64,000 nucleotides of DNA from Clostridia bacterium (GTDB taxonomy: Bacteria > Bacillota > Clostridia > TANB77 > CAG-508), in NCBI GenBank assembly GCA_016290095.1, contig JAEESU010000026.1, forward strand, positions 8,573 through 72,572. The letters are read 5' to 3'. The translations under genes were made by a program, and so were the position numbers. The notes under the pieces are model-generated. The model was not told where the DNA came from and searched no databases. It was given only the letters and a program-made list of their open reading frames with translations. Shown here one piece after another: positions 1 through 64,000 of the stretch. Every line of letters starts with the position of its first letter. The stretch's first letter is position 1.

Positions 1-474
1 AATATTGCTTACCGTATTATAGCATTTCAATATTTCTTCTTTTTGAGTATATAAGAATCCATATCTTGCAAATCCTGTGTCAATTTTTATTTGAGCCTTA
101 ATAATACCTTCATGGTTTTGTGCCACTTTTTCAAGTAACTTTAGCTCTTCAACGCTTCCTATTGTAACCGTAATATTGTTTTCTACTAGTTCTATTAATT
201 CTTCTTCAATCATTGTTGGAGAAAGCATCATAATATTACAATCAATTTCACTTTTTACTAATTTAATAGCTTCTTCATTTGTTGAGACTGCTAAATCTGT
301 AATACCGCTTCCCAATAAAAACTTAGCATATTTTACAATATCTAATCCTAATCCATTTGCTTTTACAACTGCTATAACATTTACTTTTTTATCTGGAGAA
401 TTTTCTTTAATAATATTATTAATCAAATCTAAATTATATTTCAAATCCTCTTTTTTTATTTCAATAACTTTCAT
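1..474 (-). CDS. Alanine racemase family PLP enzyme, N-terminal part; the 3' end runs off the window
   Basis: My translation of the minus strand begins MKVIEIKKEDLKYNLDLINN and continues through NVIAVVKANGLGLD, MMLSP and IKIDTGFARYGF. This aligns with the Alr N-terminal barrel, including the catalytic Lys in VVKAN. The ATG at 472-474 lies 10 nt after the FemAB stop. This gene is not in the supplied ORF track. Confidence 0.5.
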   Translation of the reverse strand, partial: MKVIEIKKEDLKYNLDLINNIIKENSPDKKVNVIAVVKANGLGLDIVKYAKFLLGSGITDLAVSTNEEAIKLVKSEIDCNIMMLSPTMIEEELIELVENNITVTIGSVEELKLLEKVAQNHEGIIKAQIKIDTGFARYGFLYTQKEEILKCYNTVSNI

Positions 475-484
475 TATATAAATC

Positions 485-1549
485 CTACTTCTCTTTTCCT
501 TTTTTTAAGTTCTTTTTCAATGTTCTAAGTGTTCTAAATGTTTTTTCTGCAAACTTGTACATCTTGTATACTAATGGTTTAAATGGTAAATAAATTTCAC
601 CAATAAACTCTGTAAAATCTGCATTGAATCCTTTTTTAAATCTATATAATCCATATTGTGGATGTGATTCGTCAACCACTCCAGAAACTCCTCTGAAATC
701 ATACATATCACATCCATTTGCTATTGCTTCTTTTATCATAGTCCATTGTAATAAATAATTTGGCATTAAGTTTCTATGACTATTAGAACTTGCTCCATAT
801 AGATACCAAGTTTTTTTGCCATACATAATTGGAATAATACCAGCAATAGGTTGGCCATCATGATATGCCATTAATACTTTCATGTGGTCTGGAGCCATCT
901 CATCATACATTTTTTCAAAATACTCTAGTGGTCTAATAATGAAATTGTCTCTTTCTCCTGTTTCAATCATTATTTTATGAAAATCTTTTAAGTCTTCTCT
1001 TGTTCCTTCTTTTATCTCTACACCTTTTTTAGTAGCAAGTCTTATATTATATCTTGTTTTTTGATGAAGTTCTTCAAAGATTTTATCTTCTGTTTTATCT
1101 TTCAAATTCAATCTAAACACAAATCTAGGCTGAATTTCATCTTTAAAATCTTTGCTGTCATCTTTTATCTTAAATCCATATTTTAATATAATATCTCTAA
1201 ATTTTTCATCTGACTTTAAAATATCTGGTTCAATTCTTAAAACAAATGCTTTATATTTATTTGCTAATAATTTTGCACCTTCTACAATGTCTTTAATAAC
1301 TTCTTCATCATAAATATCACAAACAGGTCCTCTTGCTGAATACATAATATTTCCGAATATTGGCATTTTTCTAATCCATACGCATAAACTTCCTCTTATT
1401 TTGCCATTTTTATCTTCAGACAATATTACTTCTTTTTTCCAACTTGTTTTAACATTTCCCCATTCAAGAGATTGTTGAAAATTACATCTTGGATTTTCTT
1501 CCAAGAACTTTTTATATTCTTCTTTATCCTTTTCTTCTAATAATCTCAA
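485..1549 (-). CDS. FemAB-family peptidoglycan cross-bridge aminoacyltransferase
   Basis: The 354-aa protein contains the motifs FQQSLEWGNVK and SARGPVCDIYDEE and is collinear with FemA/FemX family proteins. Confidence 0.7.
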   Translation of the reverse strand: MRLLEEKDKEEYKKFLEENPRCNFQQSLEWGNVKTSWKKEVILSEDKNGKIRGSLCVWIRKMPIFGNIMYSARGPVCDIYDEEVIKDIVEGAKLLANKYKAFVLRIEPDILKSDEKFRDIILKYGFKIKDDSKDFKDEIQPRFVFRLNLKDKTEDKIFEELHQKTRYNIRLATKKGVEIKEGTREDLKDFHKIMIETGERDNFIIRPLEYFEKMYDEMAPDHMKVLMAYHDGQPIAGIIPIMYGKKTWYLYGASSNSHRNLMPNYLLQWTMIKEAIANGCDMYDFRGVSGVVDESHPQYGLYRFKKGFNADFTEFIGEIYLPFKPLVYKMYKFAEKTFRTLRTLKKNLKKGKEK

Positions 1550-1568
1550 AATGATCCTCCAAAGTAAT

Positions 1569-2954
1569 TTATATTTTCTCTACTAATGTTCCTTCTTTAC
1601 TATCTTTTACAGAATATCCTTTGCTTATTAATAAATCTCTAATTCTATCAGACTCAACCCAATCTCTGTTTTGTCTTGCCTCATTTCTCCCTTTGATTAA
1701 TTCTTGAATTTCATCTGGTAAAACACTTTCTGTTTTTTGATAATTTTTTAAATCTAATCCTAATACTTCATCAAATTTTAATAATAACTGTTGTAATTTT
1801 TTTGACTTTTTAGGATTTTTTACTACATCCCATACAACACTCATAGCAACTGGCATATTTAAATCATCATTAATTGCATCTAAGAATCTAGTTTCGTAAT
1901 CTCTAATCTCATCATCTGAAATATCTTCTTCACCTTCACTATGTTTTAAATATCCATCTCTTAATCTCGCTAAAGCTGTTTTAGCAGCATCCATTGCTTC
2001 AAATGTAAAATTAATTTGTGCTCTATAATTTGATGTAAAATTAAACATTCTATATACAAGTGGTTCATATCCTTTTTGAGCTAAATCTTCTAATGTATAT
2101 AAATTATTTAAACTCTTAGACATTTTTCCACCATTAATTTGTAAAAATTCAACATGCATCCAATAATGAGCTGGTATTTTTCCACAAAATCCCATAGCTT
2201 GTGCAATTTCATTTTCATGGTGAATAGGAATGTGATCAACACCACCTGTATGTATATCAAATTCGTCTCCTAAATATTTATACCCCATTGCAGAGCACTC
2301 TAAATGCCATCCTGGATATGATTTTCCAAAAAACGAATCCCACTTCATAATATGGTTTTCTGGTGCTTTTATCCAAAGAGCAAAATCTGAAATATTCTTT
2401 TTATTTTCATCAAAATCAACTCTTGCACCTGCTTTTTGTTCTTCAACATTTCTGTTTGACAAATAACCATATTTTTTTAATTTTGAAGTATCAAAATATA
2501 CAGTATCTTCTGTTTGATATGTGTATCCATTATCTATAATTTTCTTAACATATTGTTCCATTACATCAATATGTTCTGTTGCTCTAGCAATAATCTCTGG
2601 TCTATCTATGTTTAATTTATCAATATCTTTTAAAAATGCATCCATATAGAAATTAGCTATTTCAAATGGATTTTTATTTTCTCTTCTAGCTGCTTTCATC
2701 ATTTTGTCTTCACCTTCATCAGCATCAGACACTAGATGACCAACATCTGTTATATTCATAACATGTTTTAAGTTATATCCATTATATTTTAAAACTCTTC
2801 TTAAATTGTCCATAAATAAATACGCTCTTAAGTTTCCTATATGTGCAAAATAATAAACTGTAGGACCACATGAATACATTCTCACTTCTTTTTCATTAAT
2901 TGGTTTAAAATCTTCTTTTTTACGTGTTAGCGTATTAAAAAATTTGATACTCAT
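1569..2954 (-). CDS. cysS: Cysteine--tRNA ligase
   Basis: The protein begins MSIKFFNTLTRKKEDF, carries the HIGN (HIGH-type) motif as YFAHIGNLR and KMSKS, has the cysteine-binding CGPT region, and is 461 aa long. Confidence 0.93.
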   Translation of the reverse strand: MSIKFFNTLTRKKEDFKPINEKEVRMYSCGPTVYYFAHIGNLRAYLFMDNLRRVLKYNGYNLKHVMNITDVGHLVSDADEGEDKMMKAARRENKNPFEIANFYMDAFLKDIDKLNIDRPEIIARATEHIDVMEQYVKKIIDNGYTYQTEDTVYFDTSKLKKYGYLSNRNVEEQKAGARVDFDENKKNISDFALWIKAPENHIMKWDSFFGKSYPGWHLECSAMGYKYLGDEFDIHTGGVDHIPIHHENEIAQAMGFCGKIPAHYWMHVEFLQINGGKMSKSLNNLYTLEDLAQKGYEPLVYRMFNFTSNYRAQINFTFEAMDAAKTALARLRDGYLKHSEGEEDISDDEIRDYETRFLDAINDDLNMPVAMSVVWDVVKNPKKSKKLQQLLLKFDEVLGLDLKNYQKTESVLPDEIQELIKGRNEARQNRDWVESDRIRDLLISKGYSVKDSKEGTLVEKI

Positions 2955-3034
2955 GTGTTTCTCTCCTTTATATTAATATTTGGGCAGATTTATAAAACCT
3001 GCCCTATTTACTATGAATTATTTATGTGGTTATT

Positions 3035-5716
3035 TTAATCACTTTCAGATGTGTTTGATATACTATTAGTATTTGGTTCTGGTTCAGGATTTACAGTATT
3101 CGTTGGAACTGTATTAGTTGTAGTATTAGTATTTGGACCTGGTTCAGGATCTACAGTATTTGTTGGAACTGTATTAGTTGTACTGTTAGTATTTGGACCT
3201 GGTGTTGGAGCTACAGTATTAGTTGTATTTGTATTAGTTGTATTTGTATTAGCTGTATTTGTGTTATCATCTTTCTTTTCTTCTTTTGGCTTTTGATCTA
3301 CAAGTGGCCCTATATGAATATTACAGCTTTCAGTTGGTATATCTGTTATAGCTTCTTCTGGATTCATTGGTCTCCATATAGCATCTATTTCTTTTTCTGG
3401 TATTCCACCGATTGCCTTTTCTGTAACATTTTCAGCTGGGCAGAAATCTGTAGCTAATAAACCTGTCTCGTTACATATTCTAACTACAACATGACCTTCA
3501 CAATGTTCTGTAGGAATATTCTCTTTTGTAAATACTTCTGTATATGCATTTTCTCCACAAGCTTCTGAAGATAATTTACCAGATAATCTACATACTGATG
3601 CTCTTAATATTCCTTCTGGAACATCAAAATTCTTGTTTTCTAAATCCTGATGAACAGCTTTCATAACTGCTGCCCATAATTTTCCTGCTGGATTTCCATT
3701 ACTATAATGTACAACAGCACTATATTCATAACCATACCATGCTGCAGCAGAATAATATGGAGTATAGCCGCAAAGCCATCTATCATAATCTTTATTTGTT
3801 GTTCCTGTTTTAGCTGCTGTTTCTATTCCAGGCATTTTACAATAAGTAGCTGTTCCTGAAATAACTGGTTGTGTTAAGATATTTGTTTCTATATATGCAT
3901 TTTGTTCTGTCATTACTCTTGTTTTTTCTTGTTTTGGTTCATAAATTATATTACCTTTTGAATCTGTAACTTTTGTATAGAATGTTGGTGTAACATATTC
4001 ACCTTTGTTTGCTATTGCGCCATAAGCACTAGCCATCTCAAATGGAGAAACTCCATCTTCAATTCCTCCTAATGCTAATGATAAACCACTCTTAGAAAAA
4101 TCTGGTAATCCAACACTCTTACAAAATTCAACAGATACCTCTACGCCAATATTTGATAAAGCTTTAACATGTGGAACATTTGCAGAAACTTCAATCGCTT
4201 TACGCATATTGATTAATCCTCTATAATAATCATAATCTTTTGGATGGTATCCTCCTCCAAAATCTGTCCATACATCATTATAAACTGTTGCTCCAGTAAT
4301 TGTTCCAGTTATCAATCCTGGTGCAATAACTGATATAGGTTTCATACATGATCCTGTTTGTTTATTAATTTTTGTAGGATAATTCATAAAACCAAGTTTA
4401 GTTGTTGCTGTTCTTTCGTCTTTAGGTCCAACAGCTGAAGCTGCTGCAACAACATGACCATTGTGATAATCTATTATTGCCATAGATGGTAATGAATTTT
4501 CTTCTATTTTATTTTTCTCATTATCATAATATGTTCCTTTTGTATACCATGTTGGTTTTACAATTTCTTCTTCAAGTATTTTTTGAATATCTGTTTTTTG
4601 TGTAGTATATATTTTATATCCACCACTATATAATAACATTTCAGCAGTATCTCTGTTCATATCCTCATTGTTAGACTCTGTAATAATTTGATCAAGAATT
4701 TGATCTATTGCAGCAGCTGTTAAATATGATACATCTGTAGTAACAGAAGCGCTTTCTCCTTTTTCAAACTTTAATCCTTCATTTACTTCTGCAACTGCTA
4801 ATTTATATTGTTCTTCATTTATATATTCTAGTTCTTTCATCTTTCCAAGAACTGTCTTTGTTCTTTTCTTGATTAATTCATTATTCTTTTCTTTTTCTGC
4901 TGCTGGATCATTTTTATCTGCATAATCATAAAATGGTCTATATAGATTTGGAGAATGGTTTATACCTGCTAAATAAGCACACTCTGCAATACTTAAATCC
5001 TTTGCAGATTTATTAAAATAATAAACTGCTCCTAATTCAACACCATTTATATCGTCTCCACCCATGAATATTAAGTTTAAATATAACTCTAGAATTTGAT
5101 CTTTTGATAAATAATTTTCAACTTGGAATGCTTTTGAAATTTCTTTTACTTTTCTTAGAGCACCAGCAAAAGAACTTCTCTCTTTATCTTGAGTGATATT
5201 CTTAATAACCTGTTGCGTAATAGTACTTCCACCAAATTTAGAATTACCTCTGTGTAATACATATGTTAGCGTTGCATATACTGTTCTAGGAATATCAACA
5301 CCTCTATGTGAATAAAACCTTTCATCTTCTATTGCAACAAAAGCTTTTGGCAAGTATTCAGACATATCTGCCATACTAATACTCTTTCTCTTTGTTCCAC
5401 CACTTAAAATTGCAATTTGATTTCCGTCAGCATCAAAAACTGTAGAGTTTTCATGTCCTACAACTAATGTTGCTGGATCTATTTTTAATTCATCGCCAAA
5501 AATTCCTATAAAAGCACCTACTAAAACTCCTGTACCTATGATTAATAATAATATTAATGATAAAATGGTCCACTTAATAATTTTAGCTGCTTTAGGATGT
5601 TTATTTTTGAATTTACCTTTTTCTTTGTTTGATTTTGAGTTTCTATTTTTCCTTGTTCTATTCTTTTTCAAATCTGAAGTTTTTATTCTTCTTGTTTCGC
5701 TACTATCTTTACTCAT
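3035..5716 (-). CDS. Class A penicillin-binding protein (transglycosylase/transpeptidase) with a Thr/Asn/Pro-rich repetitive C-terminal tail
   Basis: It has an N-terminal basic segment plus a TM anchor, the GT51 motifs EDERFYSHRGVD and GGSTITQQ, a transpeptidase SxxK-type region, and is 893 aa long. Confidence 0.9.
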   Translation of the reverse strand: MSKDSSETRRIKTSDLKKNRTRKNRNSKSNKEKGKFKNKHPKAAKIIKWTILSLILLLIIGTGVLVGAFIGIFGDELKIDPATLVVGHENSTVFDADGNQIAILSGGTKRKSISMADMSEYLPKAFVAIEDERFYSHRGVDIPRTVYATLTYVLHRGNSKFGGSTITQQVIKNITQDKERSSFAGALRKVKEISKAFQVENYLSKDQILELYLNLIFMGGDDINGVELGAVYYFNKSAKDLSIAECAYLAGINHSPNLYRPFYDYADKNDPAAEKEKNNELIKKRTKTVLGKMKELEYINEEQYKLAVAEVNEGLKFEKGESASVTTDVSYLTAAAIDQILDQIITESNNEDMNRDTAEMLLYSGGYKIYTTQKTDIQKILEEEIVKPTWYTKGTYYDNEKNKIEENSLPSMAIIDYHNGHVVAAASAVGPKDERTATTKLGFMNYPTKINKQTGSCMKPISVIAPGLITGTITGATVYNDVWTDFGGGYHPKDYDYYRGLINMRKAIEVSANVPHVKALSNIGVEVSVEFCKSVGLPDFSKSGLSLALGGIEDGVSPFEMASAYGAIANKGEYVTPTFYTKVTDSKGNIIYEPKQEKTRVMTEQNAYIETNILTQPVISGTATYCKMPGIETAAKTGTTNKDYDRWLCGYTPYYSAAAWYGYEYSAVVHYSNGNPAGKLWAAVMKAVHQDLENKNFDVPEGILRASVCRLSGKLSSEACGENAYTEVFTKENIPTEHCEGHVVVRICNETGLLATDFCPAENVTEKAIGGIPEKEIDAIWRPMNPEEAITDIPTESCNIHIGPLVDQKPKEEKKDDNTNTANTNTTNTNTTNTVAPTPGPNTNSTTNTVPTNTVDPEPGPNTNTTTNTVPTNTVNPEPEPNTNSISNTSESD
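3062..3240. repeat. In-frame tandem repeat of about 57-60 bp, roughly 2.5 copies, inside the 3' end of the PBP gene
   Basis: The unit ggttcaggatNtacagtattYgttggaactgtattagttgta recurs. It encodes PNTNTTTNTVPTNTV(N/D)PEP units. Confidence 0.6.
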
Positions 5717-5811
5717 AAATCCTCCTTTGTTAAACGATATAATCCTATAATATCGTTTGTATTATATTACATTTCGTTAAAAATATAAAGCCCTTTTTTA
5801 TTATTTTTTTA

Positions 5812-6672
5812 TTAAAATATATCTTCTATTTTATTCAATATATTTGCACCTTCAAATAGTAAATAATTTGTGCCCTCTGATTGTTTTGAAGTTATATTTC
5901 CTGGTACTGCGTATATATCTTTTCCTTGATCTAAAGCATAATCAACAGTAATCAAACTTCCACTTTTGGATCCTGCTTCAACAATAATCACTTTTTTAGA
6001 TAATCCACTTATAATTCTGTTTCTTAGCGGAAAATGATATTTCATCGGCTTTGATCCCAAACAAAATTCAGATACAATTGTACCACCTTCTTTCAAAATT
6101 CTTTCAAATAGTTTTTTATTTTCATATGGATAAACTTCAAAGTCTGATATTCCTGTGCCAAGTACAGCAATTGTTTTTCCAATTTTACTATCAAGTGCAC
6201 CAAGATGAGCATATTTGTCAATTCCAATTGCTAAACCACTAACAATATTTATGCCTTTATCAGCTAATTCTTTTGCAATTTTTCTTGAAACTTTTTTTCC
6301 ATAGTCTGTTGCTTCTCTTGAGCCAACAATTGCTATATTGTCTCCATACAGATTTTGAATATTTCCCCTTACATATATATAGACTGGTTTATTACTAATT
6401 TGGTTCAAAATTGTTGGATAATTATTTTGGGTACATGAAATAATTTTAATATCATTTTTATTCATATAATCAATATATTTTTTCATATTTTTAAAATCAG
6501 AATTAAGTATTTTGTCAACTGTTTTTTCTTCAAATCCTTCATTTAGTAATTCACTTTTAGATTGCTTTAAAATTAATTCTGCACTTCCAAATTTTTTTAA
6601 TAGTTTTAATTTATTTTCATTACTTATATCAATTCTTGATAAATAAATATCATAATAATTCATATTTTTCAT
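5812..6672 (-). CDS. dprA: DNA processing protein DprA (Smf)
   Basis: The protein carries the DprA Rossmann-core motifs IAIVGSREATDYG, VSGLAIGIDKYAH and AVLGTGISD. Confidence 0.85.
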   Translation of the reverse strand: MKNMNYYDIYLSRIDISNENKLKLLKKFGSAELILKQSKSELLNEGFEEKTVDKILNSDFKNMKKYIDYMNKNDIKIISCTQNNYPTILNQISNKPVYIYVRGNIQNLYGDNIAIVGSREATDYGKKVSRKIAKELADKGINIVSGLAIGIDKYAHLGALDSKIGKTIAVLGTGISDFEVYPYENKKLFERILKEGGTIVSEFCLGSKPMKYHFPLRNRIISGLSKKVIIVEAGSKSGSLITVDYALDQGKDIYAVPGNITSKQSEGTNYLLFEGANILNKIEDIF

Positions 6673-6692
6673 AATTCATATTTTTCCTTTCA

Positions 6693-6731
6693 TAAAAAAA
6701 GAGCATAGATTTCTCTATGCCCCTAATATTT
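6693..6731 (-). terminator. Intrinsic terminator downstream of folD
   Basis: A GGGCATAGAGAAATCTATGCTC hairpin is followed by a T7 run on the minus strand. Confidence 0.5.
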
Positions 6732-6732
6732 T

Positions 6733-7578
6733 TTATAATCTTTTTTCAGCAGCTTTTACCAAATTATTTAATAGCATTGCTATTGTCATTGGTCCAACTC
6801 CTCCAGGAACTGGTGTTATATAGCTTGCTTTCTCTTTTACATTTTCAAAATCAACATCCCCACATATTGTTCCGTCTTCATTCCTGTTAATTCCTACATC
6901 TATTACTACACAACCATCTTTAACCATATCTTTTGTTACAAATTTTGGTTTTCCGATAGCTGCAATTAAAATATCTGCATTTTTTGTTATTTGATCAATA
7001 TTTTTTGTTTTTGAATGACATACAGTTACAGTTGAATTTTTAGCTAGCATGCATTGAATCATAGGTTTTCCAACAATATTGCTTCTTCCTAAGATAACTG
7101 CATTCTTTCCTTCTGTTTCAATATTGTATTCTTCAAACATTTTTATAATTCCATACGGTGTACAAGAAATAAATGCATCTTCTCCTATGCTTAAATTTCC
7201 AACATTAACCGGATTAAATCCATCAACATCCTTTTCTGGTGAAATATGTTTAAAAGCATTATTAATATTAATACTTTTGGGAACAGGACTTTGTAATAAT
7301 ATTCCGTGAATACTATCATCTTTATTAAGCTTATCAATTACTTTTAGTAATTCTTCTTCTGTTAAATCTTCGTCATATAAATACTCTTCAAATTCTATTC
7401 CAACTTTTTCACATGCTTTTGATTTGTTTTTTACATAAACAGTTGAACCTGGGTCATTACCAACCATAATAACTGCAAGTTTAGGATTAATTCCTTTTTC
7501 TTTTAGAACTTCCACTTTTTGTTTTAATTCACTTCTAATCTTTTTTGCAAGTTCTTTTCCATCAATTAATTCTGCCAT
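6733..7578 (-). CDS. folD: Bifunctional methylenetetrahydrofolate dehydrogenase/cyclohydrolase
   Basis: The protein begins MAELIDGKELAKKIRSEL, contains VIMVGNDPGS.VYVKNK, and is 281 aa long. Confidence 0.92.
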   Translation of the reverse strand: MAELIDGKELAKKIRSELKQKVEVLKEKGINPKLAVIMVGNDPGSTVYVKNKSKACEKVGIEFEEYLYDEDLTEEELLKVIDKLNKDDSIHGILLQSPVPKSININNAFKHISPEKDVDGFNPVNVGNLSIGEDAFISCTPYGIIKMFEEYNIETEGKNAVILGRSNIVGKPMIQCMLAKNSTVTVCHSKTKNIDQITKNADILIAAIGKPKFVTKDMVKDGCVVIDVGINRNEDGTICGDVDFENVKEKASYITPVPGGVGPMTIAMLLNNLVKAAEKRL

Positions 7579-7600
7579 AATAATACTGCCATACCTCCAA

Positions 7601-8791
7601 TTATTTTTCTGTTTTCTTTTTATAAATAATGATTAATGAAGTGATAATTGCTATAGCAGTAATAACTGTAAATGTAATTACTGCTGGATTTATTCCAACT
7701 TCTGGTAAAACACCTACTTCATCTTTTATAATATTTAATACTTCTTCTTTTGAAACTTTATTTGAATCTTCAACTACATTTGTAACAGAATTATTCACAG
7801 TGTTATTTGCAACACTTGATACAGTGTTTTCTTCATCACTTGGTTTTTTAGAAGAAAGCAAACTTGTTAATACATATGCTGTCTTTCCTTTATATGTTAC
7901 TTTAGACCAGCCATTACTTCCTACACCTGTTCTTGTTATTTCTTCTCCTAACTTCAATGAGCCAACTTGTTCAGTATCTGTTGAATATCCTTCTCTTACA
8001 TTACAATTTCTTACTGCATACATTTTTTCATTTACATCTTTAAATGTAACTTCTTTCTCTTTTGGAGCAGTTGTTGATAAATACTGTGAAGAAACATAAG
8101 CAGTTTGTCCTTTATATGCAACTCTAGACCACTTATCACTAATACCTGTTCTTGTTAATTTAGTTCCTTCACTAATTTTTGCTATAACAGAGCTACTAGT
8201 TGAATAACTTTTTCTAATATTCAAATCATCTACTGTAGCATATACTGTTTCGTTAACATCTTTAAATGTAACTGTTGTAGTTGGTGAAGTATTTGTGTTA
8301 GTACTACTAGTATTTGTACTTGTATTAGCACTTGTGTTTGTGTTTGTATTAGTAGTTGTATTGTTTACTACATTGTTTTTTACTGTAGTTTCTTTTTCCG
8401 CAATATTAAAAGTAATTGAATTAGGTGGATCTATATGGTTGCTTTTTTTATCTGAAATCGTACAGTCTTCCACAGTAACTGTTGCCTTCCCTGCTGCTTT
8501 TGCAGTAAAAGAAGCAGTCATATTTCCAGGATGATTTTCTAAATCAGGATCCCATTTGATTAACATTCCGCTTGAATCTGTTGATTTATCACTATATGTA
8601 ACTTTAATTATACCTTGATAACCAATTGCATCGCTTGGAATATTAACTGTTACTGTATAATTACTACCTTTTACTACATCGCTCGAAACGCTAATACTCG
8701 CTTGAGAAGCATTAACATGATTGATTGTAAGTACATTATATAATGCTAACAAAATTAATAAAATTGCAATTATTTTTTTTATTACTCTCAT
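7601..8791 (-). CDS. Cell-surface protein with two bacterial SH3 (SH3b) domains, a TNT-rich linker and a C-terminal sortase-type sorting signal with the variant motif LPEVG
   Basis: It has a signal peptide, two repeats of the form FKDVNE..Y....C/DLN.R.....S...G.....T...TG....W..V.YKG.TAYV, and a C-terminal LPEVG followed by a hydrophobic stretch and KKKTEK. It lies immediately downstream of a sortase gene. Confidence 0.6.
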   Translation of the reverse strand: MRVIKKIIAILLILLALYNVLTINHVNASQASISVSSDVVKGSNYTVTVNIPSDAIGYQGIIKVTYSDKSTDSSGMLIKWDPDLENHPGNMTASFTAKAAGKATVTVEDCTISDKKSNHIDPPNSITFNIAEKETTVKNNVVNNTTTNTNTNTSANTSTNTSSTNTNTSPTTTVTFKDVNETVYATVDDLNIRKSYSTSSSVIAKISEGTKLTRTGISDKWSRVAYKGQTAYVSSQYLSTTAPKEKEVTFKDVNEKMYAVRNCNVREGYSTDTEQVGSLKLGEEITRTGVGSNGWSKVTYKGKTAYVLTSLLSSKKPSDEENTVSSVANNTVNNSVTNVVEDSNKVSKEEVLNIIKDEVGVLPEVGINPAVITFTVITAIAIITSLIIIYKKKTEK

Positions 8792-8819
8792 TATTCACCA
8801 TTCCTTTTTCTTATGAAAT

Positions 8820-9485
8820 CTATTTTTCTTCTGCTTTTATAATAAGTCTTTCTGTTGAAGCACTTTCACATGTAATTAATGTAATTTCAACTTTATTCTC
8901 ATCTGGAATTAATGCTTCTAAATCTGTTGGCTCAACAGTTAATATATCTTTAACTTCATATTCTGTTTCAGAAAAATCTTTTTCTACAATTGTGATAATA
9001 TCTCCTTTGTCTAATTCGTTCAATTTTCCAAACATATTATCAAAATTATGCCCCGCTAAGCATAAATTTCCATAATTATTCAATGAACCACCATACAATT
9101 TAGAAATTCCCTTTTTTAATGCTTCTTCTTCAGTTGAATCTAATATGTATTGTTCAACATTTAGTTTTTTTATTTTTATCTTGCCTAATACTTTGTAACC
9201 CTCATATGTACTTTCCATAGCGATTGGTTCTGCAACAGTATTAGTTTGAACTAAATTCTCACTATTGTCTTTATTTGATCCTCTTGTTGATATAAATAAT
9301 GCAACTCCAACAATTACAATAATTGCAACTAAAGCACAAATAATTTTTATTTTAGTTATATTAGGTTCATCATCATATTCTTCGTAATATTCATCATTGT
9401 TTATATCGTTTTTTTCTTCTATTCTTTCGTTTTTTTGATCAAAGTAATATCCACCACCATCAGCAGAATGTTTTCCCTTTGCCAT
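8820..9485 (-). CDS. Sortase family transpeptidase
   Basis: It has an N-terminal TM anchor, the catalytic His in LAGHN and the catalytic Cys in the TLITC motif, and is 221 aa long. Confidence 0.8.
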   Translation of the reverse strand: MAKGKHSADGGGYYFDQKNERIEEKNDINNDEYYEEYDDEPNITKIKIICALVAIIVIVGVALFISTRGSNKDNSENLVQTNTVAEPIAMESTYEGYKVLGKIKIKKLNVEQYILDSTEEEALKKGISKLYGGSLNNYGNLCLAGHNFDNMFGKLNELDKGDIITIVEKDFSETEYEVKDILTVEPTDLEALIPDENKVEITLITCESASTERLIIKAEEK

Positions 9486-9519
9486 AATTACACCTCCAAT
9501 TTATCATATGAATTTTTAT

Positions 9520-10383
9520 TTATATTTCTCTTAATACGTGATACAATGTTTCTTTTATGAATTCTGCTGAAGTTAATGGGGCAACTTTTGCAGGTAATGA
9601 TAATGCCCATATTACTTTTAAATTTTTTTCTCTTGCAGCTTTTCTATCAACTCCACCAGGATTAGAAGCCAAATCTATAATTACAGCTTCTTTTTTTACT
9701 AAATCTAATTTCTCACTATCTAACAATTGAAAAGGAATTGTATTTATAATAATATCAAATTTTCCTAAATTCTCACTTAAGTCATTTAAATGAATTGGAT
9801 TATAACCATATGCTTTTATCCATGATATATCTTCATCTTTTCTTGCTTCACAATATACTTTAGCACCTATTCCATCTAACATTTTTGCTAATACTTTTCC
9901 AATTCTACCAAATCCCATAACTAAAGTATTAGTACCATGCACTGTTCTTTGCGTTTCCTCCATTGCAATTTGGATAGTTCCTTCTGCTGTTGCAATTGTA
10001 TTTAAAACAGAAAATTCTTCTCTTTTTAATAAATCTGTACATTGAATTTGATTTGCATCAAGTTCTTCTTTTATTCCAATATTTCCTGCAATAAGGTATT
10101 TTCCTTTTAAAACTTCTATAAAGTCTTCTAACTCAACAAAGTTTCTTCCAAATGGTGTAGAAACTCTTTTTTTATCACTTGATAGAGGAATTGGTCCAAT
10201 AACAACTTTTGAATGGCTTACAGCCTCTTCTAATGTTGGGCACATTGCAACTCCTTCCAGACAAAGTAACTCGTCTGCATTTTCAAGTCCATAAGTATAA
10301 ACTTCATACCCATCCTTATCCAACATTTCTACAAGTTTTACAATACGTAAATCTCCACCTACAACTGTTATTGATTTTTCCAT
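9520..10383 (-). CDS. dpaA: Dipicolinate synthase subunit A (SpoVFA/DpaA family)
   Basis: The protein contains ITVVGGDLR, AEGTIQIAMEETQRTVHGTNTLVMGFGRIGKVLA and DIIINTIP..IDLASNPGG, and is collinear with B. subtilis SpoVFA. No dpaB lies adjacent. Confidence 0.7.
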   Translation of the reverse strand: MEKSITVVGGDLRIVKLVEMLDKDGYEVYTYGLENADELLCLEGVAMCPTLEEAVSHSKVVIGPIPLSSDKKRVSTPFGRNFVELEDFIEVLKGKYLIAGNIGIKEELDANQIQCTDLLKREEFSVLNTIATAEGTIQIAMEETQRTVHGTNTLVMGFGRIGKVLAKMLDGIGAKVYCEARKDEDISWIKAYGYNPIHLNDLSENLGKFDIIINTIPFQLLDSEKLDLVKKEAVIIDLASNPGGVDRKAAREKNLKVIWALSLPAKVAPLTSAEFIKETLYHVLREI

Positions 10384-10414
10384 AAAATCACCTTTTCCTC
10401 TCTTTTATGCAGGA

Positions 10415-11800
10415 TTAGTTTTTACCTGCATACTTTTGTTTATCTATATTATCAATTTCTTTATTGACTTTTTCTTCAGTTATTCCAAGAAACTTATCTA
10501 TAGCTTCTTTCTTTTCTGCTTCTTCAATTTTTTTATTTTTTTCTTTTCCAAAAAGATAATCTAATCTTTCGTTTACTTCTTTTTTAGTAGTATTTTCACT
10601 CATTTCTTCAATTAGTTTAGCTGAAGCTTCTAAATATTGTCTTGCTAATTTTTCTTGTTCTATAATAATACTATTTCTCTTATAACCATTACTATAATCT
10701 TCGTATTCAAAAGGCTTATCATCTTCGTCTACTACTGCTTCTTCTTCATATTCTTCTTTTCCATCTAATTTTACAGAAACAGAAATATGTTGTTTTATTT
10801 TTTCAAAACACTTCTCTAAATCAACTAGTTTTAATAAACTTGGATCTAATTCAATTGCCTTATTAAGAAATGCAATTGCTTTATCTTTTTCACCTTTTAA
10901 CATACTTATTTTAGCTAATTGAAAATAAGATATTGCTTCAAAATCATCATATAAACTGCTTTCAAAATATCTTTGAGCTGTATCATAATCTCTTTGTATA
11001 AATGCAATCAATCCTAAATTGTAGCCAGCACCATACATTCTATGATTAATAGCTGCAGCTTTTTCATACATTTCTTTTGCAAGTTGAAAATCGCTCAATC
11101 TTGTATAAACAATTCCTAAATTATAGTATAAATCATAAGAAGCAGGATTATACTTTAAAGCTTCACTATATACATTTGCTGCTTCTTTAAATCTTTCTTC
11201 TTCGCATAATAAATCCCCTAATAAACAAGATGCTTCAAAACAATCTGGTTTTATTTTTATTAGATGATTTAGCATTTCAATTGCTTCTTCTCTTTTACCT
11301 AAATTTTTTAATAATTCTGTTATTTTAAAATAAGATTTATAGTCTTTTTTATTGATATCAACTGCTGTAACATATTCGTCTATTGCACGTCTCATGCCAC
11401 CTTCTTTTTCATATATTTGAGCAAGAAACTTGTGTCCCAAATAACTTTCAGGATATTTTGAAACTAATTTTATTAAAATATCTTTTGCCTTTTTGGAATC
11501 CCCAAACATTATTGAAAGTTTTGCTGTACAGATACTTAATAATTCAGAAAAATTAATTCCACATAATTCTATAATAATAATGCATAGTGGTATTACTATA
11601 GCAAATATATATCTGATGATTACCCAAAATAATTTTTCTTCTATATTAAATTTTAATACAATAAAACTAATCGTGATTCCTATAGCTTCTAAAATTAAAG
11701 ATAAAAAATAATTAGTATCATTTTTTCTTATTATTTTCAAGAAAACTATAATGAAAAACGAAAAAGCAAACATGTTAAATAGCAATTTTTCTAACATCAA
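10415..11800 (-). CDS. Membrane-anchored tetratricopeptide-repeat protein
   Basis: It has three to four N-terminal TM helices followed by multiple TPR-like 34-residue repeats such as AANVYSEALKYNPASYDLYYNLGIVY. Confidence 0.6.
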   Translation of the reverse strand: MMLEKLLFNMFAFSFFIIVFLKIIRKNDTNYFLSLILEAIGITISFIVLKFNIEEKLFWVIIRYIFAIVIPLCIIIIELCGINFSELLSICTAKLSIMFGDSKKAKDILIKLVSKYPESYLGHKFLAQIYEKEGGMRRAIDEYVTAVDINKKDYKSYFKITELLKNLGKREEAIEMLNHLIKIKPDCFEASCLLGDLLCEEERFKEAANVYSEALKYNPASYDLYYNLGIVYTRLSDFQLAKEMYEKAAAINHRMYGAGYNLGLIAFIQRDYDTAQRYFESSLYDDFEAISYFQLAKISMLKGEKDKAIAFLNKAIELDPSLLKLVDLEKCFEKIKQHISVSVKLDGKEEYEEEAVVDEDDKPFEYEDYSNGYKRNSIIIEQEKLARQYLEASAKLIEEMSENTTKKEVNERLDYLFGKEKNKKIEEAEKKEAIDKFLGITEEKVNKEIDNIDKQKYAGKN

Positions 11801-11898
11801 TTTTTCTCCACTTCTACATCCTTAAAATATTTCTATTTTTATGTTGTTCATTATATCATATACCTATTTTTTTAACAAGATTCATTTCATTTTTTTAA

Positions 11899-11936
11899 GG
11901 ACGGACTAGTTGGCTTCTGCCAGTAAGTCCGTCCCC
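11899..11936. other. Isolated GC-rich stem-loop (GGACGGACT...AGTCCGTCC) just 3' of the HD-GYP regulator gene
   Basis: It is a perfect 9-bp stem in an otherwise AT-rich intergenic region. It shares the 8-mer GTCCCCGT with the palindromic repeat family at 38.9 kb and 51.7 kb. It lacks a U-tract on the minus strand, so it is not a classic terminator. Confidence 0.4.
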
Positions 11937-11942
11937 GTTAAT

Positions 11943-13004
11943 TTAACTTGCAAATTTTAATTTTATTTCTTTTATTTTATCAAATTTATTATCTAATATT
12001 CTAACCATTGCTTCTGCAACTTCTGGATCAAATTGCTTACCAGCCCCCTCAATAATATTATTTTTAACAACATCTAAATCAAGTTCATCTCTATATGACC
12101 TTTTTGATGTCATAGCATCAAAAGCATCAGCAACAGCAACAATTCTTGCTAAAAATGGGATCCTCTTTCCTTTTATTCCTTGTGGATAACCTTCTCCGTC
12201 ATATCTTTCATGATGTGAATATACTATTGGAACAATATCTCTAAATATTGTGCTGTTAGCAATAATTTGTTTTCCTATAATAGGATGTTTTTTTATTTCT
12301 TCATATTCACTATCTGATAATTTTCCTTTTTTAGATAATATTGTATCTGGAATCCCTATTTTTCCTATATCATGAAACATTCCGCCTATATTTAATACTC
12401 TTAAGTCTTTATCATATAATCCAAGTTCTTCACCTATTAATACTGAATACGCAGCTACTCTATCAGAATGCCCTCTTGTATATGCATCTTTTAATTCAAC
12501 TGTGTATCTTAGCATTTCTATTGTTTCTAGATATGCCTTCTCTAGTTTTTCTTTTGACTCCTTTAATTCTGTGTTCATTTCTTTGATTATTTGCATTTGC
12601 TCAATTGATTTAAATGCAGATTCAATTAATAATAGCAATTGATCAAATTTATCTTCTTTCTCACAATATGCTTGTATTGATAATTTCTTTATTGTTTTTA
12701 AAGGTGAAACTAAAGATTTATGTCCTGTAAAAAGAATAATATATAATTCTTTATCAAATTTTCTTATTTCTTCTACAACTGCATCACCACGAATTGGATC
12801 CATCATATAATCCAGAATCATTAAATCAAAGTGTTCATTCTCTATTCTTTCTATGGCTTCATTTGGATTTGTACATCCAACTAATTTATAACCCATTTTT
12901 TTAATGGGTTTAGCTAATGAATCAATTACGCTCTGATCATCATCAACTGCGAGTATTTTATATTTTTTATTCTTTTTTTTGATTTCCTTGGTAAGTCTTT
13001 TCAT
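11943..13004 (-). CDS. Response regulator with a receiver domain fused to an HD-GYP c-di-GMP phosphodiesterase domain
   Basis: The REC domain is visible as KILAVDDDQSV...LMILDYMMD, and the HD-GYP domain as HSDRVAAY...HDIGKIGIPD...HHERYDGEGYP. The likely start is the internal Met of MKRLTKE at 13004, preceded by a GGAGGG RBS. Confidence 0.8.
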   Translation of the reverse strand: MKRLTKEIKKKNKKYKILAVDDDQSVIDSLAKPIKKMGYKLVGCTNPNEAIERIENEHFDLMILDYMMDPIRGDAVVEEIRKFDKELYIILFTGHKSLVSPLKTIKKLSIQAYCEKEDKFDQLLLLIESAFKSIEQMQIIKEMNTELKESKEKLEKAYLETIEMLRYTVELKDAYTRGHSDRVAAYSVLIGEELGLYDKDLRVLNIGGMFHDIGKIGIPDTILSKKGKLSDSEYEEIKKHPIIGKQIIANSTIFRDIVPIVYSHHERYDGEGYPQGIKGKRIPFLARIVAVADAFDAMTSKRSYRDELDLDVVKNNIIEGAGKQFDPEVAEAMVRILDNKFDKIKEIKLKFAS

Positions 13005-13063
13005 AAAAAAGCCCTCCATTTCTACCATTTGAGTAAATATTTTATTAATCAGAAACTTATATC

Positions 13064-13645
13064 TTAAACTCTTTCAATAATTCCAAATCCTAGTAAAATC
13101 ATTACTAATAACAAAGCAGCATAAAGTAAATATTGGCATCCTTCTTTTAGTACACTAATAAACATTCCTTTTTTATCTTCTTTAGCCATTACACATGCTA
13201 TTAATCCTAATAATAAAATTGATACTAAATATGTAATTAACAAAGTGATTGGTTCACTAAAAATCCTTATACTATTTATAATAATAATTGAAATTCCAAA
13301 AAGGATAGTAATTATAATCTTTTCCTTATTTTCTGTCATGAACTCTTTACTAATTTTATTTTTGACTATATTTTTCAATACTCTTATAATTGTTGAAATT
13401 ATGTAAGCTACTAAAAGTAGTACTCTTAAAACTGTTGCTAAGGATCTTAATACATTAGTTTCTGCTAAAGTGAAAGTAGCAGTATCATCATATTCTTTAT
13501 TTTCTTCAACAGCATCAGATTGTGGCATAGATACTTCTTTTGGAAGTCCATCATAATAAAACTTATCGTTAGTTGCTTCGCATACAATTACATTAGCAAA
13601 AAGGCAAATTAGAAATGTTATTATAAATAAATATTTTTTCTTCAT
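13064..13645 (-). CDS. Hypothetical secreted/membrane protein
   Basis: It has a signal peptide followed by three predicted TM helices, with no recognisable motifs. Confidence 0.4.
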   Translation of the reverse strand: MKKKYLFIITFLICLFANVIVCEATNDKFYYDGLPKEVSMPQSDAVEENKEYDDTATFTLAETNVLRSLATVLRVLLLVAYIISTIIRVLKNIVKNKISKEFMTENKEKIIITILFGISIIIINSIRIFSEPITLLITYLVSILLLGLIACVMAKEDKKGMFISVLKEGCQYLLYAALLLVMILLGFGIIERV

Positions 13646-13657
13646 AATAATTCTCCT

Positions 13658-13954
13658 TTATTTACTCGCAAAAAAATATATAATTCCAACTATTTCTGCA
13701 ATTAGTATTGTTGGCATGCCTACTGTAAACTTAAGTTTTTTAGTTTTATGTCTAAAAGTATACATTCCAAGTATAGTACCAATTCCTCCACCTAAAGCAC
13801 AAATCCCCATAAGAGTTGCCTCAGGAGTTCTCCATTTATTTCTTTGAGCTTTCCATTTATCCCAGCCCATTGCAATAAATCCTAAAATATTTATTCCAAT
13901 TATGTATAAAACTATATTATTCCAATTTGCATTTGCTAAAATATATTCTTTCAT
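13658..13954 (-). CDS. DUF1294 family small membrane protein
   Basis: It contains the motif GWDKWKAQRNKWRTPE flanked by TM helices, which is typical of DUF1294. Confidence 0.55.
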   Translation of the reverse strand: MKEYILANANWNNIVLYIIGINILGFIAMGWDKWKAQRNKWRTPEATLMGICALGGGIGTILGMYTFRHKTKKLKFTVGMPTILIAEIVGIIYFFASK

Positions 13955-13968
13955 AACTTCTCCTGCTT

Positions 13969-16900
13969 TTATACAAAAAGACTCATTTGATTAGATTTTG
14001 TCATGCCTTTTAAGCATCCAAATTTATCTAATAATTCTGTAACTGATTTTCCAACTTTTGCTCTTACTTGCATGTCTTCTATACATTCAAATGGTTCTTC
14101 TAATCTGGCTTGGTATAAGCTTTCTGCAGCTATTGGTCCTAGTCCTGCCATACTGTTTAGTGGTGGACGTAGTTTTCCGTCTTCTATTAAAAAGTTCGTG
14201 CTGTGAGATTTATATAAATCTATTGGTAAAAATTCAAATCCTCTTTCATACATCTCATTTACTAATTGAAGATCATCGTACATATCTTTATCTTTGTCTG
14301 ATGCATCGTTTCCAAGGTTCTTTATTTGTGCCATTTTTTCTTTTACCTTTTTTTGACCATATATCATATATTCAGCATCAAATGCTTTTGCTCTTATTGA
14401 AAAATAAGCAGCATAATATGCAAGTGGCATATGTACTTTAAACCAAGCGATTCTAACTGCATTTGTAACATAAGCAGCAGCATGCGCTTTTGGGAACATG
14501 TACTTAATTTTTTCACAAGATTTTATATACCAATCTGGAATATCGTATTCTTTCATTATGGCTTTAAAACTTTCCCATTTCTCTGGATCTTTCAAAGCTT
14601 TTCCTTTACGTACAGTTTCCATTATCTTAAATGCTTTATCTGGTGGTAATCCTCTTTTCATAAGGTATACCATAATATCATCTCTACAGCATATAGCTTC
14701 TTTTAATGTTACAACTCCATCTTCAATTAATGTTTGGGCATTACCTAACCATACATCAGTACCATGTGACAATCCAGAAAGTCTAATAAGTTCATCAAAT
14801 GTTGTTGGATGTGTATCCAAAAGCATCCCTCTTGCAAATTGTGTACCAAATTCAGGAATTCCATAAGTTCCAACTTCTGAATCTATTGATTCTGGAGTAA
14901 CATGTAATGCTTCTGTAGAATTAAATATACTCATTGTTTCTTTATCATCAAGTGGTATATCTGTTGGTGCAATACCTGATAAATCTTGTAACATACGAAT
15001 AACTGTTGGATCATCATGACCTAGAATATCAAGTTTTAATAAGTTACCATCTATTGAGTGATAATCAAAATGTGTCGTAATGATGTCTGATCCAGAATCA
15101 TCTGCTGGGTGCTGAACTGGTGTAAATTCATATATTTCTCTTCCTTTTGGAACAACGATAATTCCTCCGGGGTGTTGACCTGTAGTTCTCTTAACTCCTA
15201 CACATCCTTTTGATACTCTGGCAATTTCTGCATTAGGCTTGTGAATGTTCTTATCTTCATAATAACCTTTTGCATAACCAAATGCTGTCTTTTCAGCAAC
15301 TGTACCAACTGTTCCAGCTTTAAAGGTTGTACCTTTACCAAATATTACTTCAGTATATTTATGTGCTTTTGCTTGATATTCACCAGAGAAATTCAAGTCA
15401 ATATCAGGCTCTTTATCACCATTAAATCCTAAAAAAGTTTCAAATGGGATATTCATTCCGTCTTTTGCAAGTTTTGTTCCACATTTTGGACAGTCTCTAT
15501 CTGGTAAATCATATCCGTTATCATATCCAAAATCCGAAAAGTCTGAAAACTTACATTTTGGACATCTATAATGTGCTTGAAGTGAATTAACTTCTGTTAT
15601 ACCTGTCATAAATGCAACAAGCGAAGATCCAACAGATCCTCTTGAACCAACTATGTATCCATCTTCATTAGACTTCCAAACAAGCTTCTGTGCTATAATA
15701 TACATAACTGAATATCCGTTGCTAATGATAGAATTTAATTCTTTATCTAATCTTGTTTGAACTATTTCTGGAAGTGGGTCACCATATAATTCATGAGCTT
15801 TTTTATAAGCAATATTTTTAATATCTTCTTCGCATCCAGGAATGTGTGGGGGACATTTTTCTGGTGAAATTGGCCTTATCTTTTCACACATGTCAGATAT
15901 TTTATTTGTATTTGTAACTACTATCTCATAAGCTTTTTCTTTTCCTAAATATTCAAATTCTTGAAGCATTTCATCTGTTGTTCTTAAATATAATGGTGCT
16001 TGATTATCTGCATCTTCATATTTTTGACCAGCTTGCAAAATTCTTCTATAAATTTCATCTTGTGGATCCATAAAATGAACATCACTTGTTGCTACAACTG
16101 GCTTATTTAATTTTTCTCCTAATGCTACAATTTTTTTGTTGAAATTTCTTAAATCCTCTTCTGATTTTACTTGTCCTTCACGAATTAAATGGCCATTATT
16201 TCCTATAGGTTGCACTTCTAAATAATCATAATACTTTGCAATTTCCTCTAGCTCTTCATCTGTTTTCTCTGCAACTATTGCTCTATATAATTCACCTGCT
16301 TCACACGCACTTCCTATAATTAATCCTTCACGATGTTTGTCTAATACAGTTTTTAAAATTCTAGGTTTTTTGTAAAAATAATCTACATGTGAATATGAAA
16401 CTAATTTATATAGATTTTTAAGTCCAACATAATTCTTTGCTAAAATTATCATATGATATGTAGGTAATTTTCTAAAATCAGTTTCAAAAACATTATCAAA
16501 ATCATCTATTGTCTTTGCATTATTATCTTTTGCTTTTAAAATCATTTCTTTAAAAACTTGTACTAATGTTTTAACATCATCTAATGCTCTATGTGCTACA
16601 TCAACTTTTATTTTTAGTTTTTCAGCAATATATCCTAAATTATACCTTCCAAATTCTGGATAAATTGCTTTTGCTAGACGCAAAGTATCAATGTGAGAAT
16701 TATCAAATTTTAATCCTAGAACTTCACAATTATATTTTAAATATCCAATATCAAAATCCGCATTATGTGCAACTAGAACACTATCACCTATAAATTCTAG
16801 AAATTTAGGCATAACTTTTTCGATTGTTTCGCTATCCTTTACCATATCATCTGTAATATGTGTAACATTTACAACTTCTTCTGGAATTGGTTTTTCAGGA

Positions 16901-18393
16901 TTTACAAATGTTTCAAAAGTATCTACTATTTCTCCATTTTTTATTTTAATTGCACCAATTTCTGTAATTTTCTCTGTAATATGAGAAATACCTGTTGTCT
17001 CCAAGTCAAATACGCAATATTCTGTATCTATATCTTGTCCTTTTGAATTTGAAACACATGGATCTTTATCAGGGCAATAATATGCTTCTACTCCATATAA
17101 TACTTTTATTTTGTCTCCAACTTTTTGAAGTAAATGATGTGCATCAGGAAAGCTTTGAACAACGCCATGGTCTGTAATAGCAATTGATTTCCATCCCCAT
17201 TTAATCGCTCTTTTAATCAAATCTTCACATGGTGTAACTGCATCTAATTGGCTCATTTGGGTGTGCATATGAAGTTCAACTCTCTTTTCTTCTGCTTTGT
17301 CTGTTCTTTCTTCTTCTTTAAAACCGATAGACTCAATTATGGTATTTGCCATTATTTCTACTTCTTTAGAATATGTACTATATTTTGCATTTCCTTCTAT
17401 TCTTAAGCCTTTTGCTTTTGAAATTCTATCTTTTACTACTTTTGCCTTTTCTTTATCTAAAAATGCTTTTACGCCAATAGTACTTGTTCCATCAAATAAA
17501 TTGAACATTAAAATAGCTTTTTCATTTTTAATGTCTCTAGAATCTAGTGAACCATCTAATATAATGCCATCAACACATACTTTCATATCTATTTCTTCTG
17601 TCATCGGTATAGATTCTATTTTTGTCAATTCTGTTCTTATAACTAAATTTCTTCCTAAAATTAGTGGTGAAACCACATCTTTATTTTCTTCTTTTTCAGC
17701 CTCATATGCCTCTATCTTAGCTGCAAATTCTGGGCTTTGTTCTTTTACTTTTTCTTTAATAGTATTTTCTTCGTCTATTTTTCTTTGCTTTTCTTTTTCT
17801 GCTTGAATTCTTCTTCTCTCTTTTTCTATTTCAGCATCTATAACAGCTTGTTTTTTCATTTCTTCTAATGCTATTTTTTCATCCTCTTGCTTTTTTAGTT
17901 CAAGCATTTGCTTTAATTCTTCTGAATCATTTTCAATAAATTCAACAGAATAAGTCTTATTATATAAATTTCCTAATAAGTGTTCTATTCCTTTATCAAA
18001 TTTTTGAGCAAGCAAAAAAGAAGCACCCTTCATTGGAAGCTTTACTTTTACAACTTTATCTTCAAGTTCTACTTTACTATTAGAAAGAATTGATTTACTA
18101 AAAGGTTCTTTTTTAGATATATAACTAATAATACTATTCCAATCTTCAGAAATATTTTGTTTTATTTCTAAATCATGATAATTTATATCTAAAGAGGCTT
18201 TACTAACTTTAAATCTTCTTACTAAATAATCTTCAAACTCGTCAATTTCTGGCAAAGTAATTTCCTTTGATGATGCTATTCTCACTTGTAATTTATTTGT
18301 TTTCTTATATAAATCGACATTCTCAATTTCTGCATCTATTAAATTACTATTTACTTTATAATCATTGAAAACTTCTTTTATATATTTTGACAT
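13969..18393 (-). CDS. polC: DNA polymerase III PolC-type (Gram-positive replicative polymerase)
   Basis: The protein is 1474 aa long and has a PHP domain (ELHMHTQMS), the 3'-5' exonuclease motif DLETTG, and Pol III alpha catalytic regions. Confidence 0.95.
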   Translation of the reverse strand: MSKYIKEVFNDYKVNSNLIDAEIENVDLYKKTNKLQVRIASSKEITLPEIDEFEDYLVRRFKVSKASLDINYHDLEIKQNISEDWNSIISYISKKEPFSKSILSNSKVELEDKVVKVKLPMKGASFLLAQKFDKGIEHLLGNLYNKTYSVEFIENDSEELKQMLELKKQEDEKIALEEMKKQAVIDAEIEKERRRIQAEKEKQRKIDEENTIKEKVKEQSPEFAAKIEAYEAEKEENKDVVSPLILGRNLVIRTELTKIESIPMTEEIDMKVCVDGIILDGSLDSRDIKNEKAILMFNLFDGTSTIGVKAFLDKEKAKVVKDRISKAKGLRIEGNAKYSTYSKEVEIMANTIIESIGFKEEERTDKAEEKRVELHMHTQMSQLDAVTPCEDLIKRAIKWGWKSIAITDHGVVQSFPDAHHLLQKVGDKIKVLYGVEAYYCPDKDPCVSNSKGQDIDTEYCVFDLETTGISHITEKITEIGAIKIKNGEIVDTFETFVNPEKPIPEEVVNVTHITDDMVKDSETIEKVMPKFLEFIGDSVLVAHNADFDIGYLKYNCEVLGLKFDNSHIDTLRLAKAIYPEFGRYNLGYIAEKLKIKVDVAHRALDDVKTLVQVFKEMILKAKDNNAKTIDDFDNVFETDFRKLPTYHMIILAKNYVGLKNLYKLVSYSHVDYFYKKPRILKTVLDKHREGLIIGSACEAGELYRAIVAEKTDEELEEIAKYYDYLEVQPIGNNGHLIREGQVKSEEDLRNFNKKIVALGEKLNKPVVATSDVHFMDPQDEIYRRILQAGQKYEDADNQAPLYLRTTDEMLQEFEYLGKEKAYEIVVTNTNKISDMCEKIRPISPEKCPPHIPGCEEDIKNIAYKKAHELYGDPLPEIVQTRLDKELNSIISNGYSVMYIIAQKLVWKSNEDGYIVGSRGSVGSSLVAFMTGITEVNSLQAHYRCPKCKFSDFSDFGYDNGYDLPDRDCPKCGTKLAKDGMNIPFETFLGFNGDKEPDIDLNFSGEYQAKAHKYTEVIFGKGTTFKAGTVGTVAEKTAFGYAKGYYEDKNIHKPNAEIARVSKGCVGVKRTTGQHPGGIIVVPKGREIYEFTPVQHPADDSGSDIITTHFDYHSIDGNLLKLDILGHDDPTVIRMLQDLSGIAPTDIPLDDKETMSIFNSTEALHVTPESIDSEVGTYGIPEFGTQFARGMLLDTHPTTFDELIRLSGLSHGTDVWLGNAQTLIEDGVVTLKEAICCRDDIMVYLMKRGLPPDKAFKIMETVRKGKALKDPEKWESFKAIMKEYDIPDWYIKSCEKIKYMFPKAHAAAYVTNAVRIAWFKVHMPLAYYAAYFSIRAKAFDAEYMIYGQKKVKEKMAQIKNLGNDASDKDKDMYDDLQLVNEMYERGFEFLPIDLYKSHSTNFLIEDGKLRPPLNSMAGLGPIAAESLYQARLEEPFECIEDMQVRAKVGKSVTELLDKFGCLKGMTKSNQMSLFV

Positions 18394-18407
18394 ACTTCCC
18401 TCTTATT

Positions 18408-18974
18408 TTATGAATTAATTATTTCAGATATTTGTTCAAGTACTGTTTCTGGATCTTCAACATTTTTTATTTGGAAACCGTTTAATAATGTTGCACCAGG
18501 TAATGTTCCTTTTGCATAAACACATAAATCTCCTAAATTTGTTCTTTTTTGGCTAAAACTTGGTTTATATATTAAAGCTTCTGTTATATTTTCATATTTA
18601 ACTGTCTTATCGGTATTAATAACCCAAAAATGAAATTGATAAACTACTTTTGTATCATAAAATACAGCTTTAGTTCCTTTAGCTATTCTTTTATCAAGAA
18701 AAAGTAATAATCCCATAATTACAAAACTTAAGCATACTAAGCCTAAGCTAGCTAAAAACTGTGCACTAGAAATACATACTATTATAGAAAGAACTAAAAC
18801 AAGAATTACCCACATATATCTAAGCAAATTGTATTTAATAGAATATTTTCTTTTTACAACAAGTCTTTCATTTACATCATCTTTTAATTTTTCTTCTTCT
18901 TGATACAACTTATAACAATTGCTACAAATATCGCCTTCTTTAGCTAATTTTGCTCCACATATTCTACATCTCAT
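18408..18974 (-). CDS. Zinc-ribbon membrane protein with a bacterial PH-like C-terminal domain
   Basis: It has CRICGAK...CSNCY, two TM helices, and a YdbT-like PH-like tail. It sits where ispG usually lies in this cluster. Confidence 0.4.
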   Translation of the reverse strand: MRCRICGAKLAKEGDICSNCYKLYQEEEKLKDDVNERLVVKRKYSIKYNLLRYMWVILVLVLSIIVCISSAQFLASLGLVCLSFVIMGLLLFLDKRIAKGTKAVFYDTKVVYQFHFWVINTDKTVKYENITEALIYKPSFSQKRTNLGDLCVYAKGTLPGATLLNGFQIKNVEDPETVLEQISEIINS

Positions 18975-18986
18975 TTTTATTTCCTC

Positions 18987-19739
18987 CTAAAACAATCTTA
19001 ATATATCTTGGTATGTTACATAAAATGCAATCATTATCAATAAAAGGAATCCCATCGATTGTATCTTCATTTCTATTTCTTCACTAAGTGCTTTTCCTCT
19101 AATTCCTTCAATAATTAAAAGTACTATTCTTCCGCCATCTAGTGCTGGAAACGGTAAAAGGTTTGTTACTCCTAATGATAAAGAAACTAAACATAATAAA
19201 TGTATAAAATTAAAAAATCCATTAGTATTAACTACTATTTCTGAAATTCCAACTGGTCCTGTCATTTGGTCTAGTCCTATTTTACCTGTAAATAATAATT
19301 TCAAAGATTCTATCATTGATAAAATAAAACCTATTGTATTTTTAAAAGCAAAAACAATTTTATCCCAAATACTATATTCTACTTCTAATCGGTAGAACAG
19401 AGATAATATAAAGAATGCAATTAGTGCAAAAACTATATTTACAACTCCACCAGCGGCAACAATTAATATTCTATGCAAAATACTTGCTTTATTAAATGCG
19501 CCTTCAGCTTCTGACCTTTCGTTTTCTCCAGTCATTCTAACATAGCCACCAAAAGGAATTGCTCCAATTCTATATAATGTATTGTTCTTTTGTTTTGAAA
19601 AAATTATTGGTCCAAAACCTATAGAAAACTCTTCAACATTTACTCCAAACGTTTTGGCAGCTAAAAAGTGTCCACCTTCATGAATTAATACTAAAAAACC
19701 TAACAAAAATATAATTTTAATAGCATTAATAATTAACAT
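18987..19739 (-). CDS. Site-2 protease (M50 family, RseP/RasP-like) lacking a PDZ domain
   Basis: It carries HEGGH in TM1 and the LDG motif as LLPFPALDGGRIV. It is 250 aa long, which is shorter than canonical RseP. Confidence 0.75.
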   Translation of the reverse strand: MLIINAIKIIFLLGFLVLIHEGGHFLAAKTFGVNVEEFSIGFGPIIFSKQKNNTLYRIGAIPFGGYVRMTGENERSEAEGAFNKASILHRILIVAAGGVVNIVFALIAFFILSLFYRLEVEYSIWDKIVFAFKNTIGFILSMIESLKLLFTGKIGLDQMTGPVGISEIVVNTNGFFNFIHLLCLVSLSLGVTNLLPFPALDGGRIVLLIIEGIRGKALSEEIEMKIQSMGFLLLIMIAFYVTYQDILRLF

Positions 19740-19753
19740 TTAATCATTTTCTC

Positions 19754-20560
19754 CTAAATAAAATGTGTTAATAATAAATAAGCAAATGGTGCAATAAACA
19801 TTACACTATCAATTCTATCTATCATTCCACCATGTCCTGGAAATAGTTCGCTAAAATCTTTTATATCAAAACTTCTTTTAATTACAGATGCTGCGAAATC
19901 TCCAATTTGTCCAATAATGCTTAATATAAGTGTAATAACTCCAATTCTTATATATGAAATATCTAGTCCCATATATTTATTAAGTCCCCAAGTAAGAATT
20001 AATGTCAGAATTATTGCTCCAACTGTACCTGAAATACAACCTTCCACTGATTTTTTAGGACTTACTTTACTAAATTTAGTTTTGCCTATTCTCATTCCTA
20101 AAAGATATGCGAATATATCTGTTCCCCATGCTGAGAACATGATAAACCAAACTAATACTTTTCCAGACACAGCTCCTTCATAATTATAGGTTAATGGGAA
20201 AAACACCAAAAGTCCAACAATATATAATATTCCAATTAATGTATATGAAATATCTTCAAAAGTGATTTTCATATCTGTAACTATTACACAAAAAAATAGT
20301 ATTAATAGTAAAATTGGAATTCCTAATTCTATGAATAATATATTTGGAAAAAGAGGTATAATTCCTACTAATAAAGAACAAGCATAACAAATCCACTTTA
20401 TAACATTTATTTTAGTTGATACACATTTAATATATTCACTCATACTGATAATAGCTATAATAGTTAACATTGCACTGATAATGTACTTATTTCCATAAAT
20501 CAATAATAATGCTACAATTGGTAATCCAATTATGCCTGTTAAAAACCTTTTAATACTCAT
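19754..20560 (-). CDS. cdsA: Phosphatidate cytidylyltransferase
   Basis: It is a polytopic membrane protein with a C-terminal SPKKSVEG...GHGG.IDR motif. Confidence 0.8.
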   Translation of the reverse strand: MSIKRFLTGIIGLPIVALLLIYGNKYIISAMLTIIAIISMSEYIKCVSTKINVIKWICYACSLLVGIIPLFPNILFIELGIPILLLILFFCVIVTDMKITFEDISYTLIGILYIVGLLVFFPLTYNYEGAVSGKVLVWFIMFSAWGTDIFAYLLGMRIGKTKFSKVSPKKSVEGCISGTVGAIILTLILTWGLNKYMGLDISYIRIGVITLILSIIGQIGDFAASVIKRSFDIKDFSELFPGHGGMIDRIDSVMFIAPFAYLLLTHFI

Positions 20561-20581
20561 TTACTTAATTATCCTTTATAA

Positions 20582-21289
20582 TTAATTTGCTCCAAAATTT
20601 CTTTTTCTTTTATTAAATTCAACTATTGCATTATCTAAATCATCACTATTAAAGTCTGGCCACAGTTTTTCTATAAACAATAACTCTGTATATACTGATT
20701 GCCATGGTAAGAATCCGCTCAAACGGATTTCTCCACTTGTTCTAATTAACAAGTCAGGATCAGGAATATTATATGTATATAAATTATCAGAAATAGTTTG
20801 CTCTGATATTTCATCAATACTCATTTCTCCTGAAGCAACTTTTTGTGATATCTTTCTTACTGCATGAACAATTTCATCTCTTCCGCCATAATTTAATGCG
20901 ATATTAAATACTATTCCATTATTATTTTCTGTTCTTCTTACAGCATCTTTTATTCCAGCTTGTAATGATTTTGATAAAGCAGTTAAATCTCCTAATACCC
21001 TTATTACAATATTTTCAGTATCTGCATCTTTTACAAAGTCATCTAGATACATTTGTAATAAATTCATTAAACTATTTACTTCATCTTCACTTCTTTTCCA
21101 ATTTTCAGTTGAAAATGCATAAACAGTAATATATTTTAAACCAATTTTATTTGCATAACGAACAACAGCTTTTAAAGTTTCTGCTCCTTGTTTATGTCCC
21201 ATTTTTATTGGTAAATTTCTGCTTTTTGCCCATCTTCTATTGCCATCCATAATAATAGCAATGTGTTCAGGCATTTTCATGTTTTCCAT
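20582..21289 (-). CDS. uppS: Undecaprenyl diphosphate synthase
   Basis: The protein contains HIAIIMDGNRRWAK, FSTENW.R and the RTSGE.RLSGFLPWQS motifs. Confidence 0.9.
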   Translation of the reverse strand: MENMKMPEHIAIIMDGNRRWAKSRNLPIKMGHKQGAETLKAVVRYANKIGLKYITVYAFSTENWKRSEDEVNSLMNLLQMYLDDFVKDADTENIVIRVLGDLTALSKSLQAGIKDAVRRTENNNGIVFNIALNYGGRDEIVHAVRKISQKVASGEMSIDEISEQTISDNLYTYNIPDPDLLIRTSGEIRLSGFLPWQSVYTELLFIEKLWPDFNSDDLDNAIVEFNKRKRNFGAN

Positions 21290-21303
21290 ATTCTACTCCA
21301 AAA

Positions 21304-21837
21304 CTATATACTCATTATTTCTTTTTCTTTATTTTCTAACATTTTGTCAACTTCTTCAATATATTTATCTGTTAGTTTTTGAATTTTATCTTCAAATACT
21401 TTTTTCTCATCTTCAGCTGCAATCTCTTTTGCAGATTCCATTCCGTCTCTTCTAATAGAACGAACAGCAACTCTTGCTTCTTCTGCAACTTTTCTAATAT
21501 CTTTTACTAAATCTTTTCTTCTTTCTTCTGTTAATTCTGGAAAATTAAGTCTAATTACTTTTCCATCATTATTTGGGTTTAATCCAATATCAGATGCTAA
21601 TATAGCTTTTTCTATTCCTTTTAAAGCACTTGCATCCCATGGTTGAATAACAATCATTCTAGCTTCTGGAACAGAAATTCCAGCAATTTGATTGATTGGA
21701 GTTTGAACTCCATAATATTCAACAGTAATTTTATTTAATATAGCTGGATTAGCTCTTCCTGCTCTAACCTCAGCTAAGTTTTCACCAAAAACATCTATTG
21801 TTTTTAACATTCTTTCTTCTAATTCTTCTAATTCCAT
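21304..21837 (-). CDS. frr: Ribosome recycling factor
   Basis: It is 177 aa long and contains [15 protein letters not shown]...VEYYG. Confidence 0.93.
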
Positions 21838-21887
21838 AATTTTTACCTTCCTTTTTCAAATTAACAACACCAAAACTTAATTATTTT

Positions 21888-22592
21888 TTAACTTACTATT
21901 GTTCCTATTTTTTCACCCTTTATGACTCTAACTATATTTTCAGGATCACTAATTGCAAAAACTCTTAATGGAATATTATTATCTTTGCATAATGCTGTTG
22001 CTGTAGAATCCATTACTTTTAAATCTTGTGCTAAAACATCTTTATATGATATTTCATCATATTTTTTAGCATTTGGATCCTTCTTTGGATCTGCTGAATA
22101 AACTCCATCGATTGTTTTTGCTAGTAATATAACTTCTGAATCTGTTTCTGCTGCTCTTAAAGCCGCTGCTGTATCTGTTGAGAAAAATGGATGTCCAGTT
22201 CCACAAGCAAATATTACTACTCTTCCTCTTTCTAAGTGTTTTACTGCTTTTCTTTTGATAAATGGTTCTGCAATCTCTCTCATTTCTATTGCTGTTTGGA
22301 CTCTAGTAAAAATCCCTCTTGCTTCTAGTGCTTCTTGTAATGCCAAGCTATTCATTGCTGTTGCTAGCATTCCCATATAATCTGCTGTTGATCTATCCAT
22401 TTTTTCACCATTTCTGGCACCTCTCCAGAAATTTCCACCACCTACTACAATAGAAACTTGAACTCCCAATTCAGAAATTTCTTTAATTCTATCACAGATT
22501 TTTCCAACTACATCTGGATTAATTCCGTGGCCAGTTTCTCCTGAAAGTGCTTCACCACTAAGTTTTAATAAGATTCTTTTATAAGCAATCAT
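21888..22592 (-). CDS. pyrH: UMP kinase
   Basis: The protein begins [12 protein letters not shown], contains [10 protein letters not shown], and is 234 aa long. Confidence 0.93.
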
Positions 22593-22696
22593 ACATTCTC
22601 CTTTTTAAATTATAAATTTCCTATTATATATCGTTTGTATTCTATCATATATTTTTTATTTTTACACTATTTTTTATAAATTTTTTTAATCAATAA

Positions 22697-22738
22697 AACA
22701 AAAAAGATGGTTATAAATTATAACCATCTTTTATTATC
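22697..22738 (-). terminator. Intrinsic terminator downstream of greA
   Basis: An AAGATGGTTATAA-atta-TTATAACCATCTT hairpin is followed by TTTTTTG on the minus strand. Confidence 0.55.
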
Positions 22739-22763
22739 TATAGGAATCTATTATATACGTGCT

Positions 22764-23240
22764 TTATTTTTTGATTGATAAAATTTTTAATTTTACAATT
22801 CCGGCTGGAGCTTGAACTTCTACAATATTATTTTTCTTTTTGCCTAATAAAGCTTGACCAATTGGTGATTCATTAGAAATTTTATTATTGGCTAAATCGA
22901 CTTCTGTAGAACCTACTATTGTGTATTCTATTGTTTCATCGAATTCCATATCCAATACTTTTACAATATTTCCTACTTGAACAACTTCTGTATCTATTTC
23001 AGATTCATCTATAATCTTAGCATATTTTATTTTTTCTTCAAGTTCTGCTATTTTTATTTCATTAGCTGCTTGAGCATTTTTGGCTTCATCGTATTCTGAA
23101 TTTTCAGATAGATCTCCAAAACCTAAAGCAACTTTTATTCTTTCTGCAATAGCATATCTTTCTTCTGTTTTTAATCTTTCTAATTCCTTCTCTAAATTAT
23201 CATAGCCTTCTTGTGTTAATAAAAATTCCTTTTCACCCAT
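22764..23240 (-). CDS. greA: Transcription elongation factor GreA
   Basis: It is 158 aa long, with a coiled-coil N-domain and [10 protein letters not shown]. Confidence 0.9.
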
Positions 23241-23316
23241 AACGCAAGACCCCCTTTTTGTATATTTTTATTACTACAATATAATAAGTTTATTTTATTT
23301 ATTTGTCAAGTTTTAT

Positions 23317-24216
23317 TCAAATTTTTTTATTCAATTTTAAATATTCACTCTTTCTAATAATACCATTTTGTCCACTTAGTAGATTAATTGCAATTTTATC
23401 ATTTTCTATTTCTTTTCTAATATTTTCTGGCAAAGTATTTTTATAAATAAAGCTTTCATACAAAATCGATTTGTCAAAATCATTAATCCATTCATCATAA
23501 TTATATTTATCTGGCAAACCAATATGAAATGAATATACATTTATTCCATTAAATGATTTAGTATGAATTTTTATTTTATTATTAACATTAATAAAACTAG
23601 CTTTAGGATATACATAATATTTATTAATATCCTCTTCAGAGAAATCATAATTAATTACAAAATCACTTTTTCTAAGACTTTTCTCATAGTGATTTGTTAT
23701 ATTTAAAATAATACCATTTTCCTCATATAGTTTTTTCTCAATTTTTAAAAATTTATTCTTATGCTTTGTTATAATATTAATCTCTCTAACCTTTAACGCC
23801 AAATTATATATTGTATTCATGATATCCGCATTTATATCATTAGTTAAAATAGACACTTTTTGATTTTCCATTTTATCTTTTTTATTCAAAACAATATATT
23901 CTACAATTTTCGAAACTAAATATTTAAAAAGCCAATTACCATTAAAATAATATATATCTTCTTCATTAAGCAATTGAATAAAATCGTTGTTATTCCTTAG
24001 CTCATCTGAAATACAAACAATGTTTGTACAGTTTAGCTTGAAAAATCTTTTTAGTCTTTTGATAGTTCTTTTATTAAGATCATTCAAAATAATTAATTGA
24101 TGTTCCCTATAATTCATTATTTTGAATTTGTTATTTTTTATAAGATAATATACTTTCTTTAAAAAATTATTTTTGTCTTCATATTTTTTTAGTGTTATAT
24201 ATAGCAAAAAAATCAC
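23317..24216 (-). CDS. Hypothetical protein, 299 aa, Lys/Asn-rich
   Basis: It is an ORF only, with no recognisable motifs. It is co-directional with the HExxH gene upstream. Confidence 0.35.
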   Translation of the reverse strand: MIFLLYITLKKYEDKNNFLKKVYYLIKNNKFKIMNYREHQLIILNDLNKRTIKRLKRFFKLNCTNIVCISDELRNNNDFIQLLNEEDIYYFNGNWLFKYLVSKIVEYIVLNKKDKMENQKVSILTNDINADIMNTIYNLALKVREINIITKHKNKFLKIEKKLYEENGIILNITNHYEKSLRKSDFVINYDFSEEDINKYYVYPKASFINVNNKIKIHTKSFNGINVYSFHIGLPDKYNYDEWINDFDKSILYESFIYKNTLPENIRKEIENDKIAINLLSGQNGIIRKSEYLKLNKKI

Positions 24217-24246
24217 CTCTTTTAACTATATGAGGTGATTTTTAAT

Positions 24247-25533
24247 TTATTCTTTTTGTCCATCATCAATACGATTTTTTCTGTTTGGCCTTATGCGTCT
24301 TTTTCGCATCGTATTTGATTCTTTTAATGCTAACGGATAGAATTCTTGTTTTTCATATTTTAAAGATTCCAGTTCGTGTATAATTTCTTCTTGTGAATAT
24401 CCCAATTTTAATAATTTTTGGCCAATTCTCTTATAAGTTCTATCATAATATTGAACATAGTCTCCTAATTGAGTTATCTCTTCATTATTATCTTTAACAT
24501 TTATTTTAGCCCTTTGGGTTTCTAAACTTCTTAATCTTGTTAATATATCTTTTGCATCTTCAATTGTATGCATCTTTGAAATATCTTGCCTAAATGCTTC
24601 TTTCATTAATTTATCTTGTGTTTCAGATAAATAATATAATCTATTTTTTACTAAGTCATCATCTTTTTCATATTCTAATACATTCATTCTTATAGTCATA
24701 AATGTATATAAATCTTTTCCGTATTTTTTTATAAATTCATGTGGAAATTCTCTTGTAGAAGCAAATTTTTTATCATAGCTCTTTCGCCCCATAATTATTT
24801 CCATTTGTCTTAGTAAACAAACTGCATATTTATAAGTATCAGCTCGAAAATTAAAAATAGCAAGCGATGGTTTTCTAGTTTCTTTGTATAAAACAGCTCG
24901 AGACATTTTAGGAAAGCTTCTTTCTACTGCTAAACTTTCTGCTTGAGCTTCAGACATAATATCATCTAGATTGCTCTCTTTTTCTTCTGTAAGCATATCT
25001 TGAATATAATGAATAAACTCATGAAATCTTGATGATTTTGCTTCTCTAGAATTTGTAGCCAATTCGTTTTCATTAAAAGCAATATAATGTTTATCTCTCT
25101 CATAATATCCTTTCATTAAAGAATCTTCTGTATTACCATCATGTGAGTGATAATATCTAATTGAAACACTTTTTATTAGCTTTATAATTCTTCCTATTGG
25201 AATCCTTTCTTTTGCAACACTTGCTAGCCACAAAAAATTTGCTATTTGTTCTTTTTTTAGTGCATTAGCAATATGATCTGGAAGATTATATAATTTTGGA
25301 TTTGTGTATATATCTTTAAAGCTAGTTTCTATTTCTCCTTCTTCTCCAATTAATTCATCTGCATCAATATAATCTTTACCAACTTTCATGGTATTATAAA
25401 AAAGTATTCTTTCTGTTCTTTCATCAAATGGTTTAAAAACTCTATATAACTTTTTATCATTCCATTTTCTGACATCTACAAGAATTCCTTTAAAACCTCT
25501 CATTGTGACTGGCTTAATTAATTTCCTACTCAT
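24247..25533 (-). CDS. Hypothetical HExxH-motif protein, a paralog of 36986..37984, with an Arg/Lys-rich C-terminal tail
   Basis: It contains ...SSRFHEFIHYIQDM, which aligns with TFHELGHIVHDM of the second copy across roughly 40 residues. It is 428 aa long. Confidence 0.45.
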   Translation of the reverse strand: MSRKLIKPVTMRGFKGILVDVRKWNDKKLYRVFKPFDERTERILFYNTMKVGKDYIDADELIGEEGEIETSFKDIYTNPKLYNLPDHIANALKKEQIANFLWLASVAKERIPIGRIIKLIKSVSIRYYHSHDGNTEDSLMKGYYERDKHYIAFNENELATNSREAKSSRFHEFIHYIQDMLTEEKESNLDDIMSEAQAESLAVERSFPKMSRAVLYKETRKPSLAIFNFRADTYKYAVCLLRQMEIIMGRKSYDKKFASTREFPHEFIKKYGKDLYTFMTIRMNVLEYEKDDDLVKNRLYYLSETQDKLMKEAFRQDISKMHTIEDAKDILTRLRSLETQRAKINVKDNNEEITQLGDYVQYYDRTYKRIGQKLLKLGYSQEEIIHELESLKYEKQEFYPLALKESNTMRKRRIRPNRKNRIDDGQKE

Positions 25534-25592
25534 ATTATCTCCATATTAAAAATAAAAGATATAGATTTATGTCTATATCTTTTGTGCAAATT

Positions 25593-25667
25593 TGGCTCGG
25601 GTGGTTAGATTCGAACTAACGAATGTCGGAGTCAGAGTCCGATGCCTTACCGCTTGGCGACACCCGA
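25593..25667 (-). tRNA. tRNA-Gln(CUG)
   Basis: I folded the minus-strand 75-nt sequence by hand. The acceptor TCGGGTG/CACCCGA has a U1:A72 pair and a G73 discriminator. The T-arm is GTTAG-TTCGAAT-CTAAC. The anticodon loop is CTCTGAC with anticodon CTG. CCA is encoded. A hairpin plus T-run terminator lies immediately 3' at about 25543-25585. Confidence 0.8.
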
Positions 25668-25800
25668 ATAAATTAAATACATTTAAGATTATACCTTTTA
25701 TTTTCGCATTTTACAAGTATTAAGAATTATTTTTTTAAATACTATGGACTTTTTTATAAATTTTGTATATCATTAATATAGTGTTTAAAGGAGGCCACTT

Positions 25801-26124
25801 ATGTCTAGAACAATTAAATTAATATTATGTATATCACTTATTTTTATATTTTTAATAAGTTTTAATATTGTAAATGCTACTGAGGAAAACTCTTCTGAAG
25901 CTAGTGAAGTTACTCAAGAAGAGCCCGAATCTGTAATTACTGAAAATGCATCTGACATTAGTAACCTTTCAGTACTTAAACCAACAAATAATTCTAAGGT
26001 ATCAAGCATTAACAGTTATGAACAAGCAAATCTTAAACTAAACAATGTATTATGTATTATATTGATTGCTATTGGTACTATATTAATCTTGTTAGCTTTA
26101 GCAATTTTAATTAGAGCAAAATAA
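25801..26124 (+). CDS. Small secreted protein with a C-terminal membrane anchor
   Basis: It has a signal peptide, a Ser/Glu-rich middle region and a C-terminal TM. An AGGAGG RBS precedes it. Confidence 0.4.
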   Translation: MSRTIKLILCISLIFIFLISFNIVNATEENSSEASEVTQEEPESVITENASDISNLSVLKPTNNSKVSSINSYEQANLKLNNVLCIILIAIGTILILLALAILIRAK

Positions 26125-26164
26125 AAAAAAGCCTTCGTGTTTATTTCACGAAGGCCTTTTTTTA
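26123..26164. terminator. Bidirectional intrinsic terminator between convergent genes
   Basis: The sequence is A8-GCCTTCGTG-tttatt-CACGAAGGC-T8. Confidence 0.65.
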
Positions 26165-26524
26165 GCTATTATTCTGTGTTGCATAATACCATATTGCGGC
26201 AATAATAATTATTGCTGCTACAGATAATATAATCCACATCCATGTTGTTGTAGTCATTGTATTCATTCCACTTCTTTGAACTGTACTTTCTGTTGTTGTT
26301 TGTACTGTATTATAATCATTCACTCCTGATTTTACTTCATTTACTGTGTCATCAACAATATTCATTGAAGTTAAATTTTCAAAACTTTGTCCAGTTTTAT
26401 CAATAGATTGCATAATCTCATTTCCTAAAGTTACAGAGTTTCCATTATCGGCAGCAAAACAAGTTGAACTACATATACAAAGAACTATTATAGCTAAAAC
26501 GGAATATAATAATTTCCTTGTCAT
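26162..26524 (-). CDS. Small secreted protein with a C-terminal membrane anchor
   Basis: It has a signal peptide and a C-terminal TM helix, and is 120 aa long. Confidence 0.4.
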   Translation of the reverse strand: MTRKLLYSVLAIIVLCICSSTCFAADNGNSVTLGNEIMQSIDKTGQSFENLTSMNIVDDTVNEVKSGVNDYNTVQTTTESTVQRSGMNTMTTTTWMWIILSVAAIIIIAAIWYYATQNNS

Positions 26525-26620
26525 ATTTTTTCCCTCTTTTCAAAAAGAAATTTGTATGTTTTTCATACATTTTTATTATGAATCTTTTTAATAAATTTAT
26601 TCTAGTAAATTTTTGATATA

Positions 26621-27271
26621 TTATTGTTCGGATATATTAATATTTTTTATTTCTGTATCAAATTCTCTTGTAACAATATTTTGTATTTTTGCAATATCTT
26701 CTTTGGTTAAATTTGTTGATTGAATAATAACATCAATATTTCCATTATTTGCCAAAATTACTACATTTTCAAAACCTTTATTCATAATTAAATTTTCAGA
26801 AACCATTATCTCATTTTTTATTTTGGTTATATTATTTATTTCCTGCGCTGCAACCATTTTTTGATCTTCTGGTGTTTCTTGGTTACTAATAACTTTTTGA
26901 TATATTTCAACCATTTCTGAATACATTCTATCTCTTTCTAATTTTGTTTCCTCAAAATAATTATTATCTCTATAAATATAATTGTCTGATATAGTTTCTT
27001 CAATTTCATCATTTGGAACAATATCACTCTCAAAATTTTCCTCAACTGGTTCAGTACTTACTAACTCTACATCTCCTAAAGTGTTCTCGTTGTCTCTTGC
27101 AGACACTTCTATTATTTCTGCATTATCATTTGTGTAATTAAAATTAAAATAACCAATAAAAATTAATAATAATGCTAAACAAGTTAAAACTAATTGTTTT
27201 ATTTTTTCTTTTTGAAATTTACACATATTATTCATCTCCCATCTCATAAACTTGTATTTTATGTGTAGCAA
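26621..27271 (-). CDS. spoIIIAH: Stage III sporulation protein AH
   Basis: The C-terminal 110 aa are collinear with B. subtilis SpoIIIAH (FEETKLERDRMY...VVILANNGNIDVIIQS...). It has an N-terminal TM. Confidence 0.65.
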   Translation of the reverse strand: MLHIKYKFMRWEMNNMCKFQKEKIKQLVLTCLALLLIFIGYFNFNYTNDNAEIIEVSARDNENTLGDVELVSTEPVEENFESDIVPNDEIEETISDNYIYRDNNYFEETKLERDRMYSEMVEIYQKVISNQETPEDQKMVAAQEINNITKIKNEIMVSENLIMNKGFENVVILANNGNIDVIIQSTNLTKEDIAKIQNIVTREFDTEIKNINISEQ

Positions 27272-27804
27272 TTCCGTGTTACAGCTTCAACAGCAGAAAT
27301 AATATCTCCTCTAATTGTAGGATTACTAGCACCTTGAGCAATTACAAGTGCACCTTCTATTTGTGGCATAACAGTTTTCTCCGTAAGCATATTTGAACTG
27401 GCATCTTTTACTACTTCTTTTTCTTCACTAGTAGTCTCAGTAGTCTTTTTATTTCCTGATTCGTCGTTTTCTTCTGTTTTACTTTTATTTAAATTTGTAT
27501 TATATATAGGTATAATTGATTTACTTTCAGTATATGTAATTAATACAGATACTTTTCCAACACCATTTATTTTAGAAAGAATTTTCTCTAGCTTTTGTTC
27601 TAAATTATCTTGACTCAAATTTTCACTAGAATTAGTTGAAACTGCAAGTTCAACTCCTGTTTTATTAGTATATTCTCTTTCATCTTCTTTTTTTAGAATT
27701 CTATTAATTATTAATAAAGTTACAATTAAAATAATCAAAAAAGAAATTAGGTTCTCTACTCTTTTTTCTTTATTTGTAAATATACTCTTTATTTTATCAA
27801 TCAT
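27259..27804 (-). CDS. spoIIIAG: Stage III sporulation protein AG
   Basis: The C-terminal PQIEGALVIAQGASNPTIRGDIISAVEAVT matches the SpoIIIAG signature. It has an N-terminal TM. Confidence 0.7.
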   Translation of the reverse strand: MIDKIKSIFTNKEKRVENLISFLIILIVTLLIINRILKKEDEREYTNKTGVELAVSTNSSENLSQDNLEQKLEKILSKINGVGKVSVLITYTESKSIIPIYNTNLNKSKTEENDESGNKKTTETTSEEKEVVKDASSNMLTEKTVMPQIEGALVIAQGASNPTIRGDIISAVEAVTRNCYT

Positions 27805-28271
27805 TGACTACCTCGTATTTCAATATTTTGCTCATCAACAAAATAATTATTTTTTAAATATTCATATATATTATTTGTGTTTTCAGAAAACTGATTCAAA
27901 ACAATATCTACATGATTTATTGTTTCATAATTTGAATCTAATTGTATTTTTACATCTTTTATGTCTAATCCTCTTTCAATTAACTCGTTTTTTATGCTAT
28001 CTTCTATTCCTAAAATATAAATATCTTTTATATTTGTATCCATATCTACATATGTTTCTTCAATACTTACATTAAAAATCGAATCTATATTTATTTTATC
28101 ATCTAATAAATCTAAAATTGGATTTATTATCACATATAAAATATAAATTCCAATTATTACTTTAGCATATTTTTTATTGTTTCCTTCTGGTATTAGCATT
28201 TCAATAATAATTGAAATAATAATAACTACTATTAAGCCTTCACACCATTCTTTTAATTTATAAATCATCAT
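27801..28271 (-). CDS. spoIIIAF: Stage III sporulation protein AF
   Basis: The N-terminal two-TM region with KYAKVIIGIYIL matches SpoIIIAF. Confidence 0.6.
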   Translation of the reverse strand: MMIYKLKEWCEGLIVVIIISIIIEMLIPEGNNKKYAKVIIGIYILYVIINPILDLLDDKINIDSIFNVSIEETYVDMDTNIKDIYILGIEDSIKNELIERGLDIKDVKIQLDSNYETINHVDIVLNQFSENTNNIYEYLKNNYFVDEQNIEIRGSQ

Positions 28272-29360
28272 TTACCTATACATTAAAACACTATTTGTTA
28301 TTTTTATAACAATTGTAATTCCAATAATAAACATTGTAGAAACTGAACATAAAATTGCAAATAATATTTTATAACCATCTGCTATCTGATCTAATAACTT
28401 TACAATTTTATCATCTGCTATTGTTTCACAAACTGCTGATGTTAGTTTAAATGTTAGCCACATTACTAGTATTTTAATAAGTGGCATTAAAACAATTCCT
28501 ATAATTATTATTACTCCAACAATTCCTACTGAGTTTTTCAAGATATTACTACAGCCCATTACAGTATCTACAGTATCTCCAAGTATTTTTCCAACAACTG
28601 GTATTATTGTAGAAACAGCTGTTTTTGCAGTTTTAGAAGTTACTCCATCTACACCACTACTTAATGTTCCTTCTAATGATAATATACAAGTAAATAAAGT
28701 TAATAATATTCCCAATGTCCAAATGATGAATGATTTGAAACATTTAGATAGTTTATCAACTTGTACTTTATCGGAAATGTTTGAAATTATTGATAATACA
28801 ATAGATATCATTAATAACGGTATTAATAAAACTTCTATAAAATTTCCAATAAAACTAGATAAAAAAATTAGTATTGGTTGGAATGTATTAGTTGTAATAA
28901 TGCTTCCAGTTGTTAACATTAATGTCGTCATTAATGGAATTAGTAAATTCATAAAATTAGTAAGGTTGTTTATTGTTTCTTTTGTAATATCAATTATCAT
29001 AATAAACTGGTTTACTATCATTGTCACAATTATTAGATATTGTACAAAATAAACTATTTTACTGCTTTCTGTATTTTTTAATCCATCTATAATTGTTTTA
29101 AATATAGTATGTATTATTATTACAACTAAAATTGCTGACAAAAAACTTATACTTTCCCTTAGTTCTTTTAAAAATATTTTGCTTATTGCATTTTCTCTTA
29201 AAAGACTATTTATGTTTCCGCTTAGTGATACTGTAAATAGTTTGTCCAAATTCATTTCTGGAAAAACAGTTTTTGTATATTCTTCTGACGAATCTAAAAA
29301 CTGATTAATACCAAATTTATTCATTTCAGATGAAATTATCTCATTCATTTTTATCTCCAA
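28272..29360 (-). CDS. spoIIIAE: Stage III sporulation protein AE
   Basis: It is a 362-aa polytopic membrane protein at the expected position and of the expected size. Confidence 0.75.
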   Translation of the reverse strand: MEIKMNEIISSEMNKFGINQFLDSSEEYTKTVFPEMNLDKLFTVSLSGNINSLLRENAISKIFLKELRESISFLSAILVVIIIHTIFKTIIDGLKNTESSKIVYFVQYLIIVTMIVNQFIMIIDITKETINNLTNFMNLLIPLMTTLMLTTGSIITTNTFQPILIFLSSFIGNFIEVLLIPLLMISIVLSIISNISDKVQVDKLSKCFKSFIIWTLGILLTLFTCILSLEGTLSSGVDGVTSKTAKTAVSTIIPVVGKILGDTVDTVMGCSNILKNSVGIVGVIIIIGIVLMPLIKILVMWLTFKLTSAVCETIADDKIVKLLDQIADGYKILFAILCSVSTMFIIGITIVIKITNSVLMYR

Positions 29361-29732
29361 TTATGGCAATAATTTAACTAATATTTCTAATGTGTTGGAA
29401 ATAATTGGAATTGAAAGCGAAATAATAATTATTTTACTTCCAAAATCAATTTTACTTGCTATTGATGTTTCTCCAGAATCTTTGCAAATACTCATTGCAT
29501 ATTCAGATAGAATAGAAATTCCTGTAATTTTTAATAGTAAATTTATAAAATTATTATTAGAAACATTTTTTACAAAAGAAAAAATCTCTTTTATTGTGTC
29601 TATAGAATATAAAATAATAATAATTCCACAGACAACAAGAACATATACTGAATATTCCTTTTTATATTCTTTTAAAATTATCGATAAAACAAGTGCAAGA
29701 AAACATATTCCAATTATTTTAAAAATATCCAT
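29361..29732 (-). CDS. spoIIIAD: Stage III sporulation protein AD
   Basis: It is 123 aa long, has four TM helices, and contains LLLKITGISILSEYA. Confidence 0.7.
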   Translation of the reverse strand: MDIFKIIGICFLALVLSIILKEYKKEYSVYVLVVCGIIIILYSIDTIKEIFSFVKNVSNNNFINLLLKITGISILSEYAMSICKDSGETSIASKIDFGSKIIIISLSIPIISNTLEILVKLLP

Positions 29733-29926
29733 TATAAATTAAACACCGTCCTAACAGTTTCAAAAAGAGAGCTTATTTCTTTTACAACAACTGTCATCAC
29801 TATAACCATTCCGGCTAGTGTAATCATCATTGCTTGGTCTTCTCTACCTGCTTTTGTTAAAACTTGATGTAGCACAGCAATTAGTATTCCTATTCCTGCA
29901 ATTTTTAGCAATAAATCAATATTCAT
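29732..29926 (-). CDS. spoIIIAC: Stage III sporulation protein AC
   Basis: It is 64 aa long and begins MNIDLLLKIAGIGILIAVLHQVL. A GGAGAGGG RBS precedes it. Confidence 0.8.
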   Translation of the reverse strand: MNIDLLLKIAGIGILIAVLHQVLTKAGREDQAMMITLAGMVIVMTVVVKEISSLFETVRTVFNL

Positions 29927-29934
29927 AACCCTCT

Positions 29935-30440
29935 CCTAAATTAAAATAATACAAATTCCAAGTCCTATAATAACTCCTAATGTCTTATATAGTTTTGAAG
30001 ATTTATTTTTTTCAATCTCTGCATTTTGAATCTGAGTATTAATTAGATTTTTCGTGTATTCAATACTGCTTAATTGTCCTTTTATATCAGTTTTTCCGAA
30101 GCTGTTTTCCAAATGTTTTTATAATTTCTTTATCTTCTTTTGTAAAACTGTTATCTATTTTTTCAACTGATTCACACCAAGACTCAAAAAATTGATTATT
30201 TCTCGAATTAACATTTATAAAAATATTATCCTTATCTGAATAAATAACTTTTGAAATATCTTTGAATATATCTCCTAAAGGTTCATGAGTAAACTCAATT
30301 TTGCTTTTTAACATATTTAAAGAATTATTAATTTTTTTCAAATTTTCTTCTCTACACTCGAATGTTTTTGCTTTAAGAATTCCTAAATAAGAACTAATTA
30401 AGCAAATAAAAAGGAGCATTATTAATTTTATTATTATCAT
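29935..30440 (-). pseudogene. spoIIIAB: spoIIIAB interrupted by a frameshift. The annotated ORF is 30087..30440 and the C-terminus continues in another frame to about 29935.
   Basis: The annotated ORF ends ...FGKQLRKN*. The next frame continues TDIKGQLSSIEYTKNLINTQIQNAEIEKNKSSKLYKTLGVIIGLGICIILI*, which matches the SpoIIIAB C-terminal helix and TM. The shift sits in an A5 run at about 30091-30095. Confidence 0.6.
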
Positions 30441-40159: not shown

Positions 40160-43100
40160 TTAATTAACTGTTAATCTACTTGGTCCACTTATGGCTTCAA
40201 CATCTGGATTGTAGTAATCATAAAATCTTATCGCTCCTCCTGTAATTTCCTCTGGATATAAAGCTCTATATTTTACATCTATTATGTATGAACTTTCTCT
40301 ATTCATGTTCCTAAAGTATATGTTTATTGAATTATAATTATATTCATATTTTTCTATAAGTCCATCATATTTTAATTTTAATAGAGTATCTTCAATTACT
40401 GATGCCCCTTGTGGAATATTTATTTTTAATAATCCATTTTCTACATTTTTATTTGGTTTAACTATAATTGTTTGTGTTATCTCACCATTTACATTAGTAG
40501 TATTAGTCATTGTGTAATTTAATTCTATATCTTCATTTGATTTGATATTAGAATAATCCATAGCGTATTTTTCCACAACTTCGTATATAATTTTACCTTT
40601 TTTCATTCCTATTTCTAACTTATTTTCTTTTGAAATATTATCAAATTCCACTTCATAAACATCTAAGAACTCGTCTTTAATATCGATACTTGAGTTTTTT
40701 CCATTTAAGTTGATTGTTATAGTTTGTTCTGAAACATCAGAAGTAGCTGAGAATTCATTAATTGCCTTTAATGCAAGTATTGTACTTTGCGTTGTTCCCC
40801 ACGTTCCACCTTGAGACTTTTTAGCAATTATATAATTTATAAATTCTGCATTATTTTTGTTTTCTTTATTTAATTTTGATAAAGCAAGTGAAGTTAATGC
40901 TGTAGTTTGTACATCTTGATAACGTCCATAAGATCCATAGTAATCATAGATTCTAGAACCTATGTATGCTCCGTCATCAACAACTGTAACATTATCCATT
41001 AATATTTTAATAATGTCTGTTGTGCTTTCATTTACATTTGCAAAAACATTTGCAATTAAAGCTAATGTATAATTATCTTCTTTAGAATAGTTTAGATTCT
41101 TTAGATAATTTACTGATTTGCTTAATCTTGAATCATCAGGACATACTGTTGATAATGCCCATGTAATATAAGCATTCATTGCTGTTTTGCTTGTGCTTGA
41201 TGAACCGCCTATATATGTAGATGAATAATCAAATGTACCATCCATATTTTGAACACTAAATAGATAATCAATCATATTGTTTATTACTTTTTCATCAATT
41301 TCATAAACATCTTTTAATTCATTAAATTCCATTAATCCAAAAGCTGTTATAACTGGTTCAGCTGGTGCATCTCCATATAAAGAATATCCACCTTTTTGGC
41401 CTGGGACTTCGTATGTAAGAAGTTTTTGATATCCTTTTGAAATATAATCTAATGCTTTTGTTCTTATTGCTTCATTATCCGAATTGTTTGATTTTAAATA
41501 TTTCAATACTAATATGTCTGGATATAATGATGATGATGTTTGTTCAAAGCATCCTGTTGGAAGACGTAGCATTGCTTCTATATTATCAATAGCTTGAATC
41601 ATAGGTGAAGGGAAAACTCTTACCTTCATCTTTTCTGTTCCAGGAATATAATTTTCATCAAATAATATATCCATTGAATAATTTTCTGTTATTATTCCAC
41701 TTGAAATATTTTTTTCAACTTCTAAGCCATTTATTTTTACAGTAAGATTTTTTTCGACAATATCAGCTCTTCCATTGGCTTTACTTTCAATTCTTAATGT
41801 ATTTATTCCTTCTTTTGTTATTTCAATTGGAATATAAATCATTTGTGTACCTTTAGCTGATACATCAATTGCTCTCTGGTAATTTCCAATAGTACTCCAA
41901 TTATTTTCAACCACATTTAAATCAACTTGTAAGTTTTCTTCTGTATAGTTATAAATTGTAACTGGAATACTCACTTTATCACTAACTACTGAATTAGTTG
42001 GCAATGAAAAGTCTATAAAATAATCTTTAAATACTTTGAATTGCGCATTGGCATATCCAATATTTCCATCTTTCGTATTTCCAACTGTTTGAATACTCCA
42101 TGTTGTTATATTATCACTAATTGGTACATTTAAGTCAGCTGTGCCATTTGAAGTAATTAGTTCAGGTATAAATGCCATACTTTCTAAGAAAATATTTCTA
42201 ACTTTTGTAGCTTTTTCTGAGAATCCTGTTTCTGAATTCTCTCTAAAACCATTTTCATCTGAATAATTTATATCTTCATTTTTTGAACTATTTACCGTAC
42301 TTGAAAAACTTTTAAATCCAAATATTGATTGATCGCCTGATGCTGTTCCTGTTGTATCTGAAGCTGATGTATCAGCGGGCATAACTGTTCCCATACTGTT
42401 TTTCATTTGAGACATCACATCTCCATAATCAGAACGTGGCATTACCATTTCTTCATCAACAGACATACTTGATAAGCTATCAGTAATAGTTGACTGAGCA
42501 CTATTATAAATATATAAACCAACCATAACAATTAATATTAAACCAATTAGCATTCCTATTATTTCTAGTGTTGTAACATTTATAACAATCTTATTGTCTT
42601 TTAAAAATTCATCTGGTTTCTTTTTCTTTTCTATCATTTTATTCAAGAAAATAAATAATGTTAAACATATAATTAGTGAAATTGCTTCACTATCTATAAT
42701 CTCTTCTGATAATATATAAAACAAAAATGCAAACGCACCAAATTTAATCATCATAATTAATAAGTAATCTAATATGATTAAAAATCTGCTCTTTAATTTT
42801 CCTTTTCTTTTCATTGCTGTTATTATTGTGAATAGCATTAATAGTGCTAATATTAATACATATATAACTATAGGATATGAATATTTGAAAATTGAATAAA
42901 TAATAGCACCTATTGGAAATATTATAAGTGGTATAAATATTTGATATATAGTCTTAAATATATCATCTCTAAATTTATATAAAACTAAAACATATAACAC
43001 AATTGATACTACAAGTACTGATAATAATATCAAAATAGAGTTATAGTCAAGTGCCCTGTAAATATCATAATATAAGTCTGTCATTTCAAATAATATAAGT

Positions 43101-45223
43101 ATCAAAATAAATATTCCTAAAACATTTATTACAGGTACTACAGAGTTTAAAACAAATTTTCTAAATTTTTCGAATTTATTAATACATAATATAAATATTA
43201 TTATTGCTGATACTAGTAGATATATTATCGCTTTAAACATTTCTATTTCGCTATCATAATTGTAAAAGCTTCTATTCACTATATTAGGATCTTTTCTGCT
43301 TTGTCTTAACAAAACGCTCATTAATAAAGTCTCTGATTCTTTTCCAATAACACTTGCATAAAGATCTGCAGCAGTTATTCCATCAGATAATTCTATATCT
43401 TCCAAAGCAATTTTTATATTGTCTATTGATAAATCATTATCTTGTAAACTTAAAATTGCTTCATCTAAAATACTAACTAAAAGTGCTGATTCAACAGATT
43501 GATTAGACTCATTTGTTGTTGTAAACTTAGCCTTTAATGTATCACCTGGTTCATACTCATCTTTTTCAAGATTAACTTCTATATTTAGAGCTTGATCAGG
43601 TTTTATAAATATTGTCTTTTTACTATAATTTGATCTACTGTAAGAATCATAATAATCATCATATTCATAATTATAATCATAATATGAATAACTATAATAG
43701 TTATTATTTTTTGATTTTGGTACATAAATATCTATTATACCTGTAAGTCCGTCTAAATTTACTTTTGTTTTATTTCCGTCAAATGTTACTGTTTTAATTA
43801 ATTCTCTGCCTTTGTATATGAAAGCTGAACTATTGTTATCATCTATTTTCGAAACTAACTCAATTTCAATATCTTCACCTTTTTCATATTTTACTTTATC
43901 TGTTTTTATTAAATTAATATCATTTATGCATTTAAAACTTTTACTTTTTCTAACAGTTTGTTCATTCATATCTTTTGCGTAAACTGTTATGTCAACAGAA
44001 GAATATGAAGATAATTGTGATATTTCTGAGCTTGTAAAAGTCACTTTACCAATTCCATTTTCATCAGAAATTAATTGTTTTGTTAAATTTCCAATTGAAA
44101 CTTGTGAATATGTTTTTACAGGATTTCCACTTGCTGTTTTAGTAAACACGTAAACATCGTTACTTACTTTATCAGCTATATCCCCATATTCTGGCAATAT
44201 CTCTATTTCAAATACATCTGTACCACATGAAATAGTTTTCTCTGCTTCGATCATATAATTTGAAGAATCTGTTACAGTAAAATTTGTATAAAAAGTTCCG
44301 GCCTTATCCATTTTGTATTTATATACAAAATTTCCATTTACATCTGTAAATCCCTTTACTTCTTCATTATTTATTGTTCCAGTTACAGTTGCTCTAGCAA
44401 CTGGCTCTCCAAAAAAATATTTACATGCGACTGTAATTTCGGCTTCATCATTAACCAAATAATCATCTTTATCTGTTAATATTGAGACTTCATATTTTGG
44501 AGTAATATATGGGTTTACATTAAATACTTTACTTACTTCTTGTCCATTAATATCTACACATATTTTATATGCTCCACTATTTACTTCATCAGCAAGTTTA
44601 AAACTTCCAGACAAGATTCCAAAATCTGATGTTTTTACTTTTTCTAAATATACTTTATTATCATTTCCATCATATATATATACAGAAACATCTGAACTTA
44701 TTGGTTTGCTATCTCTTTTGGAAATTATTAATGCTCTATAATTTATCTCATCACCTGGCTTGTATATTCCTTTATCTAAAGAAATAATTACATCATTTTG
44801 AATAGAAGGATTTATTGTAATTGGGTAATCAGCTTCACTACTATATAATCCTTTTCCTGCTTTAATTCGTAAATTATAATTTCCCTTTTCTAAATCTTCA
44901 GGAAGTTCTATTGATACTTCTTCTTGATTGTTTCCATCTGCTTTACAAGAATACTTTACATTTTTGACTTTTTTGTCATCTGAATCAAAAAGTTCAAATT
45001 TGTAATTAATATTTTTACTAGATTTATAATCATCACTTTCTAAGCTTACTAACATTTCGATGTTAGAACCAGCATAAAAAGTATCTGATGATTTAACTTT
45101 AATTCTATATTTGTTAGTAAAAATATAAGAAAATAAATTCTTAAATCCCATAAATACGCAAAAAACTAAGATAATAATAGCTAAGATAGTTAAAATTTTT
45201 TTCTTTTTCATATAATCCTCCAA
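40160..45223 (-). CDS. Alpha-2-macroglobulin family protein with N-terminal MG domains, a roughly ten-helix membrane insert, a Met/Ser/Asp-rich linker and a C-terminal thioester-domain region
   Basis: It is 1687 aa long. It has MG-like repeats (DKGIYKPGDEINYRALI), an internal polytopic hydrophobic block at about aa 650-900, the A2M motif RNIFLESMAFIPEL...ISDNITTWSIQTVG, and the thioester-type site PTGCFEQTSSSLYP. Confidence 0.75.
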   Translation of the reverse strand: MEDYMKKKKILTILAIIILVFCVFMGFKNLFSYIFTNKYRIKVKSSDTFYAGSNIEMLVSLESDDYKSSKNINYKFELFDSDDKKVKNVKYSCKADGNNQEEVSIELPEDLEKGNYNLRIKAGKGLYSSEADYPITINPSIQNDVIISLDKGIYKPGDEINYRALIISKRDSKPISSDVSVYIYDGNDNKVYLEKVKTSDFGILSGSFKLADEVNSGAYKICVDINGQEVSKVFNVNPYITPKYEVSILTDKDDYLVNDEAEITVACKYFFGEPVARATVTGTINNEEVKGFTDVNGNFVYKYKMDKAGTFYTNFTVTDSSNYMIEAEKTISCGTDVFEIEILPEYGDIADKVSNDVYVFTKTASGNPVKTYSQVSIGNLTKQLISDENGIGKVTFTSSEISQLSSYSSVDITVYAKDMNEQTVRKSKSFKCINDINLIKTDKVKYEKGEDIEIELVSKIDDNNSSAFIYKGRELIKTVTFDGNKTKVNLDGLTGIIDIYVPKSKNNNYYSYSYYDYNYEYDDYYDSYSRSNYSKKTIFIKPDQALNIEVNLEKDEYEPGDTLKAKFTTTNESNQSVESALLVSILDEAILSLQDNDLSIDNIKIALEDIELSDGITAADLYASVIGKESETLLMSVLLRQSRKDPNIVNRSFYNYDSEIEMFKAIIYLLVSAIIIFILCINKFEKFRKFVLNSVVPVINVLGIFILILILFEMTDLYYDIYRALDYNSILILLSVLVVSIVLYVLVLYKFRDDIFKTIYQIFIPLIIFPIGAIIYSIFKYSYPIVIYVLILALLMLFTIITAMKRKGKLKSRFLIILDYLLIMMIKFGAFAFLFYILSEEIIDSEAISLIICLTLFIFLNKMIEKKKKPDEFLKDNKIVINVTTLEIIGMLIGLILIVMVGLYIYNSAQSTITDSLSSMSVDEEMVMPRSDYGDVMSQMKNSMGTVMPADTSASDTTGTASGDQSIFGFKSFSSTVNSSKNEDINYSDENGFRENSETGFSEKATKVRNIFLESMAFIPELITSNGTADLNVPISDNITTWSIQTVGNTKDGNIGYANAQFKVFKDYFIDFSLPTNSVVSDKVSIPVTIYNYTEENLQVDLNVVENNWSTIGNYQRAIDVSAKGTQMIYIPIEITKEGINTLRIESKANGRADIVEKNLTVKINGLEVEKNISSGIITENYSMDILFDENYIPGTEKMKVRVFPSPMIQAIDNIEAMLRLPTGCFEQTSSSLYPDILVLKYLKSNNSDNEAIRTKALDYISKGYQKLLTYEVPGQKGGYSLYGDAPAEPVITAFGLMEFNELKDVYEIDEKVINNMIDYLFSVQNMDGTFDYSSTYIGGSSSTSKTAMNAYITWALSTVCPDDSRLSKSVNYLKNLNYSKEDNYTLALIANVFANVNESTTDIIKILMDNVTVVDDGAYIGSRIYDYYGSYGRYQDVQTTALTSLALSKLNKENKNNAEFINYIIAKKSQGGTWGTTQSTILALKAINEFSATSDVSEQTITINLNGKNSSIDIKDEFLDVYEVEFDNISKENKLEIGMKKGKIIYEVVEKYAMDYSNIKSNEDIELNYTMTNTTNVNGEITQTIIVKPNKNVENGLLKINIPQGASVIEDTLLKLKYDGLIEKYEYNYNSINIYFRNMNRESSYIIDVKYRALYPEEITGGAIRFYDYYNPDVEAISGPSRLTVN

Positions 45224-45242
45224 ATTAATTAATATAAGGCAA

Positions 45243-45272
45243 AAAAACTCAGCAGAAATATCTACTGAGCGT
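45243..45272 (-). terminator. Intrinsic terminator after the 85-aa ORF
   Basis: A CTCAGTAG-atattt-CTGCTGAG hairpin is followed by T7 on the minus strand. Confidence 0.5.
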
Positions 45273-45289
45273 ATTAAATTTATAATAAA

Positions 45290-45547
45290 TTATTTATTTT
45301 TCTTTGCAAATAAATTGATATCTTTAAAGAAAAAGTCATGTAATTCTGGAAATTCAATCTCTTGGAACCAAAAATCATGAACTTCTCTTAAAACTTTTGC
45401 TTGTTTTTCGGTTAGTTCTATTACAATTGGTCTATCTAAATCTATCTCTTTTAATAAGAAATGTTTAACTTTACTCCACATTCCAACTAAAACAGGTAAA
45501 TTTCCTGCTGATGTACTATCTACTTCTTTTAAGTTATATTCTTTCAT
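45290..45547 (-). CDS. Small hypothetical protein, 85 aa
   Basis: It is an ORF with its own terminator and no recognisable motifs. Confidence 0.35.
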   Translation of the reverse strand: MKEYNLKEVDSTSAGNLPVLVGMWSKVKHFLLKEIDLDRPIVIELTEKQAKVLREVHDFWFQEIEFPELHDFFFKDINLFAKKNK

Positions 45548-45646
45548 AATTAAGCTTTCCTCCTTAGTATAAATACTATATTACTTATTTTATACTACAA
45601 AAAGCCTAATTTATCAATATTTTAAAGTTTAAGTTTATATTAAGTT

Positions 45647-46951
45647 TTAATTACTATTTTGTAACATAGTACCAATTAGTGAAAGATTTTCCTGTTTTTC
45701 TACTATAACTGTTTTTATCATATTCTCAACATTTTGAGTGCTTCTACATTTTACTTGGATATAGTTTTGAGTATGTCCTTGATAATACTCATCTGTTTTT
45801 TCTTCGAAAAGCACTTCTACTTTTTTTCCAATAAGGCTTTCTAGATACTTTATTTCATTAGTGTCAGAAAGTTCTAGCAATATATTGCTTCTTTGTTCTT
45901 TTACTTCACCTGAAACTTGGTTAGGCATTAATTCTGCTTTTGTCCCTTTTCTTTGTGAATATTTAAAAATATGCATTTTGTAAAATTTTATTTTCTTTAA
46001 GAATTCATATGTTTGTTTAAATTCTTCTTCTGTCTCTCCTGGAAATCCAACTATAATATCTGTTGTCAAAATAACATCAGGATATACTTTTCTTAATTTT
46101 TCTACAATTTGTTCAAATTCATCAACTGAATATCTTCTATTCATTCTTTCCAATGTTTGCTCACATCCACTCTGTAGTGATAAATGAAAATGATGACAAA
46201 TTTTTTCTAGTTTTTGCAATCTTTCTAGAAACTCATCTGTAATAAGTAATGGCTCAATAGACCCCAATCTAATTCTTTCTATTCCATCTATTTTGTTAAT
46301 CTCTTCCAATAAATCAATTAAAGCATACCCATTTGTAAAATCTTTTCCATATGATGCAACATGAATTCCTGTAATAACAACTTCTTTTATTCCTTTTTTA
46401 GAAATTTCTTTTATTTCCTTTATAACACTTTCTGGTTTTCTACTTCTTACTCTGCCTCTTGCATATGGAATAATGCAATATGTACAAAATCTATCACATC
46501 CATCTTGAACTTTAATAACAGCTCTTGTTTTTTCTGTGTATGTAACTGTACCAAAATCTCCATATTCACGATTTTGCATTACATCATCAATTTCAATTTC
46601 TTCTCCATGAGACATGTTTGCTTCTATTATTTCTACTATATTTACTTTTTCATTAGTTCCTATTACTAAATCTATTTCAGGGATTTGCTCTACCTCATCT
46701 TTAGCAACCTGCACATAGCAACCACATGCAACTACCAATGCATTTTTATTTTTTTTCTTAGCTTGTCTCAACATTTGCCTTGATTTTCTATCTGACATAT
46801 TAGTTACTGTGCAAGTATTAATTACATATATATCTGCTATATCATCAAAATCAACTAGTTCATATCCATTCTTTAAGAATTCCTGAATCATCCCATTTGT
46901 TTCATATTGATTTACTTTACATCCCAAAGTGTAAAAAGCAACTTTCTTCAT
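45647..46951 (-). CDS. Radical-SAM tRNA methylthiotransferase (MiaB-like, MtaB type)
   Basis: It has the N-terminal MTTase Cys triad (C11 of TLGCKVN, C47 of INTCTV, C76 of ACGCY), the radical-SAM CDRFCTYC motif, a C-terminal TRAM-like domain, and is 434 aa long. Confidence 0.8.
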   Translation of the reverse strand: MKKVAFYTLGCKVNQYETNGMIQEFLKNGYELVDFDDIADIYVINTCTVTNMSDRKSRQMLRQAKKKNKNALVVACGCYVQVAKDEVEQIPEIDLVIGTNEKVNIVEIIEANMSHGEEIEIDDVMQNREYGDFGTVTYTEKTRAVIKVQDGCDRFCTYCIIPYARGRVRSRKPESVIKEIKEISKKGIKEVVITGIHVASYGKDFTNGYALIDLLEEINKIDGIERIRLGSIEPLLITDEFLERLQKLEKICHHFHLSLQSGCEQTLERMNRRYSVDEFEQIVEKLRKVYPDVILTTDIIVGFPGETEEEFKQTYEFLKKIKFYKMHIFKYSQRKGTKAELMPNQVSGEVKEQRSNILLELSDTNEIKYLESLIGKKVEVLFEEKTDEYYQGHTQNYIQVKCRSTQNVENMIKTVIVEKQENLSLIGTMLQNSN

Positions 46952-47036
46952 TTCTACCTCTATTTTAATCTTAATATTATAAAATACTCACACTACATAT
47001 AATGTGAGTATTTTACAATTGTATGTTTGGATTTTA

Positions 47037-48032
47037 TTATTTTCTCATTCTATCTATATTATCTAAATTATCTAATGCTTTTCCTGTTCCTTTGGCAACA
47101 CATGAAATTGCATCCTCTGCAATCATAACATTTATTCCTAATTTATCTTGTAATAATCTATCAAATCCATCTAGTAAACATCCTCCACCTGTCATATAAA
47201 TTCCTTTGTCAGAAATATCTGCAGCAAGCTCTGGAGGTGTTTTTTCTAAAACCGCATGAACAGCATCTACTATTAGCATTGCTGGCTCTTCTAAAGCTTC
47301 TACCATCTCACTTGAATACATAGTAATAGTTCTTGGAAGTCCTGTTATAAGATCTCTTCCTCTTACATCCATTTCCATATCTTGAATTTTAGGATATACA
47401 CATCCAATTTGTTGTTTTAATTCTTCTGCTGTTCTTTCACCAATCATTACATTGTGGCGTTTTTTAATATATTTAACAATGAATTCATCAAATTTATCAC
47501 CAGCAACTTTAATTGAAGAGCTAACAACTGACCCTCCCAATGAAATAACTGCAATATCTGTTGTTCCTCCACCGATATCTACTATCATATTTCCACATGG
47601 TTTTGAAATATCTATTCCAGCTCCAATTGCAGCCGCAATTGGTTCCTCTATTAAATAAACTCTTCTAGCTCCGGCATTAGAAGCAGCATCAATAACAGCT
47701 TTTTTCTCAACTTCTGTTACTTGTGAAGGAATACAAATCATAATTCTAGGAGCAAAGAAAAACCTACCACATATTTTATTTATAAAATACTTTAGCATTT
47801 TTTCTGTAACAGTATAATCTGATATTACTCCATCTCTCAAAGGTCTTGTAGCAACAATATTTCCTGGCGTTCTTCCAAGCATTCTTCTAGCTTCATGTCC
47901 AACAGCTAGAACTTCACCTGTAACATTATTTACTGCAACAACTGATGGTTCTCTTAGAACAATTCCTTTGCCCTTAACATATGCAATTACTGTAGCTGTT
48001 CCTAAATCGATTCCAATGTCTTGTCCGAACAT
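47037..48032 (-). CDS. mreB: Rod shape-determining protein MreB/Mbl
   Basis: The protein begins IGIDLGTATVIAYV, contains DIGGGTTDIAV, and is 331 aa long. Confidence 0.9.
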   Translation of the reverse strand: MFGQDIGIDLGTATVIAYVKGKGIVLREPSVVAVNNVTGEVLAVGHEARRMLGRTPGNIVATRPLRDGVISDYTVTEKMLKYFINKICGRFFFAPRIMICIPSQVTEVEKKAVIDAASNAGARRVYLIEEPIAAAIGAGIDISKPCGNMIVDIGGGTTDIAVISLGGSVVSSSIKVAGDKFDEFIVKYIKKRHNVMIGERTAEELKQQIGCVYPKIQDMEMDVRGRDLITGLPRTITMYSSEMVEALEEPAMLIVDAVHAVLEKTPPELAADISDKGIYMTGGGCLLDGFDRLLQDKLGINVMIAEDAISCVAKGTGKALDNLDNIDRMRK

Positions 48033-48143
48033 TAATCATTCTCTCCTTTGAAATAAACTAAGTTAATATATTACATTCACATTACAATTATATTACATCC
48101 ACTTCTAAATATCAACCCCTTTTAAAATTAATTTATTAAATAT

Positions 48144-48172
48144 TTGTATTAGTAAAAACTCTGTGATATAAT
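48144..48172 (+). promoter_or_regulatory. Sigma-A-type promoter for the GT2 gene
   Basis: It has a -35 TTGTAT at 48144-48149, a 17-bp spacer, and an extended -10 TGaTATAAT at 48164-48172. Confidence 0.45.
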
Positions 48173-48213
48173 GACTATGTTAAAATTTATTTGAATTATT
48201 GTAGGAGTAAAAT

Positions 48214-49146
48214 ATGGAAAAAATATCTGTAATAGTTCCTTGTTATAATGAGGAAAAAGCACTACCTTTATTTTATGAAGAATTAAGCAAAAATATTAAA
48301 AATTTTCCAAGCGAAGTAGAATTCGAAATTCTTTTTGTTGATGATGGTTCAAAAGATAAAACTTTAAAATTAATTAAAGATTTACAAGAAAAGAATCATA
48401 ATATAAAATACATTTCATTTTCAAGAAATTTTGGTAAAGAAGCTGCTATTTTTGCTGGATTAGAAAATGCCAGTGGTGATTATGTAACATTAATGGATGC
48501 TGATCTTCAAGATCCACCTTCTCTTCTTTTAAAAATGTATGAAACTGTTACTCAAGAAAATTATGATGCTGTTGGCACTAGAAGAGTTGATAGGACTGGT
48601 GAACCTGTAATTAGAAGTTTCTTTGCAAGAATGTTTTATAAATTGATAAACAAAATGACAAGTTTTGAAATGGTTGATGGAGCAAGAGATTATGTTTTCA
48701 TGAAAAGAGTTGTTGTAGATAGCATTATTTCTTTAAAAGAATATAATCGTTATTCAAAAGGTTTGTTTAGTTTTGTAGGCTTCAAAGTAAGATGGTTAGA
48801 ATACAAAAATATTCAAAGAGTTGCTGGTGAAACAAAATGGTCATTCTTTAAGCTTACAAAATATGCTTTAGAGGGAATTACAGCTTTTTCAACAACACCT
48901 CTTATAGTTTCTTCAATAATTGGATTACTATTTTGCGTAGTTTCATTTTTATTAATCTTATTAATTATATTTAAAACATTAATTCTAGGGGATCCAACAA
49001 GTGGTTGGCCATCTCTTGTTTGTATAATATTTATGGTAAGTGGAATTCAATTATTCTCATTAGGAATTATTGGCCAATACTTATCAAAAACATATTTGGA
49101 AGTTAAGCAAAGACCAATTTACATAGTAAGAGAAAAAAATTTTTAA
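48214..49146 (+). CDS. GT2-family polyprenyl-phosphate glycosyltransferase (GtrB/CsbB-like) with C-terminal TM helices
   Basis: The protein begins ISVIVPCYNEE, contains VDDGSKD and DADLQDPP, and has two C-terminal TM helices. Confidence 0.85.
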   Translation: MEKISVIVPCYNEEKALPLFYEELSKNIKNFPSEVEFEILFVDDGSKDKTLKLIKDLQEKNHNIKYISFSRNFGKEAAIFAGLENASGDYVTLMDADLQDPPSLLLKMYETVTQENYDAVGTRRVDRTGEPVIRSFFARMFYKLINKMTSFEMVDGARDYVFMKRVVVDSIISLKEYNRYSKGLFSFVGFKVRWLEYKNIQRVAGETKWSFFKLTKYALEGITAFSTTPLIVSSIIGLLFCVVSFLLILLIIFKTLILGDPTSGWPSLVCIIFMVSGIQLFSLGIIGQYLSKTYLEVKQRPIYIVREKNF

Positions 49147-49207
49147 AATCACATAGTTGATTTATTATTTTTTGTTGAAAGACCATGAGTTCAGAAATTA
49201 TTAAAAT

Positions 49208-49258
49208 AAAAGTGAGAGATGTTCAGCTATGCTGAAAGAGGCTCACTTTTATTTTTTA
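49208..49258. terminator. Intrinsic terminator between convergent genes
   Basis: An AGTGAGAG...CTCACT nested hairpin is followed by TTTTATTTTTT. Confidence 0.55.
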
Positions 49259-49316
49259 TAAGCTCTACGAAATTTTCTTAATCATAAAGTAATATAAAAA
49301 TTTAATAAATCAACTT

Positions 49317-49721
49317 TCACAATATGTTTTTAAGAATCAATTCATCTTTCTGCTTAAAATGATTCAACCAATAAATAAATTCTTTTCCATTTATTAATGC
49401 CTGATTAAATTCTTGATTATTAGCATTTTCTTCAAGCATAATTAAACTACTTGTAACTTTCTCAAGTTCATCATGCTCAATATAATAAGATAAAATCTTT
49501 TCTTTTTCAAACCAGTCATTTTTTAGTTTCTCAATATTATTTTCATTTTCTCTTCTATATAATTTTTCTATTACTTCTTCAGCATCAGCAAAAATTAAAT
49601 CAACTATTTTATTTGTATAATTTACAGTAATAATTTCTAAAGCAACAATTAGAATAATTATAACACCAACTAATCCTATTTCTTTTTTTATTCCCATCTG
49701 TTTCCTTCCTTTTTCTGGCAA
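49317..49721 (-). CDS. DUF4363-like small membrane-anchored protein
   Basis: It has an N-terminal TM. It is paired with the upstream DUF421 gene, overlapping it by 34 nt, as is typical for YetF-type loci. Confidence 0.45.
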   Translation of the reverse strand: MPEKGRKQMGIKKEIGLVGVIIILIVALEIITVNYTNKIVDLIFADAEEVIEKLYRRENENNIEKLKNDWFEKEKILSYYIEHDELEKVTSSLIMLEENANNQEFNQALINGKEFIYWLNHFKQKDELILKNIL

Positions 49722-50371
49722 AAAATAGACCCATCACCATTAAGCACAACAACCAAAGCTTCTTCGGGCTTCATATTGAATTTTCCCACTTCTCTTTCTA
49801 ACCAACTATAATCCTTATTCAATTTTTCTAAATTCTCTAACATCACTTTACCATCAATAACCAAGTCATATGCAATTCCTTCATATGCTACATCTATATT
49901 AAAATCTTTCGGACATAAAGCTCTTTTTTCTGGCTTTAAAACTACACTTATTTGTCCGCTTGTCTCTAATATTGCAAATTCAACATCTCCAATATTACTT
50001 ATGTTATTAACTCTTAATCTTTCTTGCAATTCATTTATTGTAAAATTCTCATCAACCATTGCTTTTTCATCTATCTTGCCTCTATAAATCAAAATTTTCG
50101 GTTTACCACATATTATTTCTCTAATTTTTATGCTTTTTAAATTTAATATTGAAATAATAATATGCAACATTAACAAGCTTAAAATCGGTATAATTCCATA
50201 AAGAAGTGGTGTACCGATATCACCCATCGGAGTTGAAGCTAAGTCCGCGATCATAATTGCAATTACCAATTCAAATGGTTGCATTTGGCCAATTTCTCTT
50301 TTCCCCATAAATCTTATAACAAATAATACCAACACATATAAAATAATTGTCCTGACAAAAATTAAAAACAT
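49688..50371 (-). CDS. DUF421 (YetF family) membrane protein
   Basis: It has three N-terminal TM helices followed by a conserved soluble domain (ELQERLR...GDVEFAILETSGQISV). Confidence 0.6.
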   Translation of the reverse strand: MFLIFVRTIILYVLVLFVIRFMGKREIGQMQPFELVIAIMIADLASTPMGDIGTPLLYGIIPILSLLMLHIIISILNLKSIKIREIICGKPKILIYRGKIDEKAMVDENFTINELQERLRVNNISNIGDVEFAILETSGQISVVLKPEKRALCPKDFNIDVAYEGIAYDLVIDGKVMLENLEKLNKDYSWLEREVGKFNMKPEEALVVVLNGDGSIFCQKKEGNRWE

Positions 50372-50491
50372 GTTTTCCTCAAATTACAAATTTTATATGA
50401 ATATTTTTCGCAAAAAAAATCAAAATATACTTATATTTGTTTAATTTTTTAATTATCAAATATACTTTTCTAATTAAGGAGGTTTGTCAAA

Positions 50492-50869
50492 ATGAATAAC
50501 AATAATTCAAGTGCTGAATCAAATAGTTCAATGAATACTGTTGGACAATTAATTGGAAGATTTGTTGTTGCTGCTATTATTTTAGGAATAACAGCCTTCT
50601 TTACACCTGGTTTTTCTATTAATAATATTTGGACATTAGCAATATCCGCTCTTGTTCTAACAGTTATGGATTATTTAATAGTAAAATTTACTGGTCTACA
50701 CGCTATGGCTTTCGGTAAAGGTTTCGTTGGATTTGTACTTGCAGTTGTAATATTATATGCCACTCAATTTTTTGTTGCTGGATATACAATATCTTGGATG
50801 GCAGCAATTATTGGAGCATTAATATATGGTATAATTGATTACATTATGCCTGGCGAACAAAGAATGTAG
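50492..50869 (+). CDS. DUF360 / phage-holin-4_2 (YvlD-like) four-TM membrane protein
   Basis: It has two internal repeats, each with a (P/A)G(F/Y)xI..(I/W)W motif followed by a TM helix. Confidence 0.5.
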   Translation: MNNNNSSAESNSSMNTVGQLIGRFVVAAIILGITAFFTPGFSINNIWTLAISALVLTVMDYLIVKFTGLHAMAFGKGFVGFVLAVVILYATQFFVAGYTISWMAAIIGALIYGIIDYIMPGEQRM

Positions 50870-50996
50870 TAAAAAGCGATGTGTTAAGCATTATTTAAAT
50901 AATTTTTAACATATCGCTAAATTTTTTTAATTTTTTTAAAATTTTTTGTCACATTTTGCTACTCTGAATTGTTTTACTTATGAGAGGAGTAAAAAT

Positions 50997-51689
50997 ATGA
51001 TTAAAGTTTTAATAGTTTGTAAACAATTAGAAAATGCAAAGAAAATATTCAATAATATTGTAAGTAAAATTAAAAATCTACATTTAATTGGAATTGCAAA
51101 TTCGTTTCAAGAAGCAAAAAAGATATTAATAGATGAAGAAGCAGATATTATTATCACAACTTCGAAAAATACTGTTACATTTATAAAAAATAATTTTATT
51201 ACATATAATCCTGGTATTATAATTATTGATAATATTCCAAGAATTGAATTTGATTATCGCAAAGCCTTAATTATTAGTAATGAGAAAAGTCTTGATGAAA
51301 TAAAAGATAGAATACAATTCTTTTTAAGACACAATATTGAAAAATCTCAAAAAGAAACAATATCTTCCGTTTTAACTCAATTAGGCTTCAGCTTTAATTG
51401 GTCTGGAACAATATATCTTTTAGATTCAATTTTATACGCACATTCATATAAAGGCTCATATAGTTTTGAACGTGTTAAACGAGATATTTATTTTAATGTA
51501 GCTAATTCCAATAATACCACAAGTAGTAGAGTAAAATGGTCTATAGAAAGAGCAATAAAATACATGTACAGTAAGCATACTAAAGAAACATATAAATATG
51601 TAGAAAAATTACTAAAAATTAAATATCCACAAAGACCTGTTGCAAAACAAATTATCAGCATTGTAGCAAATTCTTTAGATTTACTTTAA
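50997..51689 (+). CDS. Spo0A-like protein with a degenerate, non-phosphorylatable receiver domain plus a Spo0A_C DNA-binding domain
   Basis: The C-terminal 120 aa align with Spo0A_C: ISSVLTQLG..GTIYLLDSILYA, NTTSSRVKWSIERAIKYMYS and RPVAKQIISIVANSL. The N-terminal fold is receiver-like, but the acidic pocket and phospho-Asp are replaced (KVLIVCKQ and DIIITTSKN). The start was chosen at MIKV, which follows a GAGGAG RBS. Confidence 0.6.
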   Translation: MIKVLIVCKQLENAKKIFNNIVSKIKNLHLIGIANSFQEAKKILIDEEADIIITTSKNTVTFIKNNFITYNPGIIIIDNIPRIEFDYRKALIISNEKSLDEIKDRIQFFLRHNIEKSQKETISSVLTQLGFSFNWSGTIYLLDSILYAHSYKGSYSFERVKRDIYFNVANSNNTTSSRVKWSIERAIKYMYSKHTKETYKYVEKLLKIKYPQRPVAKQIISIVANSLDLL

Positions 51690-51699
51690 TTGGCAAGAG

Positions 51700-51830
51700 T
51701 TTCACAGTTTCACAGGGACGTTCCTTTTAGTGCCAAAATGAAACTAAAGGGACACTCCTTATATAAGGAGTGTCCCAAGTGTGTCAAAATAGAACTAAAA
51801 GGAACGTCCCTGTGAAACTGTGAAAAAATG
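51700..51830. repeat. Full-length nested palindromic intergenic repeat element between convergent genes
   Basis: The outer 32-bp inverted arms are TTTCACAGTTTCACAGGGACGTTCCTTTTAGT and ACTAAAAGGAACGTCCCTGTGAAACTGTGAAA. The inner perfect palindrome is GGGACACTCCTTATATAAGGAGTGTCCC. Confidence 0.7.
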
Positions 51831-51843
51831 AAACCGTGGAATT

Positions 51844-54621
51844 TTAGCTTAAATTATCTCTACAGTTTTCACATAGTGTTGGGTGCTCTGCATTTTGTCC
51901 TACTGTTTCTGAATACATCCAGCATCTTTCACATTTTTCTCCACTGGCTTTTTCAACTTTAACACCTAAATCTACTTCTTCATCTGCATTTCTTCTATTG
52001 CTTAATATTTCAACATCAGATACTATGAATACATCTTTTAATATATCTCTGTTTTCTTTTAAAAATTCATATTGATCATTTTCTTCCGCATAAAGTGTAA
52101 CTTTTGCTTCTAATGATAATCCTATTTCTTTTTCTGTCCTTGCTACTTCTAGTTTTTTACTTACAGCATCTTTTATTTTTATAATTTTTTCCCATTTTAA
52201 TGATAATGCTTCATCATCATATTTTGGATTTACTTTTGGATAATACTCAAGCATAACACTTTCTGTATTTTCTCCATTTTTATGTTGCATATAACTCCAT
52301 ATTTCTTCTGCAGTAAAGCATGTCATTGGAGCTAGTATTCTAACTAAACAAGATAATATTTCATACATTGTTGTTTGAGCTGCTCTTCTTTCTATAGATT
52401 GAGGTTTAGTTACATATAATCTATTTTTTATGATATCTAAGTAGAATTGACTCATATCAACAACGCAAAATTGATTGATTGCTTGATAAGCTTCATGGAA
52501 ATCATAATTATCATATGCTTTCGTGCAAGTTCTTATTAAATTGTTTAATCTTGTTAAAGCCCATTTATCTATTTCTTGTAAATCTTCATATGCTACTGGA
52601 TTGTTTGGATTATAATCATAAGTATTTCCTAATATATATCTAGCTGTGTTTCTTATTTTTCTGTATACTTCTGTTACTTGTTTTAATATATTCTTAGATA
52701 CACTTACATCTGATTGATAGTCTGATGCAAGAACCCAAAGTCTTAAAACATCTGCTCCGGATTCCTTAATTATTTCTTGAGGAGCAATTACATTTCCTAC
52801 AGATTTACTCATTTTTCTTCCTTGTTCATCAACTGTATATCCGTGAGTAACAACTTGTTTATAAGGTGCTTTTCCAAAATTTGCTACAGATGTTAAAAGT
52901 GAACTTTGGAACCATCCTCTATATTGGTCAGATCCTTCTAAGTAAAGATCTGCTTCTGGAAGTCCTCTTTCCTCCAATACTGAATGATATGTTGATCCGC
53001 TATCAAACCAAACATCCATAATATCTGTTTCTTTCTTAAATTCTGTACATCCGCATTCGCATTTAGCATTCTCAGGCATTAATTCTTTTTCAGATAAATC
53101 GAACCATGCGTTTGACCCTTTTTCTTTAAATATTTCTTGAACTTTCTTTAATGACTCATCTGTCATATATGGCTTACCGCAATCTTTACAATAGAATGCT
53201 GGAATTGGAACTCCCCATGTTCTTTGACGAGATATACACCAATCATTTCTATCTTCAACCATTTTTGAGATTCTTTCTTCACCCCAAGCAGGTATCCATT
53301 TTACAGTTTTAATTGCTTCTAATGTTTCTTTTCTAAATCCATCAACAGATGCAAACCACTGATTTGTAGCTCTAAATATAACTGGTTTTTTACATCTCCA
53401 GCAATGTGGATATGAGTGCATTACATCTTCTTCTTTTAGTAATAAATTATGTTCTTCTAACCATTTTAAGATTTCTTTGTTTGATTTAGCATAAAACATA
53501 TCTTTAAATGGTCCAGCGCCTTCTCCTCTTTGAACACCTTTTTCATCAACAGTTACTATTATTTCACTATTTTTCTTTAATCCTAATAAATAGTCTTCTT
53601 TACCATAACTAGGTGCACAGTGAACTAATCCAGAGCCTGTTTCAAGTTCTACATTAACAGTATCTTCTGAACCATTTACAACTAAAGAATCTCTATCTAA
53701 AAATGGATGACGACAAACTAAACCTTCTAATTCTGCTCCATCAAACTCTTTTAATACTTTATATTCTTTTATACCAGCTTTTTCCATTACTTTATTTACA
53801 AGTTCTGATGCGATTACTATTTTTTCACCATTTTCTTCAACTAAAGCGTATTTGAAATCTGGTCCAGCAGCAATCATAGTATTTCCAGGTAATGTCCATG
53901 GAGTTGTTGTCCAAATTACAAAATAAGTATTTTCTTTATCAAATAATCCTTTACTATCTTTAACAGGAAATTTTACAAAAGCAGTTTGACTCATTACATC
54001 TTTATATTCGATTTCTGCTTCTGCTAATGCTGTTTCACAATCTGTGCACCAATAAACTGGTTTTAATCCTTTATAAATGTATCCTTTTCTATACATACCA
54101 GCAAACACTTCAACTTGTTTTGCTTCCATTTGAGGTTGATATGTTATATATGGATGTTCCCAATCTCCTAATACTCCTAATCTTTTAAATCCTTCTGTTT
54201 GAGCATCTTTATATTTTGATGTAAATTCTCTACAAGTATCTCTAAATGTATTTACAGGTATTTTACTTCTATCCAATCCTAATTTTTCTATTGCCTTTTT
54301 CTCTGTTGGCATACCATGTGTATCGTATCCAGGAATATAAGGAGTATAATATCCTTGTAAATTTTTATATCTAACAACAGTATCTTTTAATACTTTATTT
54401 AGTGCATGACCTATATGAATTTCTCCATTTGCATATGGAGGTCCATCATGTAGCACAAATGGTGTTTTACCCTCATTCTTTTTTAACATTTTTTCATATA
54501 AACCATTTTCAAATACTTTTTCTAGTATTTTAGGTTCATTTTCTGGTAAACTTGCTCTCATTGGAAACTCTGTTTTTGGCAAGTTTAGTGTTTTTCCATA
54601 ATCTTTCTTTTCTTCACACAT
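51844..54621 (-). CDS. ileS: Isoleucine--tRNA ligase
   Basis: It is 925 aa long. It has a HIGH-type motif (PYANGEIHIGH), KMSKS, and a C-terminal zinc-binding set of Cys residues. Confidence 0.95.
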   Translation of the reverse strand: MCEEKKDYGKTLNLPKTEFPMRASLPENEPKILEKVFENGLYEKMLKKNEGKTPFVLHDGPPYANGEIHIGHALNKVLKDTVVRYKNLQGYYTPYIPGYDTHGMPTEKKAIEKLGLDRSKIPVNTFRDTCREFTSKYKDAQTEGFKRLGVLGDWEHPYITYQPQMEAKQVEVFAGMYRKGYIYKGLKPVYWCTDCETALAEAEIEYKDVMSQTAFVKFPVKDSKGLFDKENTYFVIWTTTPWTLPGNTMIAAGPDFKYALVEENGEKIVIASELVNKVMEKAGIKEYKVLKEFDGAELEGLVCRHPFLDRDSLVVNGSEDTVNVELETGSGLVHCAPSYGKEDYLLGLKKNSEIIVTVDEKGVQRGEGAGPFKDMFYAKSNKEILKWLEEHNLLLKEEDVMHSYPHCWRCKKPVIFRATNQWFASVDGFRKETLEAIKTVKWIPAWGEERISKMVEDRNDWCISRQRTWGVPIPAFYCKDCGKPYMTDESLKKVQEIFKEKGSNAWFDLSEKELMPENAKCECGCTEFKKETDIMDVWFDSGSTYHSVLEERGLPEADLYLEGSDQYRGWFQSSLLTSVANFGKAPYKQVVTHGYTVDEQGRKMSKSVGNVIAPQEIIKESGADVLRLWVLASDYQSDVSVSKNILKQVTEVYRKIRNTARYILGNTYDYNPNNPVAYEDLQEIDKWALTRLNNLIRTCTKAYDNYDFHEAYQAINQFCVVDMSQFYLDIIKNRLYVTKPQSIERRAAQTTMYEILSCLVRILAPMTCFTAEEIWSYMQHKNGENTESVMLEYYPKVNPKYDDEALSLKWEKIIKIKDAVSKKLEVARTEKEIGLSLEAKVTLYAEENDQYEFLKENRDILKDVFIVSDVEILSNRRNADEEVDLGVKVEKASGEKCERCWMYSETVGQNAEHPTLCENCRDNLS

Positions 54622-54629
54622 TTTAATAT

Positions 54630-54930
54630 ACTCCCTTTCTTATATTTTAATAAAAACAAAAAAGCTATTTCATCCTACATAGGACGAAATAGCTTGAAAT
54701 TCCGTGGTACCACCTAAATTAATTAATTATCGAAATTAATTCACTTATTTTTCTCTTAACGCGAGTAAACGAATTGTTTTACTATTAATTCAAACAATCA
54801 GCTCTAAGGTGATAATAAATAGTTTATTATCTTGCTAAACTTTCAGCCCATGATTTAGCTCTCTAAAAAAGTTTTACACTATTTACCTTGTCCTTTTCTT
54901 TGCTTTTATTTATTAATATAATAATCTTAA
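54630..54930 (-). promoter_or_regulatory. T-box riboswitch leader of ileS, with its promoter
   Basis: On the minus strand, the T-box consensus AATTTAGGTGGTACCACGG lies at 54702-54720, and a terminator hairpin AAGCTATTTCGTCCTATGTAGGATGAAATAGCTT followed by T6 lies at 54662-54695. A candidate specifier AUC-A sits in the stem I region. A TTGACA -35 and a TGtTAAGAT extended -10 lie at about 54925-54955. Confidence 0.75.
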
Positions 54931-54966
54931 CACCATTTACATAATTTTGTCAAGTTTTTTAATATA

Positions 54967-54994
54967 TAAAGAGGTGACCCGTATCTTACGATAC
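54967..54994 (-). terminator. Terminator hairpin after the ABC transporter gene
   Basis: The perfect palindrome GACCCGTATC-gtaa-GATACGGGTC is followed by a T-rich stretch on the minus strand. Confidence 0.5.
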
Positions 54995-55012
54995 GGGTCA
55001 AAGGTCTGTCAG

Positions 55013-56596
55013 TTAGATGTGTTCAGTGATCTCGATTTTTTCTCCGTTGTTTCTCATAATCCACATTTTGCCAACACGCTTGCTGACGATTTCTTTGTGA
55101 GTATGCGAAACAATAATAGCACAAGCACCAATATTTTCGATTATACTTTTGATGAAAGAAATAACGATTTCAGCATTCTGATCAGAAATATTTGACAAAA
55201 TTTCATCAAAGATGAGTAGCTGAGGCTTATCAGGAAAACGTTCATGAGTTTTTTCAGCCATATAGAGCATCTGGAGAGCAACTAGTCTTTGTAAATCTGC
55301 TGAGTTTAGTTGTTTTGTAATCTTTGCTTCATAAAACTCAGATTCAGATTCAGGTATACGGCCTGCGATTCCCAAACCACTCGCAAGTTTCCTAATAAGT
55401 TGGAAATCAACATTTCCATTGATGGAAAAGTTTTCCCAAAGTGTAGTACTAATTGCAGTTTTGGAATCGTACAAGATTGCTTCAGGAATGATGTCTTTGA
55501 TCAAGCGATTAAACCGACTCTTACCTGTTTCATTTTCGCCATCAAGCTGTACAATCATCCCCTTCTGGATGGTCAGGTCGCTCGAAATCTCATACCAGCT
55601 ATCAGGCCTATCAGGATGTTTCACATTTGCTGTAAAGCCTTTCTTTACCCTCAAGCCTCGTTCTGACAACTCAACATTTAGTCTCTGCTTCTCTTGCAAA
55701 TGCAGACGTTCAGATTCATCTCGAATTAGCTCACGCAGCTCCTTATCTCTCGAATACTTTATCATCTTTGTGACATCTTCAACGATGTTTCCAATGTCAT
55801 TTGCAAATGATAAGACGTACCCATATGCAGTAAAGATGATATAAGAATACGAATATGGAGTGCCATTAGTAATCTTAACTTCTGCAATAGCCCACATCAA
55901 TGCAACAAAGCAAACTACCTTAATCAACTCAGGAAGGAGCCTAAGTCCATTTTTCACAAGCTGAATGGTAATCTGTTTCCAGTAACTGCCCTCAACTTCA
56001 TGAAGTCTTTCTTCTAACACATTTGTTGATATCATGAACGAATTCGATAGCAGTTCTTGCCTTGTCTGAATGTTTGCTCCAACATTATCAGCTCTCTGCT
56101 GGAGTAGTCCTCTCCGAATACCGCAAACAACTCCAATTGCAAGCACCGAAATTGCTCCGATAATCTGCGGAACTGTCATGTCAACAATCTTCATAATTAC
56201 CACTGTATAAATCAGACTGATGACTGCCTGAATACTCTCAATAACTGTAGAAACTTTGGCATTCTCGTAATTGAATTTTCTAAGACAGATTTCTTTTTTC
56301 CCAGTTTGTATTACTCCATCAAAGCTTCTGAAGAAATTGATCTTTTGGACTTTGACAAGCCACATCTGAGAGAAAATAATCAGCAAAGTACATCCAATCG
56401 AAAGAGCGGTACTAGTAAGTCCAATTGTAAGATATCGATGCCACGCATCCATGTTTCCTTCCTGAACGCTCTTCTGAGATATAAGGTAATTGTAGTTCAG
56501 AATTTTCTCGATGACAACACAGCTGAAAAGCAGGAAGAACAGCATAATTAGCCGTTTTAGTCCCTTCTTTCCGAGAAATGCATAGTTTTTTACCAT
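55013..56596 (-). CDS. Fused ABC exporter (permease plus ATPase) with a degenerate signature motif
   Basis: It has N-terminal TM helices, Walker A GENETGKS, Walker B LLIFDE and an H-loop SHTH, and the LSGGQ signature is replaced by LNSAD. The gene is markedly more GC-rich than its flanks. Confidence 0.6.
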   Translation of the reverse strand: MVKNYAFLGKKGLKRLIMLFFLLFSCVVIEKILNYNYLISQKSVQEGNMDAWHRYLTIGLTSTALSIGCTLLIIFSQMWLVKVQKINFFRSFDGVIQTGKKEICLRKFNYENAKVSTVIESIQAVISLIYTVVIMKIVDMTVPQIIGAISVLAIGVVCGIRRGLLQQRADNVGANIQTRQELLSNSFMISTNVLEERLHEVEGSYWKQITIQLVKNGLRLLPELIKVVCFVALMWAIAEVKITNGTPYSYSYIIFTAYGYVLSFANDIGNIVEDVTKMIKYSRDKELRELIRDESERLHLQEKQRLNVELSERGLRVKKGFTANVKHPDRPDSWYEISSDLTIQKGMIVQLDGENETGKSRFNRLIKDIIPEAILYDSKTAISTTLWENFSINGNVDFQLIRKLASGLGIAGRIPESESEFYEAKITKQLNSADLQRLVALQMLYMAEKTHERFPDKPQLLIFDEILSNISDQNAEIVISFIKSIIENIGACAIIVSHTHKEIVSKRVGKMWIMRNNGEKIEITEHI

Positions 56597-56853
56597 AGGT
56601 CGTTTCCTCTCTTTCTTTTGTTCTAGTTATAACATTGATGCTGCCAAAATTGAGTAATGTGTGACCAATCCTTTTTTTCCTCCTTTCAAACAAGTATTTG
56701 AAATAAATCAGACTAGCAATTGCTAATTCTAATTATTCCATAAAGGATCACTAGTTTAATTATACCACACACTGCAGCACCTTTTCAAGTTATGTAAACC
56801 AATAATAGATACAAAAAATAGCAGTCATATTTTATATAACCGCTATTTTCGTA

Positions 56854-58086
56854 TTACATTACTCTTTTTATGCTATTTGCTGCTTTTTTTCCACTCGCTA
56901 TTGCTCTACATACATATGCTATATTATCACAAACATCTCCACCTGCATATACATTTGGAATTGATGTTTTTCCGTTTTCGTCAATTTTTAAGTATCCTTT
57001 TTCATTTAATTCTAACCCTTGTTGTTCTAGCATATTCTTATCTGGTTTTAATCCTATAGCAAAAATAATTGTATTTGCATCTTCAGTGTATCTCCTTCCC
57101 CCCTCTTTATCAACAGCTTTATTGTCAATTATTTCAGTTTCAATACAATTTACTGAAATTATTTTTCCATCTTTCTCATTAGCTGACTCCACTCTAACTA
57201 ATTCTTTAAAAATCACTCCATCAGAAATTGCATCATCTAATTCTATTTCTCTTGCAGGCATATGCTCTCTATCTCTTCTATATAAAATCTTTACAGTGTC
57301 TGCTCCCATTCGAATTGCTGCTCTCGCAGAATCCATTGCAACATTTCCCCCACCAATTATAACTGTATTTCCTAAATTTATTTTTTCTCCACAATGATAT
57401 TTTTTTAAAAATTCATCTGAGTCAAATATATTTGATGATTTTACTCCAAGATTATATGTAGATGATACTGGAGCACCAACTCCTAAAAACACACTATCAT
57501 ATTTTTCAGATAATTCTTTAATGCTTATATTCTCACCAAGTTTTTGATTCAAATAGAAAGTAGCTCCTAATGATTCTATTTTACTTATTATTCTTTCAAC
57601 TATTGATTTTTCTAGTCTAAAATCTGGTATTCCATATGTTAATAATCCACCTATTTCATTTTCTTTTTCATATATATCAACTTCGAATCCATCCAATAAT
57701 AATTCATATGCACATTCTAATCCGGAAGGTCCACTACCAACAATAGCAACTCTTTTACCATTTGATTCTTTTTTATCTTCAACAAATTTATAATTATTTT
57801 TTTCAGCAAATTCATTAACAGCTTTTTCTATTTTTCCTATGTGTGTCGGTGTAAATTTAATTCCTCTTATACAATTTCCTTCACATTGTTTTTCTTGAGG
57901 ACATACTAAACTACATATATGTGAAAAAATATTATTTCTATGTAATATATTAAATGCTTCTTCATAATTATCTGACTTTACTTCTTGAATAAACTCTGGA
58001 ATATTAGTTTTCATTGGACATCCTTGGCTACATGGTTTATTCTTGCAATTAAAACACTCTTCTGCTAGTTTTTTTATATCTTCCAT
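56854..58086 (-). CDS. GltD-family NAD(P)H-dependent oxidoreductase (glutamate synthase small-subunit-like)
   Basis: It has N-terminal Cys clusters (CKNKPCSQGCP and CPQEKQCEGNC) and two dinucleotide-binding motifs (VAIVGSGPSG and VIIGGGNVAMD). Confidence 0.8.
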   Translation of the reverse strand: MEDIKKLAEECFNCKNKPCSQGCPMKTNIPEFIQEVKSDNYEEAFNILHRNNIFSHICSLVCPQEKQCEGNCIRGIKFTPTHIGKIEKAVNEFAEKNNYKFVEDKKESNGKRVAIVGSGPSGLECAYELLLDGFEVDIYEKENEIGGLLTYGIPDFRLEKSIVERIISKIESLGATFYLNQKLGENISIKELSEKYDSVFLGVGAPVSSTYNLGVKSSNIFDSDEFLKKYHCGEKINLGNTVIIGGGNVAMDSARAAIRMGADTVKILYRRDREHMPAREIELDDAISDGVIFKELVRVESANEKDGKIISVNCIETEIIDNKAVDKEGGRRYTEDANTIIFAIGLKPDKNMLEQQGLELNEKGYLKIDENGKTSIPNVYAGGDVCDNIAYVCRAIASGKKAANSIKRVM

Positions 58087-58092
58087 ATTTAC

Positions 58093-58761
58093 CTATCTTT
58101 CTGAGATTTCAACAACCTCATCAACATCATTTGATTTTGCTATGCTTGCAATTACTGCATTTGCATCTGCTCTATCTTTATATCTACTTAATAATCTTAT
58201 TGCACCATTTTCAATTCTTATCTTTACAATTTCTGTATGATATGTTTCTAGTATCTTTCTAACTTCATCAATTACTTCTTTAGATTTATTTGTTTTAATG
58301 CTTAAATCTAAAATACTAAAATGATCAAACTTATCTGAAAAACTTCTAAAGTTTTTTAAAACCACAAATACTATAATTGTAGCAATTATAGCTCCTATAT
58401 AATCACCAGCTCCAACAGCTAGACCTACACCCGCTACCGCAAGCAATCCTGCTGCTGTTGTTAGTCCTCTTACATTAAATCCATCTCTTAAAATTGTGCC
58501 AGCACCCAAAAATCCAATTCCAGATAAAAACTGTGCTGGTATTCTAGTAGGATCAGCACCTGTGTTATTATAAATGTATTCCCCACAAATCGTTACAAGA
58601 GTTGCACTGATTCCTACTAAAATGTGTGTTCTAAATCCAGCTGGTTTGTTCCATGCTTCTCTTTCGTATCCTATAATTCCTGATAATAGTACTATTAATA
58701 ATAATTTAAACAGTGTATTAATTTCATTTACAGCTAATAGTGTATTTATTACTTCAATCAT
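58093..58761 (-). CDS. mgtC: MgtC/SapB family membrane protein
   Basis: It contains GYEREAWNKPAGFRTHILVG and a C-terminal ACT-like domain. Confidence 0.85.
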   Translation of the reverse strand: MIEVINTLLAVNEINTLFKLLLIVLLSGIIGYEREAWNKPAGFRTHILVGISATLVTICGEYIYNNTGADPTRIPAQFLSGIGFLGAGTILRDGFNVRGLTTAAGLLAVAGVGLAVGAGDYIGAIIATIIVFVVLKNFRSFSDKFDHFSILDLSIKTNKSKEVIDEVRKILETYHTEIVKIRIENGAIRLLSRYKDRADANAVIASIAKSNDVDEVVEISER

Positions 58762-58780
58762 TTTTCAATTTTCTCCTTGC

Positions 58781-58915
58781 TTATTTTTTCTTTTTTGTTG
58801 CCTTATTTAGCCTTTCAGCATTTTCTTTTTGCTTTTCTGGTGCAACCCATCCAAATTCTGTTGGCACAGTTTCACCATATTCAGTAGTGTTCTTTTTCTT
58901 TTCTTTTTTTCCCAT
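58781..58915 (-). CDS. Candidate 44-aa Lys-rich small protein (MGKKEKKKNTTEYGETVPTEFGWVAPEKQKENAERLNKATKKKK)
   Basis: It is not in the ORF track. A GGGAGGT RBS lies 7 nt upstream of the ATG. Its stop is immediately upstream of the mgtC RBS. Confidence 0.3.
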   Translation of the reverse strand: MGKKEKKKNTTEYGETVPTEFGWVAPEKQKENAERLNKATKKKK

Positions 58916-59017
58916 AATAATTACCTCCCAATAGTAATTATTATTTTCCATAATTTAACTTTTTATTCTAATTCTTCTCTCTCCATCTGTTGTTTTCTCA
59001 TTTGTGATCTAACTTTT

Positions 59018-59830
59018 CTATTCACTAATTTTCTTAGCTTGTAATACTATTCTATATTTACTATTATTTGCACATGTTGATAATGTTAAAATTCTATCAT
59101 TTTCATTAACATCAATTCCAAAATCATAAATGCTCTTAGAAACTGATCTTTTAATAAAATCTGAATAACTAATCACGTCAAAATCTGTTAATATGTAATA
59201 TTCTTCTTCCTCTATTTCATAAATAGAATATACTTCATATAATGAATAATTATTTTCTGTAATAAATACTACTATCCTATTTTCGTCATTTGTATACCAT
59301 TCAGGAGTCAAAATGTTTTTTAATGATGCAAACATGCTTCCATCTCTACGATTATGTCCATATATTACAATGTTTTTATCTGTACCATCAAATCTGTTTC
59401 TATAATCTGCAAATGCCCATCCAGCAGCATTATTTCTTTTTTCAAAATTATGTGTTAGATAATAACTGTTATCTGCACTTTGAACTACTGGAAATTCTAC
59501 ATTTGTTCCATATACTTTAAGCCAACCAACTGTATCATTATTAATTTCTTTTAAGCCGTTAAAATCTATTTGATATTTTGCTTTTTCATCTTCAACAGCA
59601 CTTATAGAAACTTTACTTGAAACAGCTTCAATAATTTCCGCGTTTTCTTTATTGTTTAAATGCCATTTAATAATTTCTTTTCCTGAATAAACCGCTACTA
59701 TTAAGCATATTATGAAGACTATCATCAAAAAAGTATCAGCTGCTTTTAATTTTATTTTTTTACTTTTCTCTTTCTTATATTGTTCTTCAACATCTCTGAA
59801 AACTGGCTGTTTTCTCCTTTTTGGCCTCAT
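59018..59830 (-). CDS. srtB: Sortase B-type transpeptidase
   Basis: It has an N-terminal TM, the catalytic His in IYGHN and the catalytic Cys in the LSTC motif, and is 270 aa long. Confidence 0.75.
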   Translation of the reverse strand: MRPKRRKQPVFRDVEEQYKKEKSKKIKLKAADTFLMIVFIICLIVAVYSGKEIIKWHLNNKENAEIIEAVSSKVSISAVEDEKAKYQIDFNGLKEINNDTVGWLKVYGTNVEFPVVQSADNSYYLTHNFEKRNNAAGWAFADYRNRFDGTDKNIVIYGHNRRDGSMFASLKNILTPEWYTNDENRIVVFITENNYSLYEVYSIYEIEEEEYYILTDFDVISYSDFIKRSVSKSIYDFGIDVNENDRILTLSTCANNSKYRIVLQAKKISE

Positions 59831-59910
59831 CTAATTTTCTCCCAAACTATTTAAAATAAGCTTAAGCAAACACAGCTTAAGCTTATTTAATAGAAAACTT
59901 ATTATTTGCT

Positions 59911-64000: not shown

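Follow-up and report, generated by a model that had tools for sequence, protein, structure and literature searches.

A membrane-threaded A2M-family protein with an eight-helix domain at the bait position in gut Clostridia

The locus described here raises the question of how a protein of the A2M family is arranged, and what it may do, when a block of membrane helices occupies the position of the protease bait. All characterised A2M/complement-type proteins are, to our knowledge, soluble, lipid-anchored (ECAM, GPI-anchored CD109) or single-pass, and we know of none in which the activation segment is anything but a free loop or a small soluble domain. We analysed one gene with such a block, together with its surroundings in the window (the whole stretch of 64,000 nucleotides) and its relatives in sequence databases.

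The gene and its thioester-protein domains

The gene is read as one uninterrupted ORF on the minus strand, which extends mechanically over 40160-45223, to a TTG at 45223. A previous reading made from the sequence only had reported this frame as 1687 aa and had not stated the strand; the single open frame stands, and we found that the likely start is the ATG at 45211 (MKKKK...), with GGAGG 6 nt upstream, giving 1683 aa. The homolog search returned an identical database entry (P0001), likewise of 1683 aa. We rejected a plus-strand reading of the locus, which contains many stops.

40160-45211, minus strand: gene for the membrane-threaded A2M/TEP homolog (1683 aa; ATG at 45211, stop codon at 40160-40162)

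Five Pfam domains (MG2, A2M_BRD, A2M, TED_complement and A2M_recep) clear the gathering score in this protein, which bears out its proposed membership of the A2M family, and a 5-kb ORF in DNA of 27% GC with such Pfam E-values is far beyond chance. The claimed N-terminal MG-type repeats are likewise supported, by MG2 and A2M_BRD above cutoff and by an MG3 match below the gathering score. Outside the region of the bait, we place the following features.

45131-45211, minus strand: N-terminal MKKKK and hydrophobic signal-anchor helix (aa 1-27; hydropathy peak at aa 6-24)
43463-45124, minus strand: extracellular MG-domain array (aa 30-583; from Pfam, AF2 beta-strand domains and PDB matches to MG1-MG4)
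44516-44791, minus strand: Pfam MG2 (aa 141-232, 1.7e-21)
43445-43909, minus strand: Pfam A2M_BRD (aa 435-589, 2.5e-5), mostly within the MG array
43259-43462, minus strand: conserved helical segment leading into the membrane domain (aa 584-651; AF2 helices at pLDDT 51-64, and family consensus)
41915-42178, minus strand: Pfam A2M domain, the region past the bait (aa 1012-1099, 6.9e-19)
40754-41596, minus strand: thioester domain, TED_complement (aa 1206-1486, 6.2e-35)
40193-40432, minus strand: C-terminal MG8/receptor-binding-type domain, A2M_recep (aa 1594-1673, 1.3e-6; 29.4 bits against a cutoff of 21.7)

No canonical lipobox is seen in the N-terminus (MKKKKILTILAIIILVFCVFMGF), nor does the family consensus show a conserved Cys there that could act as the lipobox Cys. 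In a PDB profile search, the N-terminal array aligned with MG1-MG4 of TEP1, CD109 and C3, and beta-strand domains are seen in an AF2 model covering aa 420-1130. The helical segment that precedes the membrane domain has the family consensus NDLSIDNIKLALxDIxLxDGxTAADLYA...LLKQ, and it may resemble the linker region of C3/A2M. The A2M-specific motif noticed earlier (RNIFLESMAFIPEL...ITTWSIQTVG) is found at the opening of the Pfam A2M domain, and the thioester-type GCFEQ is present at aa 1220-1224 (nt 41540-41554), within TED_complement. All 120 listed homologs (120/120) have GCFEQ, and among the 150 best representative relatives almost every one has CFEQ. We presume that a CUB domain is formed by the stretches on either side of the TED. 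The protein contains 10 Cys in total, so extensive disulfide bridging is unlikely. NCBIfam and PADLOC gave no meaningful match for it; thus, it is neither a named equivalog nor a catalogued defence protein.

The sequence-only reading had raised the possibility that the hydrophobic block is an assembly artefact joining genes. The block and GCFEQ are both found in every one of the 120 listed homologs, which come from many independent assemblies (NCBI, ENA, JGI and Logan), and this idea fails. The listed homologs are 40-62% identical to the window protein and carry the membrane block at the same place; 119 of the 120 are 1640-1724 aa long, and the exception, at 1548 aa, also has the block and GCFEQ. 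GC does fall to 20% over the block, as a chimera might produce, although Ile/Leu/Phe/Lys codons account for the fall. With one uninterrupted ORF, the same architecture in 119 of the 120 listed homologs and conserved synteny among related loci, the chance of an assembly chimera, or of two or three mis-joined genes, is negligible.

Hundreds of gut Clostridia sequences share the membrane-inserted architecture, and the relatives derive from animal-gut MAGs; a single-sequence search of genome contigs returned only 4 loci. Family members are annotated only as 'hypothetical protein' or as generic A2M family, one of them bearing the IMG label 'YfaS (alpha-2-macroglobulin family)'. In the searchable literature, where absence is no proof, we found neither a bacterial A2M with inserted TM helices nor an anti-sigma factor of the A2M type described.

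The membrane domain and linker at the bait position

42494-43258, minus strand: eight-helix transmembrane domain (aa 652-906, 255 aa; hydropathy and AF2), at the bait/anaphylatoxin position
42188-42493, minus strand: extracellular, disordered, hypervariable linker rich in Ser/Thr/Asp/Glu/Met (aa 907-1008), the proposed bait

The hydrophobic block of about 250 aa that had been noticed in the sequence is real, but hydropathy and AF2 give it eight TM helices and not the 9-10 first counted; the N-terminal anchor helix (aa 6-24) adds one, for nine membrane helices in the whole protein. The insert lies between the end of A2M_BRD (aa 589) and the start of the A2M domain (aa 1012). On its C-terminal side, aa 1003 aligns to residue 730 of human A2M and aa 1000 to residue 707 of A2ML1; since the human A2M bait comprises residues 690-728 (UniProt numbering), the alignment resumes directly past the bait. 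This agrees with the earlier placement of a polytopic block at the bait position. On the N-terminal side, profile alignments to PDB structures end within MG1-MG4, and a search of aa 420-660 alone against PDB sequences gave chance matches only, so this boundary rests on Pfam A2M_BRD. In a fold search, the parts of the aa 420-1130 model on either side of the insert match CD109, C5, C3, A2ML1 and A2M over about 720-750 alignment columns.

The membrane block is modelled by AF2 as a compactly packed domain (pLDDT 84, pTM 0.73), and its cytoplasmic loops are short (6-18 aa), basic and conserved. The positive-inside bias is strong (701 vs 37 K/R), and this bias, together with the N-terminal anchor and the even number of helices, places both halves of the protein outside the cell. 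From N- to C-terminus, the order is a short cytoplasmic N-terminus, the anchor helix, external MG1-MG6, eight membrane crossings, the acidic external linker, the A2M domain, the TED and the MG8-type domain.

A compact, confidently modelled eight-helix domain could itself be active, in transport, as a channel or as an enzyme, with the A2M parts regulating or decorating it, and one Lys within predicted helix 6 (aa 823) shows about 60% conservation. However, the sequence of the domain is poorly conserved, with one invariant Tyr, few conserved polar residues and no visible charged or polar network, a pattern more in keeping with an anchor than with an enzyme or transporter. Pfam searches of the domain at E<=10 returned only sub-threshold hydrophobic matches (DUF6057 at 0.005, short of its cutoff, and TgpA_N at 0.048), which we took as noise, and Foldseek found no match to it in the PDB (best E 1.9, TM-score <=0.28). 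Across the wider superfamily (8144 representative clusters at E<1e-3), the number of helices at the bait site is 0, 2, 4, 6, 8 or 10, a variation that would be unexpected for a catalytic or transport core. We therefore regard an independent activity of the membrane block as very improbable. The same variation bears on the suggestion that this is an unusual architecture for a Firmicute: the protein does thread the membrane as suggested, but it is no one-off, belonging to a large family within a wider superfamily that has other helix counts.

The linker that follows helix 8 is Met/Ser/Asp-rich, as had been observed, with 30 S+T, 16 D+E and 7 M among its 102 residues. In the AF2 model it has a pLDDT of about 27-36 and is mostly without secondary structure, although a helix that starts at about aa 995 is modelled towards the C-terminal end. 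Across 118 homologs its length ranges from 69 to 133 aa and its sequence is poorly conserved, with S (2.2x) and M (1.9x) enriched and K, L and Y depleted (Lys 0.5x). This hypervariable, disordered segment fills the C-terminal part of the bait/activation site, the remainder being the membrane domain, and it would most likely be the bait of a protease trap. Its depletion in Lys and its length, 2-3 times that of characterised baits, argue against a trap.

Genomic neighbourhood and anti-sigma relatives

45290-45547, minus strand: conserved 85-aa ORF directly upstream of the A2M gene, identified from related loci
45247-45270, minus strand: terminator-like hairpin and T-run between the 85-aa ORF and the A2M gene (terminator scan and sequence)
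40125-40153, minus strand: terminator-like hairpin just past the A2M stop codon (terminator scan)

The neighbours of the gene are an rSAM MiaB-like gene, the 85-aa ORF, gap and pgk, a housekeeping setting with no partner gene of recognised function among them, and no sigma factor or kinase gene adjoins it. As the sequence-only reading had stated, there is no adjoining PBP gene, which is also the case at related loci, and the only class A PBP in the window lies far off (Transgly and Transpeptidase at 3035-5716). The terminator scan found 3 sites where 0.8 were expected, and the hairpins at both ends of the gene suggest that it is monocistronic. Promoter-like sites were not above chance in number.

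The 85-aa ORF has no signal peptide, TM helix or Pfam match, and a database search returned only 11 close matches, all of 83-88 aa and without annotation. Copies that are 62-70% identical lie directly upstream of the A2M-TM gene at loci L005, L008, L009 and L010, and also at L001; at L009, the ORF is kept with the A2M-TM gene despite a different wider context. It is absent at L002 and L003, which have different upstream genes, and beyond the close clade we found no conserved neighbours except this ORF. It is possible that its product is a partner of the A2M-TM protein. When we compared identities among the loci, we found about 50% for the A2M-TM protein as compared to 93% for MreB, 91-95% for GAPDH and 83-88% for PGK. 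The gene thus evolves far faster than its neighbours, which is a signature of an exposed surface.

Some members of the wider superfamily, with an identity of about 30% across the C-terminal half, share the layout of the window protein and carry in addition a zf-HC2 anti-sigma domain at the N-terminus (E 1e-12 to 1e-4). In all three loci examined (P0204, P0295 and P0311), the gene for such a protein directly follows an ECF sigma gene, and in two of the three the sigma gene and the zf-HC2-A2M gene overlap by 4 nt. These distant relatives thus combine a TM-inserted A2M body with the zf-HC2 of anti-sigma factors, a layout that points to sensing rather than pure inhibition. The window protein could likewise be a sensor or transducer, in which the ectodomain would detect proteolytic attack or another trigger of thioester opening, the eight-helix bundle would relay it, for instance to the 85-aa protein, and trapping would be secondary. 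The compact modelled membrane domain, its basic and conserved cytoplasmic loops and the small cytoplasmic ORF that accompanies the gene into a different genomic context would all fit such a role. However, the window protein has no zf-HC2 match and no cytoplasmic domain (its N-terminus is MKKKK and its loops are 6-18 aa), no sigma factor or kinase gene adjoins it, a terminator-like hairpin separates it from the small ORF, and that ORF is missing beside some family members. We consider a primarily sensory role unlikely for the window protein.

Of 10 TM-bearing relatives examined for taxonomy, 2 carry a name, Thermoclostridium and Armatimonadota, and the Armatimonadota case argues against a strict restriction of such blocks to monoderms.

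Known thioester proteins and the proposed function

Among solved structures, the best sequence matches in the PDB profile search are CD109 (E 5e-81), TEP1 (3.5e-74), A2M (2e-73) and A2ML1 (1.9e-68), and E. coli and Salmonella A2M are absent from the best 60 PDB sequence matches. Judged by these scores, the window protein is closer by sequence to metazoan CD109/TEP1/A2M than to the E. coli or Salmonella proteins. It shares with metazoan TEPs the same Pfam set, including TED_complement and a C-terminal A2M_recep, as well as a Cys-x-Glu-Gln motif, and its putative activation segment likewise lies between the two parts of MG6. In contrast to them, it has an eight-helix domain and a linker of about 100 aa in place of a soluble bait of about 40 aa, CFEQ where theirs is CGEQ, an N-terminal signal anchor, few Cys and a bacterial host. 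CD109 is membrane-bound through a GPI anchor, and the window protein resembles it in being bound to the membrane. In C3, C4 and C5, the insert is a helical anaphylatoxin domain whose proteolytic removal triggers activation. The window protein has their domain frame and likewise carries an entire folded module at this position, and a fold search with the aa 420-1130 model places C5 and C3 among its best matches; however, the module of the window protein spans the membrane and stays there, no C345C domain was detected in it and the catalytic His is absent.

Bacterial A2Ms of Type I, which are found in diderm bacteria, are lipoproteins, and their genes are often paired with pbpC. The window protein resembles them (ECAM/YfhM, SaA2M) as a bacterial thioester-bearing TEP tethered at the cytoplasmic membrane and facing the envelope, and as a presumed protease snap-trap, and Type I structures match the aa 420-1130 model by fold only (5a42, E 1e-6; 4u48, E 5e-6). 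In contrast to Type I, it has no lipobox, adjoining PBP or bacterial-MG Pfam domain (bMG3, bMG5, bMG6 and bMG10 gave no match at E<=0.1), its anchor is polytopic and at the bait site, and its host belongs to the Bacillota, with a PolC gene in the window. With Type II (Pseudomonas MagD/E. coli YfaS), it shares an MG-domain A2M fold associated with the inner membrane. PMC5764988, which summarises the bacterial A2M types, and PMC3735191 describe MagD as lacking the thioester and as acting within the multi-gene mag operon. In contrast, the thioester motif of the window family is invariant, and the gene is apparently monocistronic with housekeeping flanks.

On balance, the protein is probably a cell-surface member of the TEP superfamily in the cytoplasmic membrane of a monoderm gut Clostridium, with the linker serving as the bait of a protease trap. 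The full TEP domain set, the invariant GCFEQ, the insert position, the topology, the bait-like linker, the anchor-like membrane domain, the expected reactivity with amines and the fast evolution of the gene support this reading, as does the occurrence of relatives in the animal gut, a protease-rich habitat. A protease at the membrane surface, host digestive or microbial, would cleave the exposed linker beside helix 8, the C-terminal half would rearrange as in other TEPs and unmask the GCFEQ thioester, and the thioester would acylate a lysine of the protease, which would then be immobilised on a protein with nine membrane helices. The membrane domain would act mainly as a compact anchor, which ties the bait to the bilayer at one end and keeps hold of the protein where there is no outer membrane around the cell. 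Thioester formation, bait cleavage and trapping are all presumed here by homology. The lack of a neighbour of recognised function, with only housekeeping genes nearby, argues against a trap; the eight helices exceed anchoring needs where an N-terminal anchor is already present, and their compact packing (pTM 0.73) may point to a further role.

Complement-type TEPs and Gram-positive thioester adhesins attach covalently to their targets. The window protein could similarly be a covalent adhesin or tag, with the thioester bonding the cell to host mucus, food particles, microbes or phage and not to proteases. The strictly conserved motif, the opsonin-type TEP1 and membrane-bound CD109 among the closest solved relatives and the fast evolution known from other surface proteins would be consistent with this. 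However, the position of the C3/CD109 catalytic His, which serves hydroxyl acylation in C3/C4B/TEPs, aligns to Gly (family STYIGG) with no His nearby, and with the established chemistry of C3/C4 this means that an A2M-like reaction with amines would be favoured. A membrane-embedded protein under a peptidoglycan wall would also be poorly placed for external surfaces, and a disordered, bait-like segment is kept at the activation site. Attachment to such surfaces is thus an improbable main function.

Whatever its targets, this protein carries a folded eight-helix domain at its activation site. The presumed bait is tied to the bilayer at one end, and the protein would stay membrane-bound once cleaved, which changes the ways in which the conformational switch can operate. 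As a speculation that we consider unlikely, TM-inserted thioester proteins in general might be membrane-integrated receptors for proteases or damage, in which the helix bundle passes on a cut in the bait at the membrane surface, or the opening of the thioester, to an ECF sigma factor via the fused zf-HC2 in distant relatives and to another partner, perhaps the 85-aa protein, in the window family. If so, the complement/A2M superfamily would gain its first polytopic-membrane member, a 'complement-like' surveillance receptor in bacteria, from a very large bacterial clade whose sequences lie nearer to metazoan TEPs than do those of the textbook E. coli proteins. The membrane-inserted architecture offers an experimental way into the question of how gut bacteria of the monoderm type withstand the proteases of their host, and a route to protease-responsive gene regulation in bacteria. 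The finding also bears on the origin of the complement/A2M fold, for which transfer from metazoans to bacteria was restated as a hypothesis in a 2026 review (PMC13069473). The superfamily clade is present in several phyla, and together with its closeness to metazoan TEPs rather than to the E. coli type, this fits awkwardly with a simple metazoan-to-bacterium transfer.

The A2M-TM gene and its protein

We found that the ORF proposed in the sequence-only reading, at 40160–45223, is single and without interruption; it lies on the minus strand. The TTG at 45223 falls over the ribosome-binding site of the A2M-TM gene, and the likely start is the ATG at 45211 (MKKKK...), with GGAGG 6 nt upstream; this start gives a 1683-aa A2M-TM protein, identical in length to its database entry (P0001). 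Assignment to the A2M family was borne out by a Pfam HMM search, and the thioester-type site GCFEQ is present.

Features of the A2M-TM protein (gene at 40160–45211, minus strand)
aa 141–232, MG2 (Pfam 1.7e-21)
MG3, weak Pfam match
aa 435–589, A2M_BRD (Pfam 2.5e-5)
aa 1012–1099, A2M (Pfam 6.9e-19), starting with the motifs cited in the sequence-only reading
aa 1206–1486, TED_complement (Pfam 6.2e-35)
aa 1220–1224, GCFEQ thioester motif
aa 1594–1673, A2M_recep (Pfam 1.3e-6)

A Tyr-rich low-complexity stretch, NNNYYSYSYYDYNYEYDDYYDSYS (window 43631–43714, minus strand; aa 500–527), lies within a loop that separates two beta domains of MG type; its pLDDT is low and it varies among homologs.

A search over 5.8 billion proteins returned 296 relatives, of which the 120 listed are 40–62% identical to the A2M-TM protein; database names in the family are 'hypothetical protein' or generic. 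Length is shared among them (1640–1724 aa in 119 of 120, with query coverage of ~100% in most), and all 120 have both a hydrophobic block at the equivalent site and GCFEQ. These homologs were drawn from NCBI, ENA, JGI and Logan assemblies, which excludes the assembly artefact that had been raised as the source of the architecture; GC falls to 20% across the block because of its Ile/Leu/Phe/Lys codons.

By sequence, the family is much nearer to metazoan TEPs than to characterised bacterial A2Ms. Its profile matches CD109 (E 5e-81), TEP1 (3.5e-74), human A2M (2e-73) and C3 (about 1e-55), whereas E. coli and Salmonella A2M are absent from its 60 best PDB sequence matches and no bacterial-MG Pfam domains were detected in the A2M-TM protein. 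A lipobox and an adjacent pbpC are also missing; the class A PBP named in the sequence-only reading, which had remarked on the lack of a pbpC neighbour, lies at 3035–5716. The family conserves no Cys close to its N-terminus, and therefore the A2M-TM protein is not a lipoprotein. The protein has the TEP features that sequence can test (domain set and thioester motif), and it lacks the defining features of both characterised types of bacterial A2M.

The position of the catalytic His in C3 and CD109 (VIHSE) is Gly in the A2M-TM family (STYIGG), with no His near the aligned position. By analogy with C3/C4 thioester chemistry, the missing His would favour A2M-like amine acylation over complement-like hydroxyl acylation. 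Both the missing His and the position of the protein beneath the cell wall argue against a role as a covalent adhesin, which we consider quite unlikely.

The membrane block and linker at the bait site

Kyte-Doolittle analysis gave an N-terminal anchor helix (aa 6–24) and 8 internal hydrophobic segments within aa 652–906, so the hydrophobic block of the sequence-only reading stands while its estimate of 9–10 TM segments does not. A confident AF2 model of aa 640–915 (pLDDT 84.3, pTM 0.73) likewise has 8 long helices. Because the helix count is even and there is an N-terminal anchor, both halves of the protein are placed on one, external, side. Across 61 homologs, 701 Lys/Arg fall in the four predicted cytoplasmic loops versus 37 in the three outer loops. 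Predicted TM helix 6 includes a Lys at aa 823 (window about 42743–42745, minus strand) that is ~60% conserved in the family and, in the window copy, Asp814.

In A2Ms the bait occupies this insertion site, and in C3/C4/C5 the anaphylatoxin domain does. Its N-side limit is given by the Pfam A2M_BRD alignment, which reaches the profile end at aa 589. On the C side, phmmer aligned aa 1000 with A2ML1 residue 707 and TEP1 residue 600, aa 1003 with human A2M residue 730, and aa 1024 with CD109 residue 727. We take the human A2M bait region to be residues 690–728 (UniProt numbering), and homology therefore resumes directly past the bait, in agreement with the position first proposed for the block. In an AF2 model of aa 420–1130, beta domains are followed by a conserved helical segment (aa 584–651), the 8 TM helices, an unstructured stretch and further beta domains. 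With this model as query, Foldseek matched the flanks to CD109 (3.8e-9) and also to C5, C3, A2ML1 and A2M. Its matches to ECAM (1e-6) and Salmonella A2M (5e-6) were weaker. The alignments cover ~720–750 columns and run across the insert.

The TM block (aa 652–906) is an orphan domain with respect to Pfam (no family above noise) and PDB (best Foldseek E 1.9). Little of its sequence is conserved: Tyr740 is invariant, and an LYK motif, Pro761 and a GKIxLNI motif ahead of helix 8 are kept, with no conserved charged network in the family alignment. This pattern suits a structural anchor more than it does an enzyme or a transporter.

Past helix 8 lies the Met/Ser/Asp-rich linker already noticed in the sequence, 102 aa with 30 Ser/Thr, 16 Asp/Glu and 7 Met. 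In 118 homologs the linker is 69–133 aa long (median 88) and essentially unalignable. Ser (2.2x), Met (1.9x) and Asp/Glu are over-represented in it, and Lys, Leu and Tyr under-represented. It is disordered in the AF2 prediction, where aa 906–1008 have no secondary structure (pLDDT ~30) and a helix is modelled near the C-terminal end. A bait is expected to be disordered, exposed and hypervariable at the activation site, and these traits make the linker a candidate; however, it is Lys-poor and exceeds known baits in length. Proteases reaching the membrane would cut the linker, the C-terminal half would then rearrange as in other TEPs, and the thioester would acylate the protease, holding it on a protein that nine helices anchor in the membrane. 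We give this membrane-held protease trap slightly better than even chances.

Membrane insertions and anti-sigma domains in wider relatives

When the C-terminal 684 aa were used for an exhaustive HMMER search, 8144 representative clusters scored E<1e-3, 1901 of them E<1e-30, and CFEQ is present in almost all of the 150 best representative relatives (proteins P0145–P0287). We mapped both insertion-site flanks in 120 of these 150 and counted internal helices with a crude hydropathy predictor.

Internal helices at the insertion site (clusters of 120 mapped)
0 helices, 52
2 helices, 6
4 helices, 6
6 helices, 20
7–8 helices, 28
9–10 helices, 4

A few other odd counts also occurred, and odd counts in general are read as under-calls by the predictor. 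The spread from 0 to 10 indicates that hairpin-wise membrane insertions are tolerated at the site and recur there. That the TM domain is variable and replaceable speaks against an intrinsic activity of its own, which is very improbable. TM-less relatives too have long inserts at the bait site (135–436 aa between mapped flanks).

In some relatives the N-terminus carries an anti-sigma domain of the zf-HC2 type (E 1e-12 to 1e-4). Three of them, all distant, combine zf-HC2 with a TM-inserted A2M body and are ~30% identical to the A2M-TM protein over the C-terminal half.

zf-HC2 relatives and their loci
P0295, L011:3450–8971
P0204, L012:3405–9016
P0311, L013:3372–8932

An ECF sigma gene lies directly upstream in all three loci examined, with a 4-nt overlap in two, which is the classic sigma/anti-sigma arrangement; the three look like A2M-type anti-sigma factors. 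Their existence and the compact TM bundle would fit a sensor role for the A2M-TM protein, the main rival to the protease trap, but the protein has neither a cytoplasmic domain nor an adjacent regulator, and we regard a sensor as doubtful. In a full-text literature search, neither a membrane-inserted bacterial A2M nor an A2M-type anti-sigma factor turned up, and a 2026 review places bacterial A2Ms mainly in Gram-negative bacteria (PMC13069473).

The broader clade, found in Armatimonadota, Actinomycetota, Poribacteria and other groups, has generic names ('alpha-2-macroglobulin family protein', 'MG2 domain-containing protein'). One relative, P0178 (2080 aa), has zf-HC2 and a TM block, the latter followed by YscJ/FliF (6.6e-37) and YscJ_FliF_C domains between A2M_BRD and A2M; this puts a ring-building secretion/flagellar module into the bait site. 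Some Armatimonadota relatives (P0299, P0302, P0348 and others), named 'type II secretion system protein GspG', have a match to a T2SSG/pseudopilin-type domain (PF08334), another membrane tether for the A2M body.

Genomic neighbourhood

A PolC gene in the window marks the genome as Bacillota, and the related loci come from MAGs of gut Clostridia (roe deer cecum, Candidatus Scatovivens, mouse gut). The gene neighbours are housekeeping genes: IleRS, DUF421, DUF4363, GT2, MreB and a MiaB-like radical SAM gene, followed by an 85-aa ORF, the A2M-TM gene, gap and pgk. Equivalent gene order is found beside homologs at 41–51% identity, which indicates vertical inheritance. Terminator-like hairpins lie on both sides of the A2M-TM gene. 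When window 35674–54621 was compared with related loci L001 and L005, the A2M-TM protein was ~50% identical and the flanking genes 82% (GT2), 83–88% (PGK), 91–95% (GAPDH) and 93% (MreB); the protein evolves unusually fast compared with its neighbours, a behaviour common among exposed surface proteins.

The 85-aa ORF and its copies in related loci
45290–45547 (minus strand), window, directly upstream of the A2M-TM gene
L001:5508–5738
L005:7624–7875
L008:5611–5859
L009:5651–5902
L010:5609–5866

The copies encode 82–85 aa (15 D/E, 13 K/R), are 62–70% identical between loci, and show no signal peptide, TM helix or Pfam match. The ORF is still adjacent in L009 despite a different wider neighbourhood, and it is missing from L002 and L003. 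Only 11 database matches were found, all 83–88 aa; for three of them the longest contig listed equals in length the contig of an A2M-TM homolog (82494, 16703 and 7752 nt), which suggests co-location.

Two ORFs without a Pfam match lie between gap and pgk, at 36986–37984 (332 aa) and 38080–38796 (238 aa), both on the minus strand; related loci have differing unannotated ORFs (L005, L008) or none in this interval. The product of 50946–51689 (plus strand) is 247 aa long and has a Spo0A_C domain (6.9e-11); its gene adjoins a Phage_holin_4_2 family gene at 50492–50869 (plus strand), and both are conserved in L005.

Follow-up and report, generated by a model that had tools for sequence, protein, structure and literature searches.

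Spo0A is among the most conserved regulators of the Firmicutes, and its gene normally follows spoIVB. It is usually taken as a single-copy, highly conserved marker, and its C-terminal domain is used for 'spo0A present' calls when genomes are surveyed for sporulation. A gene in the 64-kb stretch of DNA from a Clostridia bacterium analysed here (the window) raises the question of what a protein might be that joins a Spo0A-type DNA-binding domain to a receiver-like domain without the site of phosphorylation: a divergent Spo0A, an additional copy that competes for the sites of the master regulator, or a regulator with a DNA specificity and a mode of control of its own. A preliminary description of the gene had taken it for a likely extra Spo0A copy that could compete or co-regulate at 0A boxes, with a pseudo-receiver in place of the receiver. 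We investigated this by comparison of sequences, predicted structures, genomic neighborhoods and upstream regions.

The Spo0A-like ORF lies on the forward strand, with its ATG at 50997 and its stop codon at 51687-51689, in a window of 28.4% GC; location and start are exactly those given in the preliminary description (50997-51689). The ORF list also contains a longer version that opens with a TTG at 50946, which we reject as an artefact: its TTG is itself part of the conserved promoter box, and the orthologs all start with M-I/L-K-V/L-L at the ATG, so that 50997 is the right start. Between the gene and the convergent ileS lies a 126-nt palindrome (Table 1), the inner GC hairpin of which (51749-51776) was recovered as terminator-like in a terminator scan. 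Because of this resemblance the palindrome is the probable, though putative, transcript end of the Spo0A-like gene. None of the other loci compared contains this palindromic element (51700-51825).

Table 1. Features of the Spo0A-like locus, in coordinates of the window, with the basis for each
Feature	Position	Strand	Basis
Upstream neighbor, small membrane protein (Phage_holin_4_2 family; the holin-like gene)	50492..50869	+	Pfam; same position in all orthologous loci
Conserved promoter/operator block, putative	50941..50981	+	Aligned upstream regions of orthologous loci
Invariant box TTTGTCAC	50945-50952	+	12/12 loci
Second box TGCTACT, degenerate in the window	50957-50963	+	10 bp downstream of TTTGTCAC
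Conserved GAATTGTTTTA	50966-50976	+	Upstream alignment
Ribosome-binding site GAGAGGAG	50982..50989	+	Sequence inspection
CDS of the Spo0A-like protein	50997..51689	+	230 aa plus stop; ORF and sequence; shared start Met in the ortholog alignment
Degenerate receiver-like domain (residues 1-98)	50997..51290	+	AF2/DSSP, Foldseek, hhalign
Long continuous helix (residues 99-129)	51291..51383	+	DSSP on AF2 model; hhalign
Spo0A_C DNA-binding domain (residues 122-227)	51360..51677	+	PF08769, phmmer, Foldseek
Recognition-helix region T174-Y191 (TTSSRVKWSIERAIKYMY)	51516..51569	+	A1 column counts; residues mapped onto B. subtilis Spo0A
126-nt palindrome between convergent genes	51700..51825		Repeat search; 63-nt arms, 84% complementary
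Convergent neighbor ileS	51844..54621	-	ORF, synteny
T-box leader of ileS	54677-54909	-	Rfam T-box

The C-terminal half of the protein is a genuine Spo0A_C domain. Residues 122-227 match PF08769 with 42.5 bits against a gathering cut-off of 25, the same Pfam entry is matched by all 27 aligned members of the family (alignment A1), and a phmmer search with the Spo0A-like protein recovers 1fc3 and 1lq1, the two solved structures of the Spo0A effector domain. In an AlphaFold2 model (mean pLDDT 85.8), for which the family alignment served as input, this half shows the six-helix fold, which Foldseek superimposes on 1fc3/1lq1 with TM-scores of 0.80-0.85 and an rmsd of 2.3 Å. The domain assignment of the preliminary description is therefore sound, but the 'nearly residue-for-residue' match it claimed was an overstatement: identity to the B. 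subtilis Spo0A-C is 23-26%, the hallmark 20-residue segment that it quoted is identical to Spo0A at 10 of its positions, and the recognition helix, which had also been said to match, retains 6 of 15 residues and has the remaining nine replaced.

These replacements fall in a helix whose 15 residues are invariant in the Spo0A proteins of B. subtilis, C. difficile and C. acetobutylicum (alignment A3). They include E213K, R214W, R217E and H218R, such that the E-R..R-H pattern of Spo0A reads K-W..E-R in the Spo0A-like protein; E213, R214 and R217 are reportedly, in work attributed to Zhao et al. 2002, the base-contacting residues of Spo0A. The new residues are themselves conserved. K180 is found in 26 of the 27 members and W181 and R185 in all of them, occupying the positions of E213, R214 and H218 of B. 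subtilis Spo0A, while the position of R217 is variable within the family and mostly E. The resulting signature of the family is RVKW-I-R-I-YMY, and the 'NTT.SRV' start of the recognition helix is common to Spo0A and the Spo0A-like protein. W181 and R185, together with G137 and T138, are among the residues that are invariant family-wide. The σA-activating segment of Spo0A (…LFGYT…) is not conserved.

The N-terminal half has a receiver-like fold in the same model. DSSP assigns it the order β1α1β2α2β3α3β4-β5, then α5, without helix α4, and Foldseek retrieves receiver domains such as those of DesR, MicA, CheB and Spo0A (1qmp) with TM-scores of 0.62-0.73. The catalytic and switch residues D10, D11, D56, T86 and K108 of B. 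subtilis Spo0A correspond to C8, K9, T55, D78 and N95 (S94 by hhalign), with C8/K9 in place of the acidic pair and T55 in place of the phospho-accepting aspartate, and all five are absent in 27/27 family members. The β3-α3 loop (IMPHLDG in Spo0A) is deleted along with α4. Neither the window protein nor any other of the 27 members was matched at E<=1 in searches with PF00072 and with the minor pseudo-receiver Pfams. The loss of acidic pocket and phospho-Asp was thus correctly recognized in the preliminary description, as was the pseudo-receiver character of a domain that turns out to be even more degenerate than was held, with loop and helix gone. The exclusion of phosphorelay control in that description is likewise supported in the form that such control is very unlikely, since the receiver-like fold offers neither a phospho-acceptor nor an acidic pocket. 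Cys8 was considered as a redox sensor and rejected: the position is Cys in 19 members and Ser in 8, and Cys8 is therefore not essential. In the model, α5 of the receiver-like domain and the opening helix of Spo0A_C are joined by the helix spanning residues 99-129, a rigid connector that takes the place of the flexible hinge of Spo0A; hhalign shows the Spo0A linker as deleted in the family.

Comparison of the A1 profile with canonical Spo0A using hhalign gave an end-to-end alignment of 222 columns (probability 97.8%, E 8e-13) that covers β1 as well as the 'GIA..G.EA' segment typical of the Spo0A receiver. At the level of sequence profiles, descent of both domains from a Spo0A-type response regulator is thereby shown. 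Beyond this homology, the protein resembles Spo0A (TIGR02875; 1qmp, 1fc3, 1lq1) in having a receiver followed by Spo0A_C, in both folds, and in the TGTC-type 0A-like boxes upstream of its gene, as at spo0A promoters. It differs in most features by which a bona fide Spo0A is recognized. The whole protein reaches 36.6 bits on the Spo0A equivalog model TIGR02875, for which the curated cut-off is 200. It has 230 residues rather than 260-280; it lacks a phosphorylatable receiver, with neither acidic pocket nor phospho-Asp, and with the Thr/Lys switch residues, α4 and the β3-α3 loop likewise gone; the hinge that is flexible in Spo0A is a continuous helix; and neither the recognition helix nor the σA-activating segment is kept. 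Unlike spo0A, the gene is fast-evolving and is not immediately downstream of spoIVB, being flanked instead by the holin-like gene and ileS.

A word-indexed search of 5.8 billion proteins identified 29 clusters, about 228-232 aa in length, with PF08769 as the sole domain. Eight loci, all from uncultured gut Clostridia MAGs (human or mouse), were recovered when one genome was scanned for each GTDB species, and further loci were added through exact-protein look-ups, the most divergent members included, to give 12 loci from related species in all; the MAGs that bear orthologs have a GC content of 26-28%. The gene occupies the same slot in every locus, in the order mreB, GT2, DUF4363, yetF-like, holin-like gene, Spo0A-like gene and convergent ileS. 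Neighboring proteins are 80-95% identical to those of the window (ileS about 80%, MreB about 93%), and the Spo0A-like protein is 38-45% identical to its orthologs. Compared with ileS, the holin-like gene and yetF, its gene has a dN that is 4-10 times as high, and dN/dS is 0.04-0.32 (Nei-Gojobori; pairs with unsaturated dS). The C-terminal domain, with a mean pairwise identity of 58%, is better conserved than the N-terminal domain with 43%. By these measures of sequence divergence the gene is a functional, fast-evolving, single-copy ortholog group of one narrow clade, and no pseudogene.

This clade is part of a much larger assemblage of short Spo0A-like proteins from uncultured gut Clostridia of low GC content. 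A profile of the 27 sequences, searched against 1.84 billion representatives, had 1,118 matches at E<=1e-3, of which 265 reach E<=1e-10; the best 150 of the 1,118 are nearly all 210-250 aa long and match end to end. Among 146 full-length members, the complete D-D-D-S/T-K receiver signature is present in 28, the phospho-Asp alone is kept in 34, and 85 have none of the signature. As 28 members still carry the complete signature, receiver degeneration is a derived state, and it apparently recurred within the family. On TIGR02875, members whose receivers are intact reach 65-97 bits, well below 200. This sets the family apart from Spo0A, and the classification that follows from these scores is that such members are Spo0A-like response regulators, not Spo0A. 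The only name attached to family members in the source databases is 'Spo0A C-terminal domain protein'.

The upstream region provides information on possible DNA targets. The interval between the holin-like gene and the Spo0A-like gene is mostly unalignable among species, with the exception of one block of about 45 bp. Its invariant box, TTTGTCAC, occurs as a single copy in the 64-kb window and once per locus, always at this promoter, in 215 kb of clade DNA, with no other copy in either. Further TGTC-type boxes are phased at 10 bp with TTTGTCAC. The box that follows it is degenerate in the window and reads TGTCGTT, TGTCGGT, TGTCGAG, TGTCAAG or TGTTTTT at other loci, and some species have an extra in-phase box 10 bp upstream, which in one of them (L026) is a perfect TGTCGAA. 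A conserved AATTGTTTTA follows the TGTC-type boxes across loci. This arrangement recalls the tandem, head-to-tail binding to adjacent boxes in the Spo0A-DNA complex 1lq1. The canonical 0A box is TGTCGAA, of which Spo0A contacts G2, C4 and G5 (PMC3485338). The invariant box reads TGTCAC in each of the 12 loci and hence differs from this consensus at positions 5 and 6, the first of which is contacted by Spo0A.

The sole other tandem TGTC site of the window is TTTGTCATTTTTTGTCAAAA (63922-63941), which is intergenic and lies at the window edge, with a chance expectation of 0.09; a perfect TGTCGAA occurs once in the window, within a coding region and no more often than expected by chance. A promoter consensus scan upstream of the Spo0A-like gene found nothing above background, inspection by eye detected no σH, σE, σF, σG or σK motifs there, and the placement of σA -35 and -10 elements is ambiguous. 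The second box could be a plain -35 hexamer (TTGTCG/TTGTCA), and the phased T-tracts upstream could represent curvature or an UP-like element instead of protein sites.

Taken together, we regard the gene with moderate confidence as a lineage-specific paralog of Spo0A that encodes a phosphorylation-independent, or 'atypical', transcription factor. The protein probably has an altered DNA specificity, as predicted from its recognition helix, and the gene is probably autoregulated, controlled by Spo0A, or both. The dead receiver might serve as a module for constitutive dimerization or for binding a partner, and the protein might bind tandem direct repeats phased at 10 bp in the manner of Spo0A-C, with the variant box TGTCAC as its preferred site. 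The invariance of this box in its own promoter would then point to autoregulation, while the neighboring 0A-like boxes (TGTCGnn, with the perfect TGTCGAA in one species) could provide an input of canonical Spo0A~P to the same promoter. By analogy with other pseudo-receiver/ALR regulators, the protein would act without Asp phosphorylation, and its activity might be set by its expression level or by a partner rather than by a kinase.

The best-surviving alternative, which we hold to be a tentative but serious one, is that the boxes are ordinary Spo0A sites: the gene would belong to the canonical Spo0A regulon, being turned on or off as stationary phase or sporulation sets in, and its product would act on other targets without regulating itself. 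This is compatible with the gene being a paralog and differs solely in who binds the operator. The boxes do keep G2, C4 and often G5, the bases contacted by Spo0A (PMC3485338). The variants TGTCGTT, TGTCGAG and TGTCAAG, the perfect box in L026, the phasing of 10 bp and the second tandem site at 63922-63941 all fit such a role. On the other hand, the only strictly invariant box is the one that departs from the 0A consensus at positions 5 and 6 throughout the 12 loci, and the proposal presupposes a canonical Spo0A in these genomes, which is itself a likely rather than a certain premise.

The model put forward in the preliminary description, a constitutive competitor or co-regulator at canonical 0A boxes genome-wide, appears unlikely. 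A retained Spo0A_C fold free of phospho-control, and TGTC-type boxes at the gene's own promoter with the TGTC core intact, would suit it. It is made less likely by the substitutions in the recognition helix, where nine of the 15 otherwise invariant residues, those at the E213, R214, R217 and H218 positions among them, are replaced, and it is further weakened by an invariant upstream box that is TGTCAC and not TGTCGAA. Identity of about 25% to Spo0A in the C-terminal domain, the unconserved σA-activating segment, and the lone, chance-level TGTCGAA of the window also speak against it.

Somewhat less probable again is that the gene is the sole Spo0A of the clade, a diverged and relocated ortholog that runs, or once ran, sporulation without phosphorylation. 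The preliminary description had noted that canonical spo0A is missing from the window, and this was confirmed: there is no second Spo0A_C gene within the 64 kb or in any fetched locus, and the Spo0A-like gene is conserved in every sampled member of the clade. A profile of canonical Spo0A (B. subtilis, C. difficile, C. acetobutylicum) recovered, among the 120 matches listed of 8,000, only proteins of C. difficile, other Peptostreptococcaceae and B. subtilis. The window carries a spoIIIAA-AH operon and dpaA, with spoIIIAA split, in the region of 30950-30972, by a one-base insertion inside the Walker A motif. This frameshift, unless it is an assembly error, hints that sporulation may be decaying in the organism, which speaks for a sole Spo0A. 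Yet the sequence inspected amounts to about 3% of a genome, the neighborhood is not that of spoIVB, the gene evolves 4-10 times faster than its neighbors while Spo0A is highly conserved, and it belongs to the large short-protein family that scores 65-97 bits on TIGR02875 and is distinct from Spo0A. Moreover, the survey by Galperin et al. (bioRxiv 10.1101/2022.02.25.481979) found Spo0A in every analyzed genome with a substantial set of sporulation genes and counted extra spo0A paralogs in 11 of 118 Spo0A-encoding genomes, with two copies in 10 of these and three in Anaerostipes hadrus. A canonical spo0A elsewhere in the genome is therefore likely, favored by the spoIIIA operon and dpaA in the window together with that survey, by a Spo0A-like gene that is fast-evolving, of a distinct family and away from spoIVB, and by the conservation of 0A-like boxes in these genomes. 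That the gene is a decaying remnant without function, as the lost catalytic residues and rapid divergence might suggest, is highly improbable and effectively refuted by the selection analysis, given an ORF that is intact and keeps its length across at least 29 clusters, the dN/dS values, the family-invariant W181, R185, G137 and T138, the conserved promoter block and a confident AF2 model.

A more far-reaching proposal is one that we consider speculative and on the unlikely side. The operators would be composite, forming a two-regulator switch in which the kinase-blind protein sits head-to-tail on TGTCAC beside Spo0A~P on adjacent TGTCGnn boxes; in the extreme case, phospho-Spo0A would have been displaced entirely by the paralog as the lineage loses sporulation. 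On a wider scale, the family of more than 1,000 clusters would reflect a radiation in which the Spo0A DNA-binding domain was recruited to regulation outside sporulation, accompanied by repeated death of the receiver.

Several known systems share parts of this organization. Pseudo-receiver/ALR regulators such as RitR, ChxR, HP1043 and Hp1021 (PMC4395418, PMC12632262) similarly combine a receiver-like fold devoid of the phospho-acceptor with a DNA-binding output. For these, as for the Spo0A-like protein, activity independent of Asp phosphorylation is expected, with constitutive dimers, redox, ligands or a control of abundance as the possible means. The Spo0A-like protein agrees with this class in its receiver-type fold and in the loss of the phospho-acceptor Asp and catalytic residues. 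It differs in that its N-terminal domain is too diverged to be detected by PF00072 or the minor pseudo-receiver Pfams and, as α4 is missing, forms a truncated (βα)5 fold, and in that its output is Spo0A_C. Neither Spo0A nor a Spo0A_C output is mentioned in the main text of the 2025 pseudo-receiver review. The extra paralogs of Galperin et al. (bioRxiv 10.1101/2022.02.25.481979) are, as the present gene probably is, members of the Spo0A family additional to the master regulator; in the available part of that preprint they are counted, without description of their receivers or function, and the present family comes from uncultured MAGs. Thus pseudo-receivers were known to be common and extra spo0A paralogs had been counted before, while a pseudo-receiver family with a Spo0A_C output is described in neither source, as far as the available text of the preprint extends.

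The family accordingly adds Spo0A_C as an output-domain class to the pseudo-receiver catalogue, and indicates that the DNA-binding module of Spo0A diversified well beyond the master regulator. Its short Spo0A_C proteins can inflate 'spo0A present' calls in gut MAGs, and many of its receivers, being dead and invisible to PF00072, would be missed by surveys that are based on that entry. The invariant TGTCAC beside 0A-like boxes yields a concrete prediction, namely altered specificity and cross-talk of Spo0A with a kinase-independent relative.

Phage-borne truncated Spo0A homologs (PMC10294663) also have a Spo0A_C domain uncoupled from the phosphorelay input. They are without any N-terminal domain, whereas the Spo0A-like gene is chromosomal and syntenic. 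A phage origin of the latter was ruled out, as tblastn against 50,697 phage genomes gave no match, PHROG matches are weak only, and identity to a Spo0A_C-only ORF located next to prophage-type genes is just 27%. This ORF, of 117 aa, follows a holin and a lysin gene on a wider-family contig (L022), and its product shares the V-K-W motif with the Spo0A-like protein. The contigs with examples of the wider family, L022 included, have a GC content of 23-27% and varied contexts: one gene adjoins an RHS toxin gene, and two adjoin a σ70-type gene of roughly 460 aa.

Across the window and loci L001-L027 (fetched contig loci carrying related genes), the 8-mer TTTGTCAC, the invariant promoter box at 50945-50952 upstream of the Spo0A-like gene, has no copy outside this position in ~215 kb of clade sequence, for which scaling from shuffles of the window predicts ~7-8 chance occurrences. 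This scarcity is possibly a sign that spurious sites are avoided. A second pair of 0A-like boxes lies between genes at the window's right edge, upstream of the minus-strand gene 62629-63876; the chance expectation of such a tandem pattern is 0.09. The pair is followed by a -35-like hexamer, TTGCAA, which points to a gene beyond the window.

Two of the related loci, L022 and L024, encode additional Spo0A-like proteins. Their conserved three-gene module comprises a ~460-aa protein with σ70 r2/r4 regions, which in L022 also carries DUF4179; a divergent ORF of 136-141 aa; and a short Spo0A-like gene whose products, of 235 and 211 aa, have degenerate receivers; this module may represent a sigma/regulator pair. 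L022 also contains an ORF with Spo0A_C alone; holin and GH25/LysM lysin genes immediately precede it, and its surroundings are prophage-like. Its recognition helix, NVKWCIEQSVRTMY, has the K-W pair seen in the family of the window's Spo0A-like protein, but the ORF product as a whole is only 27% identical to that protein.

The convergent Spo0A-like and ileS genes are separated by a palindrome with 63-nt arms that are 84% complementary and enclose a GC hairpin. One arm has a near-identical second copy at 38929-38949, just 3' of gap, and the element resembles a terminator repeat of REP- or MITE-like type. It was detected in 0 of 28 related loci and is therefore species-specific. Six large ORFs of the window (237-526 aa, all on the minus strand) lack a Pfam and/or NCBIfam match, and are interspersed with housekeeping genes and with gap-pgk-tpi-gpmI, a glycolysis cluster.

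The spoIIIAA gene is split into two ORFs, covering positions 7-153 and 156-299 of the Pfam Spore_III_AA profile, because its Walker A motif contains a one-base insertion (cct ggt tcg C ggt aag aca aca). This frameshift could reflect either a real pseudogene, as a sign of sporulation decay, or an assembly error; over its remaining stretch, 26621-30440, the spoIIIA operon appears intact.

Coordinates of features in the window and in related loci
Feature	Location	Strand	Details
Unmatched ORF	23317-24216	-	
Unmatched ORF	24247-25533	-	
spoIIIAA	30441-31401	-	frameshift near 30950-30972
Unmatched ORF	34573-35634	-	
Unmatched ORF	36986-37984	-	
Unmatched ORF	38080-38796	-	
Palindrome	51700-51825		126 nt
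Unmatched ORF	55013-56596	-	
0A-like box pair	63922-63941	+	TTTGTCATTTTTTGTCAAAA; 10-bp phasing
Spo0A_C-only ORF	L022 2154-2507		117 aa; GCA_948647495.1, CAPKQW010000035.1
Three-gene module	L022 4069-6760		
Three-gene module	L024 7978-10636

Follow-up and report, generated by a model that had tools for sequence, protein, structure and literature searches.

The window, by which we mean the whole 64-kb stretch of DNA analysed, contains a convergent junction where a gene for a Spo0A_C-domain protein (50946-51689, plus strand) faces ileS (51844-54621, minus strand; T-box leader at 54677-54909). The stop positions are 51689 and 51844 respectively, and the spacer between both genes is filled by a 126-nt palindrome. 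A second, shorter copy of the same sequence family lies just after gap (38956-39975, minus strand, with Gp_dh_N/C domains). The identities of the neighboring genes as GAPDH, IleRS and a Spo0A_C protein were confirmed. The features of the two loci are as follows.

51700..51825, no strand: REPIN-like dimer of two tail-to-tail repeat units, a 126-nt palindrome (sequence, and nhmmer family model matching both halves)

51698..51760, plus strand: left unit, with prefix AGTTTCAC-AGTTTCACA, Box 1 GGGACGTTCC at 51715-51724 and Box 2 GGGACACTCC at 51749-51758

51749..51776, no strand: central perfect palindrome of 28 nt, formed by the two Box 2 ends and the spacer TTATATAA

51765..51825, minus strand: right unit, inverted, with Box 1 at 51810-51801, Box 2 at 51776-51767 and a degenerate internal hairpin segment

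38900..38954, minus strand: single complete unit (family HMM and motif matches), with Box 1 at 38945-38936 and Box 2 GGGACACTCT at 38911-38902

38852..38885, no strand: bidirectional intrinsic-terminator-like hairpin of gap, found by the terminator scan and given for context only

Direct reading and a script both recovered the perfect 32-nt inverted arms (51700-51731 against 51794-51825; TTTCACAGTTTCACAGGGACGTTCCTTTTAGT) and the inner perfect 28-nt palindrome (51749-51776; GGGACACTCCTTATATAAGGAGTGTCCC) that an earlier note on this DNA had described. Over the full length of the element, the 63-nt arms (51700-51762 and 51763-51825) are complementary at 53 of 63 positions (84%), and the ten arm-to-arm mismatches are all confined to one stretch of about 16 nt, which corresponds to the internal hairpin segment of the right unit. 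The nhmmer family model matches the palindrome twice, at 51706-51760 on the plus strand and at 51819-51765 on the minus strand. The left unit keeps a hairpin in which 51723-51735 pairs with 51739-51751 (11/13 pairs). Since the stem of the right unit is degenerate, the window dimer is either a heterodimer or a decayed, old copy. As single-stranded DNA, the individual unit hairpins of this dimer are weak or degenerate. The GC content of the element is 39.7%, versus 28.4% for the window, and the predicted RNA fold of 51700-51825 is extremely stable on either strand (-82 to -87 kcal/mol; z = -14 to -16 versus shuffles). Reading of the sequence revealed no T-run directly after the full 126-nt hairpin on either strand. 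On the ileS transcript (minus strand), however, the terminator scan returned a terminator-pattern match consisting of the central palindrome followed by TTTAGTTT. As no separate terminator is present at the ileS/Spo0A-like junction, the element probably doubles there as a 3'-end or terminator structure.

The unit next to gap is found in the sense orientation, beginning 1 nt past the gap stop codon (38956) and upstream of the terminator of gap. Its hairpin has 12 of 13 pairs and is also present in the single-stranded DNA fold (z = -3.2). It carries no T-run of its own and a separate normal terminator lies downstream, with which the unit is redundant. That a second copy exists by gap, as previously claimed, proved to be real: CACRGGGACGTTCCTTTTAGT has three matches in the window with zero mismatches, and none of 100 shuffles gave any. 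This copy had been regarded as a truncated relative of the palindrome, but it is instead one complete monomer, of which the palindrome is the dimer. Additionally, GGGACRYTCC occurs five times in the window (0.01 matches expected), and in total the window holds three family units at two loci. At the gathering score, Rfam detected in the window only the T-box and a tRNA, both elsewhere than the element; in E-value mode, the element region gave only sub-threshold miRNA-precursor matches, which are typical of any long hairpin.

The basic unit of this family, about 55 nt in length, consists of one to three copies of the prefix GTTTCACAG, the sequence GGGACGTT, a 13-bp hairpin and ACACTCY. The prefix can be written (A/G)GTTYCWCR (the 9-mer is also given as GTTYCWCRG), is repeated in tandem with a 9-nt period, and is followed by Box 1 (GGGACGTTCC), the stem-loop, Box 2 (GGGACACTC(C/T)) and then TT. 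The 13-bp stem takes in the final CC of Box 1 and the initial GGG of Box 2, so that GGGACGTT constitutes an unpaired 5' tag and ACACTCY a 3' tail. In the window palindrome, two such units are joined tail to tail through the spacer TTATATAA. Covariation was analyzed over 17 distinct units, among them diverged representatives of the MAG UBA7001 (L014) and of L032. Pairing reached 84% over the 13 bp of the stem, with compensatory double changes at 7 of 13 pairs, and none of 500 column shuffles attained the observed pairing and covariation; slid pairing registers were only 25-54% paired in the same 17 units. The boxes and the GGGACG tag are invariant in this set, and the conserved 10-nt boxes GGGACGTTCC and GGGACACTCY remain constant across genera while the stem varies. 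An alternative pairing, between the 5' prefix and the 3' arm of the stem, is perfect in the window copies, yet the family does not support it: it is 73% paired family-wide, a value equalled by 28-247 of 500 shuffles.

Copies outside the window were searched with an exact 19-mer core (CRGGGACGTTCCTTTTAGT). No match was obtained among 185,579 species genomes (GTDB, one genome per species), so the source species and any near relatives with the exact core are not in that set; viral contigs also gave 0 matches, and BLAST of the element against plasmid and phage collections returned none. The core was found, however, at 13 metagenome loci. Two of them (L008 and L011, 42-44% GC) are chance matches inside unrelated DNA, and the remaining 11 AT-rich loci (26-35% GC) collapse to nine distinct ones. 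These loci and the window have nothing in common except the repeat. The two results that, according to the earlier note, would have spoken against a repeat family, namely a lack of further copies or an origin of the two window loci by local duplication, were not obtained. The family HMM recovered more than 20 units in the metagenome loci, both as singlets and as tail-to-tail pairs. Pairs are present at window 51700-51825, in L001, in L009 and at 2198-2260 of L003, and singlets after gap and in L002, L006, L007 and L014.

The closest IleRS match of the window organism comes from the MAG UBA7001 (81%), with Clostridium sp. CAG:571 at 73%, a similarity that places it among uncultured gut and rumen Clostridia. 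Metagenome contigs with near-identical units and the transposase gene described below would derive from the same or a sister organism. UBA7001 has two units and L032 a single one; their boxes are unchanged, whereas their stems are different and compensated. Additionally, sister sub-families occur in L032, L097, L103, L107 and L108, which have nothing in common with the family but the GGG(G)ACGT tag, located beside or within a hairpin. By a rough estimate, the GGGACGT 7-mer alone is not enriched over composition in the loci of relatives, and only its hairpin context is informative. The element had been proposed to be species-specific; strictly it is not, as related genera show the same architecture and GGGACGT tag combined with other stems.

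One of the metagenome loci, L002, which had been flagged by a pre-screen using a RAYT sequence, contains an ORF (1919-2680, minus strand) encoding a protein of 253 aa. This protein matches Pfam Y1_Tnp (E = 2.2e-11; 44 bits, with a cutoff of 23 bits) and NCBIfam REP_Tyr_transpos (E = 1.9e-18; 66.8 bits, below the curated cutoff of 80 bits), and it possesses an HUH motif (NHAHIL) and a tyrosine motif Y---NP (YIHDNP). Inverted family units bracket the gene, at 2852-2798 (minus strand) and 1879-1934 (plus strand), the upstream one being 117 nt away and the downstream one overlapping the stop codon. This layout is a REPtron arrangement, with the same tail-to-tail geometry as the window palindrome minus the gene, and a further unit lies on the same 197-kb contig (L013). 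More than 800 homologues of the L002 protein were found, mostly of about 250 aa. A PDB search with the single sequence gave nothing; a profile of 28 homologues gave as best match 4ER8, the E. coli TnpA_REP (E = 3.8e-5), with the TnpA of IS200/IS605 at E-values of at least 0.08. REP_Tyr_transpos is matched by all 28 homologues, 16 of which also match IS200, more weakly. In the AlphaFold2 model of the L002 protein (pLDDT 85.6), residues 188-250 form a helical C-terminal domain, and a Foldseek search with this model returned 4er8_A at the top (E = 6e-8, target TM 0.71) and the TnpA of IS608 and ISDra2 second. The profile, NCBIfam and Foldseek matches thus point to an enzyme of the RAYT clade rather than an IS200 TnpA.

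The C-terminal 60 residues or so show weak helix-turn-helix (HTH) matches among the 28 homologues (HTH_23 in nine, HTH_24 in seven and HTH_28 in five). An identity of this region with DnaA domain IV was considered and is unsupported by Pfam: the hits are to generic short HTH families, and Bac_DnaA_C is absent from the 25 most frequent Pfam families of the 28 homologues. Four homologous genes (L097, L103, L107 and L108; 40-49% protein identity) are each bracketed by inverted hairpins tagged with GGG(G)ACGT, and extra dispersed tagged hairpins occur nearby, with three tandem copies downstream of the gene in L107. The syntenic position of each transposase homologue is conserved between contigs of different samples, which suggests the behavior of a RAYT and not of an insertion sequence. 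The gene is apparently single-copy and no tnpB accompanies it. Within the 64-kb window there is no RAYT gene; the genome to which the window belongs would encode one elsewhere.

Taking these results together, we consider that both window loci belong to a REP/REPIN-type non-autonomous family maintained in trans by a Y1 transposase of the RAYT class, to which we assign a probability of about 0.8. The earlier note had suggested a REP-like element, and this suggestion is now supported by further unrelated loci, a covarying hairpin, tail-to-tail dimers and a RAYT-type gene flanked by inverted units. According to this proposal, a chromosomal, apparently single-copy HUH/Y1 transposase of about 250 aa, comprising a Y1 core and an HTH at its C-terminus, would recognize the hairpin and the GGGACGT tag on single-stranded DNA, and would cut and rejoin beside the hairpin, so that units may be spread or kept in trans. 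In this sense, the RAYT may mobilize the units, or catalyze reactions on them, and the system may be active at present. The units would settle mostly in tolerated space just past stop codons, and as a side effect the inserted copies would give transcripts very stable 3' hairpins, through which the units may have some role at the RNA level.

It could also be that the units are primarily RNA elements selected by the host, acting as 3'-UTR stabilizers, as unconventional bidirectional terminators or as sites for an RNA-binding protein, and that their link with the transposase is secondary. We regard this as unlikely. Its appeal comes from the window itself, where both copies lie immediately 3' of genes, where the RNA fold is so stable, and where the ileS junction has no terminator apart from the central palindrome with TTTAGTTT; moreover, in L006 the Box 2 of a unit is paired to an inverted copy of Box 2, after which comes a T-run, and covariation of the stem is equally expected of an RNA. 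Nevertheless, the unit after gap is unneeded next to a normal terminator, the full hairpin lacks a U-tract on either strand, and Rfam offers no family beyond the spurious miRNA-precursor matches. The genomic placement of the family also argues against this explanation. The units are nearly always intergenic and frequently touch or overlap a stop codon (in about eight cases the distance is at most 4 nt), but a manual tally of their orientation relative to the adjacent gene gave about six in sense and three to four in antisense, and some are found in a divergent promoter region (L013) or just upstream of genes (L004/L005, and L014 at 5154). Such variety in orientation and context agrees better with a DNA-level element than with an RNA motif, and five independent loci have units bracketing Y1 transposase genes. 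Thus the statement that all copies lie just 3' of genes holds for the two window copies and fails for the family, which also occupies 5' and divergent positions. Likewise, the idea of a REP-like element rather than an ordinary terminator stands in its first part, while a terminator function is compatible with the central palindrome and TTTAGTTT on the ileS strand.

The corresponding sites of relatives are free of the element. L094 (Spo0A-like protein with 84% identity) has no unit at the ileS junction but a simple terminator hairpin that is bidirectional; in ten IleRS-defined relatives (L014-L023) this junction has ordinary terminators or other genes instead of the element; and in L015 only a terminator follows gap, without a unit, all these comparison genomes being of species different from the source. 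As unit positions differ between related genomes, some dispersal mechanism is required. No presence/absence polymorphism of units was found among near-identical contigs from different samples, where the apparent indels turned out to be scaffold gaps, and there is therefore no direct sign of recent movement.

This stability among samples would also agree with a different explanation, in which the units are bound by a DNA-binding protein of the host (for instance a nucleoid or topology factor) or by the HTH of a domesticated, non-transposing RAYT, and persist because of a function at the chromosome level. In E. coli, binding of gyrase and IHF to REP/BIME elements has been proposed. The two 10-nt boxes that are invariant across genera despite the changing stem, and a RAYT that bears an extra HTH domain and looks single-copy and syntenic, would suit such a role, and the prefix 9-mer (TTTCACA/TTCCACA) agrees with WTNCACA, a portion of the DnaA-box consensus given in PMC6006769. 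However, the sister sub-families (L097, L103, L107, L108 and L032) lack the prefix motif, the C-terminal matches of the homologues do not include Bac_DnaA_C among their most frequent families, and dispersal would be needed anyway given the differing unit positions, so that we judge this explanation to be very unlikely. Finally, a conventional MITE, that is, a deletion derivative of a DDE-type IS with terminal inverted repeats moved by the transposase of that IS, would match the 126-nt size and the long inverted ends of the element, but seems hardly tenable since the gap copy and most metagenome copies are single half-units without a second inverted end, no direct repeat indicative of a target-site duplication was found in the flanks of the palindrome (GGCAAGAG on the left, AAATGAAAC on the right), the only transposase type found bracketed by units is Y1/HUH with no DDE gene found, and plasmid and phage collections gave no match. 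The MITE-like part of the earlier suggestion is accordingly abandoned, as this family is not of the type with terminal inverted repeats and target duplication and its monomers occur alone.

REPINs and RAYTs have been described mainly in Proteobacteria, as the REP/BIME of E. coli and the REPINs of Pseudomonas (PMC2817692, PMC3337134). The REP/REPIN-RAYT family that we propose here resembles them in several ways: the units are short intergenic hairpins whose 5' foot bears a conserved unpaired tag, they exist as singlets and as inverted doublets forming long hairpins, they lie mostly downstream of genes, and inverted units bracket a single Y1/HUH gene (REPtron) whose best profile and fold match is 4ER8. 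In contrast to the classical GTAG of proteobacterial REPs, the tag here is GGGACGT(T). At about 55 nt the unit exceeds them in length, and it has in addition a tandem 9-mer prefix and another conserved box located 3' of the stem. The enzyme also differs from proteobacterial RAYTs, having about 250 aa with a C-terminal HTH, and the host is an uncultured gut Clostridium of 28% GC.

RAYTs of Group 1 occur in Clostridia too, and the flanking 16-mers associated with them were noted to be of only moderate frequency (Bertels et al. 2017, PMC5581495). Group 1 equals the TnpA_REP subclass 2.1 and the TIRYTs of Di Nocera et al. 2013 (Quentin et al. 2018, PMC6006769). Subclass 2.1 enzymes carry a C-terminal HTH extension (Bac_DnaA_C, HTH_23 or HTH_28), and no REP-like sequences or secondary structures were found beside their genes (Quentin et al. 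2018, PMC6006769), while the inverted repeats flanking TIRYTs have GGGGWSAS in common (Di Nocera et al. 2013, PMC3733652). By its described architecture, a Y1 core with Y---NP plus a C-terminal HTH with HTH_23/HTH_28-type hits, our enzyme is similar to those of TIRtrons. The repeats are similar as well: they are inverted around the gene and contain a G-rich motif, the downstream one overlaps the 3' end of the gene, and they are present in moderate numbers, both alone and as dimers. In 6 of 17 units Box 2 is GGGGACAC or GGGGACAG, which fits GGGGWSAS, and in others it is AGGGACAC, whereas Box 1 (GGGGACGT) fits the motif at just 6 of 8 positions. Unlike what was reported for subclass 2.1, the flanking repeats here are clear covarying hairpins that are also dispersed.

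With IS200/IS605 elements and their non-autonomous derivatives (PATEs), the system shares the Y1/HUH superfamily, subterminal hairpins as recognition elements and the lack of target-site duplication. It departs from them in that the gene is apparently not multi-copy, keeps a fixed syntenic place and lacks tnpB, in that its flanks are the same unit inverted and not distinct LE/RE ends, and in that the profile and fold matches favor TnpA_REP over the IS200 TnpA. The CGTC-tagged REPs, with stems of 8-9 bp and a CCA tail, are mostly alphaproteobacterial and have no dedicated transposase reported (Di Nocera et al. 2013). They are also short hairpins with an unpaired tag, and the GGGGACGTCC of the sister sub-families contains CGTC, a likeness of a 4-mer only; here, in contrast, a transposase is bracketed by the units. 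We found no description of this family, or of REPINs in Firmicutes/Clostridia, in the searched literature. The repeats are nonetheless of the REPtron/TIRtron type, a sort of genomic parasite or passenger that is already known, and vary a familiar theme without introducing a new principle.

Their additional interest resides in a little-studied clade of Clostridia and in the pairing of an HTH-bearing RAYT with structured, covarying and dispersed REPs. As a speculative extension, which we hold with more doubt than confidence, the family could represent the "missing" REPs of Group 1/subclass 2.1, the largest RAYT group, with its HTH-bearing TIRYT enzymes. A clade of low-GC gut and rumen Clostridia would then keep REPIN-like populations in which the GGGACGT tag remains constant and the stems co-vary with RAYT lineages (40-49% identical), the TTYCACA 9-mer prefix could dock the C-terminal HTH, and exaptation may have turned certain copies into the sole 3'-end structure separating convergent essential genes, such as ileS. 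In this sense, the hairpin family offers a concrete substrate for testing what HTH-bearing RAYTs recognize, and the repeats could be useful as lineage markers for this poorly known clade. Furthermore, in gut MAGs these repeats of about 55-126 nt break assemblies and invite mis-annotation; examples of the latter are overlaps of stop codons with the ends of units and, in L107, a called gene that contains a unit.

A further GC-rich hairpin at 11899-11936 of the window is genuine (z = -6.2) and has no U-tract. It had been proposed as a lone relative of the repeats, but shares only ACGGGGACG with the family and was recovered by neither the family HMM nor BLAST, so its membership is unsupported and we reject it on the present evidence. 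This hairpin and another one in L036 have a 13-mer in common (GGACGGACTAGTT; BLAST E of about 1), which may hint at a second family.

Ahead of each gene examined that encodes the RAYT, the Y1/HUH transposase of the TnpA_REP class, we found a G-run, next a hairpin and then a T-run (for example, GGGGCAAAACTTT...AAGTTTTGCTTTTTTT), all placed between the upstream repeat unit and the ribosome-binding site. These hairpins, in four comparison contigs, are:

L002 2735-2690, minus strand: RAYT leader hairpin
L097 about 9945-9985: RAYT leader hairpin
L103 about 9925-9990: RAYT leader hairpin
L107 about 9950-9990: RAYT leader hairpin

This structure resembles a conserved terminator or attenuator in the leader, a predicted element that could keep the transposase silent.

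Box 2 with its invariant TT, read as RNA, is CACUCCUU in all units (in the window, 51752-51760 and 38908-38900, minus strand), one base short of the anti-Shine-Dalgarno end of the 16S rRNA, CACCUCCUU. Its reverse complement is TAAGGAG, in which a stop codon precedes a Shine-Dalgarno-like sequence, and at several loci (the RAYT gene of L002, and L032) this TAA is the stop codon of the adjoining gene.

At its 5' end the unit has a prefix made of one to three tandem copies of the 9-nt motif GTTYCWCRG, which is not present in the sister sub-families (GGG(G)ACGT-tagged hairpins with other stems). The prefix lies at:

window 51698-51714 and 51811-51825
L002 1868-1887
L005 7976-7990
L009 6186-6210

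The prefix core, TTTCACA/TTCCACA, fits the WTNCACA portion of the DnaA-box consensus TTWTNCACA given in PMC6006769, which also describes DnaA_C-like HTH domains on some enzymes of the RAYT class. Bac_DnaA_C had no match among the families listed for the RAYT homologues.

In two other relatives, a GGGACGT-tagged hairpin lies directly downstream of ileS, clear in L028 (about 12790-12846, minus strand) and weaker in L024 (12766-12800). Both are unlike the window element in sequence, which suggests that tagged elements arrived independently at the same kind of site. In L107 (MAG GCA_016280725.1), three inverted units stand in tandem downstream of the RAYT gene (10745-10840), and a sister-family unit (8783-8815) is found within a called TRAM/methyltransferase gene (8456-9823).

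The earlier note had also counted a lone hairpin as a copy of the window family, a membership that was not borne out:

window 11899-11936: GC-rich hairpin (60%), 6 nt past the stop codon of the gene on the next line
window 11943-13028, minus strand: response-regulator/HD-domain gene
L036 9885-9967: hairpin of another relative, just upstream of its ileS

Neither strand of the window hairpin carries a U-tract. The 13-mer GGACGGACTAGTT occurs in this hairpin and in each arm of the L036 hairpin (BLAST E ~1); the window hairpin may represent a second repeat family, or the two may match by chance.

Regarding the gene next to the ileS element, the sole domain of the 'Spo0A-like' product (window 50946-51689) is the DNA-binding Spo0A_C (residues 139-244), with no receiver domain recognised by Pfam at E <= 1e-5; the likely start of the gene is an ATG yielding a 230-aa product. 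Orthologues (43-84% identity) are frequent in metagenomes, where their neighbours stay the same, holin_4_2 upstream and ileS convergent. Other features of the window are:

54677-54909, minus strand: T-box leader ahead of ileS, scoring 118 bits
25596-25667, minus strand: tRNA gene
31451-31501: perfect 23-nt inverted repeat, AAAAAGTAATAAAAGGAGATAAC / GTTATCTCCTTTTATTACTTTTT, which looks like a bidirectional terminator

Follow-up and report, generated by a model that had tools for sequence, protein, structure and literature searches.

The LSGGQ signature and the Q-loop are the defining elements of ABC exporters. Together with the D-loop, they are required both to build the canonical ATP sandwich and to couple to the membrane domain, and changes to the signature Ser/Gly or to the Q-loop Gln cripple hydrolysis or coupling in the ABC transporters that have been studied. 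Among the described systems closest to the gene examined here are the homodimeric type IV half-transporters (formerly "type I exporters") Sav1866, MsbA, McjD and the PCAT1 core, which are chains of about 530–580 amino acids with six long transmembrane helices, two long cytoplasmic loops and a nucleotide-binding domain carrying Walker A, Walker B with its catalytic Glu, and the H-loop His. A good deal has been learned about the coupling of hydrolysis to transport from heterodimers in which one of the two ATP sites is degenerate. Such heterodimeric ABC exporters are treated in two published papers (PMC12038006, PMC7610611). TM287/288, TmrAB, BmrCD, EfrCD and MsRv1273c/72c are encoded by two adjacent genes, always retain one fully canonical site, and contain one chain in which an intact catalytic side is combined with a non-consensus signature.

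The window analyzed here, a stretch of DNA of 64,000 nucleotides (64 kb), contains a gene that we call X, which was taken from the open reading frame list at 55013–56596 on the minus strand and encodes 527 amino acids. Protein X shares with the homodimeric half-transporters its domain order, comparable size, helices, cytoplasmic loops and catalytic motifs, with a sequence identity of only 12–17%. With the heterodimers, several of which are among its best fold matches, it shares the fold and, as in one of their chains, a non-consensus signature next to an intact catalytic side; in contrast to them, X is solitary everywhere. The features of the locus are as follows.

54677–54909, T-box leader of ileS (Rfam RF00230, 118 bits)
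54924–54953, minus strand, promoter of ileS (TTGACA, 18-nt spacer, TAAGAT), adjoining the cassette at its right boundary
54954–56853, minus strand, whole inserted cassette of ~1.9 kb, absent from the empty site of the relative L017
54975–55000, minus strand, predicted intrinsic terminator of X, the palindrome TGACCCGTATC-ttac-GATACGGGTCA
55013–56596, minus strand, coding sequence of X, a transmembrane domain and then an ABC-type nucleotide-binding domain
55103–55105, minus strand, H-loop His498, invariant in 21/21 family members
55202–55219, minus strand, Walker B LLIFDE, residues 460–465, with D464 and E465 invariant in 21/21
55295–55309, minus strand, LNSAD, residues 430–434, aligned with LSGGQ of canonical nucleotide-binding domains
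55517–55540, minus strand, Walker A GENETGKS, residues 353–360, with K359 invariant in 21/21
56597–56678, minus strand, variable spacer of ~80 nt, which from alignments contains the working Shine-Dalgarno of X, AGAGG (56610–56606)
56679–56753, minus strand, conserved 5' UTR element of X, near-identical in four lineages
56759–56788, minus strand, predicted promoter of X (TTGAAA, 18-nt spacer, TG-extended TATAAT), agreeing at 11/12 consensus positions
56814–56850, minus strand, AT-rich hairpin right after the gltD stop codon, a 17-pair stem and then a T-run in the terminator scan
56854–58086, gltD-like gene (Fer4_20 and Pyr_redox_2)

Fold and ATP-site motifs of protein X

The sequence-only reading had described X as a fused permease-ATPase, and structure prediction agrees. 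In the AlphaFold2 model (pLDDT 82, pTM 0.68), a six-helix transmembrane domain (residues ~1–300) is followed by a nucleotide-binding domain (~308–527). Foldseek searches matched this model over its full length to type IV ABC exporters, with E values of 1e-11 to 1e-9 and TM-scores of 0.5–0.6 over 560–600 aligned columns, including the PCAT1 core, TmrAB, MsbA, BmrCD, McjD, HlyB and Sav1866. Hydropathy likewise gives six hydrophobic helices, the first preceded by 15 residues, and the N terminus and the loops 82–123 and 161–219 are rich in lysine/arginine in a positive-inside pattern. On the predicted model, X is an ABC protein of half size with type IV exporter architecture and its N terminus inside, and its domain layout places it in the type IV exporter fold.

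Profile libraries do not recover this assignment. The Pfam check that had been proposed fails, with neither ABC_membrane (PF00664) nor ABC_tran (PF00005) matching X and a sole match to SMC_N at E = 0.4. NCBIfam gave only sub-threshold scores of 13–24 bits over the part from Walker B to the H-loop, PHROGs and PADLOC gave nothing above threshold and only generic matches to the Walker B region, and a profile search against PDB sequences gave weak matches to Walker A only. X was recognizable only through structure prediction combined with profile alignment.

The Walker A, Walker B and H-loop that had been read from the sequence are all present, with the catalytic Glu and the His in place. The replacement of LSGGQ by LNSAD was also correctly read, as alignment with canonical nucleotide-binding domains confirms; X does not have the signature by which ABC exporters are defined. 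Calling this signature "degenerate" was misleading, as the motif is conserved family-wide and dN/dS is ~0.12. N431 is invariant (21/21), and at least 85% of the family have A433 and D434, giving the pattern N-[STG]-[AG]-[DE]. The Q-loop Gln is missing in every family member: from Walker A to a conserved E-N pair (N389) there is no conserved Gln, and the positions read YDSKT, YNSRT, YNDHT and so on. With both changes conserved across the family, they are to be read as a family trait and not as decay. The D-loop equivalent that comes after Walker B reads SNIS in X, with N469 invariant (21/21), and SNxS in the X subgroup, unlike the homodimeric half-transporters. X further differs from these in a helical subdomain shorter by ~19 residues and in ~10 residues inserted before Walker B, and in having a conserved QKxVQxG....W motif in the outer TM1–TM2 turn.

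Composition and anatomy of the cassette

The GC contrast reported by eye, about 40% against about 27%, was slightly generous but right, as the stretch 54969–56700 measures 38.5% against 28.1%. The open reading frame itself has 38.4% GC compared with 28.1% in the rest of the window, and windowed GC places the gene X region as the most GC-rich 1.6-kb stretch across the 64 kb. The codon composition check that had been suggested also found the deviation. The GC3 of gene X is 0.379, compared with a mean of 0.133 (sd 0.026, maximum 0.246) in the 40 other open reading frames of at least 200 amino acids, so that z is ~9.4. GC1 and GC2 are ordinary, and the deviation is confined to third codon positions. 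Two antisense open reading frames of 118 and 141 amino acids lie within gene X on the plus strand, an expected side effect of the higher GC. Together with its 28% GC, the Spo0A_C, sortase and T-box of the window suggest a Firmicute of the endospore-former type.

Gene X was correctly placed between the gltD-like gene and the ileS T-box leader and promoter (promoter hexamers within 54953–54924). The region between these neighbors makes up a self-contained cassette. Its predicted promoter is kept in L005, L009 and L014, and the distant homologue L008 retains part of it (GTTTACATAATTGAA...TATAAT). Downstream of it, the 5' UTR element is near-identical in four lineages although the synonymous sites of the same four lineages are near saturation. 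The element contains a palindrome, TTAGCAATTGCTAG, at 56726–56713 and a hairpin, TTTCAAATACTTGTTTGAAA, at 56703–56684 that adjoins GGAGG (56683–56679). L008 also has this hairpin and GGAG, the latter being its working Shine-Dalgarno 9 nt before the ATG; the ~80-nt spacer is missing from both L001 and L008. The conservation of the element is evident from the aligned sequences, and any functional role is putative. It matched no Rfam family, and a leader peptide or attenuator was rejected as a candidate, there being no conserved short open reading frame downstream of the upstream GGAG and no Rfam match. An in-frame TAA read directly from the sequence stands 33 nt upstream of the X ATG.

At the other end of the gene, the perfect palindrome that had been noted at 54969 is real and has a perfect 11-bp stem, with its position corrected to 54975–55000. 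As the predicted terminator, it has a folding energy of -19.6 kcal/mol (z = -5.4). A strong hairpin of differing sequence is found at the same position in every homologue (L005, L009, L014, L016, L001 and L008, z -3.5 to -6.8), so it is the structure that is conserved, and this is not a sequence-specific site. The hairpin at 56814–56850, which is inverted repeat I4, looks like the terminator of gltD, and it belongs to the DNA that L017 is without.

Shared site, empty site and distribution of the X family

The gltD–X–ileS arrangement is found in four further lineages (L005, L009, L014 and L016). X is 59–65% identical for most lineage pairs and 80% identical between L014 and L016, while the flanks among the X carriers are 89–95% identical for ileS and 71–75% for gltD, with flanking-gene dS of ~0.7–1.3. 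In the pairs for which dS could be computed, the dN/dS of X is 0.12–0.13, a ratio that places the gene under purifying selection. The synonymous-site retention factor fitted for X is 0.39–0.43, equal to that of gltD four-fold sites (~0.41), and X has therefore diverged in step with its flanks.

The sequence-only reading had asked whether the locus is missing in related strains. It is missing from L017, at the exact site, and present in the four lineages named above. Comparison of L017 with the window by blastn gave two homology blocks that end at window positions 56878 and 54933, with 49 nt between them where the window has 1.9 kb. The ileS -35 hexamer of L017 starts 8 nt past the gltD stop codon, and its ileS promoter spacer differs from that of the window. 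With ileS 90.6% and gltD 69% identical to the window, L017 is by sequence about as distant as the X-carrying relatives, and as the clade has no root, these data fit equally well with X lost from L017 or with X gained by the common ancestor of the remaining lineages. A scan of genome contigs for further empty sites, using the gltD-like protein, returned only proteins of 35–36% identity.

Horizontal acquisition stands in part, on the foreign composition and on the empty L017 site; a recent arrival does not, as five lineages share the site. From the sequence comparisons, the insert appears foreign but old and is not a recent arrival. As in ordinary horizontally acquired islets, composition is anomalous, a relative has an empty site, and patchy homologues lie in differing neighborhoods. 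In contrast to such islets, X stands as a single gene under regulatory signals of its own, is old and is present in at least five diverged lineages, and the insert encodes nothing besides X, with no integrase, transposase or tRNA target and no clear flanking repeat. No flanking direct repeats or att site were found at the insert, and the only scar candidate is an inverted 12-mer pair, TTTACATAAYTT, inside the two promoters. The empty site, taken together with the presence of X in multiple contexts, indicates that X does move.

The X family is very rare, undescribed and modelled by no profile library. Searching 5.8 billion clusters yielded 11 matches, and a profile search of 1.84 billion representatives yielded 21 below 1e-30, followed after a gap by generic ABC proteins at 1e-8. 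All members (~21 clusters) are metagenomic, and the lowest identity within the 21 sequences is 24%. No relatives were found in viral contigs, JGI metagenome contigs, or phage and plasmid records; the plasmid-record matches were only generic rhizobial ABC ATPases at 24–26% identity. Distant homologues lie in different neighborhoods and have GC3 of 0.19–0.54, always above flanks of 23–28% GC, and no donor lineage of matching GC was found.

X is solitary in ~7 independent genomic contexts. The earlier statement that no cognate partner was left behind is accurate as to the single gene without a partner; the loss that it implied is at odds with this recurrent solitude, and X seems designed to stand alone. 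A conserved partner gene was sought and rejected, as neighbors differ among contexts. Two small look-alike proteins encoded near X, in L012 and L019, were likewise dismissed (similarity not significant), and only L012 and L013, which are related, have PG_binding_1 neighbors. In L001 and L002 the segment around X is variable and includes an NTP_transf_2/HEPN pair close to it.

Role of protein X and of its family

We consider it probable, with some reserve, that this is an old foreign monocistronic cassette, selectively kept, that encodes a homodimeric exporter or flippase of type IV fold. A cassette holding its own promoter, conserved 5' UTR, coding sequence and terminator would have passed from a GC-richer donor to an AT-rich, Spo0A-encoding Firmicute lineage. 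It would have inserted after the gltD stop codon and ahead of the ileS promoter, at a time when the sampled lineages that share it, at least five, had yet to radiate. Vertical inheritance under purifying selection with only partial amelioration would have followed. On the catalytic side of its ATP site, the family retains the Walker A Lys, the Walker B Asp-Glu and the H-loop His. It has N-[STG]-[AG]-[DE] in place of LSGGQ and a shorter helical subdomain, and it has lost the Q-loop Gln. X may act as an ATP-driven homodimer with two identical non-canonical ATP sites.

Set against this, the sequence-only reading saw X as possibly a peptide, bacteriocin or immunity transporter. In its full form, as a recent strain-specific islet and a remnant of such an export system whose partners were lost, this reading would explain the foreign composition and the empty L017 site, and the peptide exporters PCAT1, McjD and HlyB are among the top fold matches. 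Its "recent" part is largely refuted by the same-site orthologues in four lineages, where X has diverged as much as flanks of dS ~0.7–1.3. The bacteriocin part meets a protein with no C39 peptidase domain and no Pfam match, with no precursor, accessory or immunity gene beside it in ~7 contexts, where PCAT, ComA and SunT have the peptidase and a neighboring precursor or accessory gene; MsbA, TmrAB and BmrCD match the fold as well as the peptide exporters do. We judge this account very unlikely. Decay, with X on its way to becoming a pseudogene and the motifs simply eroding, would account for the non-canonical signature, the missing Gln and the lack of a Pfam match, and it is refuted by the conservation pattern of the family: the same odd residues are invariant in 21 sequences down to 24% identity, open reading frames are intact in all full-length copies examined, dN/dS is ~0.12 and the predicted fold is confident. 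We give it practically no credence. A different account of the composition is that a gene-specific force, such as selection for rare codons that slow or pace membrane-protein translation, keeps the third positions GC-rich. In each family member examined, GC exceeds that of the AT-rich host, X holds at 0.35–0.38 in four long-separated lineages, and in a site-pattern likelihood comparison a stationary GC3 of ~0.32 fits better than amelioration towards 0.13 by 2.1 log-likelihood units. This preference is weakly informative (roughly p = 0.04, from a crude star-tree two-state model) and leaves incomplete amelioration plausible though not proven. Amelioration also fits, from a fitted ancestral GC3 of ~0.6 and with the same retention factor as the flanks, the family range of 0.19–0.54 is expected from different residence times, and the empty site and multiple contexts point to a mobile X. 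Maintenance by such a force is unlikely in our estimation. A parsimony count of GC-to-AT against AT-to-GC changes was rejected as biased (its gltD control gave 0 vs 53), and an estimate from a GC/AT-only two-state model that a single old acquisition was impossible was overturned by an F81-type calculation from four-fold sites, which shows it to be feasible.

As to function, X might instead be half of a heterodimeric exporter with one consensus and one degenerate site, in which an unlinked partner supplies the canonical LSGGQ, and a catalytic Glu and His with a non-canonical signature is the one-chain pattern of TM287/288, TmrAB, BmrCD and Rv1273c/72c. Known pairs, however, lie in adjacent genes, and X is monocistronic with its own predicted promoter and terminator and has no second half-transporter gene adjacent to it in an operon. 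No second protein with Walker A or an LSGGQ-type motif is encoded in the 64-kb window, the homologous loci have no ABC gene beside X, and reliance on a specific host partner would hinder spread through unrelated contexts. This arrangement strikes us as improbable. We hold a similarly low opinion of X as something other than a transporter, whether a sensor or regulator, an ATP-gated channel, or an effector of anti-phage defense or abortive infection, controlled by nucleotide binding rather than by a hydrolysis-driven cycle of alternating access. The family-wide changes to signature, Q-loop and D-loop would suit this role, solitary, rare and horizontally moving genes in variable regions are typical of defense (compare the NTP_transf_2/HEPN neighborhood), and PADLOC gave a weak match to mad3 (E = 3.5e-4, residues 451–500). 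That match covers nothing beyond the generic Walker B stretch, searches of phage, plasmid and viral-contig sequences gave no homologue, the invariant catalytic Glu and His argue for hydrolysis, and the membrane domain is predicted to be a complete six-helix exporter fold. As X is solitary in every context, an X homodimer would carry two non-canonical sites, and with both sites lacking the signature Ser/Gly and the Q-loop Gln, classical ATP-driven export is not assured. A further reading, which we regard as unlikely, makes the family a distinct mechanistic class of homodimers with N-[ST]-[AG]-D for LSGGQ at both sites and no Q-loop Gln, which would use a different trans-contact for ATP, or another ligand or coupling, and would spread as a self-sufficient cassette among AT-rich gut Firmicutes with atypical codons kept.

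Returning to the main reading, a homodimeric exporter with a non-canonical ATP site is the most likely role of X; its homodimerization, ATPase activity, transport direction and substrate are what we infer. The observation behind the sequence-only reading is confirmed overall, and its interpretation is partly supported. For genome scans, the locus holds a caution, as its strong GC3 anomaly belongs to a gene that is old and has been inherited vertically, and not to a recent transfer. As the X family is invisible to Pfam and NCBIfam, its members go unannotated in metagenomes. The family offers a natural test of which ABC motifs are indispensable.

Composition and anatomy of the gltD–ileS insert

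The GC-rich islet proposed in the sequence-only reading holds a single substantial open reading frame, here called X (527 amino acids), which is the GC-richest 1.6-kb stretch in the entire 64 kb, at 38.4% GC compared to 28.1% for the remainder of the window. Windowed GC and codon-position analysis confirmed the deviation and placed it at synonymous positions, with a GC3 of 0.379 in X, whereas the other 40 open reading frames of at least 200 amino acids average 0.133 ± 0.026 and reach 0.246 at most (z ~9.4). As GC1 (0.46) and GC2 (0.31) are similar to those of the neighbours, the anomaly is not explained by amino-acid composition. A DUF421/YetF-family reading frame (49688-50371, minus strand) ranks second in the window by GC3 (0.246 vs. 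a mean of 0.133) and is a milder outlier. Two 300-bp GC peaks, 0.41 in an SPFH/SHOCT reading frame (62700-63000) and 0.38 in an MgtC reading frame (58350-58650), probably reflect amino-acid composition, as GC3 is normal in both.

The neighbours named in that reading were borne out: the T-box leader and promoter of ileS lie on one side of X and a gltD-like gene on the other.

Features of the region (window coordinates)
54677-54909: T-box leader of ileS (RF00230, 118 bits); the ileS promoter and ileS lie on this side of X
about 20 nt beyond the X terminator: ileS -35 hexamer
54975-55000: X terminator, GC-rich 11-bp hairpin (-19.6 kcal/mol, z = -5.4)
55013-56596, minus: X coding sequence
56597-56678, minus: variable spacer, 80 nt, with the working Shine-Dalgarno sequence
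56753-56679, minus: 75-nt 5' UTR element, with palindrome TTAGCAATTGCTAG and hairpin TTTCAAA-n6-TTTGAAA abutting GGAGG
56788-56759, minus: near-consensus X promoter with extended -10 (TTGAAA, 18 nt, TGnTATAAT)
56850-56814, minus: AT-rich hairpin directly past the gltD stop codon
56854-58086: gltD-like gene (Fer4_20/Pyr_redox_2)

The palindrome reported at 54969 does exist, but at 54975-55000. X is the only coding sequence in the insert, which has no mobility genes and no flanking direct repeats. The 12-mer TTTACATAAYTT occurs twice in the 64-kb window (56787-56798 and 54936-54947; 0.32 copies expected, at least two in 4 of 100 shuffles), as inverted copies bracketing X, one at its -35 region and the other in the ileS promoter spacer. 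The pair is also found in lineage L005 (6994-7005, 8831-8842), and the ileS-side copy is absent from L017, a lineage in which the site is empty. These copies could be terminal-repeat remnants, sites for a common regulator, or a chance occurrence.

Age and movement of the locus

The order gltD–X–ileS recurs in four more lineages (L005, L009, L014 and L016). Amino-acid identity among the five, including the window, is 89-95% for ileS, 71-75% for gltD, 67-77% for a sortase and 59-65% for X (80% between L014 and L016). In L017, a sixth lineage at equal distance (ileS 90.6%, gltD 69%), just 8 nt separate the gltD stop codon from the ileS -35 hexamer, and blastn breakpoints against the window (56878 and 54933) enclose 49 nt in L017 and ~1.9 kb in the window. 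Relatives therefore differ in whether they carry the insert, as the check proposed in the sequence-only reading required; in this unrooted comparison, L017 either never had X or lost it. As no terminator separates the two genes in L017 (1686-1726), gltD transcription would run into the ileS T-box leader; in the X-carrying lineages, two terminators insulate ileS from gltD. The gltD-like gene of L005 (5687-6926) was called as two reading frames of 34 and 365 amino acids, suggesting a frameshift or assembly error, and a run of N splitting ileS in L009 (8396-8473) is a scaffold gap.

The proposed horizontal acquisition holds as to foreign origin, but it was not recent: flanking-gene dS between lineages is ~0.7-1.3, and the divergence of X is no smaller. 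A two-state star-tree model fitted to GC/AT patterns at X synonymous sites gave a retention factor of 0.39-0.43 per lineage; four-fold sites of gltD (identity ~0.49) gave an equal value of ~0.41 under F81, so X was in place before the lineages separated. On the assumption that the GC3 of X is falling towards that of the host (0.13), the same fit places the ancestral value at ~0.6. Maintenance of the composition by selection would instead correspond to a stationary GC3 of ~0.32, a model that fits better, but by only 2.1 log-likelihood units, and incomplete amelioration is the simpler reading. In itself, the islet is an unremarkable, though old, case of horizontal acquisition.

Homologues at greater distance (24-45% identity) have other, unrelated surroundings: in L001-L004 X lies between hydrogenase genes and an HTH_3/DUF2975 pair, in L008 between ClpC and a gene taken by eye, on its C-terminal residues, to be histidine-kinase-like, in L012 and L013 past a PG_binding_1 gene, and in L019 among unknown genes. 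In every one of these contexts X stands alone, is GC-richer than its flanks (GC3 0.19-0.54 vs. flank GC 23-28%) and has a strong hairpin of its own behind it, whose sequence differs each time. Despite its different neighbours, L008 has two elements in common with the window's clade, the promoter motif GTTTACATAA…TTGAA and the hairpin with GGAG, suggesting that the mobile unit spans promoter through terminator. No copy of X was found in the viral contigs, phage genomes and plasmids searched. Two samples, L001 and L002, share an identical X homologue (P0008) and differ in genes a few kb upstream (L001, 2365-4921; L002, 4930-7495), which adjoin an NTP_transf_2/HEPN toxin-antitoxin-like pair and acetyltransferases, so that lineage has a segment of varying gene content close to X.

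Four lineages carry a near-identical 75-nt UTR element although their synonymous sites are almost saturated (window, 56679-56753, minus; L005, ~7040-7115; L009, ~4880-4960; L014, ~2055-2135), and its conservation is far above that of the X coding sequence. It matched no Rfam family and its covariation is too scant to prove RNA structure; an operator and a regulatory RNA are both candidate roles. In distant homologues the conserved GGAG is a working Shine-Dalgarno sequence ~9 nt 5' of the ATG (L008, 960-1003; L001, 7400-7428). In the window's clade, a variable spacer of 55-85 nt with a second Shine-Dalgarno sequence has been inserted between the GGAG and the start codon, and no conserved upstream reading frame accounts for it.

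An ABC exporter fold with a rewritten signature

Profile libraries are blind to X: the proposed Pfam scan returned no relevant match, NCBIfam gave just 13-24-bit matches to the segment from Walker B to the H-loop, and PADLOC and PHROGs matches were limited to that segment. A confident AlphaFold2 model built from an 11-sequence family alignment (pLDDT 82, pTM 0.68) matched type IV ABC exporters over its full length in Foldseek (PCAT1 core, TmrAB, MsbA, BmrCD, TAP, HlyB, McjD and Sav1866; E 1e-11 to 1e-9, TM-score 0.5-0.6, identity 12-17%). Hydropathy and charge agree with this fold, with an inside N terminus, six helices and two long Lys/Arg-rich cytoplasmic loops. The C-terminal domain was aligned to canonical ABC ATPases recovered by profile search and confirmed as such, giving Walker A GENETGKS, Walker B LLIFDE, H-loop VSHT and D-loop SNIS. 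LNSAD followed by LQRLVALQ aligns with canonical LSGGQ followed by (R/K)QRVAIAR, the Q-loop position lacks glutamine, the helical subdomain is ~19 residues shorter, and ~10 residues are inserted ahead of Walker B. The modelled architecture is consistent with the fused permease-ATPase first described, with LNSAD at the LSGGQ position.

X most closely resembles homodimeric type IV ABC exporters, sharing the fold, Walker A, Walker B and H-loop, but differs in its signature and Q-loop and falls below profile thresholds. It is therefore filed as a variant, within the ABC exporter superfamily and outside every described family. A literature search returned no mention of an LNSAD-type motif, and the discussion it did return was confined to heterodimers in which one of the two sites is degenerate.

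A search among 5.8 billion protein clusters recovered 11 relatives (40-63% identity), and a profile run against 1.84 billion representatives yielded 21 below 1e-30, reaching down to 24% identity, before a gap to generic ABC proteins at ~1e-8. All members come from metagenome assemblies. Invariant across the 21 are Q45, G47, W52, G159, G163, P222, Y248, K359, N389, A405, G407, N431, Y445, D464, E465, N469 and H498 (X numbering). All members have N-[STG]-[AG]-[DE] as their signature, so the motif first called degenerate is a conserved, derived character. Together with a dN/dS of ~0.12 and reading frames intact throughout, this excludes gene decay.

P0030, a predicted protein of 228 amino acids, joins an N-terminal serine hydroxymethyltransferase fragment (Pfam SHMT, residues 2-162) to 77 C-terminal residues matching X 449-525, and is either a truncated remnant of X beside glyA or a chimera produced by assembly or gene calling. 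P0035, P0038, P0041, P0054 and P0084 (540-610 amino acids) match the X profile and ABC_tran weakly and lack ABC_membrane; more poorly modelled, divergent ABC exporter-like families may therefore exist.

Proposed mode of action

By analogy with half-transporters of the same fold, X would act as a homodimer, using ATP to export or flip a substrate. In each of the two composite sites, one subunit would contribute Walker A, Walker B and the H-loop, and its partner the N-S-A-D helix cap. Pairing with an unlinked heterodimer partner is the less favoured arrangement, as X is solitary in the contexts examined and the 64-kb window codes for no ABC ATPase besides X; a non-transport role is a further alternative. 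An invariant polar motif, QKxVQxG....W, at the TM1-TM2 outer turn and Y248, where TM6 ends on the outer side, suggest that an extracellular gate or binding surface has been conserved, and give no pointer to the substrate; the peptide, bacteriocin or immunity role first suggested found no specific support. In total, X is a foreign, old, selectively maintained and independently transcribed gene with an ABC exporter-fold product, in which the catalytic side is intact and the signature and Q-loop have been rewritten. Its interest would rise if this non-canonical ATP site proves functional.
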